From positions 806,001-870,000 of the forward strand of contig JAMWBK010000006.1 of assembly GCA_029953675.1 (NCBI GenBank): 64,000 nt of DNA, written 5' to 3'. Shown piece by piece: positions 1-64,000 of the stretch. The first letter of the stretch is position 1, and each line of letters opens with the position of its first letter. The position numbers and the translations under genes were made by a program. Source of the DNA: Rhodosorus marinus CCMP1338. Lineage: Eukaryota; Plantae; Rhodophyta. Under the pieces are notes generated by a model. That model saw only the letters and a program-made list of their open reading frames with translations. It made no database searches and had not been told where the DNA came from.

Positions 1-13
1 CGATCAGAAGACA

Positions 14-46
14 AGCCCACAAGACAAGCCCACAAGACAAGGCTGT
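14..46. repeat. Short tandem repeat (ACAAGCCCACAAG-like, about 2.5 copies)
   Basis: acaagcccacaagacaagcccacaagacaag is visible at the window start. Confidence 0.6.
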
Positions 47-76
47 AGTCATGACGTGTGAGTGGCCATTACCAGT

Positions 77-1096
77 TCAGTGCGCAAAGGAAACTTTCTG
101 TGAAGTTCATGTCACCAGTGTCAAATCCGACCATTGGCGCTAGACCATTTTGGGACCGATAAATATTTGCCACCAACAGTGGCATTGTCCCTAGGATGCG
201 AAACACCTACGTAGAAAAGGGGTGACAAGTCAAACTCTTTACGTCTGGGATCCTTAAGTCGAGGAATATCGAGCTTCCTCTCAACCCCACCTGCTTCTCC
301 CTGACTTTGTGTGATTCATACACATGATTTCCTCGCAGGGCGGGGTTTGCTTCTGGGTACAACGTGCCTGGATCAAAGTCATGGGGAACAGGTTAATTGA
401 GACGATGACGAGTCCGAAACGCCAAAGCAGTAAGTAGCCTACCCATCGCCATCATGGTACTAGCAAGAACTCCCATGGGATGCGCGTCGCTGCGAAACCC
501 ATTGGAAATAATCTTTACGAGATCATTGTGGGGCGTTCGGTGCGCAGCCACGTTGGTCTCGTAAAGCCTCAGATCTTGCTCTGTAGGAAGTTCCCCGTAG
601 TAGAGCGTGTACGCAACCTTCAAGGAGCACAGTTCAGGCGGTTATGGTCAGTCCCAATCCATAGGTCGCGTGCATTGTTCAATAAGGTGCGTGTCCTACC
701 TCAAGGAAGCTCGACTTTCCAGCAAGCTGCTCGATAGGATACCCCCGATACCTGAGAATTCTATCACCACGAGAGAAAAGGTTCATGTGAGGTTCTGAAA
801 ACCAGTGAATCCCTCCAAGTGACTGCTGCTCACCCTCGTTCTCCGTCCAGATACGTGATTCGCGACGTACAACAAGCTGTGTTCGTATATCCCGGATCAT
901 AACTCAGCACCCCCTGTTTCCTCAGCCAGCCCGCTTCAACGACTCCTTTCTCCTTCTTCTCCTCGAATGCTCCACTCCTCCGCTCGCCTGTATCTCCCCG
1001 ATCATACTGGGAATCTCGTACCTCGTATACTTGAACGCTCATGACGCTCGATTTCCTTTTCCTCCCTGCTGCAGTCATCCAGCCTTCACCTTCCAA
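77..1096 (-). CDS. Citrate synthase, plant-peroxisomal/bacterial-like type; 5' part, runs off the left edge
   Basis: Exons join via GT-AG introns (761-833, 618-699, 368-442, 207-290) to give [36 protein letters not shown]...AYTLYYGELP...SDAHPMGVL...TLYPEANPALRG...VFRILGTMP. These are citrate synthase motifs. The start could be the ATG at 1042, 1078 or 1096. Confidence 0.92.
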
Positions 1097-1918
1097 TCAC
1101 ATTCACCCACCCACCCCACCCACCTCCTCCCACCCAAACCCCAGCGTTCAACTTCCTGCCCCTTTATACAAATCGACCAGCCCTAAAAAAAAAAAAAGGG
1201 GGAAAGAAAGAAAACTGGTGTCCAACATCTCAACCCAATTGATGACACAGTGGGGTCAAACACAAAAAACGCCACCTGCCAGCCTCGTCCATAAGAAAAA
1301 AAAAACACACCCAAAAAATTAAAATTATAAAAAAGAAAGAAGAGGGCACAAAAGATACGAACAAACGAAGAAATTTTTTTTTTTTTGGGGGGGGGGGCCC
1401 AAAAATAGTGACAAATGTTTGACGCACTTCCACAAGAAAAAAAAACCGAAAAAAAAACCGCTCCAGATATATCTAAAACAAAACAAAAAAACAAGCATCG
1501 ATCTGTTGAACAAATAGCCAATGTGTTTTAAGTTTCCACACACGAAAAAGACACGGGCCATAATTTTATTGGTGTAAAAATACCGATCCGCCGCAAAAAG
1601 ACACGCGGACGCTTTTTATTGCAAGCATAATCGACGGTTGCGAGGGTTGAAAGACGCGTGTCGGATGATAAATCGTTGATTGATATATATCTGAAGTCTA
1701 GAGATTTTGATGGAATGTAAAATAATGGACCTTCCTTTCTTAAAAGGAAAATATCTGGTTTCTTAGGAATAACAATAAATTTAAAAAAATTGCTGAGGGG
1801 GTATATGTGGTTTTGGGGCCTTGTTTAGACGTGTTTCCTTTTTGGTTCCCCTCCTGTCAGCCGGATTAAACGGCCCATAAGCTCATGTAGATTAGATGTT
1901 TGGAGGAGAGCACGGAAT

Positions 1919-2950
1919 GACAGAATGTGAAAAAGAAACCATTTGGGACGGAGAGATTGGGGGCCAGGGCCTGGAGGGGGGGGGGAAGGGGTTGGAAGAG
2001 ATGGAGGGATTCTGACGGAAGCGTGAAATTGTTTTTGAATGGAGAGATTTGGGGTGAGCATTGTGGATTGGGGGTAGGGGTTGTAGGGAGGAGGGAGTTG
2101 TTGAGGGAGGGTGGTTGATTGATTCTGGACGGAATTGGATTTCGGGCGGGGGGAGGGGGGAAGGTGTGTATTGGAGTTTGGATACGGTATGCAATTGTTG
2201 CAACTTTGAAATGGAAAATTTGAACGAAAAAAAAAGAAGCGGAAAGGAGGACATATAGGAGACACGGAAGATTTCCTTCTTCGGGCTAAATTTCGGGGGG
2301 GGTCTGGAAGAGAAGGAAATTGTGTTTTTGGTTTTCGTGGTAACTTGTCTGGATAACAATCGCAGGCTGCTTGTACGAAGAAAAACTAGAGCGAGCCTGG
2401 AATGATCTCTTTTTCGTAGCGCGCAGCGTGTGAGATCATGTTGTGCCTTGACTTGGAGTTAGGTCCTTCGCTCAGAGACTTCACCTAGCTGTCAATAGCT
2501 TGTGTGCGTGACTGGCGCCCTGGTCCACAAGGTTTAAAGTACGCCGTTTAGCAACTGATATGGTTTTCGATCGGGAAAGGGCGTATCGGAAGATGGGATG
2601 TAGTCCCCGAAAATTGCGGAAATGATAGAATCGGCAAGCACATTGAGTTGTATGATTAACAGTTTAGTCCACGTCGCCAATGCCCTTCGCGGACCCTTTG
2701 CTGGTCTCAGGATTGGAACAAGACATGAGCGCATCAAAACCAGCACGTGGGTTCCCGACTCCTGGCAATGATTCGAAAACCTCAAGCCCGTCCATATCGT
2801 GCGATTTCAGAGTTCTAAGAAGCAGCAAGTCACACACTTTCAAAATTCACAAGAGAAGTTTCGGCGGAGACCCAACACCCGACTCTAAGCGAAAAACTGG
2901 GCATCCCCAAGGCTTAAACAATCATCGTACTCTAAGCAATTTCAAAGTTC
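1919..2950 (+). other. Possible plus-strand gene with broken frames (error-prone sequence)
   Basis: G-rich sequence follows an AT-rich core, with an ATG at about 1919 and short open frames interrupted by homopolymer runs. No product recognised. Confidence 0.2.
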
Positions 2951-2968
2951 TCTTCAAGCTGCTTGGTG

Positions 2969-5713
2969 CTAGCTCGCAGCTTGTTCCACGTCCTCTTTCG
3001 CTTCCCCAGCAGGGGGAGTCTTCTCCGCAAGGCTCGCATTGGGAGTAGGTTCAGCCACCTCCTTTGCGACTACCATTTGTTCCTCTTCTTTTGGTGATCG
3101 TTCAGTACTACTTTGAGTTTTTCTGTTCCCCTCGTCTGAATGTGTTTGAGGTTCCTTCAATGTGGACGCGATGACGTCGTCACCTCGAGATCTGCCCTTC
3201 CGAAAGCTTGCGCCTCTTGCCGATTGCGGTGATCGACCAGCCCTTTCTTGACTAGGGAACCATGATCGGACGGGTGGGCTCGATGAATACGAAGTCCTCC
3301 CTTGCCCGTCAACCCGTCCCATCCTCTCAGTCTTTGGTGCAACGTCATCCACGAACAATCGATTGTTCCTATAACGAAACCCGAACGCCATCACTTTCTT
3401 GCCAAGTTCCCTTTCCGCTTCCGGCTGATCGTCCCTCATATCCAGCTTGGCCTTTCTCTGCAGCACCGCCAGGGTCTTCTTTGTGGGGTGGATTCCAGTT
3501 CCAACTCCCTGAGCGGCAAAAAAAAATTAGAAGTGCTGAGCTAATCACTCTCAACGGCTCCTAGTCTGTAGGACATCAAGTTCGAGGTTTCCGAAACTAG
3601 AAAGTTGTCCTCACCGTTTCAACCATTGCAACAGCATTCTGGGGCTTTTGGTACTGCTGAAGGGCCATCGTCAAAATTTCGAAGGATTCTGAATTGGGTC
3701 GAAGATCTTGCTGTTTCATGTCCTACAAGCAACCGTAACGGAAAATTTGAGTTAAACAACGAAGAACTATGCTTTAGCCAGCCTATCGGGTGGCTCGATG
3801 TACGTACCAAGAGGATGCTTTGGACTTTGCTGAGTTGCCCACTCATACGCACAGCCGTAAACAACGCGTTGAAAGATTCAATCGACGGTTTCAGTCCAAA
3901 CTCCTTTTGAAGAGCTTCAAATGTTTGGTACGTTCTATCTATGTCGCCCATTTCTGCGCACGCATTGAGTATCACGTTGACCTCTGGGAGATTGACGGTT
4001 TTCCCTTGTGCCTTCATATCTGACAGTAAGTAGTAAGCTCGATCCGCTTCCTTGGGCGATTTTTTACAACCCCTGACGAGACCCCTCAGATTCCTATTAG
4101 TCAAAAGGGATACAGGAATAGGGATTAGTCTCGCACGAAAGAAAAAGGAAGCCTATGCAACGGCAGTATGTAGCTGTTTCGACTTACACAATCGAAGGTT
4201 TTACCCCAGCAGCCGACATCTCTTGAAGTATTTCAAACGCGTCCTCGAACCGACCGAGTCTCCCAAGGCAGTTTACTGCGCTGTACCCGGCCGGTTGTGC
4301 AATATTGTCGGGATATTGCCGTCGCATCTTGGACCACAGACTAAGACTCAGCTTTCCGTCTAGATGTCTGGACGCTGCACAGATCAATGAAGAGTACAAT
4401 CTGTAGCATTGACGGACGGCGAGGGAGATGTTTAGACCACCAATTGTTGGTCAACGCGGAGGGGGGGGAGAAACGCGCCCGCGAACTCCTTACCCGAGAG
4501 GAATCTGCTTGTCCTCGAGTTTATAACGCGTTGCTGCCCTGTCGAGCTTTCTCAAGAGCTCAGCGACCATGTGAGTGGATACGTTCTCCGCCAAATCGCC
4601 AAGGATATTGACATATGTTACAGGATGCATAATCCCAAGGGCGGACTCCCCTTTTTTGAGTTGCTCCATCGCTGAGGAGAATTTTCCGACTGAAACATGA
4701 CCATTTACAAGTGCTTCATAGGTGTCCTGATCATTTGCGTTGAAGCAAGAGTCATTTAGAGTCCAGTTGATCCTGCGAAACCCGCTTTTGGGCCATTGGC
4801 ACGTACTTGATTCGGGCTTACACCCTGCTTCGTCATCTCGTTGACGATGCGCTCTGCACTTGTCATCTGACCGTTCCGACACATGGTCAGTAAAACCCTT
4901 CACAGGCAACAAAAAGGTCAAAGCGGGCAGAATAGTTAGCAAACTATGACCAGATGGACATTCGTTTGTTGCCGTTTCTTGCTTTTTGCCCTACTGATTA
5001 TAACAATCGACGCTTGGTTTCAATCCCATCTGCTTCATTCTTTCAATAATATCCAAGCACAGGTGTAATTCTCCGCGATTAGAACAGGCTTCAAGAATCG
5101 AGCGATACTCGAGCTCGTGCGGAACGATGCCCTTTTTCTCCAGTTCTTCAAGTAGCTTGTTGCCCAACCTGTCCAGAAAGAAGAGAGACTTCCATCTTCA
5201 GTTTCTCCGCAGTGCTTCTAGAAGATGCTCGTGCAGAACGGTGAAAAACTCTACTCACATGGAGTAATCCGTTTTCCCGCACGCTGCAATCGCGTAAAGA
5301 TACGAGCTCCGATCAGGATCAAATCTATTCTCAGTAGGCGACGTCGATTTCACATAAAAAGACGAGCACACATAGTAATCTCTCGCATTGAACAACTTTC
5401 TCAGTTCCTTAGTCAACTCGTCGGCGTTTTTGACGAGGGAAACGCCTCTGAGGGAAGGCTTCGTCCGACCCTTGCCCTGCTTCGGGGGGATCGCCTTGAA
5501 AGCCTCCGCGATACCGTGGAAGAGCGACGCCTGCACGCTGTCCAACTCAGTCACAGATCGCACATCTCCATCACCCTTACCCTTTCCGAATTCCTCTCCA
5601 ACACTCTCAATCCTCCCAAACACCGCCCCAAACGAAGGTCCATCCACCCCGCTACTTGCATACCTCAACCCAACCCCTCTCCTACCAACTCTAAATCCAC
5701 CCCTCTTAATCAT
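2969..5713 (-). CDS. Pentatricopeptide repeat (PPR) protein, multi-exon
   Basis: Several PPR-like 35-aa motifs lie in successive exons, e.g. LLEELEKKGIVPHELEYRSILEACS, AFEILQEMSAAGVKPSIV, YYLLSDMKAQGKTVNLPEVNVILNACAEMG and FGLKPSIESFNALFTAV. The N-terminus is Arg/Gly-rich and targeting-peptide-like, and the C-terminus is low-complexity. Confidence 0.85.
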
Positions 5714-6155
5714 CTCTCCAAGTTTCTCTACAGAACCTGCTCAACTCTTCCCCATCAACCCTCTCTCCCTCTCACCCCCGTCTATTAAATACTAACATCT
5801 AAACAACAACACCTCAACGCTACAACCACACCCAACGATCAATCGACAGCAACAACAGAATCAACTCCACAAACTCTCCAAATGATATCCAAAACACCCA
5901 AAAAACCCAGAGATACAAAAACAAACAAAAGAAACAAAACTAAGAGGTCGGCTTTTTTTGCAGCTACACTATGCCGATCATCAGCACGCCAACACCCTCA
6001 TCCATCCCCTCCAAATGTCCTCCGCGTGCATCGACTCTACATCATCACCACCATTCCCAGCAGACGCGAATATTCAAAATATGAGCAAATTGTCACTCCA
6101 CAATTCAGTCTACAAAAAACACAGATTACCGAAAACATGATGTAAAAGCAATATT

Positions 6156-6184
6156 ATTCAGTCAATATTATTATTTGACTGAAT
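6156..6184. promoter_or_regulatory. Palindrome ATTCAGTCAA-N9-TTGACTGAAT in an AT-rich intergenic core
   Basis: Perfect 10-bp inverted repeat; a near-identical element lies at 50480-50507. Confidence 0.45.
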
Positions 6185-7020
6185 TTGATGGTGACGCTTT
6201 GAATCGTTCAGTTCTCTACGTGTACGCGCCGTAGACAAAGGTTGGTTTTTTCGTTCAAGAAGGATGAATCAGTCGTTATGGATGATAACTGCTTGTAAAA
6301 TTTTATTTATAGGTACCATATTCAGTCCAATGTTCGAAGTATTGATTGATATGCTGGACTTGGATTCGCAGAGTATGGGTTTGTAGGGAGAGAGAACAGG
6401 AATGTGTTTTTGGTCAAGAGCTTCTGGATTAGTCATATCAATGTCCTATGCAACAGTTTGGAGGGAGAAGATGGCTTGCAGGTGCTGCTACTTTTTTCCC
6501 CCCGGAACTACCTGGCCTCGAAGAAAAGTGTAGTACTCGCCGGTTTGCATTATCCACGAGCACATCTTCAGGTATCTTGTCTTGTCTGAGAAGAGTACTA
6601 GTCAGAAGAAACAATAGCAGAATGAATCGTCCCTGGTGTCGAAGATGTCCGCCTAGAACTCACCAGATGAGTTATCCGTTTTTTTGACTGTTGGATCATT
6701 CCAGATCCGTGACCGTTCAAAACGCTGTTTTCATTGTTGTTTAAGCAGGTGAAGAGGATGACCGGATGACGGGGTGACTGGATGAATCATTCGATTGTCG
6801 TTCATGAAGTTGAAATCTGGCAAAGAAACCCTTCCAGATTTGGGCGATAAGCATGCACTGTACATGCTCCCCACTTTGTCTAATCAAATATGCCACAAAT
6901 CCAATCTAGGTTTTCAGAGTGTTTACGTTTGCCCGTATCTGCTCTGACCACAGGGTTGTGGTTGTTCGCTTCTTTTATATTATTTATACTTGCTTGAACA
7001 CCTTCGTCTTCCTGTTCAGC

Positions 7021-8208
7021 TTACTGCTGATCGTCGACCACCAGCTCCGTTCGCTGGACAACCTCCTCAAGCGTTTCCATTATTGATTCATCAGGTTCTT
7101 CGAGGTGATGGTTACGTATGAACGGGTATACCTTCGCCTGTCTAATGGCGTCTCTGCCACTTCGAGTCTTGCATAGAAGAAGCAGAGCCTCGGCGATTGC
7201 TCTCCGTACCTCGACTTCCGGCTCCATTGCAGCCGCCGACGAAGACAAAGCCTTTGTTCCGAGAGGAGCATCCTCAAGATCTTCATCAGAAGGTAGGTGA
7301 GAGCCGTCTACAAAAGGCTTTGTAAGCAAGATTACGGGATCGTACTCGGACAAAAGAATGGCAAGAATGGAATCGTCTACGAGGCAGTTCCGAAGACAAA
7401 GTGCTGCGCCAAGTCGCCATGACCTGGCCGGGCTTCCCAACCATCCAAGGACCAGGCGCAGAGAAGCTCCCTTCTCAGCCATTAGAACATCGCGTCCAGC
7501 TGAGAGCTGACTCAAGTTCCCAACAGACATCGCCGAGCCCTCGAGCATCTGGGCCTGACCTTCGTCAGTTTGCGACATGCTCAAGTGCCTTACCAGAGCT
7601 TGTACCTTAAGGGACGCCAGAAGCTTTCCGTTCTCATCGCCATCTGAGCAAAGAGCCAGGCAGAGAGAACGTTCAACTATTACGGTAACAGAGTTTCGTT
7701 GTTGCAATATCCGGTAGTATTACCAAGAGCCAGAGCTGCCCTGCAACCAAAATCGGTGCGGGTTAGGTTCGCTAGCAACCCAGAGTTCAGCGAGTCAAGA
7801 GCTCTCGCTTCTTCAGCAGGATCCAAGATGCTCTGAATGCACCCCCTGCATGCACCACCTGCAGCTATCATCCTCGCTGCTCTTTCATCCGCCGAGAGGT
7901 TAATCAAAGCCGTGAGACAAGACCTGGAAACCGCCTAAGCGATCAAGAGAAGGAGAATCAGCGGGAGGAACACTTTCAATAGAATGAAGAGGAGGCTTCC
8001 TGATGGAGCTCACCCTCGTCGTATCCCCAGAATTTAAGAGTAGCGCGGTCACTAGCTCCTTCGCGGCCGATGAGTCCCCCCCAACGTAGAGTTGATCTGA
8101 AGAACTCATCTCAGCAGCCTGAGCCGCTATCAGGACTGCTGCCGCAGCCTTGACATCCTGTTTACCTGTCTTCAGAATACTAGCGAGGTCTCGCGCAGTA
8201 ACGTCCAT
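7021..8208 (-). CDS. HGH1: HGH1/FAM203 homolog (eEF2 chaperone, ARM-like)
   Basis: Motifs CLTALINLS, LLANLTR, RLGAALCLRNC, EPEVEVRRAIAEALLLLCKTRSGRDAIRQAKVYPFIRNHHLEE. A three-exon model (introns about 7934-8013 and 7680-7726) joins the ORFs in frame. Confidence 0.85.
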
Positions 8209-8548
8209 GCTTGAGTGTCCCTCGTCTCCAACTATTTAGCAGTTCGCTAAAGGTCTCCCCTTGCTCGCGGATGAAACCCTAAGAATGGCTACGGCCGACG
8301 ATTAAGCAAGAAGTCGGGATGTGGGGATGTCTGAAAGGGGTGAACAAACGGAACGAAGCAATGGAGAGAATACATGAACAAGAGGGAAGGGGCTTGAGTG
8401 CTTTACTATGAGCTAAGGGGGTCAAAAACATCTGTCCCCTGTGTCAGTTGCTCCGCATCCTCCGCTTTCTAAAACCACTGATCTGGGGCTCCCCGGAGCG
8501 AACCTCACCTCGCACATCGGAAGTCATCGCTGGAGGGGATGCGAGGGT

Positions 8549-8735
8549 CCAGTTCACCTCATCCAAAGTCCTTTAACAGGAATAAATCGAAGACTTGCGA
8601 AGGAATTCCAGCTTCGGCATTAAACAGGAGGGGTCGGATGCGAAGAGACAGTTCATCTGGTCCAAAGTCTTTAATAGAAAAAAAACGAAAACTGGCTTGT
8701 GACTTCTAGCTTCAACATTGAGTAGGAGGGCTCAT
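8549..8735. repeat. Diverged tandem duplication, unit about 100 bp
   Basis: cagttca..tccaaagtc(c)tttaa..agcttc..catt..aggaggg occurs at about 8550 and again at about 8650. Confidence 0.55.
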
Positions 8736-8789
8736 GATTCAAGTCCTGGGTCAGATTAAGGGCTTCATAGCTCTTATCCATACAAAAGC

Positions 8790-9236
8790 TTCCGGCTGAA
8801 CTCCCTGTGGATCAAATGGGGGACCTGGCCATCAGCGCCAGCCAGACTTGGCGCACCTTTGGACTGGCTTATGCTGTTGGCCCTGTTCCCGACGGTGTCA
8901 AAAGGTGATGTAGCCGTCCTATGCACTCGTAGTGGCTTAGTGTGTCAGAAATTTTGCTGTCCCGCGTACCTGGTCCTGGGCAAGATCCTCCGTGCCATTG
9001 CTTGGCGAGTTGCCCGTGAGTATCCCCAGGGCTTGCAATCCTTTGAGGCAGAACACAAGCGAAATTCTTTCCAACTGGAAACACAGCCGATGTGCGGGTG
9101 TACGTTCATAGCCAACAGAAGCAGATAAGTTCAACCCAGACGTACGCTGTACCCTACAGAACTCATTCAGAACAGCTCCAAGCTCAAGAACCTCAGGACT
9201 CGCTTCTGAATATATGCATTCTACCCGCCCAATCAT
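8790..9236 (-). CDS. Possible small spliced hypothetical gene
   Basis: ORF 8937-9236 has plausible GT-AG sites, but the frame across exons is ambiguous and no family was recognised. Confidence 0.25.
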
Positions 9237-9659
9237 TACGACCCAAAACGATTGATTTCGTTACTTGTCTAGTGAGATGATTGATTTCCTTATAGTACTG
9301 GTCTAATTGTCTAATCACCAAGAAGTTGGAAAGCTTACCCCTGTATTTTTTCCGCCAAAAAGAAATTATAATGCCAGTTCATTTTAGTAAATAAGACTAA
9401 TCAATACAGAAACAAATATGTCCAGGGGTACTTCTTGAAAGTATATAATGTATTATTCGATATACCTCTATAGGATAATTGTATTATTTTGTTTGAACTT
9501 TTAAATCTCTGGAATGCATTTCGCCGTTATTGTGCAGTGGCACAGGAGCTCTCCGGATGAGAACGATAGAGATGCTGCTGTGGGGAGAGGAGAGCAGATC
9601 CCGGAGTTCGAGTATGTGAATTTCGGGTTAGCGGTTGTTGAGTGCTCTCTTAATAGACC

Positions 9660-12600
9660 ATGAACGAGTTTGTGATTCCTCTGCATTTCGAGGAGCTCGA
9701 AAAGCAGGACATCTTAGACTTGGCTCGGGTTCGATACCGCTCGCCAAAGGAGAATTTAAGGACTGTGAAAGGAGTCAGTTGGTGGACTGAGGAAGGAGAG
9801 CATGCTGTTTCTGAATTGTACTGGTTAGTGAAGACTTTTCGCGACTTGTCAAACAATGAGAAGCAGGAGCTGGTCGAACGGATGCGTGAAGCCGTTGAGA
9901 AAGCTGTGAAGTTGCGAAAGCTATCAGCTCTCAAATCTACTGGATTCTTCGTTGCTTTCTTGATCAATGTTGCGGAAGACTTGGAGAGCGAACCGGTGGC
10001 TGCGAAAGGAAAAGGAAAACAAAACCAGGAATGGAGCTGGACGGCACAGGGTCTGGAGACAGCTCTCAGATGTCTCACACAAATAACCGAGCAGAAGAAC
10101 GACATTGCGGAGAACAAATATACGGAAAACTTCACAAGCATGAGCTGGAGAGCTGCACTCACTGCCATGGAGCGGAGCAGTGCGGTGAAGAACAGCGCTC
10201 TGATGGATTTGGTATTCCGAATAATCTCGGTTGGTATCTCTCGATGGGCGCAATCCATGCCAATTAGCGCAGCGCTTGTGCACCTTGTACACCGGCAAGA
10301 ACATGTAGCGCCCTCTGTAGCGACACTTTTGATCAAGTTCAACAGAAAACCAGATTTCAAGGACTTCGTCGATTCTACAATCGCCGAGCTCTGCTCGTCT
10401 GCGAGACTCTCCGACCTCAATCGAGACACTTCAGCTGGAAAATACCTTGGCATCGTGTTCTCCACGATCGCTACTGGTGATGCCGCTCTTCTGGCGAGGT
10501 ATTCGAAGGAGCTTGTAATTCCCCTTCTCGATCATGAGCCGTACACTCTGAGGAGTGGGGTAGTGGATGCCCTAGCAACCTCCACACTGGACCAGCAGGT
10601 TATGGGCGAGTACGAAGACTTACGTGCTGAAATCTATGACGTGCTTGTTGCGCGAGTATGCGACGTCAACGCTTTTACGAGAAGCCGAACTATTCAGGCC
10701 TGGATGAGACTTGCTGAGGCTCATGTGGTAACACACTACGAGCTCGCAGAACTGGCCCAATTGGTGACAGATCGACTTCATGATAAGGCGGCAGCTGTGA
10801 GGAAATCAGCGCTTCAGCTTTGGCAGGTCATCATGGAGCACAATCCATTCTCCCCGACGCTCAGTAGGCAAATGGTAGAGACTGCAAAGGAATCGGCGAA
10901 GGGTGAAACCAGTGAAGATTCAAAGAAGCAGGCGGGACTCAACTCCTACGTTATCGTAGTTGAAAACGCGGAACTGGCTGTTCAGCGTGCAAGTAATCTT
11001 CTGAAATCTGATAGTGTAACCGATGTCGTGGAGGCGATTAATATGCTGAGCTGCTCGAGAAAGTTCCAAGTTCATGGCGCCGATAGTGCGGTTCGGTCGA
11101 TCCTGACTTTGATTCTAGCCCGAGACAAAGCTGTCTCAGATGCAGCCTGTCGATGCATCGAGGAGAATCTCTGTCAGGATCAAAGCCCTGAGGCGTCTAC
11201 CAAGGAACTCTCGACCTCACTGTTAAAATCGCTGGTTCTGCTAGTAAGAAGTGCAACAGTTGGAGAAAGAGTATGTATTGAGAGCTGTATAAAACGTCTA
11301 TACGCTTCTGACGGTCATGCGGGCAGCTTGATCAAATCCACCACTTTCTCTAAGATCCTGTGGGATGTAATAAGCGGCAGAGCTGGAGGAGCGCTCTCCG
11401 AGATTCGGAAGGTCGCCTGCATTACATTGGGTGCAGTGACGAGTGCATCCGGGACCGAGGATGGCCCATCATCGGTGGTCTCATCGAAGAGAATAGCTAT
11501 CCTAACCAGTGTAGCTGTTCAGCACGAGGATCCAGCTCTGGCGAGAGAAGCGTGCAGCTTGATTTGCCGGATTGTTCCGAGAACAAGTCCCGGAGCAGAA
11601 GAAGCTGCGTGCGAAATTGTTGACAAGGTTTTGATCAGCTCCGCTGATGACGGATCTGTACCGAACGATTTTTGGCTGCCCCTTGCCGAACAAGCCCTCA
11701 ACGCTACGTATGCCATCAGCGCTCAGCCCGAGAAGCTTGCCGCTGACATGATTCACAGAATCGGCTCGCGGACTCTACAGAAGCCAACGGAGTGGGCTGT
11801 CACGAGATTCGTCTTTATAATTGGCCACACGGCTGTACGACAGCTTGTGTTCAACGAAGAGCGGGCAAGAGAACTCTCCAGGTCCCCTACTATAGAAACC
11901 GAGTCGAGAACTAATGGAGACAACAAAGGTGATGAAGAGATTGAGGACGTAGTTGGTGTCTCGTTGGGTGCGGAGGCGGACGCTGCCGTGGAAAGAGGAG
12001 AGCAGGAGCTCGTTGGCGAAGGATCAATTCTAGGAAGGTTTGCACCGCTTGTCGCAAAAGTAGCCACGGATCGAAACGCCTCCGATGTACAGCGTGCAGC
12101 AGCAGCTTCGTCGTTGGCGAAGCTCATGGCAGTCCACAGCTTCATGTGCGAACACTACGTTCGCCTGATGTTTTCTCTCCTGGACCCGTCCAATGCGCCG
12201 CCAGTCGTCAGGGGGAACAGCATCGTTGCATTGGGGGATCTATCGTTCAGACATCCAAACATCCTTGAGCCGTGGTCTGCTAAGATGTATTCGTCTCTGC
12301 GGGATGAGGATCCTATGGTTCGGCGGTATACGCTTTCGACGCTCACTCACCTGATCCTGAACGACATGGTTAAGGTTCGGGGTCAGGTTGTCGAGTTGGT
12401 TCTGTGCTTGAAGGATAACGATGAGCGCCTGCAGGCACTTTCGAAACTTTTCTTCCACGAACTGTCCAGAAAAGGAGGAAATCTTATATATAACATACTC
12501 CCCGATACGCTTTCGTGCCTGTCGCAGCGAAAGGACGTGGACCGTGGGACCTACAGAGAGGTGATGAAGTTTCTGGTTTCCTTCCTGGACAAGAGCAGGC

Positions 12601-13073
12601 ATGCTGAGGGCATGGTCGACAAGCTCTGTCCGCGATTCAGGGCAAGTGATGAGGTGCAGGAGTGGCGAGATCTCTCATTCGTGCTGAGTCTCCTACCGTA
12701 TCAGGACAGAGCCCTTCGGGGACTGATGGACAACTTCAAGACCTACGCGGATAAGCTGGACGACGCAGAGGTCAGGGAGAATTTTGAGGCAATTGCAGCG
12801 AAGGTCCGACATTTGCCGAAAATTGACAAGGCTCTGGCCGCTGAATTCGAGGCTTCTATTAAGAGGATTGCTAACCGCAAGGAGGATGAGGACGTGAAGG
12901 ACGTCATTCAAGACCTTGACATGTACGGAGCGACACCAAAGGCAAAGTCACGTTCACAATCAGTGTCGAAGTCTACCCTTGCCAGTACAGTTAAAACCTC
13001 GCGACGAAAGAAAGGGCGGCGCAAGGTGATGCCTCTGACTCCAACTGCCTTGAATCTAAGCGGCGAAAATTAA
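9660..13073 (+). CDS. NCAPD2: Condensin I HEAT subunit CAP-D2 (Cnd1/Ycs4), intronless, 1137 aa
   Basis: N-terminal EFVIPL, RVCDVNAFTRSRTIQAW, DRLHDKAAAVRKSALQL, and the Cnd1 domain VRGNSIVALGDLSFRHPNILEPWSAKMYSSLRDEDPMVRRYTLSTLTHLILNDMVKVRGQ...NILPD. Confidence 0.96.
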   Translation: MNEFVIPLHFEELEKQDILDLARVRYRSPKENLRTVKGVSWWTEEGEHAVSELYWLVKTFRDLSNNEKQELVERMREAVEKAVKLRKLSALKSTGFFVAFLINVAEDLESEPVAAKGKGKQNQEWSWTAQGLETALRCLTQITEQKNDIAENKYTENFTSMSWRAALTAMERSSAVKNSALMDLVFRIISVGISRWAQSMPISAALVHLVHRQEHVAPSVATLLIKFNRKPDFKDFVDSTIAELCSSARLSDLNRDTSAGKYLGIVFSTIATGDAALLARYSKELVIPLLDHEPYTLRSGVVDALATSTLDQQVMGEYEDLRAEIYDVLVARVCDVNAFTRSRTIQAWMRLAEAHVVTHYELAELAQLVTDRLHDKAAAVRKSALQLWQVIMEHNPFSPTLSRQMVETAKESAKGETSEDSKKQAGLNSYVIVVENAELAVQRASNLLKSDSVTDVVEAINMLSCSRKFQVHGADSAVRSILTLILARDKAVSDAACRCIEENLCQDQSPEASTKELSTSLLKSLVLLVRSATVGERVCIESCIKRLYASDGHAGSLIKSTTFSKILWDVISGRAGGALSEIRKVACITLGAVTSASGTEDGPSSVVSSKRIAILTSVAVQHEDPALAREACSLICRIVPRTSPGAEEAACEIVDKVLISSADDGSVPNDFWLPLAEQALNATYAISAQPEKLAADMIHRIGSRTLQKPTEWAVTRFVFIIGHTAVRQLVFNEERARELSRSPTIETESRTNGDNKGDEEIEDVVGVSLGAEADAAVERGEQELVGEGSILGRFAPLVAKVATDRNASDVQRAAAASSLAKLMAVHSFMCEHYVRLMFSLLDPSNAPPVVRGNSIVALGDLSFRHPNILEPWSAKMYSSLRDEDPMVRRYTLSTLTHLILNDMVKVRGQVVELVLCLKDNDERLQALSKLFFHELSRKGGNLIYNILPDTLSCLSQRKDVDRGTYREVMKFLVSFLDKSRHAEGMVDKLCPRFRASDEVQEWRDLSFVLSLLPYQDRALRGLMDNFKTYADKLDDAEVRENFEAIAAKVRHLPKIDKALAAEFEASIKRIANRKEDEDVKDVIQDLDMYGATPKAKSRSQSVSKSTLASTVKTSRRKKGRRKVMPLTPTALNLSGEN

Positions 13074-13444
13074 GTTGTGCATGGTGACCGGGAAACCGCA
13101 CCCCAGTTTTGATTTCATTTGCTTGTGGGCTATTGCGCCTCGATTTATATTTCAATCTAAAAACTCGGAACATATTCCGTGGAATATGTGAAGAAACCTC
13201 GCACGTTCATCTACATCCACCATTGACCACAGAGTTCAGGCGACCGCGTATGGGCCTCACGAGCAAACCCCAATTGGCTACTCGAAGGCCTTTGAGTCTG
13301 TATTCGGAGGGGAAGCTACTCATCAGCTTCGCAGGACGTCGGTGAGTCGAGCACGTCCATTGCAGGGGCACGACCACCCTTCCCATCGAGCAATTTTGGG
13401 GACGCTTTGTGAAATTTTGTTAAACACATCATATCAATCCTCGC

Positions 13445-15979
13445 TCAATTCGTGTAGATCCATGTTCGCGCGTGCTTGTCCCCTGATCCTGTCGCAAGAG
13501 CATTGCCCTTTGGGGAGTGATCAATACTAATAACCGAGTTCTTGTGTCCCTGAAGCATCAGGCACATGCTCGGCTGCCTTGGGTCCCAAAATTGGACAGT
13601 TCGGTCTTTGCTGCCACTAATCAACCAACGACCTGTTCACGATGTAGGGAATAATGGACTCAAAAATTAGACCACACCTCAAGGCTGCTGGAAATCGATA
13701 CTCTGGGCGTGAAAAAAAATTCAATTACCGTTTGGACTAAACGCAACGGACAACACAAAGTCCTTGTGCCCAGTGAAGGAAAGGCGACATTGGTTAGACG
13801 GATTCGAAGCAGCCAGGTCCCAAAGTTTCAATGTTTTGTCCAAAGATCCTATTGGCGCAATCGTCAAGAAACTCGAGGTTAGGAACGAGATCTCAAATCG
13901 AATCAGGAAAGTGTTCTGTGAACAAGTCCACCCACCAGAGAGAAGCATTCTACAATCCGGGGAGAATGCGACTGAATATACAGAGTCCCTATGGCCCTCG
14001 AAGGATCTCACAAGTCGACCAGTCTCCACTTCCCAAACGCGTACAATCTTGTCAAGCGACCCAGCAGCGACGTGAAGACTTGTCGGGCTCACGGTGACCG
14101 AAGTTACTCCATCAGTTGGAGCCCTGTCTCCGCCACCTGGATACAGCAAACATAGAATATATCTTTCTACATTAGAAAAGACGAGTTTCAACGTAAAAGC
14201 TGTAGGTACACCCACCAAGAGTATGCAGCAATTGTCCCGTTTTCAGATCCCATAATTTCGCCGTTTTGTCCCCACTGCCGCTCGCGATGAATTTGTTATC
14301 ACTACTAGCATCTACAGAGTAAATATCCGTCTCATGGCCAGTGAGTTTGTGCTTCACTGTTCTCGTGCGCACATCCCACACCCTCACGAGGCGATCCTCG
14401 GAACCTTTTCAGTCGAAGGGCAAGGTCGATGTCTAAGTCAGAAGGTTGCTCATTGCTTGGATAGGTAGCGGTTATATGCCGGTCCTCATCTGCAAGTACT
14501 CACCAGTGATGAGCCATTTCCCATCTGGCGAAAAGCACACCGCCCGAATAAAACTGTCCTGTTGAGTGTCGTTGTACTGCTGGTCCGCGCCCTCATCCCT
14601 TGCGAAGGTGGCAATCTTGGCTCCAGTGGCAGCATCAAAAATTTGAGCGCACTTGTTTGATCCCTTCACAATGTATTTTTGAACTGGATTAGAACTCATC
14701 CTTGCGCTCTAAAGGCCATTTCTGACGCACTTACCGTTGCAAGGTACTGACCACTGTAACTGTATCGCACACAGCACACAACGGAGTCATGCACAAACGA
14801 ATTCTGGAGCTTAACGTTCATGTTAAGCAATGTCCCGTTGCTGTTCATTCCTTGGTAGACGACATAGTCGTTGTCTGGGAATTTGACGAGGTAAAAAAAA
14901 ATAGCATTCTGAGCTCTACTCTTGGAGCAATCATTCACTGTCAACAATAAGATGCCTACCTGAATTATTCGTCCGACCGACTCCCTGATCGCTAGTTACG
15001 TTACCCATCAGGTTTGTACCGCTAAATTTCTCGGGTCCTTGCACCTCGTTCGGCTCTTCCTTGCCTGCGGCAGCAGCCGCAGCTGTGGCCTATTGTACAA
15101 AGAGATCAATGGACCAATTGCATCAGTTCTCGTGTGAGGCGACCAGAGGAGAGTTCGAGCAATCAATAATTGTTATCCGGCCCACCGCTGCGCCCACAAT
15201 GTTGCCAATCGGATTTCCCAGTGTTGACGCTGTCGTCGACGTGGCCGGCTTCAAGTCCGTTGGCATTGCACCGCGATGCCTCTTCGTCGCGGGAGTATTA
15301 CCCGTTTGGGCGCTAGGGAACCCTGCTCCAAGTTGACCCCCGTATGTGCCTTGTGCAGCAGCTCTGCTGGCCAAACCCGGAAGGGCAGCAACTGGCTCAT
15401 CCCGTCCAGCTACTTGTCCTGCGCAAAGAAGATATAAAAAGGAATGAGAAGAGCTCCAAACGTAGCCTTCACCGATTAAAAATCACGCACCTGCTCCTGG
15501 GAGGGCGCCTTGACCACCCATCAACTGCTTTTTCAATCGTGAGATTTCCGACTCATACTGTTCCTTCATGAGCTGATGCTTTTGCTCCATCTGTAGTAGA
15601 GCGCTTTCCAGGGTGGTCATCTCGCTGATCTACAATGGGATAAGAAAAGGCCACTAACGTGAACAACTCTGACCCAAGACGGAAAACAACGTAATTTCAA
15701 AACCTAGATCTCTCAGGCCGCTACCCCAGAGATACCAACGGCCAAAACCAGTAGCCAGCAATACGCCCTACAAGTCAAAATCAAACGCACCTGTTCTTCC
15801 GCCTTCCTCTGAAATTCATCCCGAAGACCTCTGTAGGCTTTAATTTCTTGAGCAACGGCCTCAAACTCATCCCGAAGTTGGTCAATGAGCTCGACGACTC
15901 CAGGCTGCTGACGCGCCGCAGCACCAGTACCTTCCCCGCCCACGTACACTCCTTGCCCACCAGCGCTCGGAATATTCAT
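13445..15979 (-). CDS. TUP1: Tup1-like transcriptional corepressor (Tup_N coiled coil plus WD40 propeller), multi-exon
   Basis: N-terminal ELIDQLRDEFEAVAQE...RDEFQRKAEEQ-ISEMTTL...HQLMKEQYESEISRLK. WD repeats include HDSVVCCVRYS, DSFIRAVCFSPDGKWLITG, GHETDIYSVD, DGVTSVTVSP, GHRDSVYSVAFSP, GHKDFVLSVAFSP and GHKNSVISID; the last exon ends ATGSGDKHARTWIYTN*. Confidence 0.9.
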
Positions 15980-17388
15980 GACTATGACAAACTTGGACTA
16001 TAAATCTCAGCAAGCCCGATATAATCCTCCAAGCGGTAACACCTTAACAGCCTTTTCCCCGAACGCAAAACGCCTTTTCTCTTTGAACCGGATTGAAGCG
16101 GATCCCGATTGGAAAAAAGTGAAGAAAAATCGCCGCCGGCCCCGCCGCACTACTTCCAAGAAACAACCATCTACCAACTTAAGAATTCCTTTTCCGTTCT
16201 AACCAACACCCAATCCAACCCCTACAACCACAACAACCACAACCAAACAACACCTACACACACACACACACAAGGCTCTTCAACCAAGTAGCCGGAGGAT
16301 TAGACGTCTCAAAAAAAAAAAGATCTCAGGCTCCGTGCTTGGTCATCCCCCTTCACTCTAGTTGCACACACACCTCGCGAAACTCTAAAAGCCACGCCAC
16401 TTCACCCCACGCTCCCGAAATCAAAATCGCTTTCTCCGAACAAGTCGCTTGTACAAATCGCTTCCACAATCCTCTTCCGGCTGACCCTTCCCCCCTACCC
16501 AACCCCCCCCCCACCCTACCTCCCACTCCACTACCAAAAAAAAAAAAATCTACCGTGACCTGCCCTTCCGAATCAATTAGTCCTCTGATCCTCTTCAAAA
16601 GGATTGAGAGATATGATCATACAACCCTCTCCCTACTTTGCCATCCTTCCCCCTTCCTAATCGCTCTCCCTCCCCAGCATACACACATACACACACACAT
16701 GCACACACATACTCTTCCTCGCCCCGCGAAAACTCAAAATTCCCTATAGAGACCCAGCAAAGACACCAAAGTCAGACTCAATTCAGCTACCCCTACAAAA
16801 ACAACCAAAAACCTCTATTTCTACCGAATTCTTGAAAATCAAAAAATACAACAGCCCCCTATCCACCCAAAAGTAACTCTCTGGCAACGGGTGGGAAAGA
16901 TTGAGATGAGGAAACGGGTGGAAATAGGAAGGGGGGGAAAGGAGAGGAAAGGGTGGAGTGAAGAAAGAAAGACTAAAAAGGGAAAAAAAAGCGGTTCACC
17001 AAACGGGAAAAGAAGTCCAAAAAGAAAACCCAAAATGTTTTCCTTTTTTTAAGAAGAGAAGGGATAGTACAGATTTAGGGATTGGAGGGAGACACAAACT
17101 GGACAACTGGCAAGGGAAGTGGAGGGGTGGAGGGGGGGGGGGGTTGGGGGAGAGAGTCGGAATGGAAGATGAGGAGGGGTTAAAAAAGAAACCAGTGTTC
17201 TCGAACAACACTTATCTGGGTCACCAAAAAGAAGTAGAAGGAAGATATTCTAATCTAGTGCTTGCCGGTACAATCTCGCAAACATTTTTTTTCAAGAATT
17301 GTATTTATATTAAGGCCGGGTTGATAATGGATGGGAAGATACTCTTCCTTGATAAACCTGAAATCTCAGGAGTGGCAACGGAAAATGG

Positions 17389-18700
17389 TTGCGTGAGGGG
17401 GGGGGAGGAGGGGGAGAGGGTCGGCTGCGGTTTTCTGGTCGGAAGTTTCGGAACTGGACTTATTTTGCAGCAGTCGCTTGTATATCTTTTATGTATTTTT
17501 TTGTATTACCGAGGGAACGTCTTTTGGGGATTGAAACAATCGACGTTGGGGATACGCACCCCAATAGAAGTGTCGCCTTGGGATTCTGCGTGAGTTATTT
17601 TTTATTTATTTTGTTCTCGAGTAATATTTTCCGGAGTTTCATTACTTCTTCATGTATTTTGACTGAAATTTACCAGGTAAACGAGACCGTCTACACAGTG
17701 TCTGATCGTGTCTCTTAAAGCAGCCTTTCTCGTCTTCTCATGCGTTTCCTATTAATTATTGATTTCCCTTGTTTCTGATGGAATGACTTAGGTTGCTTCA
17801 ATCCCACTAATCTCCTCCCAAACCCCCCCCACGCCCCTCTCCTCCTCCACACCTCCCCTCACACGTCCGCAACAACTGTCCGATTTGGATAACCCTTCTG
17901 CTGACACTTATTGGCAGTTTTCTATCCACCCCTGTGATTATTGCATTGTCCCAGGCAAAAAAATAAACAAATTTAGTTTCGTCCGCTTCCCTGTTTCCCC
18001 CATGTATGGAAGGGGGTGAGCGATAAGATTTTTGCCAGCGGGTTAGGTTGGTCCATTCATGCGTCAGCCATCCCCACCCTAGGTGACGTGTGGCAGTTAC
18101 CTTAGACATTGCCTTCTCACTGATGCATAGTTTTTTTCTTTTATCTTTTCAGGTTTCCCAGCAGGTCCAAAGTATCAAGACGGAGGTGGATCTTTGGGAG
18201 TCTATTTTTTTTCCGCTTGAGTGCGTTCCCCCTTTTCCCCACCCCCCCCAGAATGGATCTCTGGAGAGTGTCAAGTGTTGGACGCAGGAAACACCACGAT
18301 GATCGTAAGTTTTTCTCAGTTTCCTTGGGGGGGGGCTTCATGGTTTTCACCCCAGCATGCTCGTTTCTCAGCGATATGTAGATGTTGCAAAGCTTCTATA
18401 GAAAAAAGAACTTATGGAAGCTCCTATTATTCTGATATTTTTCGTGTGGTGGTTGAGAAACTGAATCGAAGCGAATGCGTAAACGTGCTAAATTGATTGA
18501 ATGTATTTGTTGATTGAGACATCTATTTTTTGCATAAGGTGTGGGCGAGTAGTTCATGGTGCATGGGAGGTGTAAGTAAACGACCAATGAGCGCTTGGAA
18601 GGTTGTCCAATCCAAGTTTGGGGTTTTCGACGTATTTTAGAACTATCTCCCTCTTTTTTTCTCGGTGTTCGCATCTCGGAAAACAGTTTGCTGAAATGTT
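17389..18700 (+). other. Possible plus-strand gene (N-terminal TM segment) in error-prone sequence
   Basis: The frame KFRNWTYFAAVACISFMYFFVLPRERLLG is followed by a GTGAGT donor; downstream frames are disrupted. Confidence 0.25.
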
Positions 18701-18981
18701 TTGGTGTATGTAGGGAACGGTAGATTCGTAGATGAAGGTTTTAGAATAGTCAAACCAGGTCAGAACAGGAATCCTAGGTCGCATGGTGGACTACACTGTT
18801 TTTATCGACTTCTAGTTAGTAATCAACCCAAAACCTGACTTGCAAACTGGGTTGCGAGATTTTGATCCAAAATACGCAAAGATTTTGCAAACAAAATTTA
18901 AGTAGCATGTGTCCTATGGTTTGACTACAACTACACTAGAGAGTTCTTACCCTTTGGCAGTGGCAGTGGTTGAGCTAGCAT

Positions 18982-19528
18982 ACGTACCTCGAGGGTACTG
19001 AATTCGCAGTCAGAACACAACCCGCTGAGATTTATACATTCCCAATGGGAGCTCACCAAGCGGTAGGCCAGGAACATAAATAGACTGATTCCGTTCCTTT
19101 TTACAATCGAATACAAGAAGGGGAGGAGCGCCCTGAGTCGAAGTGCCATTCAGCATCTGACACTTGCGCAGAAGTCTCCAGCGCGGAAGATTGGGCAACG
19201 TTGTACCAGTCTGATCCAGACCTTCTCTTCTTCTTACAAATTCAATCGAGTACGGGTAACAGGTATTTTTCCCCAATCTTCGGCGCTGGAGACTTTTGCG
19301 CAAGTGTCAGATGCTGAATGGCACTTCGACTCGGGGCGTCCGCAATAATCTCCTTTCCCTTCTTGTATTCGACGATAAAAAGTAACGGTATCAGTCGATT
19401 TATGTACCTGGTCTGCCGCCTACCGCTGAGATTTCTACACTCCCAACGGTGAGCTCCCGTTGGAAATGTAGAAATCTCAGCCGGTTGTGATCTGTTCTGA
19501 CTGTGACCTTAGTACCCGCGAGGTACGT
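18982..19528. repeat. Inverted repeat of RNase H coding sequence (arms 18982-19195 and 19272-19528)
   Basis: The arms align as reverse complements by eye with scattered mismatches. The right arm contains an additional palindrome at 19425-19481. Confidence 0.85.
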
Positions 19529-20284
19529 TGTTGCATTATGCGGGTTCGGAGCTCGTCAAAAAGCCGTCTGTTCGTCCCGGCCCCAACTTGAATCTCAACA
19601 CCTTGTTTGTCAACGCCGTCATAGGTGCGGCAATAATGCTGAATCGTGGCATCCGATGTAATATGTAAGAAAATACGCCTGCCCAACAGGTCAAGAAATA
19701 TAGCGTTCAACAGACGTGCGAAGGTGGCTGGAGTGTTGGCTAGACCAAACGGCGTAGCCAACCACTCGTAAAGTTCAAACAGTGGTATGAACGCGGTTTT
19801 TACTATACCTGCTTCCTCCACTCGTAGCTGCCAGTATTCCCTGCGCAAATCGATGACTGAAATTAACTCTGCTTGCCCAACAGAATCTAAACGGTCGTCA
19901 ATTCCTGGGGGGGCTGTTCTAGCCGGGATCGTGATTGCGTTTAAGCGTCTGTAGTCGAGGCAAAGGCGCTTGTCCGCGTCTTTCTTGTCAACAAAAGTCA
20001 CAGTACTTGCGTAGGGAGAAGAACTGGGCCTAATCAGCCCATTCTGGGTAACAGCTCCTGTACCTATCTTTTCAACTCCTGCTGGTCGCGCGAACTCATT
20101 CTATACGGTCTCTAGGCTGGTGAACTCGCGCTAGGCTTCCATGAGAGTTCGAAGTTGACCTCTCTCCGTGTGGTTGAGTCCTTGGCTTTTTCCCTCAAAA
20201 ACGTATGGGAACTTATTTTTCGCCCAATCGGAGAAGGCGTGGGACTGTAAGCTGTCGGGAACTGGTCCAATAACCTCTGGATGT

Positions 20285-20465
20285 TGATCTGGATTTTCTT
20301 CAGAATTTTTTGAATGTTTTTCAGGGTAATTTTCGTCTGGATTTTCTTCTGGATTTTCTCCTAATTTTCTCGTAATTTCCTCGGGGTTTTCTTCAGGATT
20401 TTCTTCACAGGTTAATTTTCTTCGGGATCTTCAGGGTCTTCAGGATTTTCAGGATTTTCTTCGGT
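20285..20465 (-). repeat. Low-complexity (E/D-N-P)n-type repeat between protease and RT
   Basis: Repeated ttcttcaggattttc-like units on +; translates as EENPENPEDPEDPEEN on -. Confidence 0.7.
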
Positions 20466-21497
20466 TATCTTCACCAAAGATTGTCCGCTTCTGGTTGTCT
20501 CCGCGTTTGGTGGTGTTTTGTCTTGATTCACTTTCAAGGTAAGTATCTGGGTCTGTAAAGTCTGCGCCCCGTATTTGCTTAAGAAATCACTCCCCAGATA
20601 TTCCGGACGTGTGGTGTGGCCAACTACATAGGGTTGCCAATTGAATTGGTGTTCCCTTGTTGTAGTTTCACATTCTGCGCAGGATTTTCGATGGATGCCG
20701 CCGGGTACGGCTGTGTCCAAACTCCCATGGTAGGTGGGTCTTAGCGGATGGCGTCTGGAATCCCTCTCAGGACGGAATGGCTGCTGCCCGTATCGACCAA
20801 CAGGGAAAGTGCCTTTCCATTTACCGCTCCCCCCACTTTAATACCCCCCTTCCAAGGGATGTGGACGCCTGTTTCAGCAGCAGTAGCGGCGCCCCGTCAC
20901 TGCAGCTCGTCGTTTTAACTGTTGCGCCAGAGGACGGGCCGACTTTGAAACGGTCGGGTTCCTGTCGGGATATCCCAACACATGCGTTTCTTATGCCCCC
21001 GTTCCCACAGAAGTTGCATACTATGTTAGCATCGTCTCGGCGTACAGCTCGTTCTTCAACTGACGTCTCATCCAGGTGGGAGAAATCGTCGATCGGAGAA
21101 ATTCATTCGCTTCGTGGAGGGGTTGCAAAGCCCGAAGGGTTATTCTCGGGTGTCGAAAGAGTGAATCACGACCCAAGTTGACCCAGAGTCCGGGTTGATA
21201 CTCCACACCTAACCGGTGCTCCAGGAATTCCTTCCTACACTGAAAGCGTTAGAGTACTGTTGAAAGAACACGGCTTTTCCAGCAAACTTTGTTTTGACAC
21301 CTCCACTGCTCATTGACCCTCTCACGGAAAGAGCGCCGAGCATATCACAGAATACATAATGAAGAATCACTCACTTGATCGATCCCAGGATAGTTGAAGT
21401 CCCGTCGTAAAGAAAGATCGGAAACCGAGAAACACGTTCACAAAACTAAGGAAAAGCGAAAACGTGCGTTTCTGAAAAAAACCGGACGTTTTTAAAT

Positions 21498-22545
21498 GTA
21501 ACCAGGGTTTCTCAATTGAATTGGATTAAATACATAAGACAATCCCCCCAAATCTGTAAATCTGGCCTCATCCGGTTCTGTGGTTGCTGCAAGGCGATCG
21601 GTTCCCCCCACGAAGAAGGTCGCAGAACTCACTCCGACAGACCACAAACAACTTCATGAACCAGCAATCCCAAGGAAGTCATGCAGGGGATATACTATCA
21701 AAGTTTTATTGCTCGACGAGAACTTGAGTGTTTCTGTTCATCGGAACTGAAAAATTGTGAACGCTCGCTCGCTCTGTTTACGTGTACCAAATGGGGCAAT
21801 TACAACCCACTTGTCGAACTCACAATTTGTACTTGGTGTTCAAGCTCCGTGCTCCCACTTCACATGGGTTCTACGAGCAGTACAGTTTAGCTTTGGCTTT
21901 TTGGAGCAGCTGCCTGTTGGCTACTGGGCACCAGCAAAATGCAAATAGGTTGAGCAGGGTTCCGACTGGAAGGGTTGACCCGTATGAGACCAATTCCATG
22001 CGCCATCCGATTTTTACGGTGAAGGGGATAGGCGGAAAGACTCCACTCACGTTAGATGGCAATATGAGAGGCCCTCCCCGCATGCTGACGCACCTACAAG
22101 AAACGTGATTACGATAGTCCGAGCTGGTGTAACCCCACGCCAACGTAAGCCTTCTCTTGGAAAGAACTGCGACTTGTATCATCTCTAGTTCCGATGTACG
22201 CGTGGTTTTCGACTGCCCGAAGAGCAGGGCTCGTTAACTACAGCGCGTAGCCTCGGGCGAACACGATCCCGACCTGGGACCATCGGTTACTCAGACATAG
22301 ATACGCCACAGCAGAAAAGAACGGGCTTCTAAAACAAAACCGGCTATGGAACACCAGAATCTAAAACTCAACGAAGAGAGGAAACCCGAGTGATTCTCAT
22401 GGCGTCCACAAAAACGGTCTTGAAGCCAAGCCGCGCCTGGAACCCTCAGCGAATCCGAAGACCTCAATGACTAGCGGGACAAAGCGACGTAACATAGCCC
22501 ATTGCAGGGTGGTCACAACCTCCTCATGCAATGGGCTATGTTACA
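21498..22545 (-). mobile_element. Putative 5' LTR of the gypsy remnant
   Basis: Bounded by TGTAAC (21498) and GTTACA (22540-22545), with an AATAAA on - about 200 nt before the end, and located upstream of gag. No second LTR, PBS or TSD was found. Confidence 0.25.
22489..22544. other. Strong hairpin (18-bp perfect stem)
   Basis: GTAACATAGCCCATTGCA ... TGCAATGGGCTATGTTAC, with a 20-nt interior that can pair further (ggtggt/acctcc around caca). Confidence 0.75.
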
Positions 22546-23429
22546 GCGCATGATTCCGAGTCGCTGCGCGTCGCTCGCTGGCTATTCTCAACGGTCTGGA
22601 GCCCACACCGCCAGAACAGTTTCCAGAACGATTCAGACGATCCATGTCAAGTACTAACTAATCATCGTTGAGCAACGTCTCCAACCGTCCTTACCCCTCA
22701 AAATTTCAAACTGAATCCGTATGCTGAACGACGTCCATGAACCCCCCCCTTTCTCACCTAGTCAAAAACATTTTCTAGATAAACTAAACATTATAGTCGC
22801 AAAATTCTACCCTCTAAACAAAAAGAATTCCGGAATTCCGAGTGTGAACTCAAACTAAATTTCTACCCCTAGGAAATCTTTCAGGGAACTTTTTCTTGAA
22901 TAGATATTTAACTACGACAGCTGTCCCAATGGCAAATGCCGAGCTGTTCCTTCCTATGGAGGATCTTGACGATGCAGTTATGGGGTTGGCTTCTGGGGAA
23001 GGTGGGTAGGTGTGGGTAGCAAGCAAGAAGGCTTTGCTTTTGTACCATATAGCTCTCTTGTGCACCGTATATGTAAAGGATCTCTTGTTTCTTTTGTTGA
23101 TTTCCTTATAATTGACAGAATATTGGTTGCTTTTAAGCTGTTTTTCGAATCGGTTCTTGAAGTTTGAAGTTGGGGGGGTTTGCAACGTTGAAGCGTTTGG
23201 AAGCTTGCGAGTTTTTGTTTAGGTTGTGGACTAATTCGTAGCGCGAGGCTGGTGGTCTTTGGTTTTGAGTTGGGTTGAGTGCGTGGAGAATCAGCCAGCT
23301 TTCGGAATTTTTTGTTCTTCAGCCGTTTCTCGTGTTGGAGTAGAGCGGGGTTTGTGTTCCTTCATTGTTTTCCTTTCATCCTTTGAGCGGTATAGGGGAA
23401 CTGTTTTATTCGGTGGAGTGTTGTGAGCT

Positions 23430-24408
<979 letters not shown>

Positions 24409-24517
24409 AAAAGAGCCCTTTGTGACTACTAACCCTAAGGGGTTGTTGCCGCTGAAATGTCCGGGAGAGGCTGTACTTGACTGTTATGTCTGCTGGAGTT
24501 GGAATTCTTTTAATCGC

Positions 24518-25439
24518 TTAACAAGCGCCATACCGGCAGGGCTGGCCATAGGCGCCCACGGTCAGACGCCTTTTGATGACGTAGGAGTGTTTTTCGAAGT
24601 TGAAAACTACAACCGAACAGCTTGCGACCTTACGAGAGCAACGTCGTACGAGGAAGAAATGAAGAAAGAGCAGATACCTACTTGAAGAGATTATGTCGCC
24701 AACTACCCGGCTATACAGAGGGTTCAATTCTAATGAATCTGTGGTTCCCCGCAGGATATGATACGCCGTCATCGTTAGATCTTTGAACAGCGATTCGCAT
24801 GGCAACTGGGCACGCTTCTATCTCAAGCTATTGCGATAAGAGGTCCAGGTCTGGCCACCAGCGCGTTGCTTTTTAGAAACAAGCCATCAAACCAATCCGA
24901 CCAATTACTTCAGGGCACCCCCAATATGTTCCTCTGAGAATCTCGCACGGCAATTCTGCATTTGACCTCTTTTTCCATTCATTTGCAACAGCTGGATTCG
25001 AGGAAGGTTTCCAGACGCACTCAGCTTCAATTCTACACTTTCCGATATCGCTCCTCTAAGGTTTCAGGACTCTTTTGTATTACAGAAAATTGCGTGACCT
25101 ATCACAGACAACGCGATCGCCTCACCGAGTACGAGGATGTACGGCTTCATGTCCTGCTACAGTGGCTCCCTCTTCGCAGAATTCCGAGGACACCGGGTAT
25201 GGTTCATGGACGTGGCCCACGATTAGGAGTCGGCGATCTAGAAAGTCCACTTCGAACAGGTGGAACCTGAAAGGAAAACCACTTAACGGCGTTCTGTGCA
25301 AAAGTGTATAGTGTAGACATTGCAAGAGGGAAAGGAAAAGGGTAGAGAACAGGGACGTCTGTGGTTCTATGTATTCAATCAAGATACTGAGTCTACTACC
25401 TGTGTGTTCTTGGGAAGCATATTCATGACTGCATGACAT
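24518..25439 (-). CDS. Possible multi-exon hypothetical gene
   Basis: Open frames at 25122-25439, about 24910-25050 and 24518-24805 are separated by candidate GT-AG introns. No family recognised. Confidence 0.3.
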
Positions 25440-26797
25440 GATTGGCTACATGTTAACCAATCCAATTGAGAGAAACGAACATGTTCGGCAAGTTTAAGAC
25501 AGTATTCTTCTAAATTGATCTAGATATTCCTATATTGGTCTATATTTTGAACAACACCTCTTTTTGGATCCGCGGATGGGTTGGCATTGAATATTGTTCA
25601 TAAATAGGGCGATGCTCGGATGGAAGTCGTCCAGTGCAGCTTAGTGTTGATTGGATATGTGCTTACACATCCCTAATCAAAAGGATCAACGGACCCTGCC
25701 TTGTTTGTTCGAGATCAAGTCTTTTCCTAGGGCGACCGTCGGGCGATGCTTATGATGAAAGATTCAGTCGCGAGAAGGGTCTCCAACTCGAGCGGAGTAT
25801 TTGAAAACGAATAACCTGAGTGCTCGAACACCGCCCGGATGCCTCTTCGCTCACAAAGTCCACGGTTTGTATCCACAACCGGAGTTGGACCACTCTCCTC
25901 GTTGGCAACAAAAAGAAACTGTGAATATTTACCAGAAAACCATCAAAACTACCATTAGCATAAAACGACGGCAAGGTATAAGCTTTTCTCTCGGATTGAA
26001 AAATAGTACAAATTGGAAACGACATCAGAAATCTAAACGAAAAGGGGGTAAAATTAACACTATCAGTTAACCCTGACCCGTCACAGCCATATCACAACGA
26101 GGGCGCGTCTAATTTGTATCTAATTATTCTAAAATATGAAACCCTCTAGTTGGTCTAATTATTTGAGCAAAAGCAATAACAGCCGGAGATCTTCGCATGG
26201 CCAATGCATCCAAAAAAAAGGGCCGATCTCCGATTGGATACAAAATCAAAATTGGGAAAAATTGATCTCTTTAGTTTTTCCGATGAATCTAAGCAGTGGA
26301 GTTTTCATCCTGCACGTCGGAACTTCTGTCATGGCGGGTGAGCGGAAATTGCACTACTATCACACCAGGGGTTGGTCGACGACCAAATTTTTTCATGATT
26401 GCGACCCTCCCGAACCTTTCAACTTAAAAAGAAAACATATATGTTTTAAGGAAATTTAATTAAAAGAAAATTTTCATGTCAGGTTTAAATAAGGGTGGGG
26501 ATGGCCATGGATTGAGCGCGAGTTTTTATCGGAGTGAAAGGCGAGGGGGGAGGGGTTTCACGAGCATGAGAGTAAGAGCGGAAGGAGGCATTGTGAAAAG
26601 CGCGGGTAGTTTTTTTGGTCGGAGAGGTTTGGGATAAGGCACCTGAGGGAAAGCGGGAGGTAGGGTTGTTGGGGGAGAGACTAGGAGCCGCGAATTAGGG
26701 TGGATCCGTTGAATTTTGTTGTTGCGAAGAAACATAGGATCAGATCTAACGGAGGTAGGGGGCAGAGGGGATTATAGATCGTGGAACTTGTTAGACG

Positions 26798-27919
26798 ATG
26801 GTCGGGTTCACGGGTTTGTCAGGGGCTCCTATCACGCGGGATTCCCGGGTGCTCGTGAGTCGGGATGGCAAGAGGACTGTGCTCAGGACGGCTGGTGGAT
26901 GGAAGCTGTATGATTTGGAGTTGGCTCTGTTGAATGCGGAAGCTGAGCGACAGCTTATAGAGAGTCAAATTGGGACGAATATGGTCAAGAGAGAGGCTCG
27001 AAATACTGCCATAACTACTCCGAAGAGAAGTAATGCACATCTATCGTGGATACCGCAGCAGCGGTCTAAGTTAGATACCCTCAAGAGACCGCCCCCCAAT
27101 ATCCTTGGCCAGACTGGTGCATATCAGCCCACATCCGGTGGGGCTTCGCGAGATCCGAGCAACAAACCGGCAACCTTTTTCGATTATCAGGTTAAGGAGG
27201 CGCCGATATCAACGGCGAAGACGAAGGCGACTAAGACACCGCCGGAGAAACCGCCAACATTCTACGACTATCAACCGAGCACGGTGTCGACGCCACCGCC
27301 GAAGGCCTCTAAGACACCGCTCGTGTCCAAACCCCCTTCATTTTACGAATATAAGAGAAAATCGTACGGCGAGGCTCCGACCCCGAAACCTCCCGTGGAG
27401 CCGCCGAAACAAAGGTTTAGCTTTCCGTTTGGTATTAAGAAGGAGGTTTCTTGGAGCTCGAACACACCGCGTGCTGAGAAAAAGAAGGAGGTTGCTAAGA
27501 GCCCACCTATTCCTGAGAAACCGAAGGTTGAGGCGAAGGCACCGCCACCTCCGCCACCTCCGCCACCTCCGACAGTTCCTAAAGCTCAGACTAGGACCGA
27601 GAGTGTCTCAAAGCCTGCTGTCAGTGAGGCACCGGAGAAGAAAGTGAGCACCGGTCCATCCGTCACCGAAGGACTTCAGGATACTGAGCTAGCAAAGAAG
27701 ACCAAGGCGGTAAAGAAAGTCGTTAAAACGGTCAAGAAGAAAGTTAAGAAAGCCGATGCAGGCGAGAAGAGCGAACCCGTGAAGAAGGTTGTGAAAACCG
27801 TGAGGAAGACAGTTAAGAAGGCTGAGAAGGATGGAACAGGAAAGAAGGTAGTGAAAAACTTGGCTGAAACTGAGCCGGTGACTCCACCGAAGGAAGGTTC
27901 AGAGGAGGTCAGCTCCTAG
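26798..27919 (+). CDS. Orphan Pro/Lys-rich protein, 373 aa, with a possible plastid leader and three KPxxF[FY][DE]Y repeats
   Basis: Long uninterrupted ORF starting MVGFTGLSG; poly-Pro tract; KKVVKTV repeats near the C-terminus. Confidence 0.75.
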   Translation: MVGFTGLSGAPITRDSRVLVSRDGKRTVLRTAGGWKLYDLELALLNAEAERQLIESQIGTNMVKREARNTAITTPKRSNAHLSWIPQQRSKLDTLKRPPPNILGQTGAYQPTSGGASRDPSNKPATFFDYQVKEAPISTAKTKATKTPPEKPPTFYDYQPSTVSTPPPKASKTPLVSKPPSFYEYKRKSYGEAPTPKPPVEPPKQRFSFPFGIKKEVSWSSNTPRAEKKKEVAKSPPIPEKPKVEAKAPPPPPPPPPPTVPKAQTRTESVSKPAVSEAPEKKVSTGPSVTEGLQDTELAKKTKAVKKVVKTVKKKVKKADAGEKSEPVKKVVKTVRKTVKKAEKDGTGKKVVKNLAETEPVTPPKEGSEEVSS

Positions 27920-28739
27920 GGAGCTGATGTTGACGATTCACGGACGCAAACGTAATCCAATTTCGACCACTTGCAACCGAGCTTTTTGAAGCCGAAGTTA
28001 GGAAGCGCTCCGGGCTAAAGGGAGCGCAACCGTAAATAGAGATGGATTTCCAAGGCTCATGGGGATCTACTGCATGATTTGGGCACAACGGTCAGGGAAG
28101 ATGCAAGGCTAGGTAGGCACTGATGACGAACTGGAGCAAGGTGAAAAGGATCTTGGACAGAAGTACCAGCATGGGCAGCAATTTTCACACCTTTACATTC
28201 CACAAGTGGACGCGCGTGCAGGTGATCCTACCGTGAGCGTGATCCCAGTGGCGGAAATGTACAGAAACGAATGCGTGTGGGAGGAGGGCGAGACTGAGGA
28301 TACGACAGTCCCCGTCCACATTTAGCAAACTACTCAGACTCCAATAAATGGGATGCCTATTTTACTAAAATTTCCTGAAAGAATGTGTGTAGATTTCGAA
28401 ACTAAAGAGGCTTTTTTTGCCACCTTTGTTTAAGCTTGGGGTGCCAAGGCAGATTGAGGCTACATGAGCGGCTAGATTTTGGCGCTGAGAGCGCACTCTT
28501 GCCCGCTGGGTTTTGTCTTTTGGGCACTGCGGCCACTATCTAGGGCGCCATGCTATAGGAAGGCACCTCGTACTCGGGAGTATGAATTTGCATGCCGAAC
28601 TCCGCCGAACAGTATCGGAGTACGTTCGAGCACAAACCTTCATATACAGAGCTCCTATTGGCTCGTTTTCAGAGTTGGCAATGTCTACCTCATACCTGCT
28701 AGAAATTTGTTTGCGGCGGACCCGGCATGGCCTGTGGAT

Positions 28740-29758
28740 CCAATGGTTATGCAGCTTTCAGAGATGTTGAGGTATGCGCCTGCAAAACGACAAAATTACA
28801 GCTTGAGGTAGCTCAAACTGGAGCTTGTTGAACACGAAATATACCACAACATTTCCACAATTCTGTCTAGTTCATATGCGTAGACAGAACCCAGCACCTG
28901 GCGTGGAAGGTTGCCCATCACCAAACAGTCAGATCAAGGTGCTGTGGCGGACACAACAATCATCTCACTCCATCAGTAATTCCGAGCACACTTGGTCCAA
29001 AAGCCTTTTTGCCGTACGCCGAACTGTACTAAGGAGTACGATCAGATATCAAATCCCGAAAAAGCTGTTGCACTTTTCAAACTGGTATAGGGGTGTTAAC
29101 CCCATACCAATCACTCGAAACTTTGCGTGCTGAGAGCTACCTGATCTCCACGCCAGTCAGTGCGAGTCGGTGTTATTGAGAAACGTCCTCGTCAGGTGCA
29201 CTCTTCATCGGCGCATCAGAGGGCAGACCAGGTCACCAAGACCCTTGCCGCACCCCTTGCATTGGAAGTGGGACGGCCGTACCTATGAATATGGTTTCGC
29301 GCTCAGCAACAAAACTTCCACCGAGAACTACGTAGTTGACGGCTGTTTATGCCTGCTCTAGGAGCGGCTATCCGGCGGCCTTCAGCGCAGCCACCAGCCT
29401 ATGAAGTAAACTAGCTAGAACAAACCATTTGCCTGGGGTTTCCATAGCCTTCATCGTTTTTCTTGCGTATTCTTAGCGCTACATCCGCAGCTGCAGCAAA
29501 CAGGAGAAACCTAACCTTGATCCGATCTGCATCTAAATCCGTCAATTGGAAACCAACCAGCTGGTCAGGGTCAATGCAAGTTGAATTGAGGCGGTTTGTC
29601 CCTAAGCCTTGACGTCGACTAGGCGTTTTGTCACCCACGAACTGCGAAAAGCGGAGACGGTTCAAACTTCTACTCATGAACATCCGGCCGTGCTCCCGCC
29701 ACTGCAATACCCGAAGGACACCTTGCACGAAAAAGAAAGTGCAAACGGGTCGGTCCAA
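28740..29758 (-). CDS. Possible multi-exon hypothetical gene
   Basis: Short protein-like exons (e.g. YSSAYGKKAFGPSVLGITDG, VLGSVYAYELDRIVEMLW) are bounded by GT/AG. The full model is not resolved. Confidence 0.3.
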
Positions 29759-31817
29759 TCGCTAAAAGAAACCGCAGGAGCGTGTCCCTGCGTGGCACAG
29801 TTGGGACGAAAGGGATCCAAAAGCTTTGGCGCTCAGATCCAGTCACTACAAGTCGACACGCGAACCGTGTGTATACGAAGATGCCCCTGCTTCGCATCTT
29901 GATGCTTCCCGAAGACTAGCCATCCAACAAGGCTCTTCCGCGCAACAAAAAAAAAAAATGCTGGGGTTGTTCAGTACCTTGCAAAGACTGCTTCACCAGC
30001 AACTCACCAGCCTTCCCTTCCCAGCCCCCTTTCGGAAGACCACGCCTCGCCCCAAATAATGAATAATGTACATAATAAGAAATGCTTTATACGAACAACA
30101 AAAAATTCTAGGGGGGGCTTTTTTCGTAATGAGCTTCTCTTTACACACGAAAATTTTTGACAACCAAACAACCCCCCCCGTCGTTGTCACTAAGAACATT
30201 GACTTGATTAACGGTTATTCTTTGAGATTACATGTTCTGTTCTGCACGTTGATACCTATCAGAACATATCATACAGCGTTCTAAAATAATGAATAAAATT
30301 ACTCGGTTTTCTCGTCGGGGGTGCTAAAAAAGTTGAATTCAATTCTATTCCCCAATATCATTTTCCCTCAACACCCCACCCCTACGATGTAGACGATCAA
30401 GTCACCCGATCGTTCTTCCAAAATTGATTCTTTTTCAAGATATTTGTAGATATGACTATAACTTTAATACATCTACCTCCCCCTCCTATCCCCTCCTAGC
30501 TCCGCCGTCTTTCGAGTAGATCGTACAAAAAAATCCCGCCGCTCACCCATTTGTTTTTATTATTATTCAATTGTCCTTCTCCGATCATATATTTTATTGG
30601 CTACGAGCCAAGGTGGTCATTTATCCAAAAAAAACACCTCCGAAATCTGATATGAAATTTTTTTTTTGGAGAGACGGCTTTTACGTCAGACATAGAACTC
30701 TTCGAGTTCCTGAATTATATAAATATATCTAATTTTTTAAAGCCAACCATGTTCAGCCAATAAATTTCAGTTTGCTTCCAAAAAACGAATAATGCACAAC
30801 CTTCCCCCCCTCCCCCCTTCCCCTTTCTCCCTTCTTCTTTCAATCACTAGATAATGAACTACGATTAAAAAAACCAGCATATGGTTCGCTGAGCAGTTCG
30901 GAGAACCCGACCACACAACGGACCAATGAAAAGGCAACCCCCCCAAAAAAGTATTACAGCCAAACGCTAAAACGGTCTCTTCCCAAAGATTAAAACGATA
31001 CACAACTAAAACATACTCTATAAATTTTTTTACTTTATTCAAACATATTGTTTCCGGATATAGGGCGAAAGCACTGGCCGTGCATGGAAAACTTTTCACA
31101 ACTCCACAAAAAAAAAGGAAAAGAAAAAGGACCCATGTGACACGTGCTAGATATAGATTGGACATTCACATTCCCCCGGGGCGCATCTCTATTTCCTTCT
31201 TAAATATAGAGACAAACAATATTTATGCAACGAAAGGACGCGTGGAATATGATTATTGGATATCATTGCGATAGTATATTAAATTGACTGTCTCTTATCA
31301 TATTGCCGTGGGCTGCATCTTTGCTAAGTTTTGTGAGCATGAGAGTGGTTGCGTATGGGGATAGTTTTTCATTGAAAAAAAGAAAAAATAGATAGGTTAT
31401 TGGCAAAGAGTTTTTCTTTGTGCAGGGAAAGGGGAATTGTGGAAGAGGGGGAGGATTTGGGGAAAAGGGGGGGAATGTGGAGTCTTGTGGTATTTCTGCA
31501 TGCGCTGTACTTCCGTTTTGAGAGGATTTGTTTAACAAGGGGAATGAGCCAAGGGTGGGGATGTGCAGATTTAGGTTTGGGATGTAGTACACAGGATGTG
31601 AGTAACGCCTAGACTATATGTATATATAGTGTGGAGTTTTGGAGAGGACAACTTCTTTCTCTCGGGCGGGGAGGGTTGGGTTGAGGAGAGCTTGTTATCA
31701 TTTGTTCTTCTGTTGTAAAAGAGTTATTGATTGATTCTTGTTGTCGTTGTTTGTTTTGGTTTTACGCGGTGCGAGGATTGTCTTGTTGTGTAGCAGACAC
31801 TCAGCTATTGGATCGAG

Positions 31818-32442
31818 ATGGTGCAGCGAGCGTTGGTGCTTGGGAAGGAGGCGCCGTACTTTGCGGGGCCTTGTTCCACTGGAAAAGTCTTGAGGAGCAC
31901 GGATTATTTCGGCAAGGTGCCGTTGGTGCTGTTCTTCATGCCCAGTTTTGACGCGCAGGCGATTAGGACGGCGAAGCTGTTTAACGCGGAGTTCTCAGAT
32001 TTCAGAAAGAGGCGAACGATTGGTACGTATATTGCTGAGCAACTGCGATTGCGTCGTTCCCCCCCTGAACCCATAGGAGCCAGGGAGTAGTGCTTCCCGG
32101 AGTGGCATGTTTCACCAAGACTAACAGCTCACTTGTACCTTCTTTTTAAATACAGTACTTGGAGTTTCTCCCGCCAAGCCTGAGATTCTGAAACGCTTCA
32201 GAGAAGCCTACCACATTGCGTTTGAGATCATCCATGATGATGGTGGCGTTATGTTCGAGACATTCAAATGTCACGGATTGCTGGGGCGGCCTGTGGGGCA
32301 CACGTTTATTATTTCCGCCGACGGTGTTCTTGAAGCGATCAACAAATCTGGAAACTACAAGAAGCACGTCAGCGACGCTAAGAAACATCTCCCGGAGAGC
32401 AACTCTTACAAGCTGAAGACGTCGGACGGTTTCTTTGACTAG
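31818..32442 (+). CDS. PrxQ/BCP-fold (AhpC/TSA) protein lacking the peroxidatic Cys, about 163 aa, 2 exons
   Basis: LGKEAPYFAG...STDYFGKVPLVLFFMP...-VLGVSP...LKRFREAY.IAFEIIHDDGG...HTFIISADG follows the BCP layout; intron 32023-32155. Confidence 0.75.
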
Positions 32443-32551
32443 CTTGAAAGTTGTTTTTATTCAAACTATTTATTTTTCGAGTTAAATCATAAGTGGCGAG
32501 GCAACGTCCTCTCCATGGGTGATAGAGTATGCGAACTATAAAGGAGCACAA

Positions 32552-33510
32552 TCAATCGGTCTCAGACAATCCCTCAACCTTGCCCCACGTAAGCGTGCTA
32601 TATTGAGTCGCTCTCGACTGGATGTTCTTCAATCGAGTCCTCAACAAGCTCTGCTTCTTACCGTAACAAGTCACACCAAACCTCGTGGAACCAACAATAT
32701 GAGGGACCCTTTCCATACTCGATCCTGTTTGAACCGTCCAAGGAGTCTTGCTTTGCGACAAACAAAAAACATGTTGCCGGGTGTTAAGAATACCAGCAGG
32801 CACTTTTAGAAAGCAAACGTTGACCTGGAGGTGTGAACCTGAGAAGAGGTCGCTTCCAACCTTCTCGATGCACAACGCGTCTCAGTTTCAAATGGAAAAT
32901 TATATGTGCAGTTCGAGACCTGCTTGCTCAGTGTTAGTCTTGCGGATTTGTCACCGAAAGAGCCGTGGATCAGCCAGCCATAGCTTAATCAGAGCATAGG
33001 TGCCCGGGCGAAAAGTTCGAGGTGGGCGGTGGCGATTCCAGTAATGCTCCCACTATGAGCGAACGCAGACCTCAGCGTGAATCCATTCCTTTGCTTGTAG
33101 TGAACTCTCGAGGTGACAGGGAAACCTTTCAGACGACCGGGAAAGACGCAGTAGCCAGAGCACCGATCCAGAGGCACAGTTATGCTCGACGAACCATCGT
33201 GAGTACGTGCCGGCTCAACTAGATTCAAAAGAAAAACTGGTGCATTCAAGCCGATGCCCTGGCGGATCTGTCCATTCTCGGGGGGGGGGGGAGTTTGTCA
33301 ACGAGCGCCGTCATCTCCCTCCGTTCTTTTTGCACTTGTTCACATTTGTCGGTCCTTTGTCTCAGAACTCTGTAGCGCAAGAGCACAGACACCCTCCCAA
33401 CTTACAGGAATGACAAGGCTGAGGCTGAACAAGTAGCGAAGACGAGCACGCCGAAGCCGGACAGAACCGAACCGGAACGAGCTGTTGTTGCAGAGTCTTG
33501 ATCAGTTCTG
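32552..33510 (-). CDS. Possible multi-exon hypothetical gene
   Basis: ORFs 32552-32875 and 32989-33249, with a GTAAGT donor near 33410. Unresolved. Confidence 0.2.
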
Positions 33511-34422
33511 ACATTTTCCGACGTGCACCAGTGTATTCTTATTTACGTGCAGAAATTTTATTGTGAATATTGATCCGAGCCTGCAGAGGGGAACCTTCTC
33601 AGGCTAGCAGCTACTTTGTAAATACGAAGAGAAGAACACCCTCCCAATCGCTCGGGTCAGACGACAGAGCGCAGAGGAAGGCCCTTCGTTTGGCGACTTC
33701 CTTTGCCCTCAAAAGATACAGCGAAATATATTACTCATGACATGCCTGCTTCCCATCAATCCGGTTGTCGGAACCGGATTGACCTGTACAATCTCCAGTT
33801 GACCGAGACCGGAAAGAACACCCCTGGGGTTGAAACATCATGAACATTACATGCCTCAATTCAGTGTAACCAGCCGTTTATTCATAGAGTGGTAGAAACC
33901 GGGGACCTAATCTGCCAACGCACTTCGTTTCGCTCCAAACAATAACATTCTTACTTCGCTTTGTAAATAGCGATGGTCGTTCCACTAACCGTATCCAGCT
34001 GCTGATAAAGCTCTTCTTTGTTTCCGGAATACATGACAACATCGTCTAAAGAAAACTGATGAACACTTGCGCAGCGAAAGAGGAAGAAGTTCGCATTCAG
34101 TAGTCGCACAAGTGCGGTGGGTGCATTTAGTCAGTCCGACGGAACGCCCTGACCAGAAAGGGGTCAACCCTTCTCTGGAAAGGACGCAAACTGAGATGAA
34201 GATGATTCCGAATGAAGATAAGATACTTTCGGGATTGAGCGAAAGAATTGAAATGCTGTTCAGTAGCAACTGCTACATTAAGGGTTCAAAACTTAACGAC
34301 TATTCCCCTTGAAAATAGGGAAAGCATTTGGTTTTTAAACTGTATCTAAGGAAGACTGATCCATTCACGTATAGACGTCCTCCTTAACTCTCCAAGAGCC
34401 TGTTTCAGAGCTGATATGATAT

Positions 34423-34975
34423 TCAGGGTTTTCTGTTCACAAAATTGGGGTCCCCCCAAACGTATCCCGGGAACAACAGTTCTTTATTGAATTTGTTTGA
34501 TCGGAGACTGAAAGAAAAAGCAAACTCCGACGGGAAAAAAAAGAGAGGCGAAGCGCAGCGAAGATCGCGCGCCTCCATCATCAAAGCAGCGTTCATACGC
34601 CACCATAAAGAAACTTAAACGGGTAAACAACGGGGACAGACGGGTCAGTGCGTTCGCGGAACAATTCCCGAAGCCAACGAGAACCAACGGAATCCAGAAA
34701 CCCCAAGCACTCAATGACCAGAGGTCTACCAGGCGGTGAGCTAGAGCCGAAACCGAATGCCTGTGGAAGACAAAGCCTTTATTGATGCCTGAGCACACTA
34801 TAATTGATCAAGTGCTCGATCCGGTTTCTACACCATTGCGACGAGGACGGACGATCCAGATCAAGCAGGATACAATTGTCTACGTTACTCCATACCGGTT
34901 GTCTACTTGTTACGTACGATACTGCTCTACTCCCGCAGTACCCGTTCAAATCGCGAATGGCCTCCGCGGCCAACA
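34423..34975 (-). CDS. Possible small spliced hypothetical gene
   Basis: Exon about 34600-34760 reads AFGFGSSSPPGRPLVIECLGFLDSVGSRWLRELFRERTDPSVPVVYPF; a putative last exon reads RSNKFNKELLFPGYVWGDPNFVNRKP*. Confidence 0.35.
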
Positions 34976-35727
34976 TTTTCAAAAGCCCTGGAACCACCGT
35001 ATCTAGATGGTTCTTGGTTTGGTGGTTCTAGAGCGCGGATCTGTGGTGTGACTCATGCAGGCCACTTGTTAGGACTCTAGAACCCAGCTTCGCTTTACTC
35101 AGACTCCGATGTAAAACCAAGGTCAGGTCGACCTTAAGTAGACAAATAGACACAGACTAGGGACTAGCTTACATGTCTAGGACGAAAAGGCTGACATCAT
35201 GTAGATGGCTGTCCTAGGGAAAACATAGGGAAAAGTGTTGGATGGTGATGATATTGTAGGGTTGTGCCAAGTGGGTTGGGTTTGTTTGCCGAGTGGGTCG
35301 GGTTTTTAAGTGTTTACCCCTTCTAAACCCCCCTCTTTTCTCGGGTTTAACCATTTCTGGATCGTAAATAGCGAAAAACCCGACCCACTTGCGCCGCAAC
35401 CCTATGTATATTGCGCCCTTGGCATAGTTGGAGTGATTGGCAGGATAGCGTAGCTAGGATTATATCCGGTGGATATATAGTATACTGTAGATCTGAGGTA
35501 GAGTCATTGAGGGCCTCACAATAGGCCTCCGTGACATTGGCAGACGTTGATTAATAAGGCTAAGGTGGTGGGCTTCTGGGACCGGGAGCAGAACTTCAGG
35601 TGGGAGAGTCCGTCCCCCTTCCTTCGGGTGGGAGTGCCGCGCCCCGCTTTGTAGAGTTGCACGCACTGGAGAGCAAGTTGTTTGGAGATCAGGCGGGTTG
35701 CGATCACCAAGCTAGGCACCAGATACG

Positions 35728-36909
35728 ATGCATGTGGTAGTGGTTGGTGGAGGTATTGGTGCCTTGACGGCGGCACGTTTTCTAAGCAACGAAAAGAAGG
35801 ATGATTTGCGAGTAACGCTGATTAGTCCGAGGGATTACGTAGAGTATATTCCATCTGCGTTACAATGTATGGTGGATCCTTGGCATGTAGACAAGTCTAC
35901 GGCAGTGCTTGAGGACGTGGTGAGACGTTGCAAGGGTAGGTTGGAGTTTGTTCAGGATCAGGTCATCGGCATCGACGATGGCAAAGTTTCTCTCCGCTCG
36001 AACCGCGATATTGCTTATGACTGTTTGTTGATAGCCTCTGGTACTACGTACGATTCGCCGATCCATGCCGGCGGGAAGACGGTGGATGAACGGAAAGCTG
36101 AACTTGAGGAGTTCAAAGTACGACTGGATAAAAGTGAGCACGTGATGATCGCTGGAGGAGGTATCACCGGAGTTGAACTTGCCGCTGAAATTCGACAAAC
36201 CTATAAAGATAAGGAGGTGACTCTGGTAGCGAGATCTACGGGACTCATTCTAGACTGCGGGGCCAAAGCCAGTGGTTACGTTGAGAAGTGGTTCAGGAAA
36301 CACCGCGTGCGGGTTATCACCAATGCGAAAGCGATGCCGGCCTCCGACGGGACGGTACAGCTGTGGTCTGCTGACTCTGGCGAGGATACCGAGAAGCTCA
36401 AGGTGGATCTCTTCATTCCATGCTTCGGCGGAAAGCCTAATTCACAGTTCATGGACGAGCGCTACCTAGATAGAAGAGGGCGGATCGTAGTTGGTACGGA
36501 CCTAAGGGTGGAAGGGATGGGAGGCAGCGTATTTGCGATTGGGGACATTGCTAGCATATCGGGAGGACACGCCCTTTTCGCGGAGAAAACGGCGGAAGTA
36601 GCCTCGAGGAATATTCTTAACCTCAACCAGAACAAGCCCATGCTCAAGTATCCAATTTCGGCTTACAAGGTCCCGTATGAACTTACGGCAACCGCAGTAA
36701 GCCTTGGTAAATGGGATGGTATCGTGATCATGGGCCCGCTCCCGATCTCAGGGCTCTTGGCCGCTGGTATTAAGCATTTCATCGAATGGGCGTTTGTTCA
36801 ATTCCTCTCTGTGAAACGGTTGGGATTCATTTACGGAATCGTGCTCGGAGTCACGCTCCCGACCGTGCGCCTTCTGGACAAGCTGACTGGCAACGCTCCA
36901 TCGACTTAA
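35728..36909 (+). CDS. AIFM2/FSP1-like FAD-dependent NAD(P)H oxidoreductase (Pyr_redox_2), intronless, 393 aa
   Basis: VVVVGGGIGAL (FAD-binding), YDCLLIASG, VMIAGGGITGVELAAEI (NADH-binding), VFAIGDI; hydrophobic C-terminus. Confidence 0.88.
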   Translation: MHVVVVGGGIGALTAARFLSNEKKDDLRVTLISPRDYVEYIPSALQCMVDPWHVDKSTAVLEDVVRRCKGRLEFVQDQVIGIDDGKVSLRSNRDIAYDCLLIASGTTYDSPIHAGGKTVDERKAELEEFKVRLDKSEHVMIAGGGITGVELAAEIRQTYKDKEVTLVARSTGLILDCGAKASGYVEKWFRKHRVRVITNAKAMPASDGTVQLWSADSGEDTEKLKVDLFIPCFGGKPNSQFMDERYLDRRGRIVVGTDLRVEGMGGSVFAIGDIASISGGHALFAEKTAEVASRNILNLNQNKPMLKYPISAYKVPYELTATAVSLGKWDGIVIMGPLPISGLLAAGIKHFIEWAFVQFLSVKRLGFIYGIVLGVTLPTVRLLDKLTGNAPST

Positions 36910-37655
36910 CCCCACCGAAAAAGACGTCATACTCTTGAATGCAACTCTCGAAGCGGAATACGTGAAGGAAACCTGATAAAATTAGCACTTACCAATGTGG
37001 TTCATAGAAACTTTTCAGACAACTGTCACTAACTCTGGTGAAACATAGATTGTGGGGTGAAACGTGCACGCTATTTACTCTATAAAAACCCATTTGAGAA
37101 GCACAAGGTCTGAACTAGAGATAAAACCTGCTTATCATCAGTATTCAGGATGGTCGCGTTGGACTGCCAACGCCAAACATCGGATCACCTGTCACCCGAA
37201 GCTTTGCCCACCACCGCAAGGGGCTCGACTGATGATACCTCTCCATTCCGAGCAACTGCTGTTCGCAGTGTTCGAAATCGGAGCAGTTTGAAACATACGA
37301 GCTTGGGACTCAGCCCCGTAGATGATCAAGCGCTTTTCGCATCGCAGCTTGCTTAGACGAAAGCCTGGTGAACGAGAAAGGTCGCACTGCGGTTTCTATC
37401 TAAACCCAGATGGATACACTCAAGCTGGACAACGACCCACTTGCTGAAGGATAGTGGGCTATTGCTAGTACCAAAGATCAATCAGCTCAGCCATTCTGAG
37501 CAAGACCCTCCTCTTTCCTTATGGCTGTCTTGTCGTCGTCACTCTCATCATGATCATCGGAGGGGGATGTGAGGAAGAGCTCTTGACCAACGGACTTGTT
37601 CATTGGATTGTAAATACATGACACATCAGACTTCTCTTGGTTGAGATCGATAAGC

Positions 37656-38866
37656 ATGTGGAGAGAGGTTGTTAACGCGTACGCGGCATCGCCTATCGAT
37701 CGCCGGAACAACTTTCGCAAGGACGAGGGGATGATCGCTGCATCTGAAGACTCTCCTTGCGCAATGACTGTGGTTTTGGACAACCGATTTCGTCTTCTAT
37801 CCGATGATGGAGGCTTGTTATGGGTTCAGAGGAGAGATCTTGGTGACTCGAGCGGTAGCCTGACAGCATTTCTGGGTGACTGGAAGAGAAACGAATGCGA
37901 GACTTGGTCTTGCTTCGCAGTCCAAGTCGAACCTTCATTCAGTCCAAACGGACTGAAGCCTGGCTACAAGTTTTCAGAGCTTCGAGGCCTGACGGGAAAC
38001 GGAAAACTGTCCACTGAAGAGAATGCGATCGCGGCACACGCAAAGTCGCTTCTCGAGTTTCACGCAAAACATCAATTCTGTGGGATCTGCGGGAGCGAGA
38101 CAGTGTCCGAAATGGGAAGTTCTAGAAGAAGATGCACCAGAAACCTGGTTGGAGAAGAAGCTACACCTGATATGGACGATAACTGTACCGGAATGTGGTT
38201 TCCGAGAACCGACCCCGTTGTCATCGCCGTCATAGTGGATGCGGACAGATGTCTTTTAGGACGAAAAGCTGTGTGGCCGAAGGGAGTTTTTAGCGCTCTA
38301 GCAGGCTTTATGGAACACGGTGAGAGCTGCGAAGATGCTGTTCGTCGTGAGGTAAGTAATAGATCCTCTTTCATCAGCCGAGACGTACTGTCCGTTTTCG
38401 TCCATGATAGATGTGGTAGTTCAGATCGTTTTAGACTATAAATATATCTGATTAATTTATGTATTTCCAAATATGTTTTTGCAATAGCGGTTTATTATAC
38501 CGTCTTTTTATGTATACCCGGTTGGATGCATCCTAACAGAGTCGTTTCGCTCCCGTGCTTGTGCTGCTGTGACTTGACATTCAGGTTTTTGAGGAAGCTG
38601 GAGTTTGTGTAGGAACATGTAGATATCATTCATCCCAACCATGGCCATTTCCGTACTCCCTGATGGTGGGATTTCTCTGCAAGGCGGAAACCACGGAGAT
38701 CACCGTGGACGTTGATGAGCTCGAAACGGCTCGCTGGTTCAGCAGAGCTGAGGTTTTGGAGATGATCAAGGGAACCAGCGACAACAAGCTCCCACCGCCG
38801 ATGGCCATTGCGAATCGACTCTGTATGGCGTTTGCGGAAAGCGACTCGATCGCCTCTTTCGACTGA
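37656..38866 (+). CDS. NudC-type NADH pyrophosphatase (NUDT12/13, NUDX19 family), 2 exons
   Basis: Zn ribbon FCGICG...RRC...C, FPRTDPVVI, Nudix box AGFMEHGESCEDAVRRE-VFEEAGV, SQPWPFPYSLMVGF; intron 38352-38584. Confidence 0.93.
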
Positions 38867-39766
38867 GAGACTTGTCGTTCTTGCCTTTTGAATGAGTTTG
38901 AATTTGACTATTTATCGCTCATGTACTAAGAAGAAGAAACAAAAAGGTTACTTTGTCCACCTGATGAGAGGCGGTGTAACCCTCGACTCTTCGCAGCATG
39001 ATCGTGTGGTTGCTGATAAGCTCCAAGCGGATCGCCGGGACTGACTTCTTTGAGTCCGCGTCGGTCTGGCTTGGGTGTCTCTCTGACTGAATCAGATGTG
39101 TTGTCCTCAAGGAGCACTGATCCGATCCGAACCATTGGGCCAACTAAACCCATACTCATTCACAACGCCATGTCACTGGCTTGCGTCTAGAACCCACTAG
39201 GGACGATAATAGTCACACCATCCGGAGGTTTCTGGCTTAGCTGTCTTCTGACTGACTGAGATCTGCTCATTGTCCTTCTGAACGACTCGGAAAGCAACCC
39301 CTGGCCCACCAAGCTCACATTCATCGCCTTGGACGTGAAACTTCGGTTCAACCTTAACTGTTGGAGAACTCGGGATGGTAGAGGGGCTCTCAACTGTACA
39401 TGCTCAGGTGCTCAAAGCCTTTGTCTCTGTACGACGGTTAGGAACGTTTGCAGGAGCTCAAGAAGTCATCTTGACGTATATTGAACCCATCATCTTTCAT
39501 CCGCGCTAGTACAGCGTACTGGGAGGGCACGTTGCGGGCACAATAGTTTGTGGTAGTGCCACATTGTCAGGTCTTCCAGAGTATCAATTCTAGTTCACGA
39601 ATAAGCTATCTCGCCTAACCACCCGTTATTGCCATTTGTAATCTATCGTCGATGTCATCCTGACCCAATCCAGTGGCTTGGACTTCCTTCCTACCCTCTT
39701 AAGCACTGGAGGTCGCAGAGAAGTGGTTGGTTCCAGAGCTCGTTAGAATGCAATCCAGCAACGGTG

Positions 39767-40899
39767 ATGAGCACTTCTCGGCAGGCAAAAGCTATGGTCG
39801 CATTCTTGCCCGTACAATGGAGCTGTTCAAGTTCGCTGATGGCGGGGCAACTGCGACGGGTGGGCAGCAGCAGACGATCTAATTGCACCGTGTACGCCGA
39901 GCGCCCGAATATGGATTACTCTCTGTACCTCGTCACGGACCGGAAGCTCACGAAACATGGTGACGTGAGCTCGGTACGCCAGCATTCAAGTTCAGAGGAC
40001 TCAAATAATTAGTACAATCGATTTTACATTGCTCTTCTAACTTCGGCATGGCTCTTATTCGTTCGCAAGGTTGTTGAGGCTGCCTTGGATGGTGGTACCA
40101 GCGTGGTTCAGTTGAGCAACAGGCATAGATCAAGAAAAAGAACGGATCGTCTCTTAGTCATCGTCTCCGCCCATATCTTCCTTCGCTTAGGCTCAGAGAT
40201 AAGGACGTTTCAACTAGAGAAATGATTGAATTGGGACAAGAGCTGCGATGCGTAACTGAACAGAACGGTGTCCCACTCCTCGTCAACGACAGAGTTGATG
40301 TCGCGCTTGCGATAAAAGCAGACGGCGTACATGTTGGTCAGGTTGGTCCTGCGCACGAAGCCCAAGCAGGACGTCAAGTTTTCCTGAACAGTTCCTTGGT
40401 ACAATGACGTTTGTAGGATGACATGCCAATTGAAATGGTCCGGAAACTAATCGGTGCCGACAAGATTATCGGGGTGTCGGCTGGAACAATAGAGGAGGCG
40501 GTTCAGGCTGAGAATGATGGGGCTGATTATCTCGGAGGTGGGAAGATATTCATTGTCATATTGCTTCCATCTAGTTCTTATCTACTAGAATCTCCTAAGC
40601 ACCCCGCTATCAATCCACAACTTCCCGCAGTCGGGGCCGTGTATGCGACTTCCTCAAAGTCGGACGCTGGAGACGCCATCGGGCCCGAAGCACTGAAAGC
40701 CATCGTAGACTCAGTGAGCATACCCGTCGTCGCCATTGGAGGTATCAACGGGAAGAACGCCCGTGAATGTATCACCCAGGGGGCAGCGGGAGTGGCGGTC
40801 ATATCAGCTATCGTGTCAGCGGATGACCCTTCGGGTGCATCCTCTAACCTCCGACAGACGATTGTAAGGCCGATCCGTTCAAAGAGAAACGCCAGTTAA
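39767..40899 (+). CDS. thiE: Thiamine-phosphate synthase (stand-alone ThiE) with an N-terminal leader, multi-exon
   Basis: [89 protein letters not shown]. The start is ATG 39767 or 39794. Confidence 0.93.
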
Positions 40900-41165
40900 T
40901 GACCGATTCCACTAACCACAGTTACTGTTACTTCACTATATCAGCTCAAGACTAGATCAGAGTAGAATGTCATCTCCCAAAGGTCTTCAACTTTGGCGGA
41001 AGAGCGGTTCCATAAGCATCATCATCGCGTCATCCATCCAGATAAGCTGCTTCTCGGCAGGAGGGGCTTGCGCGAAGAGCATCGTTAACGGTACCGGATC
41101 TTTCAGGATCGACAGTATCGAGACCGCGTAGCCAAGCCGCTGCGGCTGATCGAGCTGATAAACCC

Positions 41166-43870
41166 TTAGGATCTGCCCGCTTTCTCAAACTTCCTCGTTA
41201 TTTCCTCCAGAGCGGCATCACCAGCTTCTCGTTCCCTCCGCTCCGCTTCCAGGTTGATTCCATCCCGGTCAATCTTCATAGGAAATTTTAGAAACGGGCA
41301 AAATATCAGCACTAGGATTCGGAGGCTAGAGTAGAGAGCTGAGTTTTACAGAAGCGAACATGCCCAACTCACCGTCTTCTGATCTGGTTCGAAGCAATGG
41401 TAAACCTGACAAGTTCTAGCCGGAACGTATAGCTCCAACCAGTACGGCCGTTTCTGTAAGAAGGAATACAATCGGAACGATTAGCCACAACCATGGGCCT
41501 AGAAAGCAGTAAGGTTTGAAAACCAAAGCAACATACGTTGAACCACTCCTCATGAGTCTGGTGCACTACATCGTGATGTACCCTTCCTTGACCGTCGAAC
41601 TCTTGAGCATCAGAGTCCAGAACGATCTTGTACTTGCCACCCCACCAGGTCCCGAACCGGTACCCAGTATACGAATTTGATGTGTGGAAGTTAAAAACGA
41701 ACAGCAGTCTGCGGCCTTTCTCATACGCAATGACCATGTCATCATTGCTCTGCGTGACCACATATTCGTGCGACTGCGGGTAGCAGAAGGGTGTCTCGGA
41801 CGCCATTTTGTGCATTCTCGCATCAAAACGGAAGAGGAACTTGTATCGAAGCTCTTCATTATGGGCCAGATCCCATCGACGTCTTGCGTGGTGGTAGGAG
41901 AAACCGTTTCCTTCTCTGGGGAAATCGATCCACTCTGGATGGCCAAATTCGTTTCCCATGAAGCTCAGATAGCCTTCTCCTCCCAGCGAATAGGTTAGCA
42001 AACGAATCATCTTGTGCAGTGCGATTCCACGCTCGATAACTGGAGTCGGGTACTGACTTGTCGACATATTGGAGTACATCTCCTTGTCCATCAACCAGAA
42101 CGCAATAGTTTTGTCTCCAACCATGGCCTGGTCATGACTCTCCGCATAAACAATGGTGTTCTCCTGCCACCTTCTATTCGTTAGAGTATGCACGATGTCG
42201 AACATGTCCCATTGCTCGTCGGAGAGTTTCTTTAGGATTTCAATCCATTTGTCTGGAATGGCCATTCCAAGACGATAGTCGAACCCGAGTCCTCCCTCTT
42301 TGACAGGACGACACAAGGTAGGCATGCCGGATACGTCCTCCGCAATCGTTAGGCCCGTTTCAGGGTATCCTGTATGGATCATTTCGTTCGCGAGCATCAT
42401 ATATATACAAGCATCCATATCAACATGCAGACCAAAGTACTCGTTGTAATTGCCCGTGAATCCCATTCCAATTCCATGATGTTTGTAAAGCATAGACGTC
42501 ACTCCATCGTAGCGGAAGCCGTCAAAGTGGTACTCATCCATGTACCAGCGAATGTTCGAGAGAAGGAATCGCAGAACTTCCCAGTGTCCGTAGTTGAAGC
42601 AGCGTGAATCCCAGCCAGTGTGGTACCCCTGCTCACCGCCGTGGAAATACTGGTGGTCTGTCCCATCGAACGAATTAAGACCATCCATAGAATTCGAGGA
42701 AGCATGAGAATGAACGATGTCCATCAGTACGTAGATGCCCATTTCGTGTGCTCTATCAATCAGCATTTTCACGTCCTCTGGCGTTCCAGAGCGGGACGAC
42801 ACTGCGAAGAAGTTTGTCACGTGGTAGCCAAAAGATGCATAGTATGCGTGCTCCTGGATCGCCATTATTTGCAGCGCATTGTACCCAAGGTGTTTGATCT
42901 GCGGAAGTACATTTTCTGCGAACTCCGCGTAGGTTCCAACCTTCGGGTCGTTGCTTCCCATGCCGACGTGGCACTCGTATATTCGGAGAGATTTCGGTTT
43001 TTTCACATGCGTAGGGGTTCCGCTATTCCATGCATACTTCCATTCGGTCGGTGGATCCCAGAAGACCCCATCGTAAAGGTATGTCTCAGGATTCTGTACA
43101 GCGAAAGGTGTCCTGGAGGTTTTCAAAAGAAGTTTCAAAGTGAGGGTGCTTAATCGCGGAACGATTCTTCCTGTATGTCCATGGTACCAGGGCACTTACC
43201 ACGCTGGGATTCTCTCCAAATGCATTCCTCCTTCAGAAACGACCACAAGCTTGATTTTGCTAGCATGATCGATTGGCGGGGATCCATCGGCCCTATTGGG
43301 GATTTCAATAGTCCACACCCCGAAATCGTCCTTTCTCAAAGGATGACTTGTCCTATTCCAGTTGTTAAAGTCTCCAGTGATGAACATCTCCTTCGCACCC
43401 GGAGCCCACTGTGGTTGAACAAGCATTCATTCACGATCTCAGCGAAAAGCCTAGCGAGGTAATTGAACAATTTTAAGCCATGGATCTTACCTCTCTGTGG
43501 GTAATTCCCCTCGATGTCTTTATTGTACCGAACTTCTTAAAACCTTCCGAGAACTTCATGAGACCACCTTCATGGTCATCAATCGATTTCTTCAACTCGT
43601 TAAACTTATTGTACCGATATTTCAGGGCGTCTACAAAAGGCTCCAGGTATACATCATCCGCTACAACCGCAGTTCCGTCTGTATTCGAACCCCAAACTGT
43701 TTTTTGGAGGGCAGAAAACAACCAAACACACGCGAGAGAGAAAACAGAAAATCTTCAGTCTCCAAGAAGCAAAAGACACAATCCGAAAACACAGGGAAAA
43801 AACAGAAAGGCAAACGTCTTTCTGTTTTAGAGAACGAAAAGGAATCCTTACCCGCCTTCCTGTCACCCAT
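41166..43870 (-). CDS. SBE: 1,4-alpha-glucan (starch) branching enzyme, GH13_8, no transit peptide
   Basis: [58 protein letters not shown] (nucleophile), IAEDVSG (acid/base), [25 protein letters not shown]. Confidence 0.97.
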
Positions 43871-44907
43871 GGTGGGGGCGAAACAACCAAGACGCGGACT
43901 AGACAAAACCAAACAAAAAAGGAGACTGACTATTCCCACAACCACAACAAGCAAAACAAAAAACCAGAATGATCTAGACTCGCTCTAACACAACAAAGCT
44001 TCCCCCTCTAGAAAACCCTCCAGTACTCTCAGCTGATCCCTCCGCAGCAGCCCTAAGCACTCGACATCCTCACACAAGAAATCCCCCAACAGGGGTCCAA
44101 ATATATACATCTCGTTTTAGCAAAAATCCCCAAACCGTCTATTTAAAGTACTATAAGCACTATAATTACGCTCTAATATTTCCAATTATTCAATTATATT
44201 ATGGTAAATACAATAAATTATCGTTATTTAGGGTCCAATTATACGAAACTAGAAAATCCAGATCCGTTTCGAACCACGGATCAAACCCCTTCCCAAGCGG
44301 AGGATTTTAACCCACACAAACGAAAAACAGTATCTAAAACTAGTGCAAATCAAAATATCTCGGTACATCCCCTGAATTAAGAAACCCCAATTTGACCTAG
44401 AGTATGATGTTTTAGAGATAAATATTCATCATTAAGGTATTAACTTTGAATAATTATTTAATAAAAACGGATGTGGTATTTATTAAGATAAACGGGCTTC
44501 TAATAAATGCACGGCTTTTTTTGGAGGTTGTAGTGTGATTGATTAGGTGGAGAATGTAAGATGGTTTTTTTTGTATAATTTTAGTAAGGATTTAAGTATC
44601 AGTTTAGGTGATGGGTTTTCGTACACATTTGACGAGCTTTCTTTGAGCAAGGTATCAGCAATGGTTTTGTTCCGTCTAAATGGGAAAAGACGCATACGAT
44701 AGTCGCACTCAAAATGCGAGCGAACTATTGTCATAGGTGAAAAGCCCTCACACCCTTACTACCCCCCTCTCTCCACGAGACCAAAAAAAAGAACTCAGCA
44801 ATGTGGTTTTAAGACCTCGTTGAGCCTGGCGGAGGTGTTAATGAGTAGTCCCGATCCGGGCTGCGTTCCTGTTGCTTATGTCTGATACTCCTAACAACGC
44901 CAACGAC

Positions 44908-46653
44908 TTATTTTTTCGATTTGTTTACCCTTTCGCCTGAACCCGTCTTACTATCTTGAGAAGTAGAGAGCGACTGGTCAGGTTGAACTGAGAGTCGGTG
45001 CTTAGTCGGTAGCCAAGCTCGCCTCGTGAATCCCAGTGGTGTGCTGCTAGACGCTGAATGGTTTGAAGACCTGTAGCGTTTCTCTCCTCCAAGGATGTTC
45101 AAAAATTCAACCGGAACAGCTTCAGAAGCGAGCCAAAGCTCGCGATCTGCTGTAGAGCCGTCATTGCTCTTGAAGGTACCTTTTATCATCGCCTTATGAT
45201 GTTTCTTATTTGTACAGGAGATGAATGTACACAAAAGGTCTGCTGTCTGCGGGCAGATAATACATTGGATGTTTTTACTTGTACTTTCTATCGGTTCGAG
45301 ACTTAGCACTCAACTTTGCGCATAATGGTTTCGCCGGGATCTGCATCCAAAGCCCAGATCCTTACAAGGGAACAACGCCTGCTTGCATAAGTCTCATTTC
45401 CATACACCATTGGCCCCCGGAAAGAGGCTTCTGCAATCTCACTCAGGTTGGGGTCGTATAGGGCAACCAAACGCCCCTAAGTGAAACATGTTCTAACGCG
45501 CATATCTACTGGGAAACTGGCCAGCGAATATTAGTTCCACGCTGCAAAGACTGCTTTGAATATATAAACAACTGGCACTCATCGCCTAGATCGTATGCGT
45601 TCGCTGTTAGCGGGACCTGCCATGGCAAGGCCAAAACCTAAAATCGTATTCGAGCTATTTCGACGCGCCAGGATCTAAGTTTTCCCCGCCGGTTGCTTGT
45701 TCGAAAAGCTTTCTGGTTCTGGTGTTGTTTCACTTCCCACTTGATCCTGGGAAGGCTTGCCTCTCATAAAATTGAGAGGTTGTGGTACCTGCCGGTTGTT
45801 GGCCGTGATCCGGTCAACGCCAACGCTTGCGGCTTGCTCGTTGAGGGTTATGTTTGTATCGGGGGCTTTGGGTGGTGATCTCTTCACCCCCTTACCATCC
45901 TCTAAAGACATCGCGTGAACCTCCAACGACCTCCTCTCGCGGTCAAGGCTTTCCTGCAACTGTTCCAGTTCTCTAATCCTTTGGAGCTGATTTTCGATGA
46001 TAATCCCCATCAACCCACCCGCGGACGATCTGGCGTTTTCACTGGGCCCTGTCTGCGCTGGAGGAGCTTCATCCTGGTCGCCCTCTGAAGACAGCTCGGT
46101 ATCGCAATCCGGCGATTCTTCTGAGGGCAGCCGCCACTGAAACTCCAAATCCGAACCAGCGGACATCCAAGAAAAAATGACCCTCGACCCACCACCTTCC
46201 ACACACTACCCTATCATCTGCTCAGACAGAGATCCCCAAGCTCCTTCCCTTCTCCTCAGCCACCGACACAACATCAAACTCAATCCAGAAACTCCTCGCC
46301 TCAAAAACCTCCTTCGAACTCTGTCCAACAGCTGCTAAACGCTCGTCAGCCACCAGGGAAACCGAAGCAAAAACACACCGGTTAAAGAAGCTTCTCCTCG
46401 TCAGCAATACAGAGCCATCCAAGGAGTCAAAAACCCTGACTCGAGTCTCTCTCTTCTGCGTCGAAAAAAGAAAATAGGTGTTCTTCCCCTCCGTCCTGTT
46501 TCCCACAGTCGAATAAAAAAAGGAACTCCTTTCACAGCCAAGATTAACAGAAACAAAAACCAGATCTAAGAAGCGCAGGGCGTCAAACAGGAAAAAAATT
46601 ATACCACGTTTCCACAGCAAGACAATTCTCGCACCTATACCACACTCATCCAC
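44908..46653 (-). CDS. Hypothetical gene(s) with an acidic/coiled-coil segment
   Basis: ORFs 45675-46202 (LQRIRELEQLQESLDRERRSLE) and 44908-45309. Connectivity and start are uncertain because the 5' part is error-prone. Confidence 0.4.
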
Positions 46654-47920
46654 TCCAACCTCTCACCGGCAAACCCGCGTCGTTGCTCGGTAACCCCAAC
46701 CGCATTTCTATCTCCGAAACCCTCAAAAAACCGCCTTCGAGATCAGAACATCCAAAAACATCACCAAATCAATTGTCATCAAATTCCTTCACAAATAATA
46801 ACAAAAACAGCTCAATACAGTAGGCAAAACTACCCCTTAAATTTAACGGCCGCATGTTCCAAACACGCCATGAGTTTTTAAAAATACAAAAAGTACCCAC
46901 GAGTTTCTCGATCGAAAATAAAGGGGGTAAGTTTACAGGATTTTATATTGATTGAAATATATGGAAAATTTTAGAAAATAGACATCGTGATCGGATTTTA
47001 GATTGATATCAATCTTTATGCAGATATTATTGTGTTTTTTTTCGTCCTTGGTTTCTTTTTTTCTTAATAGCTGGTGTTGTATCTCGGTGGACAACGGCCG
47101 GGAAAGAGCGTTTCAACCTTGTTTTTTTGTGGGGGGGGGGGGGAATGGTGCCCTTTGCGTAGTTTTTGGAACCTTTTGTGGGAATCTGTGGGATAAGGCG
47201 ATGAAAAGCGGGTTTGATAGTGGTTCTGTAGCGGCCCTACAGACGGGAACAAGTTCCTGAGGTTAAGAGCCTGTGTGTTGAGGAGCATGACAGCAGTTGT
47301 GCAATGTGTATTACTGGATGGTTTGGGGAGTTGGATGAAGGGTGGGGAAATGGTTGAGAAGTGCTACCCCCATTTCCTTTTTTTCTTTTTTTTGGTCTCT
47401 ATGGGTTTTTGGAGAGTACTTTTCGATGCGTTAAGTAGTGAAGTCCAGTAGCCCTTATCCCGAGCAAGCACCCTAGTTGCGAGGGAGCTTTCCTCGATAT
47501 GCCTGGAGCGAAACCTCCGTTTTGAACTGGAAAGCGTGGAAGAGGCACCGAAACGGGGATGAGCGAAAGGCCGATGTGGTCTAGGCTGGATAGTATTCAG
47601 GAGGTTTGTACAGTGACCATTAGCGAAAGGTGTGGTGGCTCCCCTTGTCGTTTCTACGTGGTCATGCATCAGCAAACACAAGTGACGGGCAAATCACTGG
47701 TCCCCACAACCAGGTCTTCTAGTACATTGCAGCAAGGGGGCGATTCTATCCTCCTCTTCGGTCTGATTATCAGGGCATACGTCTCTTTAAGTTTACGTTC
47801 ATAGACTGATAGAGAGCTTCCGGGTTACTCCAATTCCGTGATTTGGTAGAGGGATAGCTAGCCTAAGCAGTCAATGCTAAGGTATTATATACTTGCGCCA
47901 AGTGCATTTCTGATGCGATG

Positions 47921-49274
47921 TTAGATTTTGTGCATGAAGAATTTCTCCAGCTGACCTCCGAGCTCGGAGACGTAGTGGTGTTTCCCATTGTAATGGTAGC
48001 AGTTCTCCACCATCCTGCGGACATCCGCGATGAAAATGTCCTTTGTAATATAGTACCATCCAATGTCCAGTCGGTCTTGGATAGTTTTTAGATCAATCGG
48101 GTTCTTAATCACTTCGTAGTAGTCAACTGCACCAGTTTTCTGTGGGTCTACTGGCTCAATAAATGGCCACGCAGCATTGTGGCTTTTGACTTGATTCAAC
48201 ACATTCTGAAGATGTTGCTTGAGTTCCGCCTGGGCCTCGGGGTCCTTGTTCGCTATACTCGGAGGCTTGACCTTGGTCTTCAAATCACTGGGAGGATCCT
48301 TGCTCGGGTAGATATCAGAAAGCCCGGGAATTGACATAACATCAATTCCTTTTCTCTTCCGCGCGTCGATTCCAGGGTACACAATGTGCGAATTTGAAAC
48401 CTCCTTGAGCTTTTCCACGAGACAAATTTTTTGTGCTTTCAACATCGCGGGTATTCTCAGGTAATTCACCTTCTTGTGAAGCTTGCATTCCATCAACGTA
48501 ACCCCCTCGTAGTCCTTGATATACCCTTGCCACATGTTAAGCGGAAGCGTGATCTTTTTGGAGAAACCTTGCTTTTTGAAGTACGGCACAGCGTTGTTGT
48601 CGGCACAAGTGAGAAGAACAGTCAGGCCGAGTGACTTTGCTCGCTCCTTAGTCTGTGCCATCAGCCTTGTCCCATAGCCCCGTACTTGCTCGGAGTGCGA
48701 AATAGCCAGAAACGCGATCTCGCCAAATCCTTGCTTCGGGAATGGGCGGTAGCAGCACCCTCCCATAACAATATAATCACCATCTGTTCCTCGCTTTAAC
48801 AACGCGAGTGACTCATGCTTCCTGTCAAATACGAGTCGCGTTACGTACGGCTTTGGCATGTTTGGCAATTGCTTCACGAAAACGTTCTTGAGCCCAAGAA
48901 GCCTCACAAGCTGTTCTCGAGAACAATTCGGTCCTTGGGGAACACGAAAAACGTTTTATCAGCTACACGGGTAACTGAGCAGACTCCTGAGAATTCATAT
49001 TGAGGATATAGTCACAGGTTAACTTACCATCGTTTCGCACCACATCAAATTTGACGTTTCCATTCTTCTCCTCCTCCTCCATCTTGACCCACTTTTGCAC
49101 GTAAGCATGCTGCGAATCGGGTCCTAAGATATCTGCCGTCTCTTGAACTCGCGCACCAGGTGGAGCCGGCCGCGGCCTCTTGGCTGATGGGACCTTGCAG
49201 ATAGGGTCAATACAATAAGTCTCCTCTACCTCCTCTCCATTTTCATCCACCTTTGCTTCCTCCTTCCCCGACAT
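47921..49274 (-). CDS. GCN5: GCN5 histone acetyltransferase (GNAT plus bromodomain), 2 exons
   Basis: LKNVFVKQLPNMPKPYVTRLVFDRKH, FGEIAFLAISHSEQVRGYGTRLM, ADNNAVPYFKKQGF, YIKDYEGVTLMEC; bromodomain AWPFIEPVD..DYYEVIKNPIDL..NC.HYN. Confidence 0.97.
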
Positions 49275-50479
49275 GCTTGCTACCCCAATCCTGCGCTCAG
49301 ATCACCGAGTAACAACTAGCACACCAACTTACCAAACTCCACAGAAAACAGCGAGACAAACGCAACTATTCGCGTTCCAAGTTGCTCAAACAGTCCACAA
49401 CAACAGTTACCACATTAAGCTCAACGAATCCCCCACCTCCAAACACCTCGCCCCGGGCCGAAGTCCAACCTTTTCTCCGAGCCTCGATTCTCTACACCTA
49501 CAACCAAACAAACGCAAACAAGCAAAAAAAAATAAACACAGAGAGAAATAGAGAGAAACAGAGACAGAGACAGAAAGAGTAAAGCCTTCTACAAGTCTTG
49601 GCTCGTCTTGGCTCCAAAGTTCTCCTCCTTTTCAATCCGTCCAACTCTCCATTCCTCCTCAAACATAAAAGCCATGTCATATCCGAAATCAACAAACCCC
49701 CTCCCCCCCAAAAACACAAGACACTGAACACTTTCTTCCTCCTTCTAGAACGCAATAAGATCATATGCATCTTAAGAGTCATCAGTAAACAGTCATTTTA
49801 ATTCATTTTAGATCCTTTAGTATAAATTTTATAAAATAATTCAGTCTATATAGGTTTATATAGATTGAGTTATTTGCATGACTGATATGTCTTTTTATTT
49901 CTAGCCAGTTTCTTAAAGTTTGGTGTTGGGCTCGTCGTGGAGGGGGTACGTAGCTCGAACTATTAAGGTGGTGAACTGAGGTAGCGATATGTAATCCCTG
50001 TCGAGAGAGCGACTCGTTTGTGCTGCTGCCCTCCCCGTCCTGGAGGGGATGTGATGTGATGTGATGAGATGTCCTTTTGCGTGCTGGCTCTTTGCTGTTC
50101 TTTCATTTGCGCGGTTCTACCCTCTTTTTTTGGACTGAGCCCACTGCGCGGGGGCAGGGGGGCGCTAGCTAGCCTTAGCATTGTGGATGATCAAGCTGCG
50201 CTTCCTCTATCCTTCGCGTGGACAAGACAAGACAACTCCCTTCGCCGAAAGCCCCCCACCCCTCCCGCCTCAAAACACTCAATTCCAAACCAAATTGAGA
50301 ATCTGCTCCTGCAACGCTCAAGCCCCTTTTTTCAAAACTATTGGTCAATATTCAATAATATAAAAATAAAACAAGATATTTATATTCAATATTTCAATGC
50401 TTTAAGGTACTTATACGGTATTTATTTATTAAGACCATTATTTTTACATAGAATCTGCCGTGAGAATCAGTACAAAAGA

Positions 50480-50507
50480 TCCAGTCAATATTCATATGTT
50501 GACTGGA
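50480..50507. promoter_or_regulatory. Palindrome TCCAGTCAA-N10-TTGACTGGA
   Basis: Perfect 9-bp inverted repeat about 230 bp upstream of the UBL gene; shares CAGTCAATATT and TTGACTG with the element at 6156. Confidence 0.45.
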
Positions 50508-50738
50508 AAAGTGAGTGAGTGCCTATTTCTATCGTTTCTATGTCTTTTGCGATTTAGTTTTTGTAGAATTTTTGACGGTATGAGTTTGTTTTAGTTTCCA
50601 AACTTTGGGATTTTGTGAAAAGGGGTGCTGTGGTTGGATCGGTCTGAGCAGCATTCAGTGTGGTGAAAGGTGTGTAGGAAAGCGTGTCTGGGGAGGAATT
50701 ACAAACTAGTGAGCGTCAAGACTTGGTTAGAAAAAGTG

Positions 50739-51113
50739 ATGTCGCTTGATCTGCAAGTAAGAGTTTCTGGAACAAGCTATGCCGTTCCCGCACAAGAGAG
50801 CGATACCTTGTTTGACTTGAAGTGTCGGATCTTCTCGATCACGGCCATCGACCCAGCAACGATGAAGTTAATCGAGGTAAGGAGTCTTCCTTAGATAATT
50901 TGTAATTTGGAATTGGTTTACTTTTCGGGGCGACTCCATCTTCTACGTTTCCCCCCGCTGAAAGTGAGCATACTCCATTCCCGTTCTGAACAGTCCGGTC
51001 GAACCTTGGACTCTGAGGACCAACTCAATCCTAAAGTTACGTTGTCGTCATTGAAAATCACCAGCGCTTCAAAGATAATGGTTGTAGCTATTCCGCAGCC
51101 GTCAAAAGAATAA
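50739..51113 (+). CDS. Small ubiquitin-like domain protein (85 aa), 2 exons
   Basis: MSLDLQVRVSGTSYAVPAQESDTLFDLKCRIFSITAIDPATMKLIE-SGRTLDSEDQLNPKVTLSSLKITSASKIMVVAIPQPSKE*, which fits the UBL pattern; intron 50877-50993. Confidence 0.65.
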
Positions 51114-51219
51114 CCCCTGTACTTGAAGTTTCAGTGACGAATTTCATCACCTTGCTGATTCTAGCTTGGGACATCCGTTCAACACCGTCAACCTGCTAGT
51201 CTGACTGCAAAGATCAAAA

Positions 51220-51642
51220 TCAGATGCTAGAAATCAGGTTTCTTTGGGACTCTGGGAGAGAAGAGGTTTGTACCATACAGACCAAAGCAAGCTGAGATGG
51301 ACAATGCACGAGATTCAACTGCTTGTCAGAGTCACCAGAAGCGCACCGCTTCGGTAGCCGCTCAACTGTTTTATGCCCTGGCTCAATATGTGGATTCTTT
51401 CCTGAGGGAACCCAGGGCAAGCCAATGTGAATGACTTTTGGTCTCTCAAGGGACGAGCTCAGAAAAGTAAAAAAGCTTAGTAGTCTGCATTGTATCGCCA
51501 CCGAATCGTTGACTTTGAAAAAGATCGAAACCGAGTCATTCCAAAGCCTGTTAACCCCGGTTCGCATGTCTTCGGCCTGATTCATCCCCGTAAGCTTTGG
51601 TCCATCAGTTGAGTTCAAGCTGACCCTTCCTTCACCAGCCAA
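51220..51642 (-). CDS. Hypothetical protein
   Basis: Open frame starting just downstream (on -) of the AT-rich core at about 51700-51850. No family recognised. Confidence 0.3.
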   Translation of the reverse strand: MAGEGRVSLNSTDGPKLTGMNQAEDMRTGVNRLWNDSVSIFFKVNDSVAIQCRLLSFFTFLSSSLERPKVIHIGLPWVPSGKNPHIEPGHKTVERLPKRCASGDSDKQLNLVHCPSQLALVCMVQTSSLPESQRNLISSI

Positions 51643-52380
51643 GCACTCGAACGTAACTGTCCCAAAATAACTCTTCCATTACAAAGGTCATTACTAGTCT
51701 CATACTACCCATTAAATATTCTTTAAATTTACAGGCAAAATATAAATATTTTAGGAATAAAAACAATATTTTATTATATCTTTATAATTTTAGATCATAG
51801 TACGACTCTAAATCGTCTATGGATCCTAATGTAAATAGTAAATTGGGACACAAAGAAGTAGCTCGGTGGGGAGAGAGGTTTGCCATTGTGCGTGTGTGTG
51901 AAGAGGAAGTGAAGAACTGGTCTGAGATTTTTTCCTTTTCCAACTAAGACAGGAAGTGATCGATAAGCAAATTTAGTTTTTTGGAGTTAGTTTTTCTTGA
52001 AGGAAAAAGTCTGAGTCAGCTGGTCGTTTTTCCGTGAAGAGGACGTGCCGTGTACTTCGGTTGTTGTCTTTCGCGAAAAAGAGAGAATGGGGAGGCTTTG
52101 ACAAGTGGTGTTTCTGCTTCAACTTTTTCGTTTTCAGTTTTTGGCTTTTCCCGGGATCGTAATCGTAGCTACGAATGTAAAATCCACGGTTGCGTTATTT
52201 AGAGGTTTGAGCCCAAGTTGGGATTTGTCGCCGTGTTGCTTTGCTGGTTCTCTGTGGGATGATGATGGTCTAGATCCCCGGATTTTTTTTTGCGAGGGGG
52301 GAGAAGGGAGAGGGGAGAGGGGTGGTGAGGTTTGCCTTGAAGCGTTGCACTGGCTTTGGGCTTAGCCAAGTTGTCGTAAG

Positions 52381-55300
52381 ATGGAATCTACACAGGACAA
52401 AGTCGATGACAAGCAGACTGGTGAAGAGGAGAAGAAAGTAGAGGAGGAGCAGCCTCCAGGCTGTGTCGAGAAATCTAAGGAGGATGTTGACGGTCAGAAA
52501 AAGCTCTTGCAGTCACCAACTTTTGGCATGAAGAACCTGCCGGTAAATCCAGGTCCGATTGACTTCACTGGGTCCAGCGTCTCGTTCAGTCCGACGGTTA
52601 AGCCACCAGTTGCTAACCTCTTTGGAGCTGGCCTGTTTGGCCAAGGACAGGCCCTTGGTTTCCAGTCAGGTTTGGGTACGCTTCCAAGTTGAATGTAATT
52701 GGCACATTCGGGAGCTTAAGATTCATCTTCCCTTATTCTTTTGATTCGTTGTCAGGGCTCTTCGGATCGACGCCCCCCCAGAGTACCCCACCTGCCTTCG
52801 GCTCAGGGTTTCCTGCCCCTCCGGTATTTTCTTTCGGTGCCACAAGTACTGCCGAGGCTGGAAAACTTCCATCGGGTCTGAATCCTGTGGTAAGTGCTCA
52901 GGGCACTGAAAAAACTAGATCAGAATTGACTCCGACTAGTCAAGCAGACAAGCTCCCAGCGAGTATCGAAGATCCGGGGCTTGCACAATCTGCGGACAGA
53001 ACCCAGCCCGAACTACAAAAAGTCGTTCAGGATGGAACCTCGGGAACGGATCAGCCTCCTACTGATGCTGGCGATCCGAAAGGAGCAGCAGTACCTGCTC
53101 CTGCCGCTGCTCTGGACTCGATAGGTATACTTGCGAACCCAATTACAAGAGTTGTGCGATGGGGTGCTTACCTGGGGTACGAATTCTTCTTCGACTACTT
53201 CTCTTTCGAGGAAAGACGTTAAAGATTTGCGAAATTACTCGGCAAGAGCGAGGGTGATCGCGAAGCTACCATCAGGAGAAAAGAATATGGGATGGGGTCC
53301 TTTGACAATGACAGCGGCAGCCGATGGAGTCAAGATTGTACACGGTAGTGAGGCGGATGGCTCTTCAAGACTTGAGATCGACCTTGATGAAAAGACGCTC
53401 CTGAGAAGTGTTAGGGAAAAGAGCTACCAGATCCACAATACAGGTGCTCGCGGATCGTATTTGGTTCAGCTGCAGAGCAAGGAAGTCGGGGACGACTTTT
53501 ACGCGAGGGTCGTGAAAATTCTGGACAAGCTGAAAGGCTCAAATCAGCCAGCGGTAACGGGGATCGCAGTCGACGGTGGAGCTACAGCAAGAAAGCTTAG
53601 GTCACAGGCGACGAACAATGCCAAGAAGAACTTAGCCACGGGGTCGGCATCGGCTACTGGGACAGCGAGCGTTGGAATCGCCGCCACCGGGAAAATCTCA
53701 AAGAAAGCTGCGAATGCGAAACCTGATGACAAAAGCATGCTGCTTAAAAAGATGCAACTTCTCGAGGCGCGGAAGCAACTTTTGAAGAAAAAGGGAAAGA
53801 AAGAGGGTAACTGCTCCGTCCTCGAACATCTAAGTCAAGTCTTCATTCAACAAACGTTAACCTGAAAAATACACGTAATTTCTAGTCAAACTGCCTGCTG
53901 ACGAGGGAGCAAGCACTCCTAGTGTGAAAGCTCCTGCTATTGAAGCTCCTGCTGTTGAAGCTCCTGCTGTTGAAGCTCCTGCTGTTGAAGCTCCTGCTGT
54001 TGAAGCTCCTGCTGTTGAAGCTCCTGCTGTTGAAGCTCCTGCTGTTGAAGCTCCTGCTGTTGAAGCTCCTGCTGTTGAAGCTCCTGCTGTTGAAGCTCCT
54101 GCTGTTGAAGCTCCTGCTGTTGAAACTCCTGCCGTTGTACCTCCTACTGCTATACCTCCTGCTGTTGAAGCTGCTGTGGTTGAAGCTTCTGCATCTACGA
54201 GCACCCTGATTCCGCCTCCATCTGTCAGTGCTACTCCTGACAAATCATCTGCTGATGGGAGGACAGTCCAGACAGCTGCTGACGAGCCCGTGCAAGCGAA
54301 GGATCAAGAAGGCGAATCTGATGTAGGCTCGTCAGTGCCAACTTTGAAACCGGTCACGCCGAGCGCTACTGCGAAGGATAAGGAAAGTGGACTCCCGGAG
54401 CTTGAATCTGCTCAGCAACCCTCAACGCCACCCAAGGTCATTGTGCTCGGGCTAAATCCATCCAAAATCAGTAAGTATCTTAAGATTTACGAAGCACAAC
54501 AGTTGATTTATCTTAATTCACGGAAACGTCGGCATCTTTTTCAGATGCTGTTGAAACCAAGACGAGCGTTGATCCAGAATCTGCCCCTGCCACTGCCAAA
54601 GTACCAGGAGGTGAGTACATGACCGTCCTCTAGTAAGAGGTTCGTAACCATGCTGAAGCTAGTGGACCCTTTTGCGTGCATTTGACAGCTGCTGCGCCTG
54701 CACAGCCTACGATGGAAAAGACTCCGGCCTCGGTCGGTACCAGCGCTACCGCGGTCAAGAGCCCATCAAAGTTCAACGCCGCTGCGCCTGAGTTCAAACC
54801 ACCAGGGATCGCTGCACTTGTAGTGCCATCCACAACAGCGCTGCCTCCGGAAAGCGAGCATAAACCGACTGACGCACCAGCGATTGGTTTGGCTTCGAAG
54901 GCAGCATTAGGCTCAATATTATCCTCGACCATCGCTCCAGCGACTTCAACTCCCGGAACATCAGCAGTGCCGATGACCGATGGCTCCAATGCTCCGCGAT
55001 CTGCCGCAGCAGTATTTGCAACGCCTAACCCCACCCCCACCCTTCAATCAAGCTCGAGCGCTGCTCTAGCCGCCGCAACGGAGTCTGGTGCAGTTGCAAT
55101 GGACGTGGTGGGTTCAAAGAATGACAAGCCATCATCGGTCGAGGAGGCTTCGATATCCAAGAAAATCGGAAACACTGGACTCGGGGCTTTAAACCCACCC
55201 GGAGAAGCACCTCGGGTGGCGGAAAAGCCTCGAATTGCCGTACTTTCAACTTCTGCCGCAACTGCGAAACCTTCACAAGCTGCTGATGGTGGCGCAAAGT

Positions 55301-57990
55301 CTTCGGCGACTGGTGCGGGACCCACTGGCCAAGGTGCGCTGAAGGAGAAGCCCGAAGTGCCGAAGCTGGTCCAGGGTGATAAGGCTCTTTCCAAACCGAC
55401 CAATACTATCCCGACAACGACCCCGCCAGCGAGTCAGCCCGCTCCCGCCGCCGGTCCGGGACTGGTCAACCTGAACAAAAAAATAGCGCTGAAGTCGATA
55501 CTGCAAAAATCCGCCGCACAGACAGGGACTGGAGCCCCAACATCTGCTCCTGAGAAGGCTCCACCGGCTTCGGGTAATGCAGATTCGAAGCCTGCAGTGC
55601 AGACCCCCGCAAAGTCAACAATGATATCCCTCGTGGGATCGAAACCCCAGGTGAAGCCGGGCGCGGTAAGCACAGAGATTAAACATCGTCAAACGCTCAG
55701 CAGGAGTGCATGGATTATAATCTAATGGAAACGGAAACTTTATGTCTTTTCGAAGGGCGGTAAGCCGGGCAAACCCTCAGCGCAGATACCATCTCCGAGC
55801 ACTGGCAAAGAATCTCTGAAGCGGAAGAAGTCCGTGGATGCTTTGAAGAGGAAACTGCTAAAGCAAGGCAAAGTAAAGGACGGAAAAGCACCTGAGGCAA
55901 TTGAAGCATCTGTACCTGAGTCCGCACCTCCTCCTGATACCAGTAAAGGGGTGAAAATTGATGTGACTCCACCAGCGCAGCAAAAGCCAGTCGCACTGCC
56001 GAGCGGTACCGTTCGGGTGCTCCGGGCTTCTACGACGAGCCAGAAACAGCAGATGGAGGTGGGATATTCTCAAAAGCTCATCACACTCATGTCCCAATGC
56101 TCAATAAAAACTCATGTTCTTCTTCTGCTCCTGGGTCTGCTCAGAGCACCTCAGCGAAACGAACTCCGATTTCAACGATTCCTCAAGTTGTCGCCCCACT
56201 AGCCGCGGCGGGACGAGGAAGCCAGCATCCGCAAGGAGTAGGCGAATATACGAGAACGCAGACAAGTTTGCCCCTGTTATGCGGACTGCTAATCATACCT
56301 AACCGTCTGCCTTCCCCAGGTTGCAATCGCAAAACCCACCCTAAAGGCACCAACACCTCCAGTCAGCAAGGACAAAGTGCTGGACTCAGTTCGAGTGTTC
56401 GTTGAAAAGCACATTTCAACCTTTAAGAGAAAGTTGGAGGATGTGCTTCCAACGAAACTGATACGTACGAAGACCAAAGCGAGACCATTGAACAGGGAGG
56501 ACTTTAACCACCGATTAGCTACATTCGGAGCGCTGAAGTGGCCAATGAGAACTGGAGGGATCAGCGCATTCGAATGTGCCAGAAACGGCTGGATAAACAC
56601 GGACTACAACACATTGGAGAGCGGCGATACGAATGGAATCGTTCGGTAAGTAGAAGATTAGGCCTGGCTTCGTACACACGAAACGAGTTATTCATGTGTC
56701 TTACGTCGCCTCGTTTTTTCCGGGTCTAGTTTTGACGGCTCCGCGGAAGACCAGGATGCTGAAGTTGCGCGCGTAAGACAGAAAGTGGTAGTCAGCGGTC
56801 ACGATGTATTGTCAGGCTGGATTGGCCATTCGTCACCGGAGGACTTCTCGAGAACCCCGACTGACTTCCTCTCGAAGGCGGCAGTACAGAGCAGAGCATC
56901 CGCACTGCTTGCCGTGTCCGTGGCTGTTAAGCCATCTGAGAACGCGATTCAAAAACTTGACAAGGCCAAATTTGGAAAGGTTTGCGAGCTCAAGAAGAAT
57001 GAAAAAGGAGTAATCAACGCGACGATTTGCGCGATATTCGGATGGGCGCCCAAGTAAGAGCCTATCGAAGCATATGATTGGGCAGGTCAAGATTCTGAAC
57101 GGCGGGAAGCCAGGACTAATTCAATTTTCAAACCACCCTTCAGGTCGATAGGGTTCTCGGGTACGATCTCGAAGACTGTTCTTACATGTGAATTATGTGG
57201 GGTCCGAATTCCCATAGAAACTGTGTCGGAGTTTGACGCAGACGATGAGCATCGATGGTACTGCCCGTTGCTAAAGGATGACGGCCCGAAGAAAGCACTG
57301 GATGCGTTTGTAGGTCACGCAGAGCCTATTCAGCATCGCACGAGTGACCAAGACAAGCACGTGGGAATGAAAAGGAAGCACGAGGATGATGATGCAATCG
57401 CGGCTGAGCAAATGGTCGCAAAGCACCCTGGCAAGGGAGATCTCAGCAGCAGTAAGATCGAACCTGGCGACGAACCACCACCGCTTAAGCGGCAGCATGT
57501 TGACAGGGATACCTCTGCAGTTGAGAAGTCTTCCTCAGCTGTTGAGAATTCGTTCAAGAAACAGAATCCCAAAGCGGAGCAAGCTGCGAAGGTCGTGGAA
57601 TCGGAGGATGTGAAAGCTAATGCCGGAGAACCCGAAGATGTGAAAACTCGCGTTCCCGACGCCGAAGGCCTCCAAGCTAATGCTTTGGGATTAGTGGATG
57701 TGAAAGCCATCAGCAGCGAATCCAAACCAGCGACAGCCGTGGCGGGAGAGGTGCCGGCCGTTGCCGAGAAGCTGGTTGATGCTGGAACATCTAAAATGGT
57801 ACAAACTACTGAACCTGCGGCCCCAGCAAAAGAGGAACAAGTAGTACAAAAGGGTCAAGGTTCCACAATAGATCAAGCGGATTCAACTGGCTCTGCCATG
57901 GTTGCTATGGAAATGGATAATCAACCTGAAGCTGAAAAGTCAGGGCAAGGACCGCAACCGTCAACAGACGAACAGAAGCCCGACGCTTAA
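52381..57990 (+). CDS. Large (roughly 1500 aa) ZC3HC1/NIPA (Rsm1/Pml39)-like protein with FG-like motifs, a RanBD/PH-like domain, an EAPAV repeat and a PAM2 motif; about 11 exons
   Basis: All ORF pieces join in phase through GT-AG introns. C-terminal RPLNREDFNHRLATFGALKW..ISAFECARNGWIN..HDVLSGW..AIFGW..LTCELCG..FDADDEHRWYCP matches the zf-C3HC/Rsm1 pattern. Confidence 0.8.
53926..54135 (+). repeat. Coding 15-bp tandem repeat (TGAAGCTCCTGCTGT x12 plus 2 degenerate copies)
   Basis: Directly visible; encodes (EAPAV)12. Confidence 0.98.
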
Positions 57991-58589
57991 GCCTCGGTTC
58001 GAGCAAGGAAGATATCGGAAAGCGAAGAACCCGTTAGGACGGCAATGCAATTACTTTAGATGCCGAAATCGGAAAACAATCCCGGCTACTGGCCGGTTGC
58101 ACAGAAAAACGAGCAGGGCACTCGAAATACGGAAGCTCATATGCTTTAGCAGCTCGCAAGTGAGAAGATCCTTCATTAGAAGGTGCTTGTGACCAGAACA
58201 GCAATGAATCCCGTCCGTGACTCAATATACATAGCAAAAACCTGTGTGCTTCAATAAAAAACAATGGCTAGCAGAGCCCGCGTCATCCTCAACGCCAAGC
58301 AAGGGAACAGGTGAGAAGCGTTTCCAGGCACCCACCAGAAAACCAAGAGGATGAGACAAAAAGACTCGAAATTCAATTTAGACCATTGAACACCCTTTTT
58401 CAGTATTTTTTCGCCATTTGTAGTTTTGGGTTAAAAGTTTTGCAGTTCTATATGGAGGATATGAAAATCTATTATTTTTCGACGCTTAAGGAAAACTTAT
58501 GAGAAAAACAGAAGTAATATATGGAGCTAATTTTTTTACCGATAAGAGGTACACATGAAAGGAGGACTCTCCCCCTACCGATGGGGCAG

Positions 58590-59146
58590 GGTTTGGTCGT
58601 TAGTGGGAGTTCCGTTTGACCGCTTCTGACAGGTACTTGAGGATCCAGAAGACTCACAGCGTACTAAGACGATTCGTCTATATTCCGAATCCTGTTTATT
58701 AAATATGAGAACTTCCCCAGGAGTTGGCTAGGACTAGTTCCTAGTTCCCAGTTCAGATGCCATAGACCCACAAGGAGGATAAGGGGGATAGGGGCTACGA
58801 GTCAGGAGGAGAGCTTTGCGTGGGATTCCGTTTGACCACTTCTCACAGGTTGAATTACTTGAGGATCTAAAACACCCACAGCGCACTAAGACGAGCATCT
58901 ATGTTTCTAGCTCCTCTTCATTAGATATGAGAGCTTCCCCGGGAGTTGGCCAGGACTAGTTCAGAGGCCATATGCCACCTGTTAGTCCGAAATGGGGTTG
59001 TGGCCGGAGGAGCCAGGTTGAGGGTTTGCGGGACCGCTTCTGACGGGTTGAATTACTTGAGAATCTATAAATCTCACAGTGTGTATTCTAGTTCCTCTTC
59101 AGTAGGTATGAGAGCTACCCCAGGAGTTGGCCAGGCTAGTTCAGAG
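58590..59146. repeat. Three diverged tandem copies of a unit of about 200-215 bp
   Basis: gaccgcttctgacagg..tacttgaggatc..cacagcg..atatgagagcttccccaggagttggccaggactagttc recurs at about 58618, 58834 and 59032. Confidence 0.85.
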
Positions 59147-59219
59147 ACAAACAAGCACCGATATAGTCGGAAGTGGAGGCCGGGCCATCTCATCAGCCTT
59201 GGGTAGGTTTAACAGACCT

Positions 59220-59843
59220 ATTCCTTATATGAACTCTCAGGAAATATCAGTCACCTTTGCTCACTTTCACCACCTCCGACAACGAAAAGAGTCTTAAGTC
59301 AAAACACTAAAAAGTTAAGTTGCGAATCTCTTCCTCCTCGCCAAACTCTCCTCAAACAAACTCTACATCACACTCCAGTACTGCACCTGGCCAGTAGGGT
59401 TTGCTCACCTTGTACCTAAGCTCCCAGCTGTTCAGATTAGGATGCTCAGTGGCTTACCTCATGTAACGAGGTGTTCAGACTAGGATGCTCAGTGGCTTAC
59501 CTCATGTATCAGGTGTTCAGACTTGGATGCTCAGTGGCTTACCTCATGTATCAGGTGTTCAGACTTGGATGCTCAGTGGCGTACCTCACCTTATAAACTC
59601 CCAGCTGTTCAGACTAGGATACTCATTCATCGTCGCATCTCATGTACAAGGTGAGCAACTGTACTAGCCAGAGATGCCAAGTACTCAGGAGTGTACGATG
59701 AGACTTTATTTGAGGAGAGTTTGGCGAGGAGGAAGAGATTCTCAACTCAACTTTTTAGTGTTTTGATTTAGACTCTTTCTTTGTCGGAGGTGGTGAAAGT
59801 GAGCAAAGGTGACTGACCTTTCCCGAGAGTTCATATATGGAAT
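59220..59843. mobile_element. Foldback/MITE-like element: inverted arms of about 200 bp around a 42-bp tandem array
   Basis: Arms 59220-59415 and 59644-59843 are near-perfect reverse complements. The interior has five gttcagactaggatgctca-type units (59430, 59473, 59515, 59557, 59607). No ORF; TSD not resolved. Confidence 0.8.
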
Positions 59844-60589
59844 GGTTATGTAGAGTTTGGGTTGGGGGGGTGTTGGGTGGGTGAGATGTTTTGGGTCGTT
59901 TTCAAGAGCACCTAGGCCGGACTGATGCAAAAGGCCGTGAAAACCATTTTTTCCTTCGTTTTAAGGAAAAGGAGCGTTGAGGTGATGTCTGGAGGGGAAG
60001 AATCTATTTGTGCTTTGGCTGGGAATGTGTTTTAGTATTGAAACTGAAGTCGAGCAGGAATTGAGAACGTACCTGGCGTTCTGGAAGTTCGTTGTTTCTG
60101 TCTTTCGGAAGAATGGGGATGTGATATGATGATTTTCTGTACATTAACGTGCTTGGAAGTCGACACGTGAGTTACCCAGCGAGGAGGCTTCGTTGTCCAC
60201 AGCTGAGTGCTGTAGTGGCGATTCTATCTTTTTGTTGGCAGTTTAAACTAGCCTTGTGTACTGTTTCGAGATACTGTTGCTTTGGACGGTTGTCACCATA
60301 AGGCTTCTTTCCATTCACTAGGAACGCCAGAGAAAAAGGACCACGATATTGGGCAAACCATCTGTCTCGTTTGTTCGTGCCTTTGGGGGTTAGGCATAGG
60401 ACCCGGAAAAAAGAGTACGCGCGGGACGCGACAAGGATTTATTGTCAAGGTAAAGGTTGGTTTTGGGGCTGTGGTCCAGTGCATTGTATACAGCGGATTT
60501 CGCTTGGGCGGGTTTGTCAATGTATGGCCCCTCGGACTGAGAACGTTTCTCCTGGTGTGCAGCCTTCTGCGTGGCTATAAAGCAGTACG

Positions 60590-63256
60590 ATGGATCTGAA
60601 TGGCAGGAAAGAGGAGGAGGAGGATACCTTCTATGTAGAGGATCAGGACGTCGATGGTGCGAATTCTAGTACGGATGATCCTCCACTCTTGGAGGAAGCG
60701 ATGGGGTTTCATCAATCGTTTACAGCGGCAGCCTCGAAGCCCCTGCTGAAGATTGAGACACTACACGCGAGCCAGTTGACTCGGGTGACTTGGTTCTATG
60801 CCGCCACTCTTGCGTGCACGATCATCATAAACACTGTCTTTCTTAGCTTAGTGAATACCGTATGGCTCGAGGAAGTTACGTTCGGGGCATTCACGTACGC
60901 GTTTGCGGAGCCGGACCTGTGGTGGCTGATAATCGAAGTTTGCATAGGAGTCTTCTTCAGTGCAGGGGTTCTGATTTCCGCGATCATCTACTTCATAGCG
61001 GTCTTGAGGACAAGCCGCGAAGAGAGAACCCGGGAAATGCTGTTCGTGCTAGTTCTCGGCATAACCCTTATCCTCGTCTATTTGCCTTTTGTGGAAGCGC
61101 AACTACTTACTGAAGACATACAAGATCCCGGCGCGCTTTCTACGATGATGATGCTCTCCGCAATCGTCAACGGTGCCTTTGGCATCACTGGGTTGTTCTT
61201 CTACTGCTGGTCCACCACCATATCATTTCGAACGCCGCGCGACAAGAGCTTTACCTGGACGTACTACTTCAAGATGAGCGTTCTGTGTTTTCTTTTCTTG
61301 ATGAGGGTTCTTTCTACAGTGATGTTAAGAATTGACTTCACTTGGGTACCGTTCGCATCTTTGGGAGCCGCTCTGTCGGCTATTCATGAGGTGACCCAAG
61401 ATCCGGCTCCTGGAACAACAACGATCGTTGCTGCAAACATGGGCCTTGAGTTGATCATTGTCCTTTGTATTGTCCTTGAAATCCGGTGGACGCAGAGAGT
61501 TATTGGTCACCTGGACTACCTAGAGCATCGCTCTCTCCAGATCGGGTACCGGTACGGCACCACCGCATCCCCTTGCTCTACACCCTGAATCCGGTCTCTG
61601 ATCCTGGGTTTGCTCTCCTTGAATGTTCTTTTGTTTATCTGGGATTTTAGGCAATTCCGCTATTACTTGGGAGTCACGTTCACCACTTCTCTCCTGTTGG
61701 GGCTCCTAAGCGTTCTTTTAGGAAGTGAAGATAGCATTGCGTTCATCGCCAAGTATTCCGGGCAGCTGCATCTTCAACCTACGGCGGGACGCATGGCGTA
61801 CTTGACGCTCATTCCAGCTTTTGCGATGCAGCAAATGTACTATATGCTGCCAGCGAGTGCACCCGGCATTCGGGACATCCTATTCTGCAAGTGGGAAAGA
61901 AAGAAAACTGACGTATGAAGATTCTTCGAAGCCACTTTTTTCGAGGATGTTCGCCCAACTCAATCGAGGTCCGCCCTTCTGTACATTGTCACGATTTACC
62001 CTATCAGGTCACGGAGAGCTTGTTCAAGTATCGAATGTTTGAGAGACGCGGAGACCCCACTTTCAAAGCAACAAGTTTTGTTATGGAGACGTGCGTGACG
62101 ATGTTCAATTTGTCTTGGGTTCCCTATTCCTACGGAAAGGCCGTCAAGAGACAAGCTACTCCTGCGGTAGGTGCAGCTGGTCCTTTATTTGGCGTTGGAC
62201 TGTGCTGTCTTGTTCCGGGTGCCATTGCGTCCAAGTCGGACCTGCACTCTTCATATTGCTCAAGCTGCGTAGCTTTTTCTCCAACGAATTCATTGCAGTA
62301 CAAAGTGAGTATCCGCTCATCACCTGGACACTGAGAAAGGTTCTTCTTTTCGCCCTATTTCGTTTTCGCATTTGTAGGACTTTGGGAACACAAAGTATGA
62401 GATTACTCTGTACGCTAGCAACGCTCCCACGGATACTCATGGTTTGGTGTACTCGGCGGACGATCGAATAGTAGTAGCTTTCAAAGGGACCCAGTCCGGT
62501 GCGAATGTAAGAACCGATCTTCAAGCCGCGATGTACCCTCTCAACAGATTCGTTGAGGGCTTCGTGATAGAAGATCAAGTGCACCATTTGCGCAAGGGCT
62601 GGGTGAGGAAAAAGATGCAGCCGATGATTCATAAAGGGTTCGGGTTTGCGTACACGACTGTTCGGCAACTAATATGGAATGAAGTGCATCGCCTATACGA
62701 AGAAAACCCACGCCCTCTCTTCTTCACCGGGCACTCGTTGGGCGGAGCGCTGGCGACGTTGTGCGCAATGGACTGCTCGAAGACGATCTCTCCTGTTGAT
62801 GGCTGCTACGCGTTTACGTACGGGAGTCCCAGGGTTGGAAACAAACAGTTTGTGGAGGAGTACAACAGGGAAGTTCCATGTACGTGGAGACTGGTTCACG
62901 CTGAGGACCCAGTCACGAAGCTCCCGCCTGCACTGTTTTTCCGTCACGTTGGACAATCCGCCTTGATAACACGAACGGGTAATTTGTTCATAGACCCAAC
63001 TCTTTTTGAGATGGGATGGATGCACTCGAAGATTGGTATCCGCTGCAAGATGAAGATCCACAAGAAAACTGGCTACGCGGTCGCAATTTCCGCTTTCATT
63101 GAGAAGCAGCACCAAACATTGATGGGAGATCGGGGGAGAATCTGGAGAATTCCCAAGAAAGGCATCCAACATGGGGATGAGTCAAGCGCCGAGGCATCAA
63201 ACACTGGAAGCCATACTGTCAACTCGAACGTCCGGACCATAGACGAGATACTGTGA
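60590..63256 (+). CDS. Multi-pass membrane protein with a C-terminal class-3 lipase domain, multi-exon
   Basis: Many hydrophobic helices in 60590-61900, then IVVAFKGT, IHKGF, FFTGHSLGGALATLCA, YGSPRVGN, HAEDPVTKLP and a candidate catalytic His in KIHKKTGY. Confidence 0.9.
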
Positions 63257-63660
63257 AGCGAACAAAAATTGAATCGTGCTAATCTCTATTTACTGCCGCA
63301 CATCTAGAATGAAAGAACGACTCTTTCTCAACCCAAAAATTTTCTCGGAATCGTACACCAAGTCCTGGTTCGCAAGTCGTCAGAAACGCTCCACGGGGCC
63401 GAAGCGCTCTCGTCGCGGCTTCCTGATTTGCTGGACTCAGCACCATCTCATGAAACCTCAAGAAGCAACCTTAAGATCACCTAGCCTCAATCGACCATTA
63501 CCATCCAGACCATTCCAATAGCCAAGCGACGCTATTCCTTCAAATTCCACACTGCGGTTTCGTGCAGAAAAAGTGTTGGCGGACATGCTCCGTTTCACCT
63601 CTGGTTTCGTTGCGTTTCAAGCGTAGCTCGCCTGTTGGCATCCTCCATTCGTTGTAGATT

Positions 63661-64000
63661 TTAAAGAAACGCGCGACCTTCATATTTCCTCAAGAACTTC
63701 CTGTGAAAGTCAGAAAAAGATTTGATAATACCCTCGAAATCCTCTTCAGGCGGCAGGATTGTCGTCCGAAGGTGATATGTCCCGTCCGCTTGTCCAAACC
63801 CAGAGCCCGGTACGGTGCAAATTCCAGTCTCGTCAAGGAGCTCCAAGCAGTACAATACATCCGCAGCGTATCCCTTCTCAGCAGCGGCAGCCACAGCTTT
63901 GGGTGGGATTCTGATCTGCGGGTAGCAGTACAGGGCTCCTTCCACAGGGTTGCTGGTAACGCCCTCAAGTTTGTTGAAAGCACTCGATATCATTTCAGCT
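63661..64000 (-). CDS. Alanine (glutamate:glyoxylate) aminotransferase, 3' end only
   Basis: FNKLEGVTSNPVEGALYCYPQIRIPPKAV..YCLELLDETGICTVPGSGFGQADGTYHLRTTILPPE..FHRKFLRKY. Confidence 0.93.
   Translation of the reverse strand, partial: AEMISSAFNKLEGVTSNPVEGALYCYPQIRIPPKAVAAAAEKGYAADVLYCLELLDETGICTVPGSGFGQADGTYHLRTTILPPEEDFEGIIKSFSDFHRKFLRKYEGRAFL

Follow-up and report, generated by a model that had tools for sequence, protein, structure and literature searches.

A divergent ZC3HC1/Pml39-type protein with lineage-specific N-terminal additions in the red alga Rhodosorus marinus

Two BIR-like modules in tandem, in the same order as in the protein described here, are found in the NuBaID proteins ZC3HC1 (NIPA, ILP1) of vertebrates, Pml39p of S. 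cerevisiae, Rsm1p of S. pombe and DdZC3HC1 (PF07967 + PF08600), which are about 330-640 amino acids long. In human ZC3HC1, the single exchange of C117, C120 or C156 for serine abolishes binding to the nuclear basket and to TPR, and whole clades such as the Tunicata possess recognisable homologues with signature changes that would abolish basket binding of the human protein (Gunkel et al. 2023, PMC10162418). That study reports neither an FG patch nor a folded PH-like domain nor a PAM2-like peptide for the ZC3HC1 family. In two red-algal genomes, basket nucleoporins were not detected by HMM searches (PMC6411479), so that divergent basket parts are to be expected in red algae.

Here, we describe a gene located in a 64,000-nucleotide window of R. 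marinus contig JAMWBK010000006.1 that encodes such a protein (Table 1). Eleven exons, separated by ten introns of 74-91 nt each, join in phase to a single open frame of 1,591 codons from the ATG at 52381, which is preceded by an in-frame stop, to the stop codon at 57988-57990. The spliced product matches the R. marinus "hypothetical protein" KAJ8904000.1 (NDN08_000530) by 100%, in line with the red-algal origin proposed beforehand, and the NCBI annotation of the contig likewise contains one gene, NDN08_000530. A JGI transcript contig of 5,671 nt from a close relative (L001; ~83% nucleotide identity, dS 0.26) is collinear with positions 51937-58281 from the 5' to the 3' untranslated region; introns 1-9 are absent from it with exact boundaries, and intron 10 is retained. 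The locus is therefore one real 11-exon gene that gives rise to one mRNA, as anticipated in a preliminary description made from the DNA letters. All ten splice donors listed there lie within 7 nt of the true ones; nine were placed correctly, and the first is found at 52676 instead of near 52669. The order of features given there, namely an FG-containing N-terminus, a beta-rich domain, a linker, a PAM2-like peptide and two BIR-like modules, was also recovered.

Table 1. Positions of gene and protein features within the window
Feature	Position	Strand	Remarks
5' untranslated region	51937..52380	+	minimum extent; aligned to L001 positions 32-455
Exon 1	52381..52675	+	start codon, acidic/Lys-rich N-terminus, onset of FG patch; donor fixed by relative's cDNA and identity to KAJ8904000.1
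Exon 2	52756..53124	+	remainder of FG patch, linker 1
Exon 3	53216..53806	+	probable PH-superfold domain, basic region
Exon 4	53886..54470	+	APAVE repeat, linker
Exon 5	54545..54610	+	
Exon 6	54689..55665	+	PAM2-like peptide, conserved island
Exon 7	55756..56058	+	basic NLS-like cluster
Exon 8	56145..56237	+	
Exon 9	56320..56645	+	first half of BLD1
Exon 10	56730..57053	+	BLD1 remainder; BLD2 start up to its G-W
Exon 11	57144..57990	+	BLD2 zinc site, acidic C-terminal tail, stop codon
Introns 1-5	52676-52755, 53125-53215, 53807-53885, 54471-54544, 54611-54688	+	GT..AG
Introns 6-10	55666-55755, 56059-56144, 56238-56319, 56646-56729, 57054-57143	+	GT..AG
3' untranslated region	57991..58281	+	minimum extent; alignment with L001 3' end
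FG patch, aa 48-130	52522..52850	+	spans intron 1; six FG including two GLFG, low charge
Compact beta-rich domain, aa 217-330	53109..53541	+	spans intron 2; AlphaFold and Foldseek
Basic region, aa 331-418	53542..53805	+	net charge +14; dN/dS 0.28
15-nt tandem repeat, 17.7 copies	53928..54192	+	encodes (APAVE)n
PAM2-like peptide SKFNAAAPEFKPPG, aa 662-675	54766..54807	+	Pfam PAM2 sub-threshold; consensus match
Conserved linker island (…GLVNLNKKIALKSILQKS…), aa 856-915	55348..55527	+	alignment to relative
Basic cluster LKRKKSVDALKRKLLKQGK, aa 980-1000	55810..55872	+	candidate nuclear localisation signal
BLD1 of NuBaID-type domain	56488..56859	+	spans intron 9; Pfam zf-C3HC, regex, hhalign to human BLD1
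BLD2	57007..57279	+	spans intron 10; G-W-x17-CELC-x17-HRWYC-P-L
Acidic disordered C-terminal tail, aa 1376-1591	57340..57987	+	net charge -15

Judged by profile comparison, the C-terminal part of the protein is a true, though divergent, ZC3HC1/Pml39 homologue, as had been proposed. It matches Pfam zf-C3HC with 49.2 bits (cut-off 22.2, E=6.8e-13), and the alignment of its BLD1 to human BLD1 by hhalign reached a probability of 95.9% (E=5.7e-9). In this alignment, G-W, His and the Trp that follows occupy the positions of human W107, H152 and W158. The zinc ligands Cys, Cys, His, Cys of BLD1 are replaced by Ser, Thr, His, Ser, so that S/T/S occupies the positions of human C117/C120/C156. BLD2 aligns to its human counterpart with E=7.8e-5, the CxxC and HxxxC motifs being in register with C272/C275/H425/C429. 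Its Cys-Cys-His-Cys site is intact; compared with NuBaID proteins, it ends in Leu instead of an aromatic residue and lacks the long loop. In Pfam, both NuBaID_C (formerly Rsm1; 12.6 bits) and a second zf-C3HC match (14.3 bits) remained below threshold on BLD2, and a regular expression search of the protein did not find the full published NuBaID signature. Thus, of the two zf-C3HC/Rsm1 modules proposed earlier, the tandem BIR-like arrangement and the zf-C3HC match stand, while the Rsm1 assignment is sub-threshold and the first module is devoid of the three zinc cysteines. The chain is, as had been noted, far longer than known family members (three times), with ~1,140 residues lying N-terminal to this domain, which is the only one that profiles detect in the 1,591 amino acids.

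The FG patch is genuine, although short with just six FG dipeptides. All of them fall within aa 48-126, a clustering matched by none of 20,000 shuffled sequences, and the relative retains each of the six. Pairwise comparison of R. marinus with this one close relative (dS 0.26), on which all dN/dS values given here are based, yielded 0.25 for the FG patch and 0.17, the lowest value of the gene, for the beta-rich domain; both N-terminal modules are hence under purifying selection. The AlphaFold model of the beta-rich domain, obtained from an input alignment of two sequences and with one of five models above pLDDT 36, has a pLDDT of 61 and a pTM of 0.53. In a Foldseek search of this model against the PDB, Ran-binding domains (RanBDs) made up nearly all of the top 24 matches (E 6e-4 to 2e-2, TM 0.44-0.51), including Yrb2 (3wyf, E=6e-4), Nup2 (3oan), NUP50 (2ec1 and 7mo0), RanBP3 (2y8f) and RanBP2. 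In these proteins, FG repeats lie N-terminal to the RanBD. The R. marinus protein resembles NUP50, Nup2p, RanBP3 and Yrb2p, which combine FG repeats with a low-affinity RanBD and of which NUP50 and Nup2 are basket-associated, in the order of its charged N-terminus, short FG region and ~110-aa domain of predicted PH superfold, but the latter shows no detectable sequence similarity to their RanBDs and is not C-terminal. A RanBD signal was not detected in its sequence by Pfam at E<=10, hhalign, unfiltered hmmsearch or shuffled Smith-Waterman alignment, the Pfam families NUP50 and Ran_BP1 did not match, and sequence searches found no homologues of the domain outside Rhodosorus. A compact beta-rich domain is thus present at aa ~217-330 as previously described, and it is probably a PH-superfold domain nearest in shape to RanBDs; the proposed RanBD-like character, however, applies to the modelled fold and not to the sequence.

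The protein is largely disordered. The linker of ~700 amino acids is rich in Ala, Pro and Ser; the basic region holds a KKKGKK cluster at aa 412-422, the copy pattern of the APAVE repeat is unlike that of the relative, and from its composition the basic cluster at aa 980-1000 is a candidate nuclear localisation signal. An island within the linker is 90-95% identical to the relative, compared with 60-75% in its flanks, has a dN/dS of 0.29 and matched no Pfam family. FNAAAPEFKP at aa 664-673 fits the PAM2 consensus LNxxAxEFxP (PMC7356810) with Phe in place of Leu. The 10-residue peptide, lying in a disordered region, resembles those of the PABP partners Paip1/2, ataxin-2, eRF3, PAN3, LARP4 and plant CID/ERD15, but differs in that its Pfam PAM2 scores (13.8 and 18.6 bits, cut-off 20) are below gathering and in its host, a presumed nuclear-pore protein. 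The pattern is expected by chance 0.004 times per protein of the same composition, which amounts to many occurrences proteome-wide, and the dN/dS of 0.60 in a 25-aa window represents, with two sequences, conservation that can hardly be told apart from background. The motif reported earlier therefore holds as a consensus match that is kept in the relative, but not as a Pfam PAM2 hit. The C-terminal tail is homologous to the protein sequences P0001 and P0002.

Given the linker, which lacks a detectable domain and evolves almost neutrally (dN/dS 0.7-0.9), one might suspect two neighbouring genes, an FG/PH-like one for the N-terminal part and a C3HC one for the C-terminal part, that annotation or assembly falsely fused across a non-coding spacer. 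Two separate genes are largely ruled out by the full-length spliced transcript contig of the relative; together with the single annotated gene and a linker of about 700 codons that in both taxa is free of stops and shows in-frame indels only, this makes such an artefact highly improbable. A more serious alternative is a neofunctionalised or decaying ZC3HC1 descendant that lost basket binding with the BLD1 zinc site and acts elsewhere, for instance as a disordered scaffold in the nucleus or cytoplasm, or of which only the N-terminal domain is important; the FG and PAM2 matches would then be by-products of low complexity. The S/T/S state at sites at which one exchange is enough to prevent binding in human cells, the similar changes in homologues of whole clades such as the Tunicata (PMC10162418), the near-neutral linker and a dN/dS of the NuBaID-like region (0.36) exceeding that of the N-terminal domain would fit this view. 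However, purifying selection continues to act on the NuBaID-like region, the FG patch too is under constraint, and G-W, His, Trp and the entire BLD2 site are retained in both taxa. Since S/T/S is also common to both, the sequences suggest a stable zinc-free fold of BLD1 rather than decay. What sets the R. marinus protein apart from the tunicate homologues is that one zinc site is cleanly and entirely lost, in a conserved manner, beside an intact one, and that this red-algal protein carries new modules in its N-terminal part. We consider this alternative doubtful.

At the other extreme, all modules might function as their names imply, with FG repeats and a true RanBD binding RanGTP and karyopherins, a PAM2 binding PABP and a NuBaID binding TPR, in a hub for mRNP export or quality control at the basket that, in red algae, perhaps takes the place of distinct proteins of the Nup50 and ZC3HC1 types. 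The RanBDs leading the Foldseek ranking, the succession of charged N-terminus, FG and RanBD-like domain as in Nup50/Nup2/RanBP3, the conserved PAM2 consensus, the zf-C3HC match and the apparent absence of basket nucleoporins from HMM searches in red algae (PMC6411479) are in favour of it. The uniformly negative RanBD sequence tests, the low-confidence model, the sub-threshold PAM2 and the missing BLD1 zinc ligands render the complete version unlikely; basket anchoring as originally envisaged is weakened because BLD1 carries S/T/S at human C117/C120/C156, and by the absent NuBaID signature. An export hub as such is plausible, albeit mostly inferred.

We favour, with a probability of roughly 55%, a divergent pore-proximal scaffold of the ZC3HC1 family equipped with lineage-specific adaptor modules. 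Such a protein would be nuclear, at or close to the pore basket, where its BLD pair would contact a coiled coil of the TPR/NUA type. To the ZC3HC1-type domain, the lineage has added three elements upstream: a short GLFG-like FG patch, a strongly constrained ~110-aa domain, and the ~700-aa linker with PAM2-like peptide, NLS-like clusters and island. Their functions can be suggested only tentatively: the FG patch and PH-like domain may provide a weak contact for transport receptors in the style of Nup50/Nup2/RanBP3, and a protein with an MLLE domain, e.g. PABP, may be recruited through the PAM2-like peptide. An "undescribed system", as the preliminary description put it, is too strong a term; what we see is a known family elaborated in a lineage-specific way, so far in Rhodosorus only.

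Enumeration of in-frame GT..AG introns around the donor positions of the preliminary description yielded a gene of eleven exons and ten introns (74-91 nt) that runs from an ATG at 52381 to a stop codon at 57988-57990 and, with the first donor at 52676, encodes 1,591 amino acids. The spliced product is identical to KAJ8904000.1 (NDN08_000530), annotated by NCBI as one gene, and the window belongs to the nuclear genome of Rhodosorus marinus, a red alga (assembly GCA_029953675.1, contig JAMWBK010000006.1). In NCBI the deposited protein bears the name "hypothetical protein", in UniRef "C3HC-type domain-containing protein". Its existence as a hypothetical protein was already known; its architecture and the zinc-free first module of its C-terminal domain are new. 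A search with the C-terminal part retrieved only two short proteins, both from a close Rhodosorus relative and one of them encoded on L001, a 5,671-nt JGI transcript contig. This contig is collinear with window positions 51937-58281 at approximately 83% identity. It represents spliced RNA of the relative, as introns 1-9 are missing with junctions exactly as predicted (intron 3 was compared base by base). A single open frame leads from MESSQEKV to GWAPK. Intron 10, which is retained, comes next and begins in frame with a stop codon; the frame continues in the last exon. The proteins of the two algae share 77% identity, and all indels are in frame. The assumption of one gene and one transcript was borne out, with no break before position 56320 in the spliced L001; a two-gene or chimeric model is ruled out by this RNA and by a linker frame that is open throughout.

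The intron retained in L001 (4437-4533, equivalent to window 57054-57143) gives a read-through that ends in GWAPK and an immediate TAA, and the resulting product would lack both the zinc site of BLD2 and the tail at the C-terminus. Its retention could mean that the RNA was caught before splicing was complete, or that a truncated isoform is produced in a regulated way.

Two zf-C3HC/Rsm1 modules had been proposed at the C-terminus. The zf-C3HC part was recovered by Pfam (PF07967, currently titled "NuBaID N-terminal domain") at a score of 49.2 bits (cut-off 22.2; E=6.8e-13), the alignment covering positions 1-104 of the 132 in the profile, and it is also precomputed for the deposited protein and the relative's ORF. 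NuBaID_C (formerly Rsm1, PF08600) aligned at the expected location (profile 2-61) but stayed below its gathering cut-off, with 12.6 bits versus 20.2 (E=0.15). The NuBaID family was defined by Gunkel et al. 2023 through a two-module zinc signature, G-[WYF]-x(6,24)-C-x(2,3)-C-x(17,82)-H-x3-C-x-[WYFML] for the BIR-like module BLD1 and G-[WYF]-x(8,140)-C-x2-C-x(14,994)-H-x3-C-x-[WYFRCV] for BLD2 (PMC10162418). Searched as a regular expression, the full signature matched neither the window protein nor that of the relative. BLD1 reads G-W-x9-S-x2-T-x28-H-x3-S-x-W, with exact spacing and all three cysteines replaced, and the relative is in the same state. An hhalign comparison with the human BLD1 fragment (probability 95.9%, E=5.7e-9) places Ser, Thr and Ser on human C117, C120 and C156, the His on H152 and Trp on W107 and W158. 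Each of the single human exchanges C117S, C120S, C156S or H152A abolishes basket and TPR binding (PMC10162418).

In BLD2 (G-W-x17-C-E-L-C-x17-H-R-W-Y-C-P-L) every zinc ligand is present, and only the final Leu lies outside the residues listed in the signature. The module aligned with human C272/C275/H425/C429 (hhalign, E=7.8e-5), and it is likely homologous to human BLD2 despite the sub-threshold Pfam score. The human W431A mutant retained binding in knockout cells (PMC10162418). The residue numbers of the human ZC3HC1 fragment used here agree with all positions named in the cited study. Judged by the Pfam and hhalign matches together with the loss of the BLD1 cysteines, the C-terminal domain is a ZC3HC1/Pml39 homologue, yet not a signature-complete NuBaID. 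Tunicate homologues resemble the Rhodosorus protein in carrying comparable signature-breaking changes (PMC10162418). The Ser/Thr/Ser state is common to both Rhodosorus sequences, and purifying selection acts on the region; from this we infer that BLD1 is more probably a stable zinc-free module than a decaying one. AlphaFold modelling of the NuBaID region from the single sequence reached a pLDDT of 35, and a PDB sequence search with the C-terminal part and the human fragment found no solved relative.

The Phe/Gly-rich N-terminus of the preliminary description was substantiated: six FG dipeptides, including two GLFG, are clustered in a patch with a net charge of +1. When the protein was shuffled 20,000 times, this clustering was never reached, and all six dipeptides are kept in the relative. 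The patch is short and fits an FG/GLFG cluster in a low-charge disordered segment; Pfam Nucleoporin_FG did not match it.

For the beta-rich domain, the suggested RanBD could not be recovered by sequence. Pfam gave no RanBD match at E<=1 or E<=10, unfiltered hmmsearch (--max) found nothing within the domain, and PDB sequence and profile searches gave no RanBD signal. The hhalign probability was at most 0.2% against 9-10 RanBDs (nine from RanBP1/RanBP2, and human NUP50). The Smith-Waterman score against the NUP50 RanBD was 30, with shuffles at 25±4 and 267 of 2,000 shuffles reaching it. The human RanBP1 and NUP50 fragments that served for comparison are 100% identical to PDB chains. When 1.84 billion representatives were searched exhaustively with phmmer, the only genuine matches were the protein itself and its close relative. 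Six further hits, FG-GAP or DUF11/DUF7507 repeat proteins, were spurious, since the same 30-residue stretch was matched many times. Of the five models that AlphaFold2 built from the two-sequence alignment, one was usable (pLDDT 61, pTM 0.53); it contains six strands and two helices. When this model was compared with the PDB by Foldseek, RanBDs made up nearly all of the top 24 matches (E 6e-4 to 2e-2, TM 0.44-0.51), among them Yrb2 (E=6e-4), Nup2, NUP50, RanBP3, RanBP2 and RanBP1. The NECAP PHear, Rpn13 Pru, CARM1 N-terminal and Homer EVH1 domains, ranked lower, also have the PH superfold. We take the domain to have, probably, a PH superfold like that of RanBD and EVH1 domains, and to be a candidate member of the RanBD family. 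In Nup50, Nup2, RanBP3 and Yrb2, FG repeats precede the RanBD, and the same order of an FG patch ahead of a RanBD-like domain suggestively likens the Rhodosorus protein to them.

Regional dN/dS values, calculated according to Nei-Gojobori from the two coding sequences of Rhodosorus marinus and the relative (overall dS 0.26), describe a protein of constrained modules strung on nearly neutral Ala/Pro/Ser-rich spacers (see table). Within the spacers, a 15-nt tandem repeat (window 53928-54192, 17.7 copies, 92% matches) encodes (APAVE)n; its length is evolving quickly, as indicated by another copy pattern in the relative and two 10-aa in-frame indels. An island in the fast-evolving linker (…PPASQPAPAAGPGLVNLNKKIALKSILQKS…) keeps 90-95% identity to the relative and matched no Pfam family. 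Short hydrophobic peptides of similar form recur in the linker (VIVLGLNPS, RIAVLSTS, MISLVGS, VRVLRASTTS); the relative has kept them, and they look like motifs for SUMO interaction or beta-strand addition.

Features of the window and regions of the encoded protein
Feature	Window position (nt)	Strand	Protein position (aa)	Basis or exon	dN/dS
Condensin subunit Cnd1	9660-13073	+		ORF domain	
Pyridine nucleotide-disulphide oxidoreductase	35728-36909	+		ORF domain	
NUDIX NADH pyrophosphatase-like protein	37641-38441	+		ORF domain	
Alpha-amylase-family protein	41369-43195	-		ORF domain	
GNAT acetyltransferase with bromodomain	47921-48907	-		ORF domain	
Class 3 lipase	62444-63256	+		ORF domain	
Acidic N-terminus					0.24
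FG patch			48-126		0.25
Beta-rich domain			217-330		0.17
Basic region			331-418		0.28
Conserved island	55348-55527		856-915		0.29
NuBaID region					0.36
Linkers					0.7-0.9
Hydrophobic linker peptides			601-612, 818-826, 944-955, 1047-1057	exons 4, 6, 7	

The linker also contains the peptide FNAAAPEFKP (aa 664-673). It fits the canonical PAM2 consensus LNxxAxEFxP (PMC7356810) at the N, A, E, F and P positions but has Phe where the consensus has Leu, and such an expression is expected by chance 0.004 times per protein of the same composition. The peptide is kept in the relative as FNAAAAEFKP, local conservation across two sequences not being decisive. Pfam PAM2 (PF07145) scored 13.8 bits with a 595-aa query and 18.6 bits with a 30-aa query, below the cut-off of 20. 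The PAM2 motif named in the preliminary description is plausible, but it was not confirmed by the profile.

The domains found in the six ORFs nearby are of the usual eukaryotic housekeeping kind and have no functional link to the gene. An 85-aa gene of the public annotation (L003 1359-1733, +) with a weak ubiquitin-family match lies approximately 1.3 kb upstream of the ATG. The nearby ORFs of at least 90 aa at 50069-50518 (+) and 51220-51642 (-) had no Pfam match, the small flanking ORFs belonged to no Pfam family, and an Rfam search of the window returned nothing. The lowest G+C content was observed at 30001-32000 (0.415 versus approximately 0.47-0.54 elsewhere).

Word-indexed searches with the C-terminal part, the beta-rich domain and a two-sequence NuBaID profile (E<=10) found only fragments from the same relative. 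The first of two metagenome scans confirmed nothing; the sole find of the second, L002, was a false positive whose translation we take to be a bacterial PorP/SprF-like protein. These searches and scans collected no orthologue from other red algae, and the architecture is so far known from Rhodosorus alone. In the literature, FG, PH/RanBD-like or PAM2 parts were not found described for the ZC3HC1/Pml39 family.

Starting from the established gene structure, homology, zinc-ligand loss, FG clustering and pattern of constraint, we assign a probability of about 55% to a divergent ZC3HC1-family protein acting as a pore-proximal scaffold, its localisation and all partners being predictions. The BLD pair would bind to a filament of the TPR/NUA type; basic clusters at aa 412-422 and 980-1000 would be nuclear localisation signals; weak contacts in the style of Nup50/RanBP3 would come from the FG patch together with the PH-like domain; and an MLLE protein may be recruited through the PAM2-like peptide. 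A neofunctionalised descendant that has lost basket binding is unlikely; the replaced BLD1 cysteines would suit it, and the complete BLD2 ligands and the constraint on the NuBaID region count against it.

The original idea of an mRNP export or quality-control hub that unites FG, RanBD-like, PAM2 and two zf-C3HC/Rsm1 parts is unlikely as a whole: the FG patch and zf-C3HC speak for it, and the RanBD searches, the PAM2 scores and the lost zinc ligands of BLD1 speak against it. We regard as doubtful a fusion of two usually separate basket components, in which a Nup50/Nup2-type FG+RanBD part and a ZC3HC1/Pml39-type TPR-binding module, plus a PABP-docking PAM2, would connect, in one chain and via a zinc-free BLD1, the handling of transport receptors and Ran with basket architecture and the recognition of poly(A) mRNPs. 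Such a fusion would concern Rhodosorus and perhaps other red algae with HMM-undetected basket nucleoporins. An annotation artefact is hardly credible in view of the relative's RNA.

ZC3HC1/Pml39 has recently been recognised as a structural part of the nuclear basket, and the family is described as short proteins with two zinc modules. A BLD1 without zinc ligands that keeps its fold landmarks offers a natural test of the need for zinc in folding and TPR binding. Were none of the readings considered here true, the gene would simply encode a ZC3HC1 relative that is long and specific to its lineage. Since basket nucleoporins were not found in HMM surveys of two red-algal genomes (PMC6411479), any red-algal candidate basket protein helps to reconstruct basket evolution. 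If the N-terminal domain is a cryptic RanBD, the gene would fuse two basket components and hint at where the missing Nup50-type function sits.
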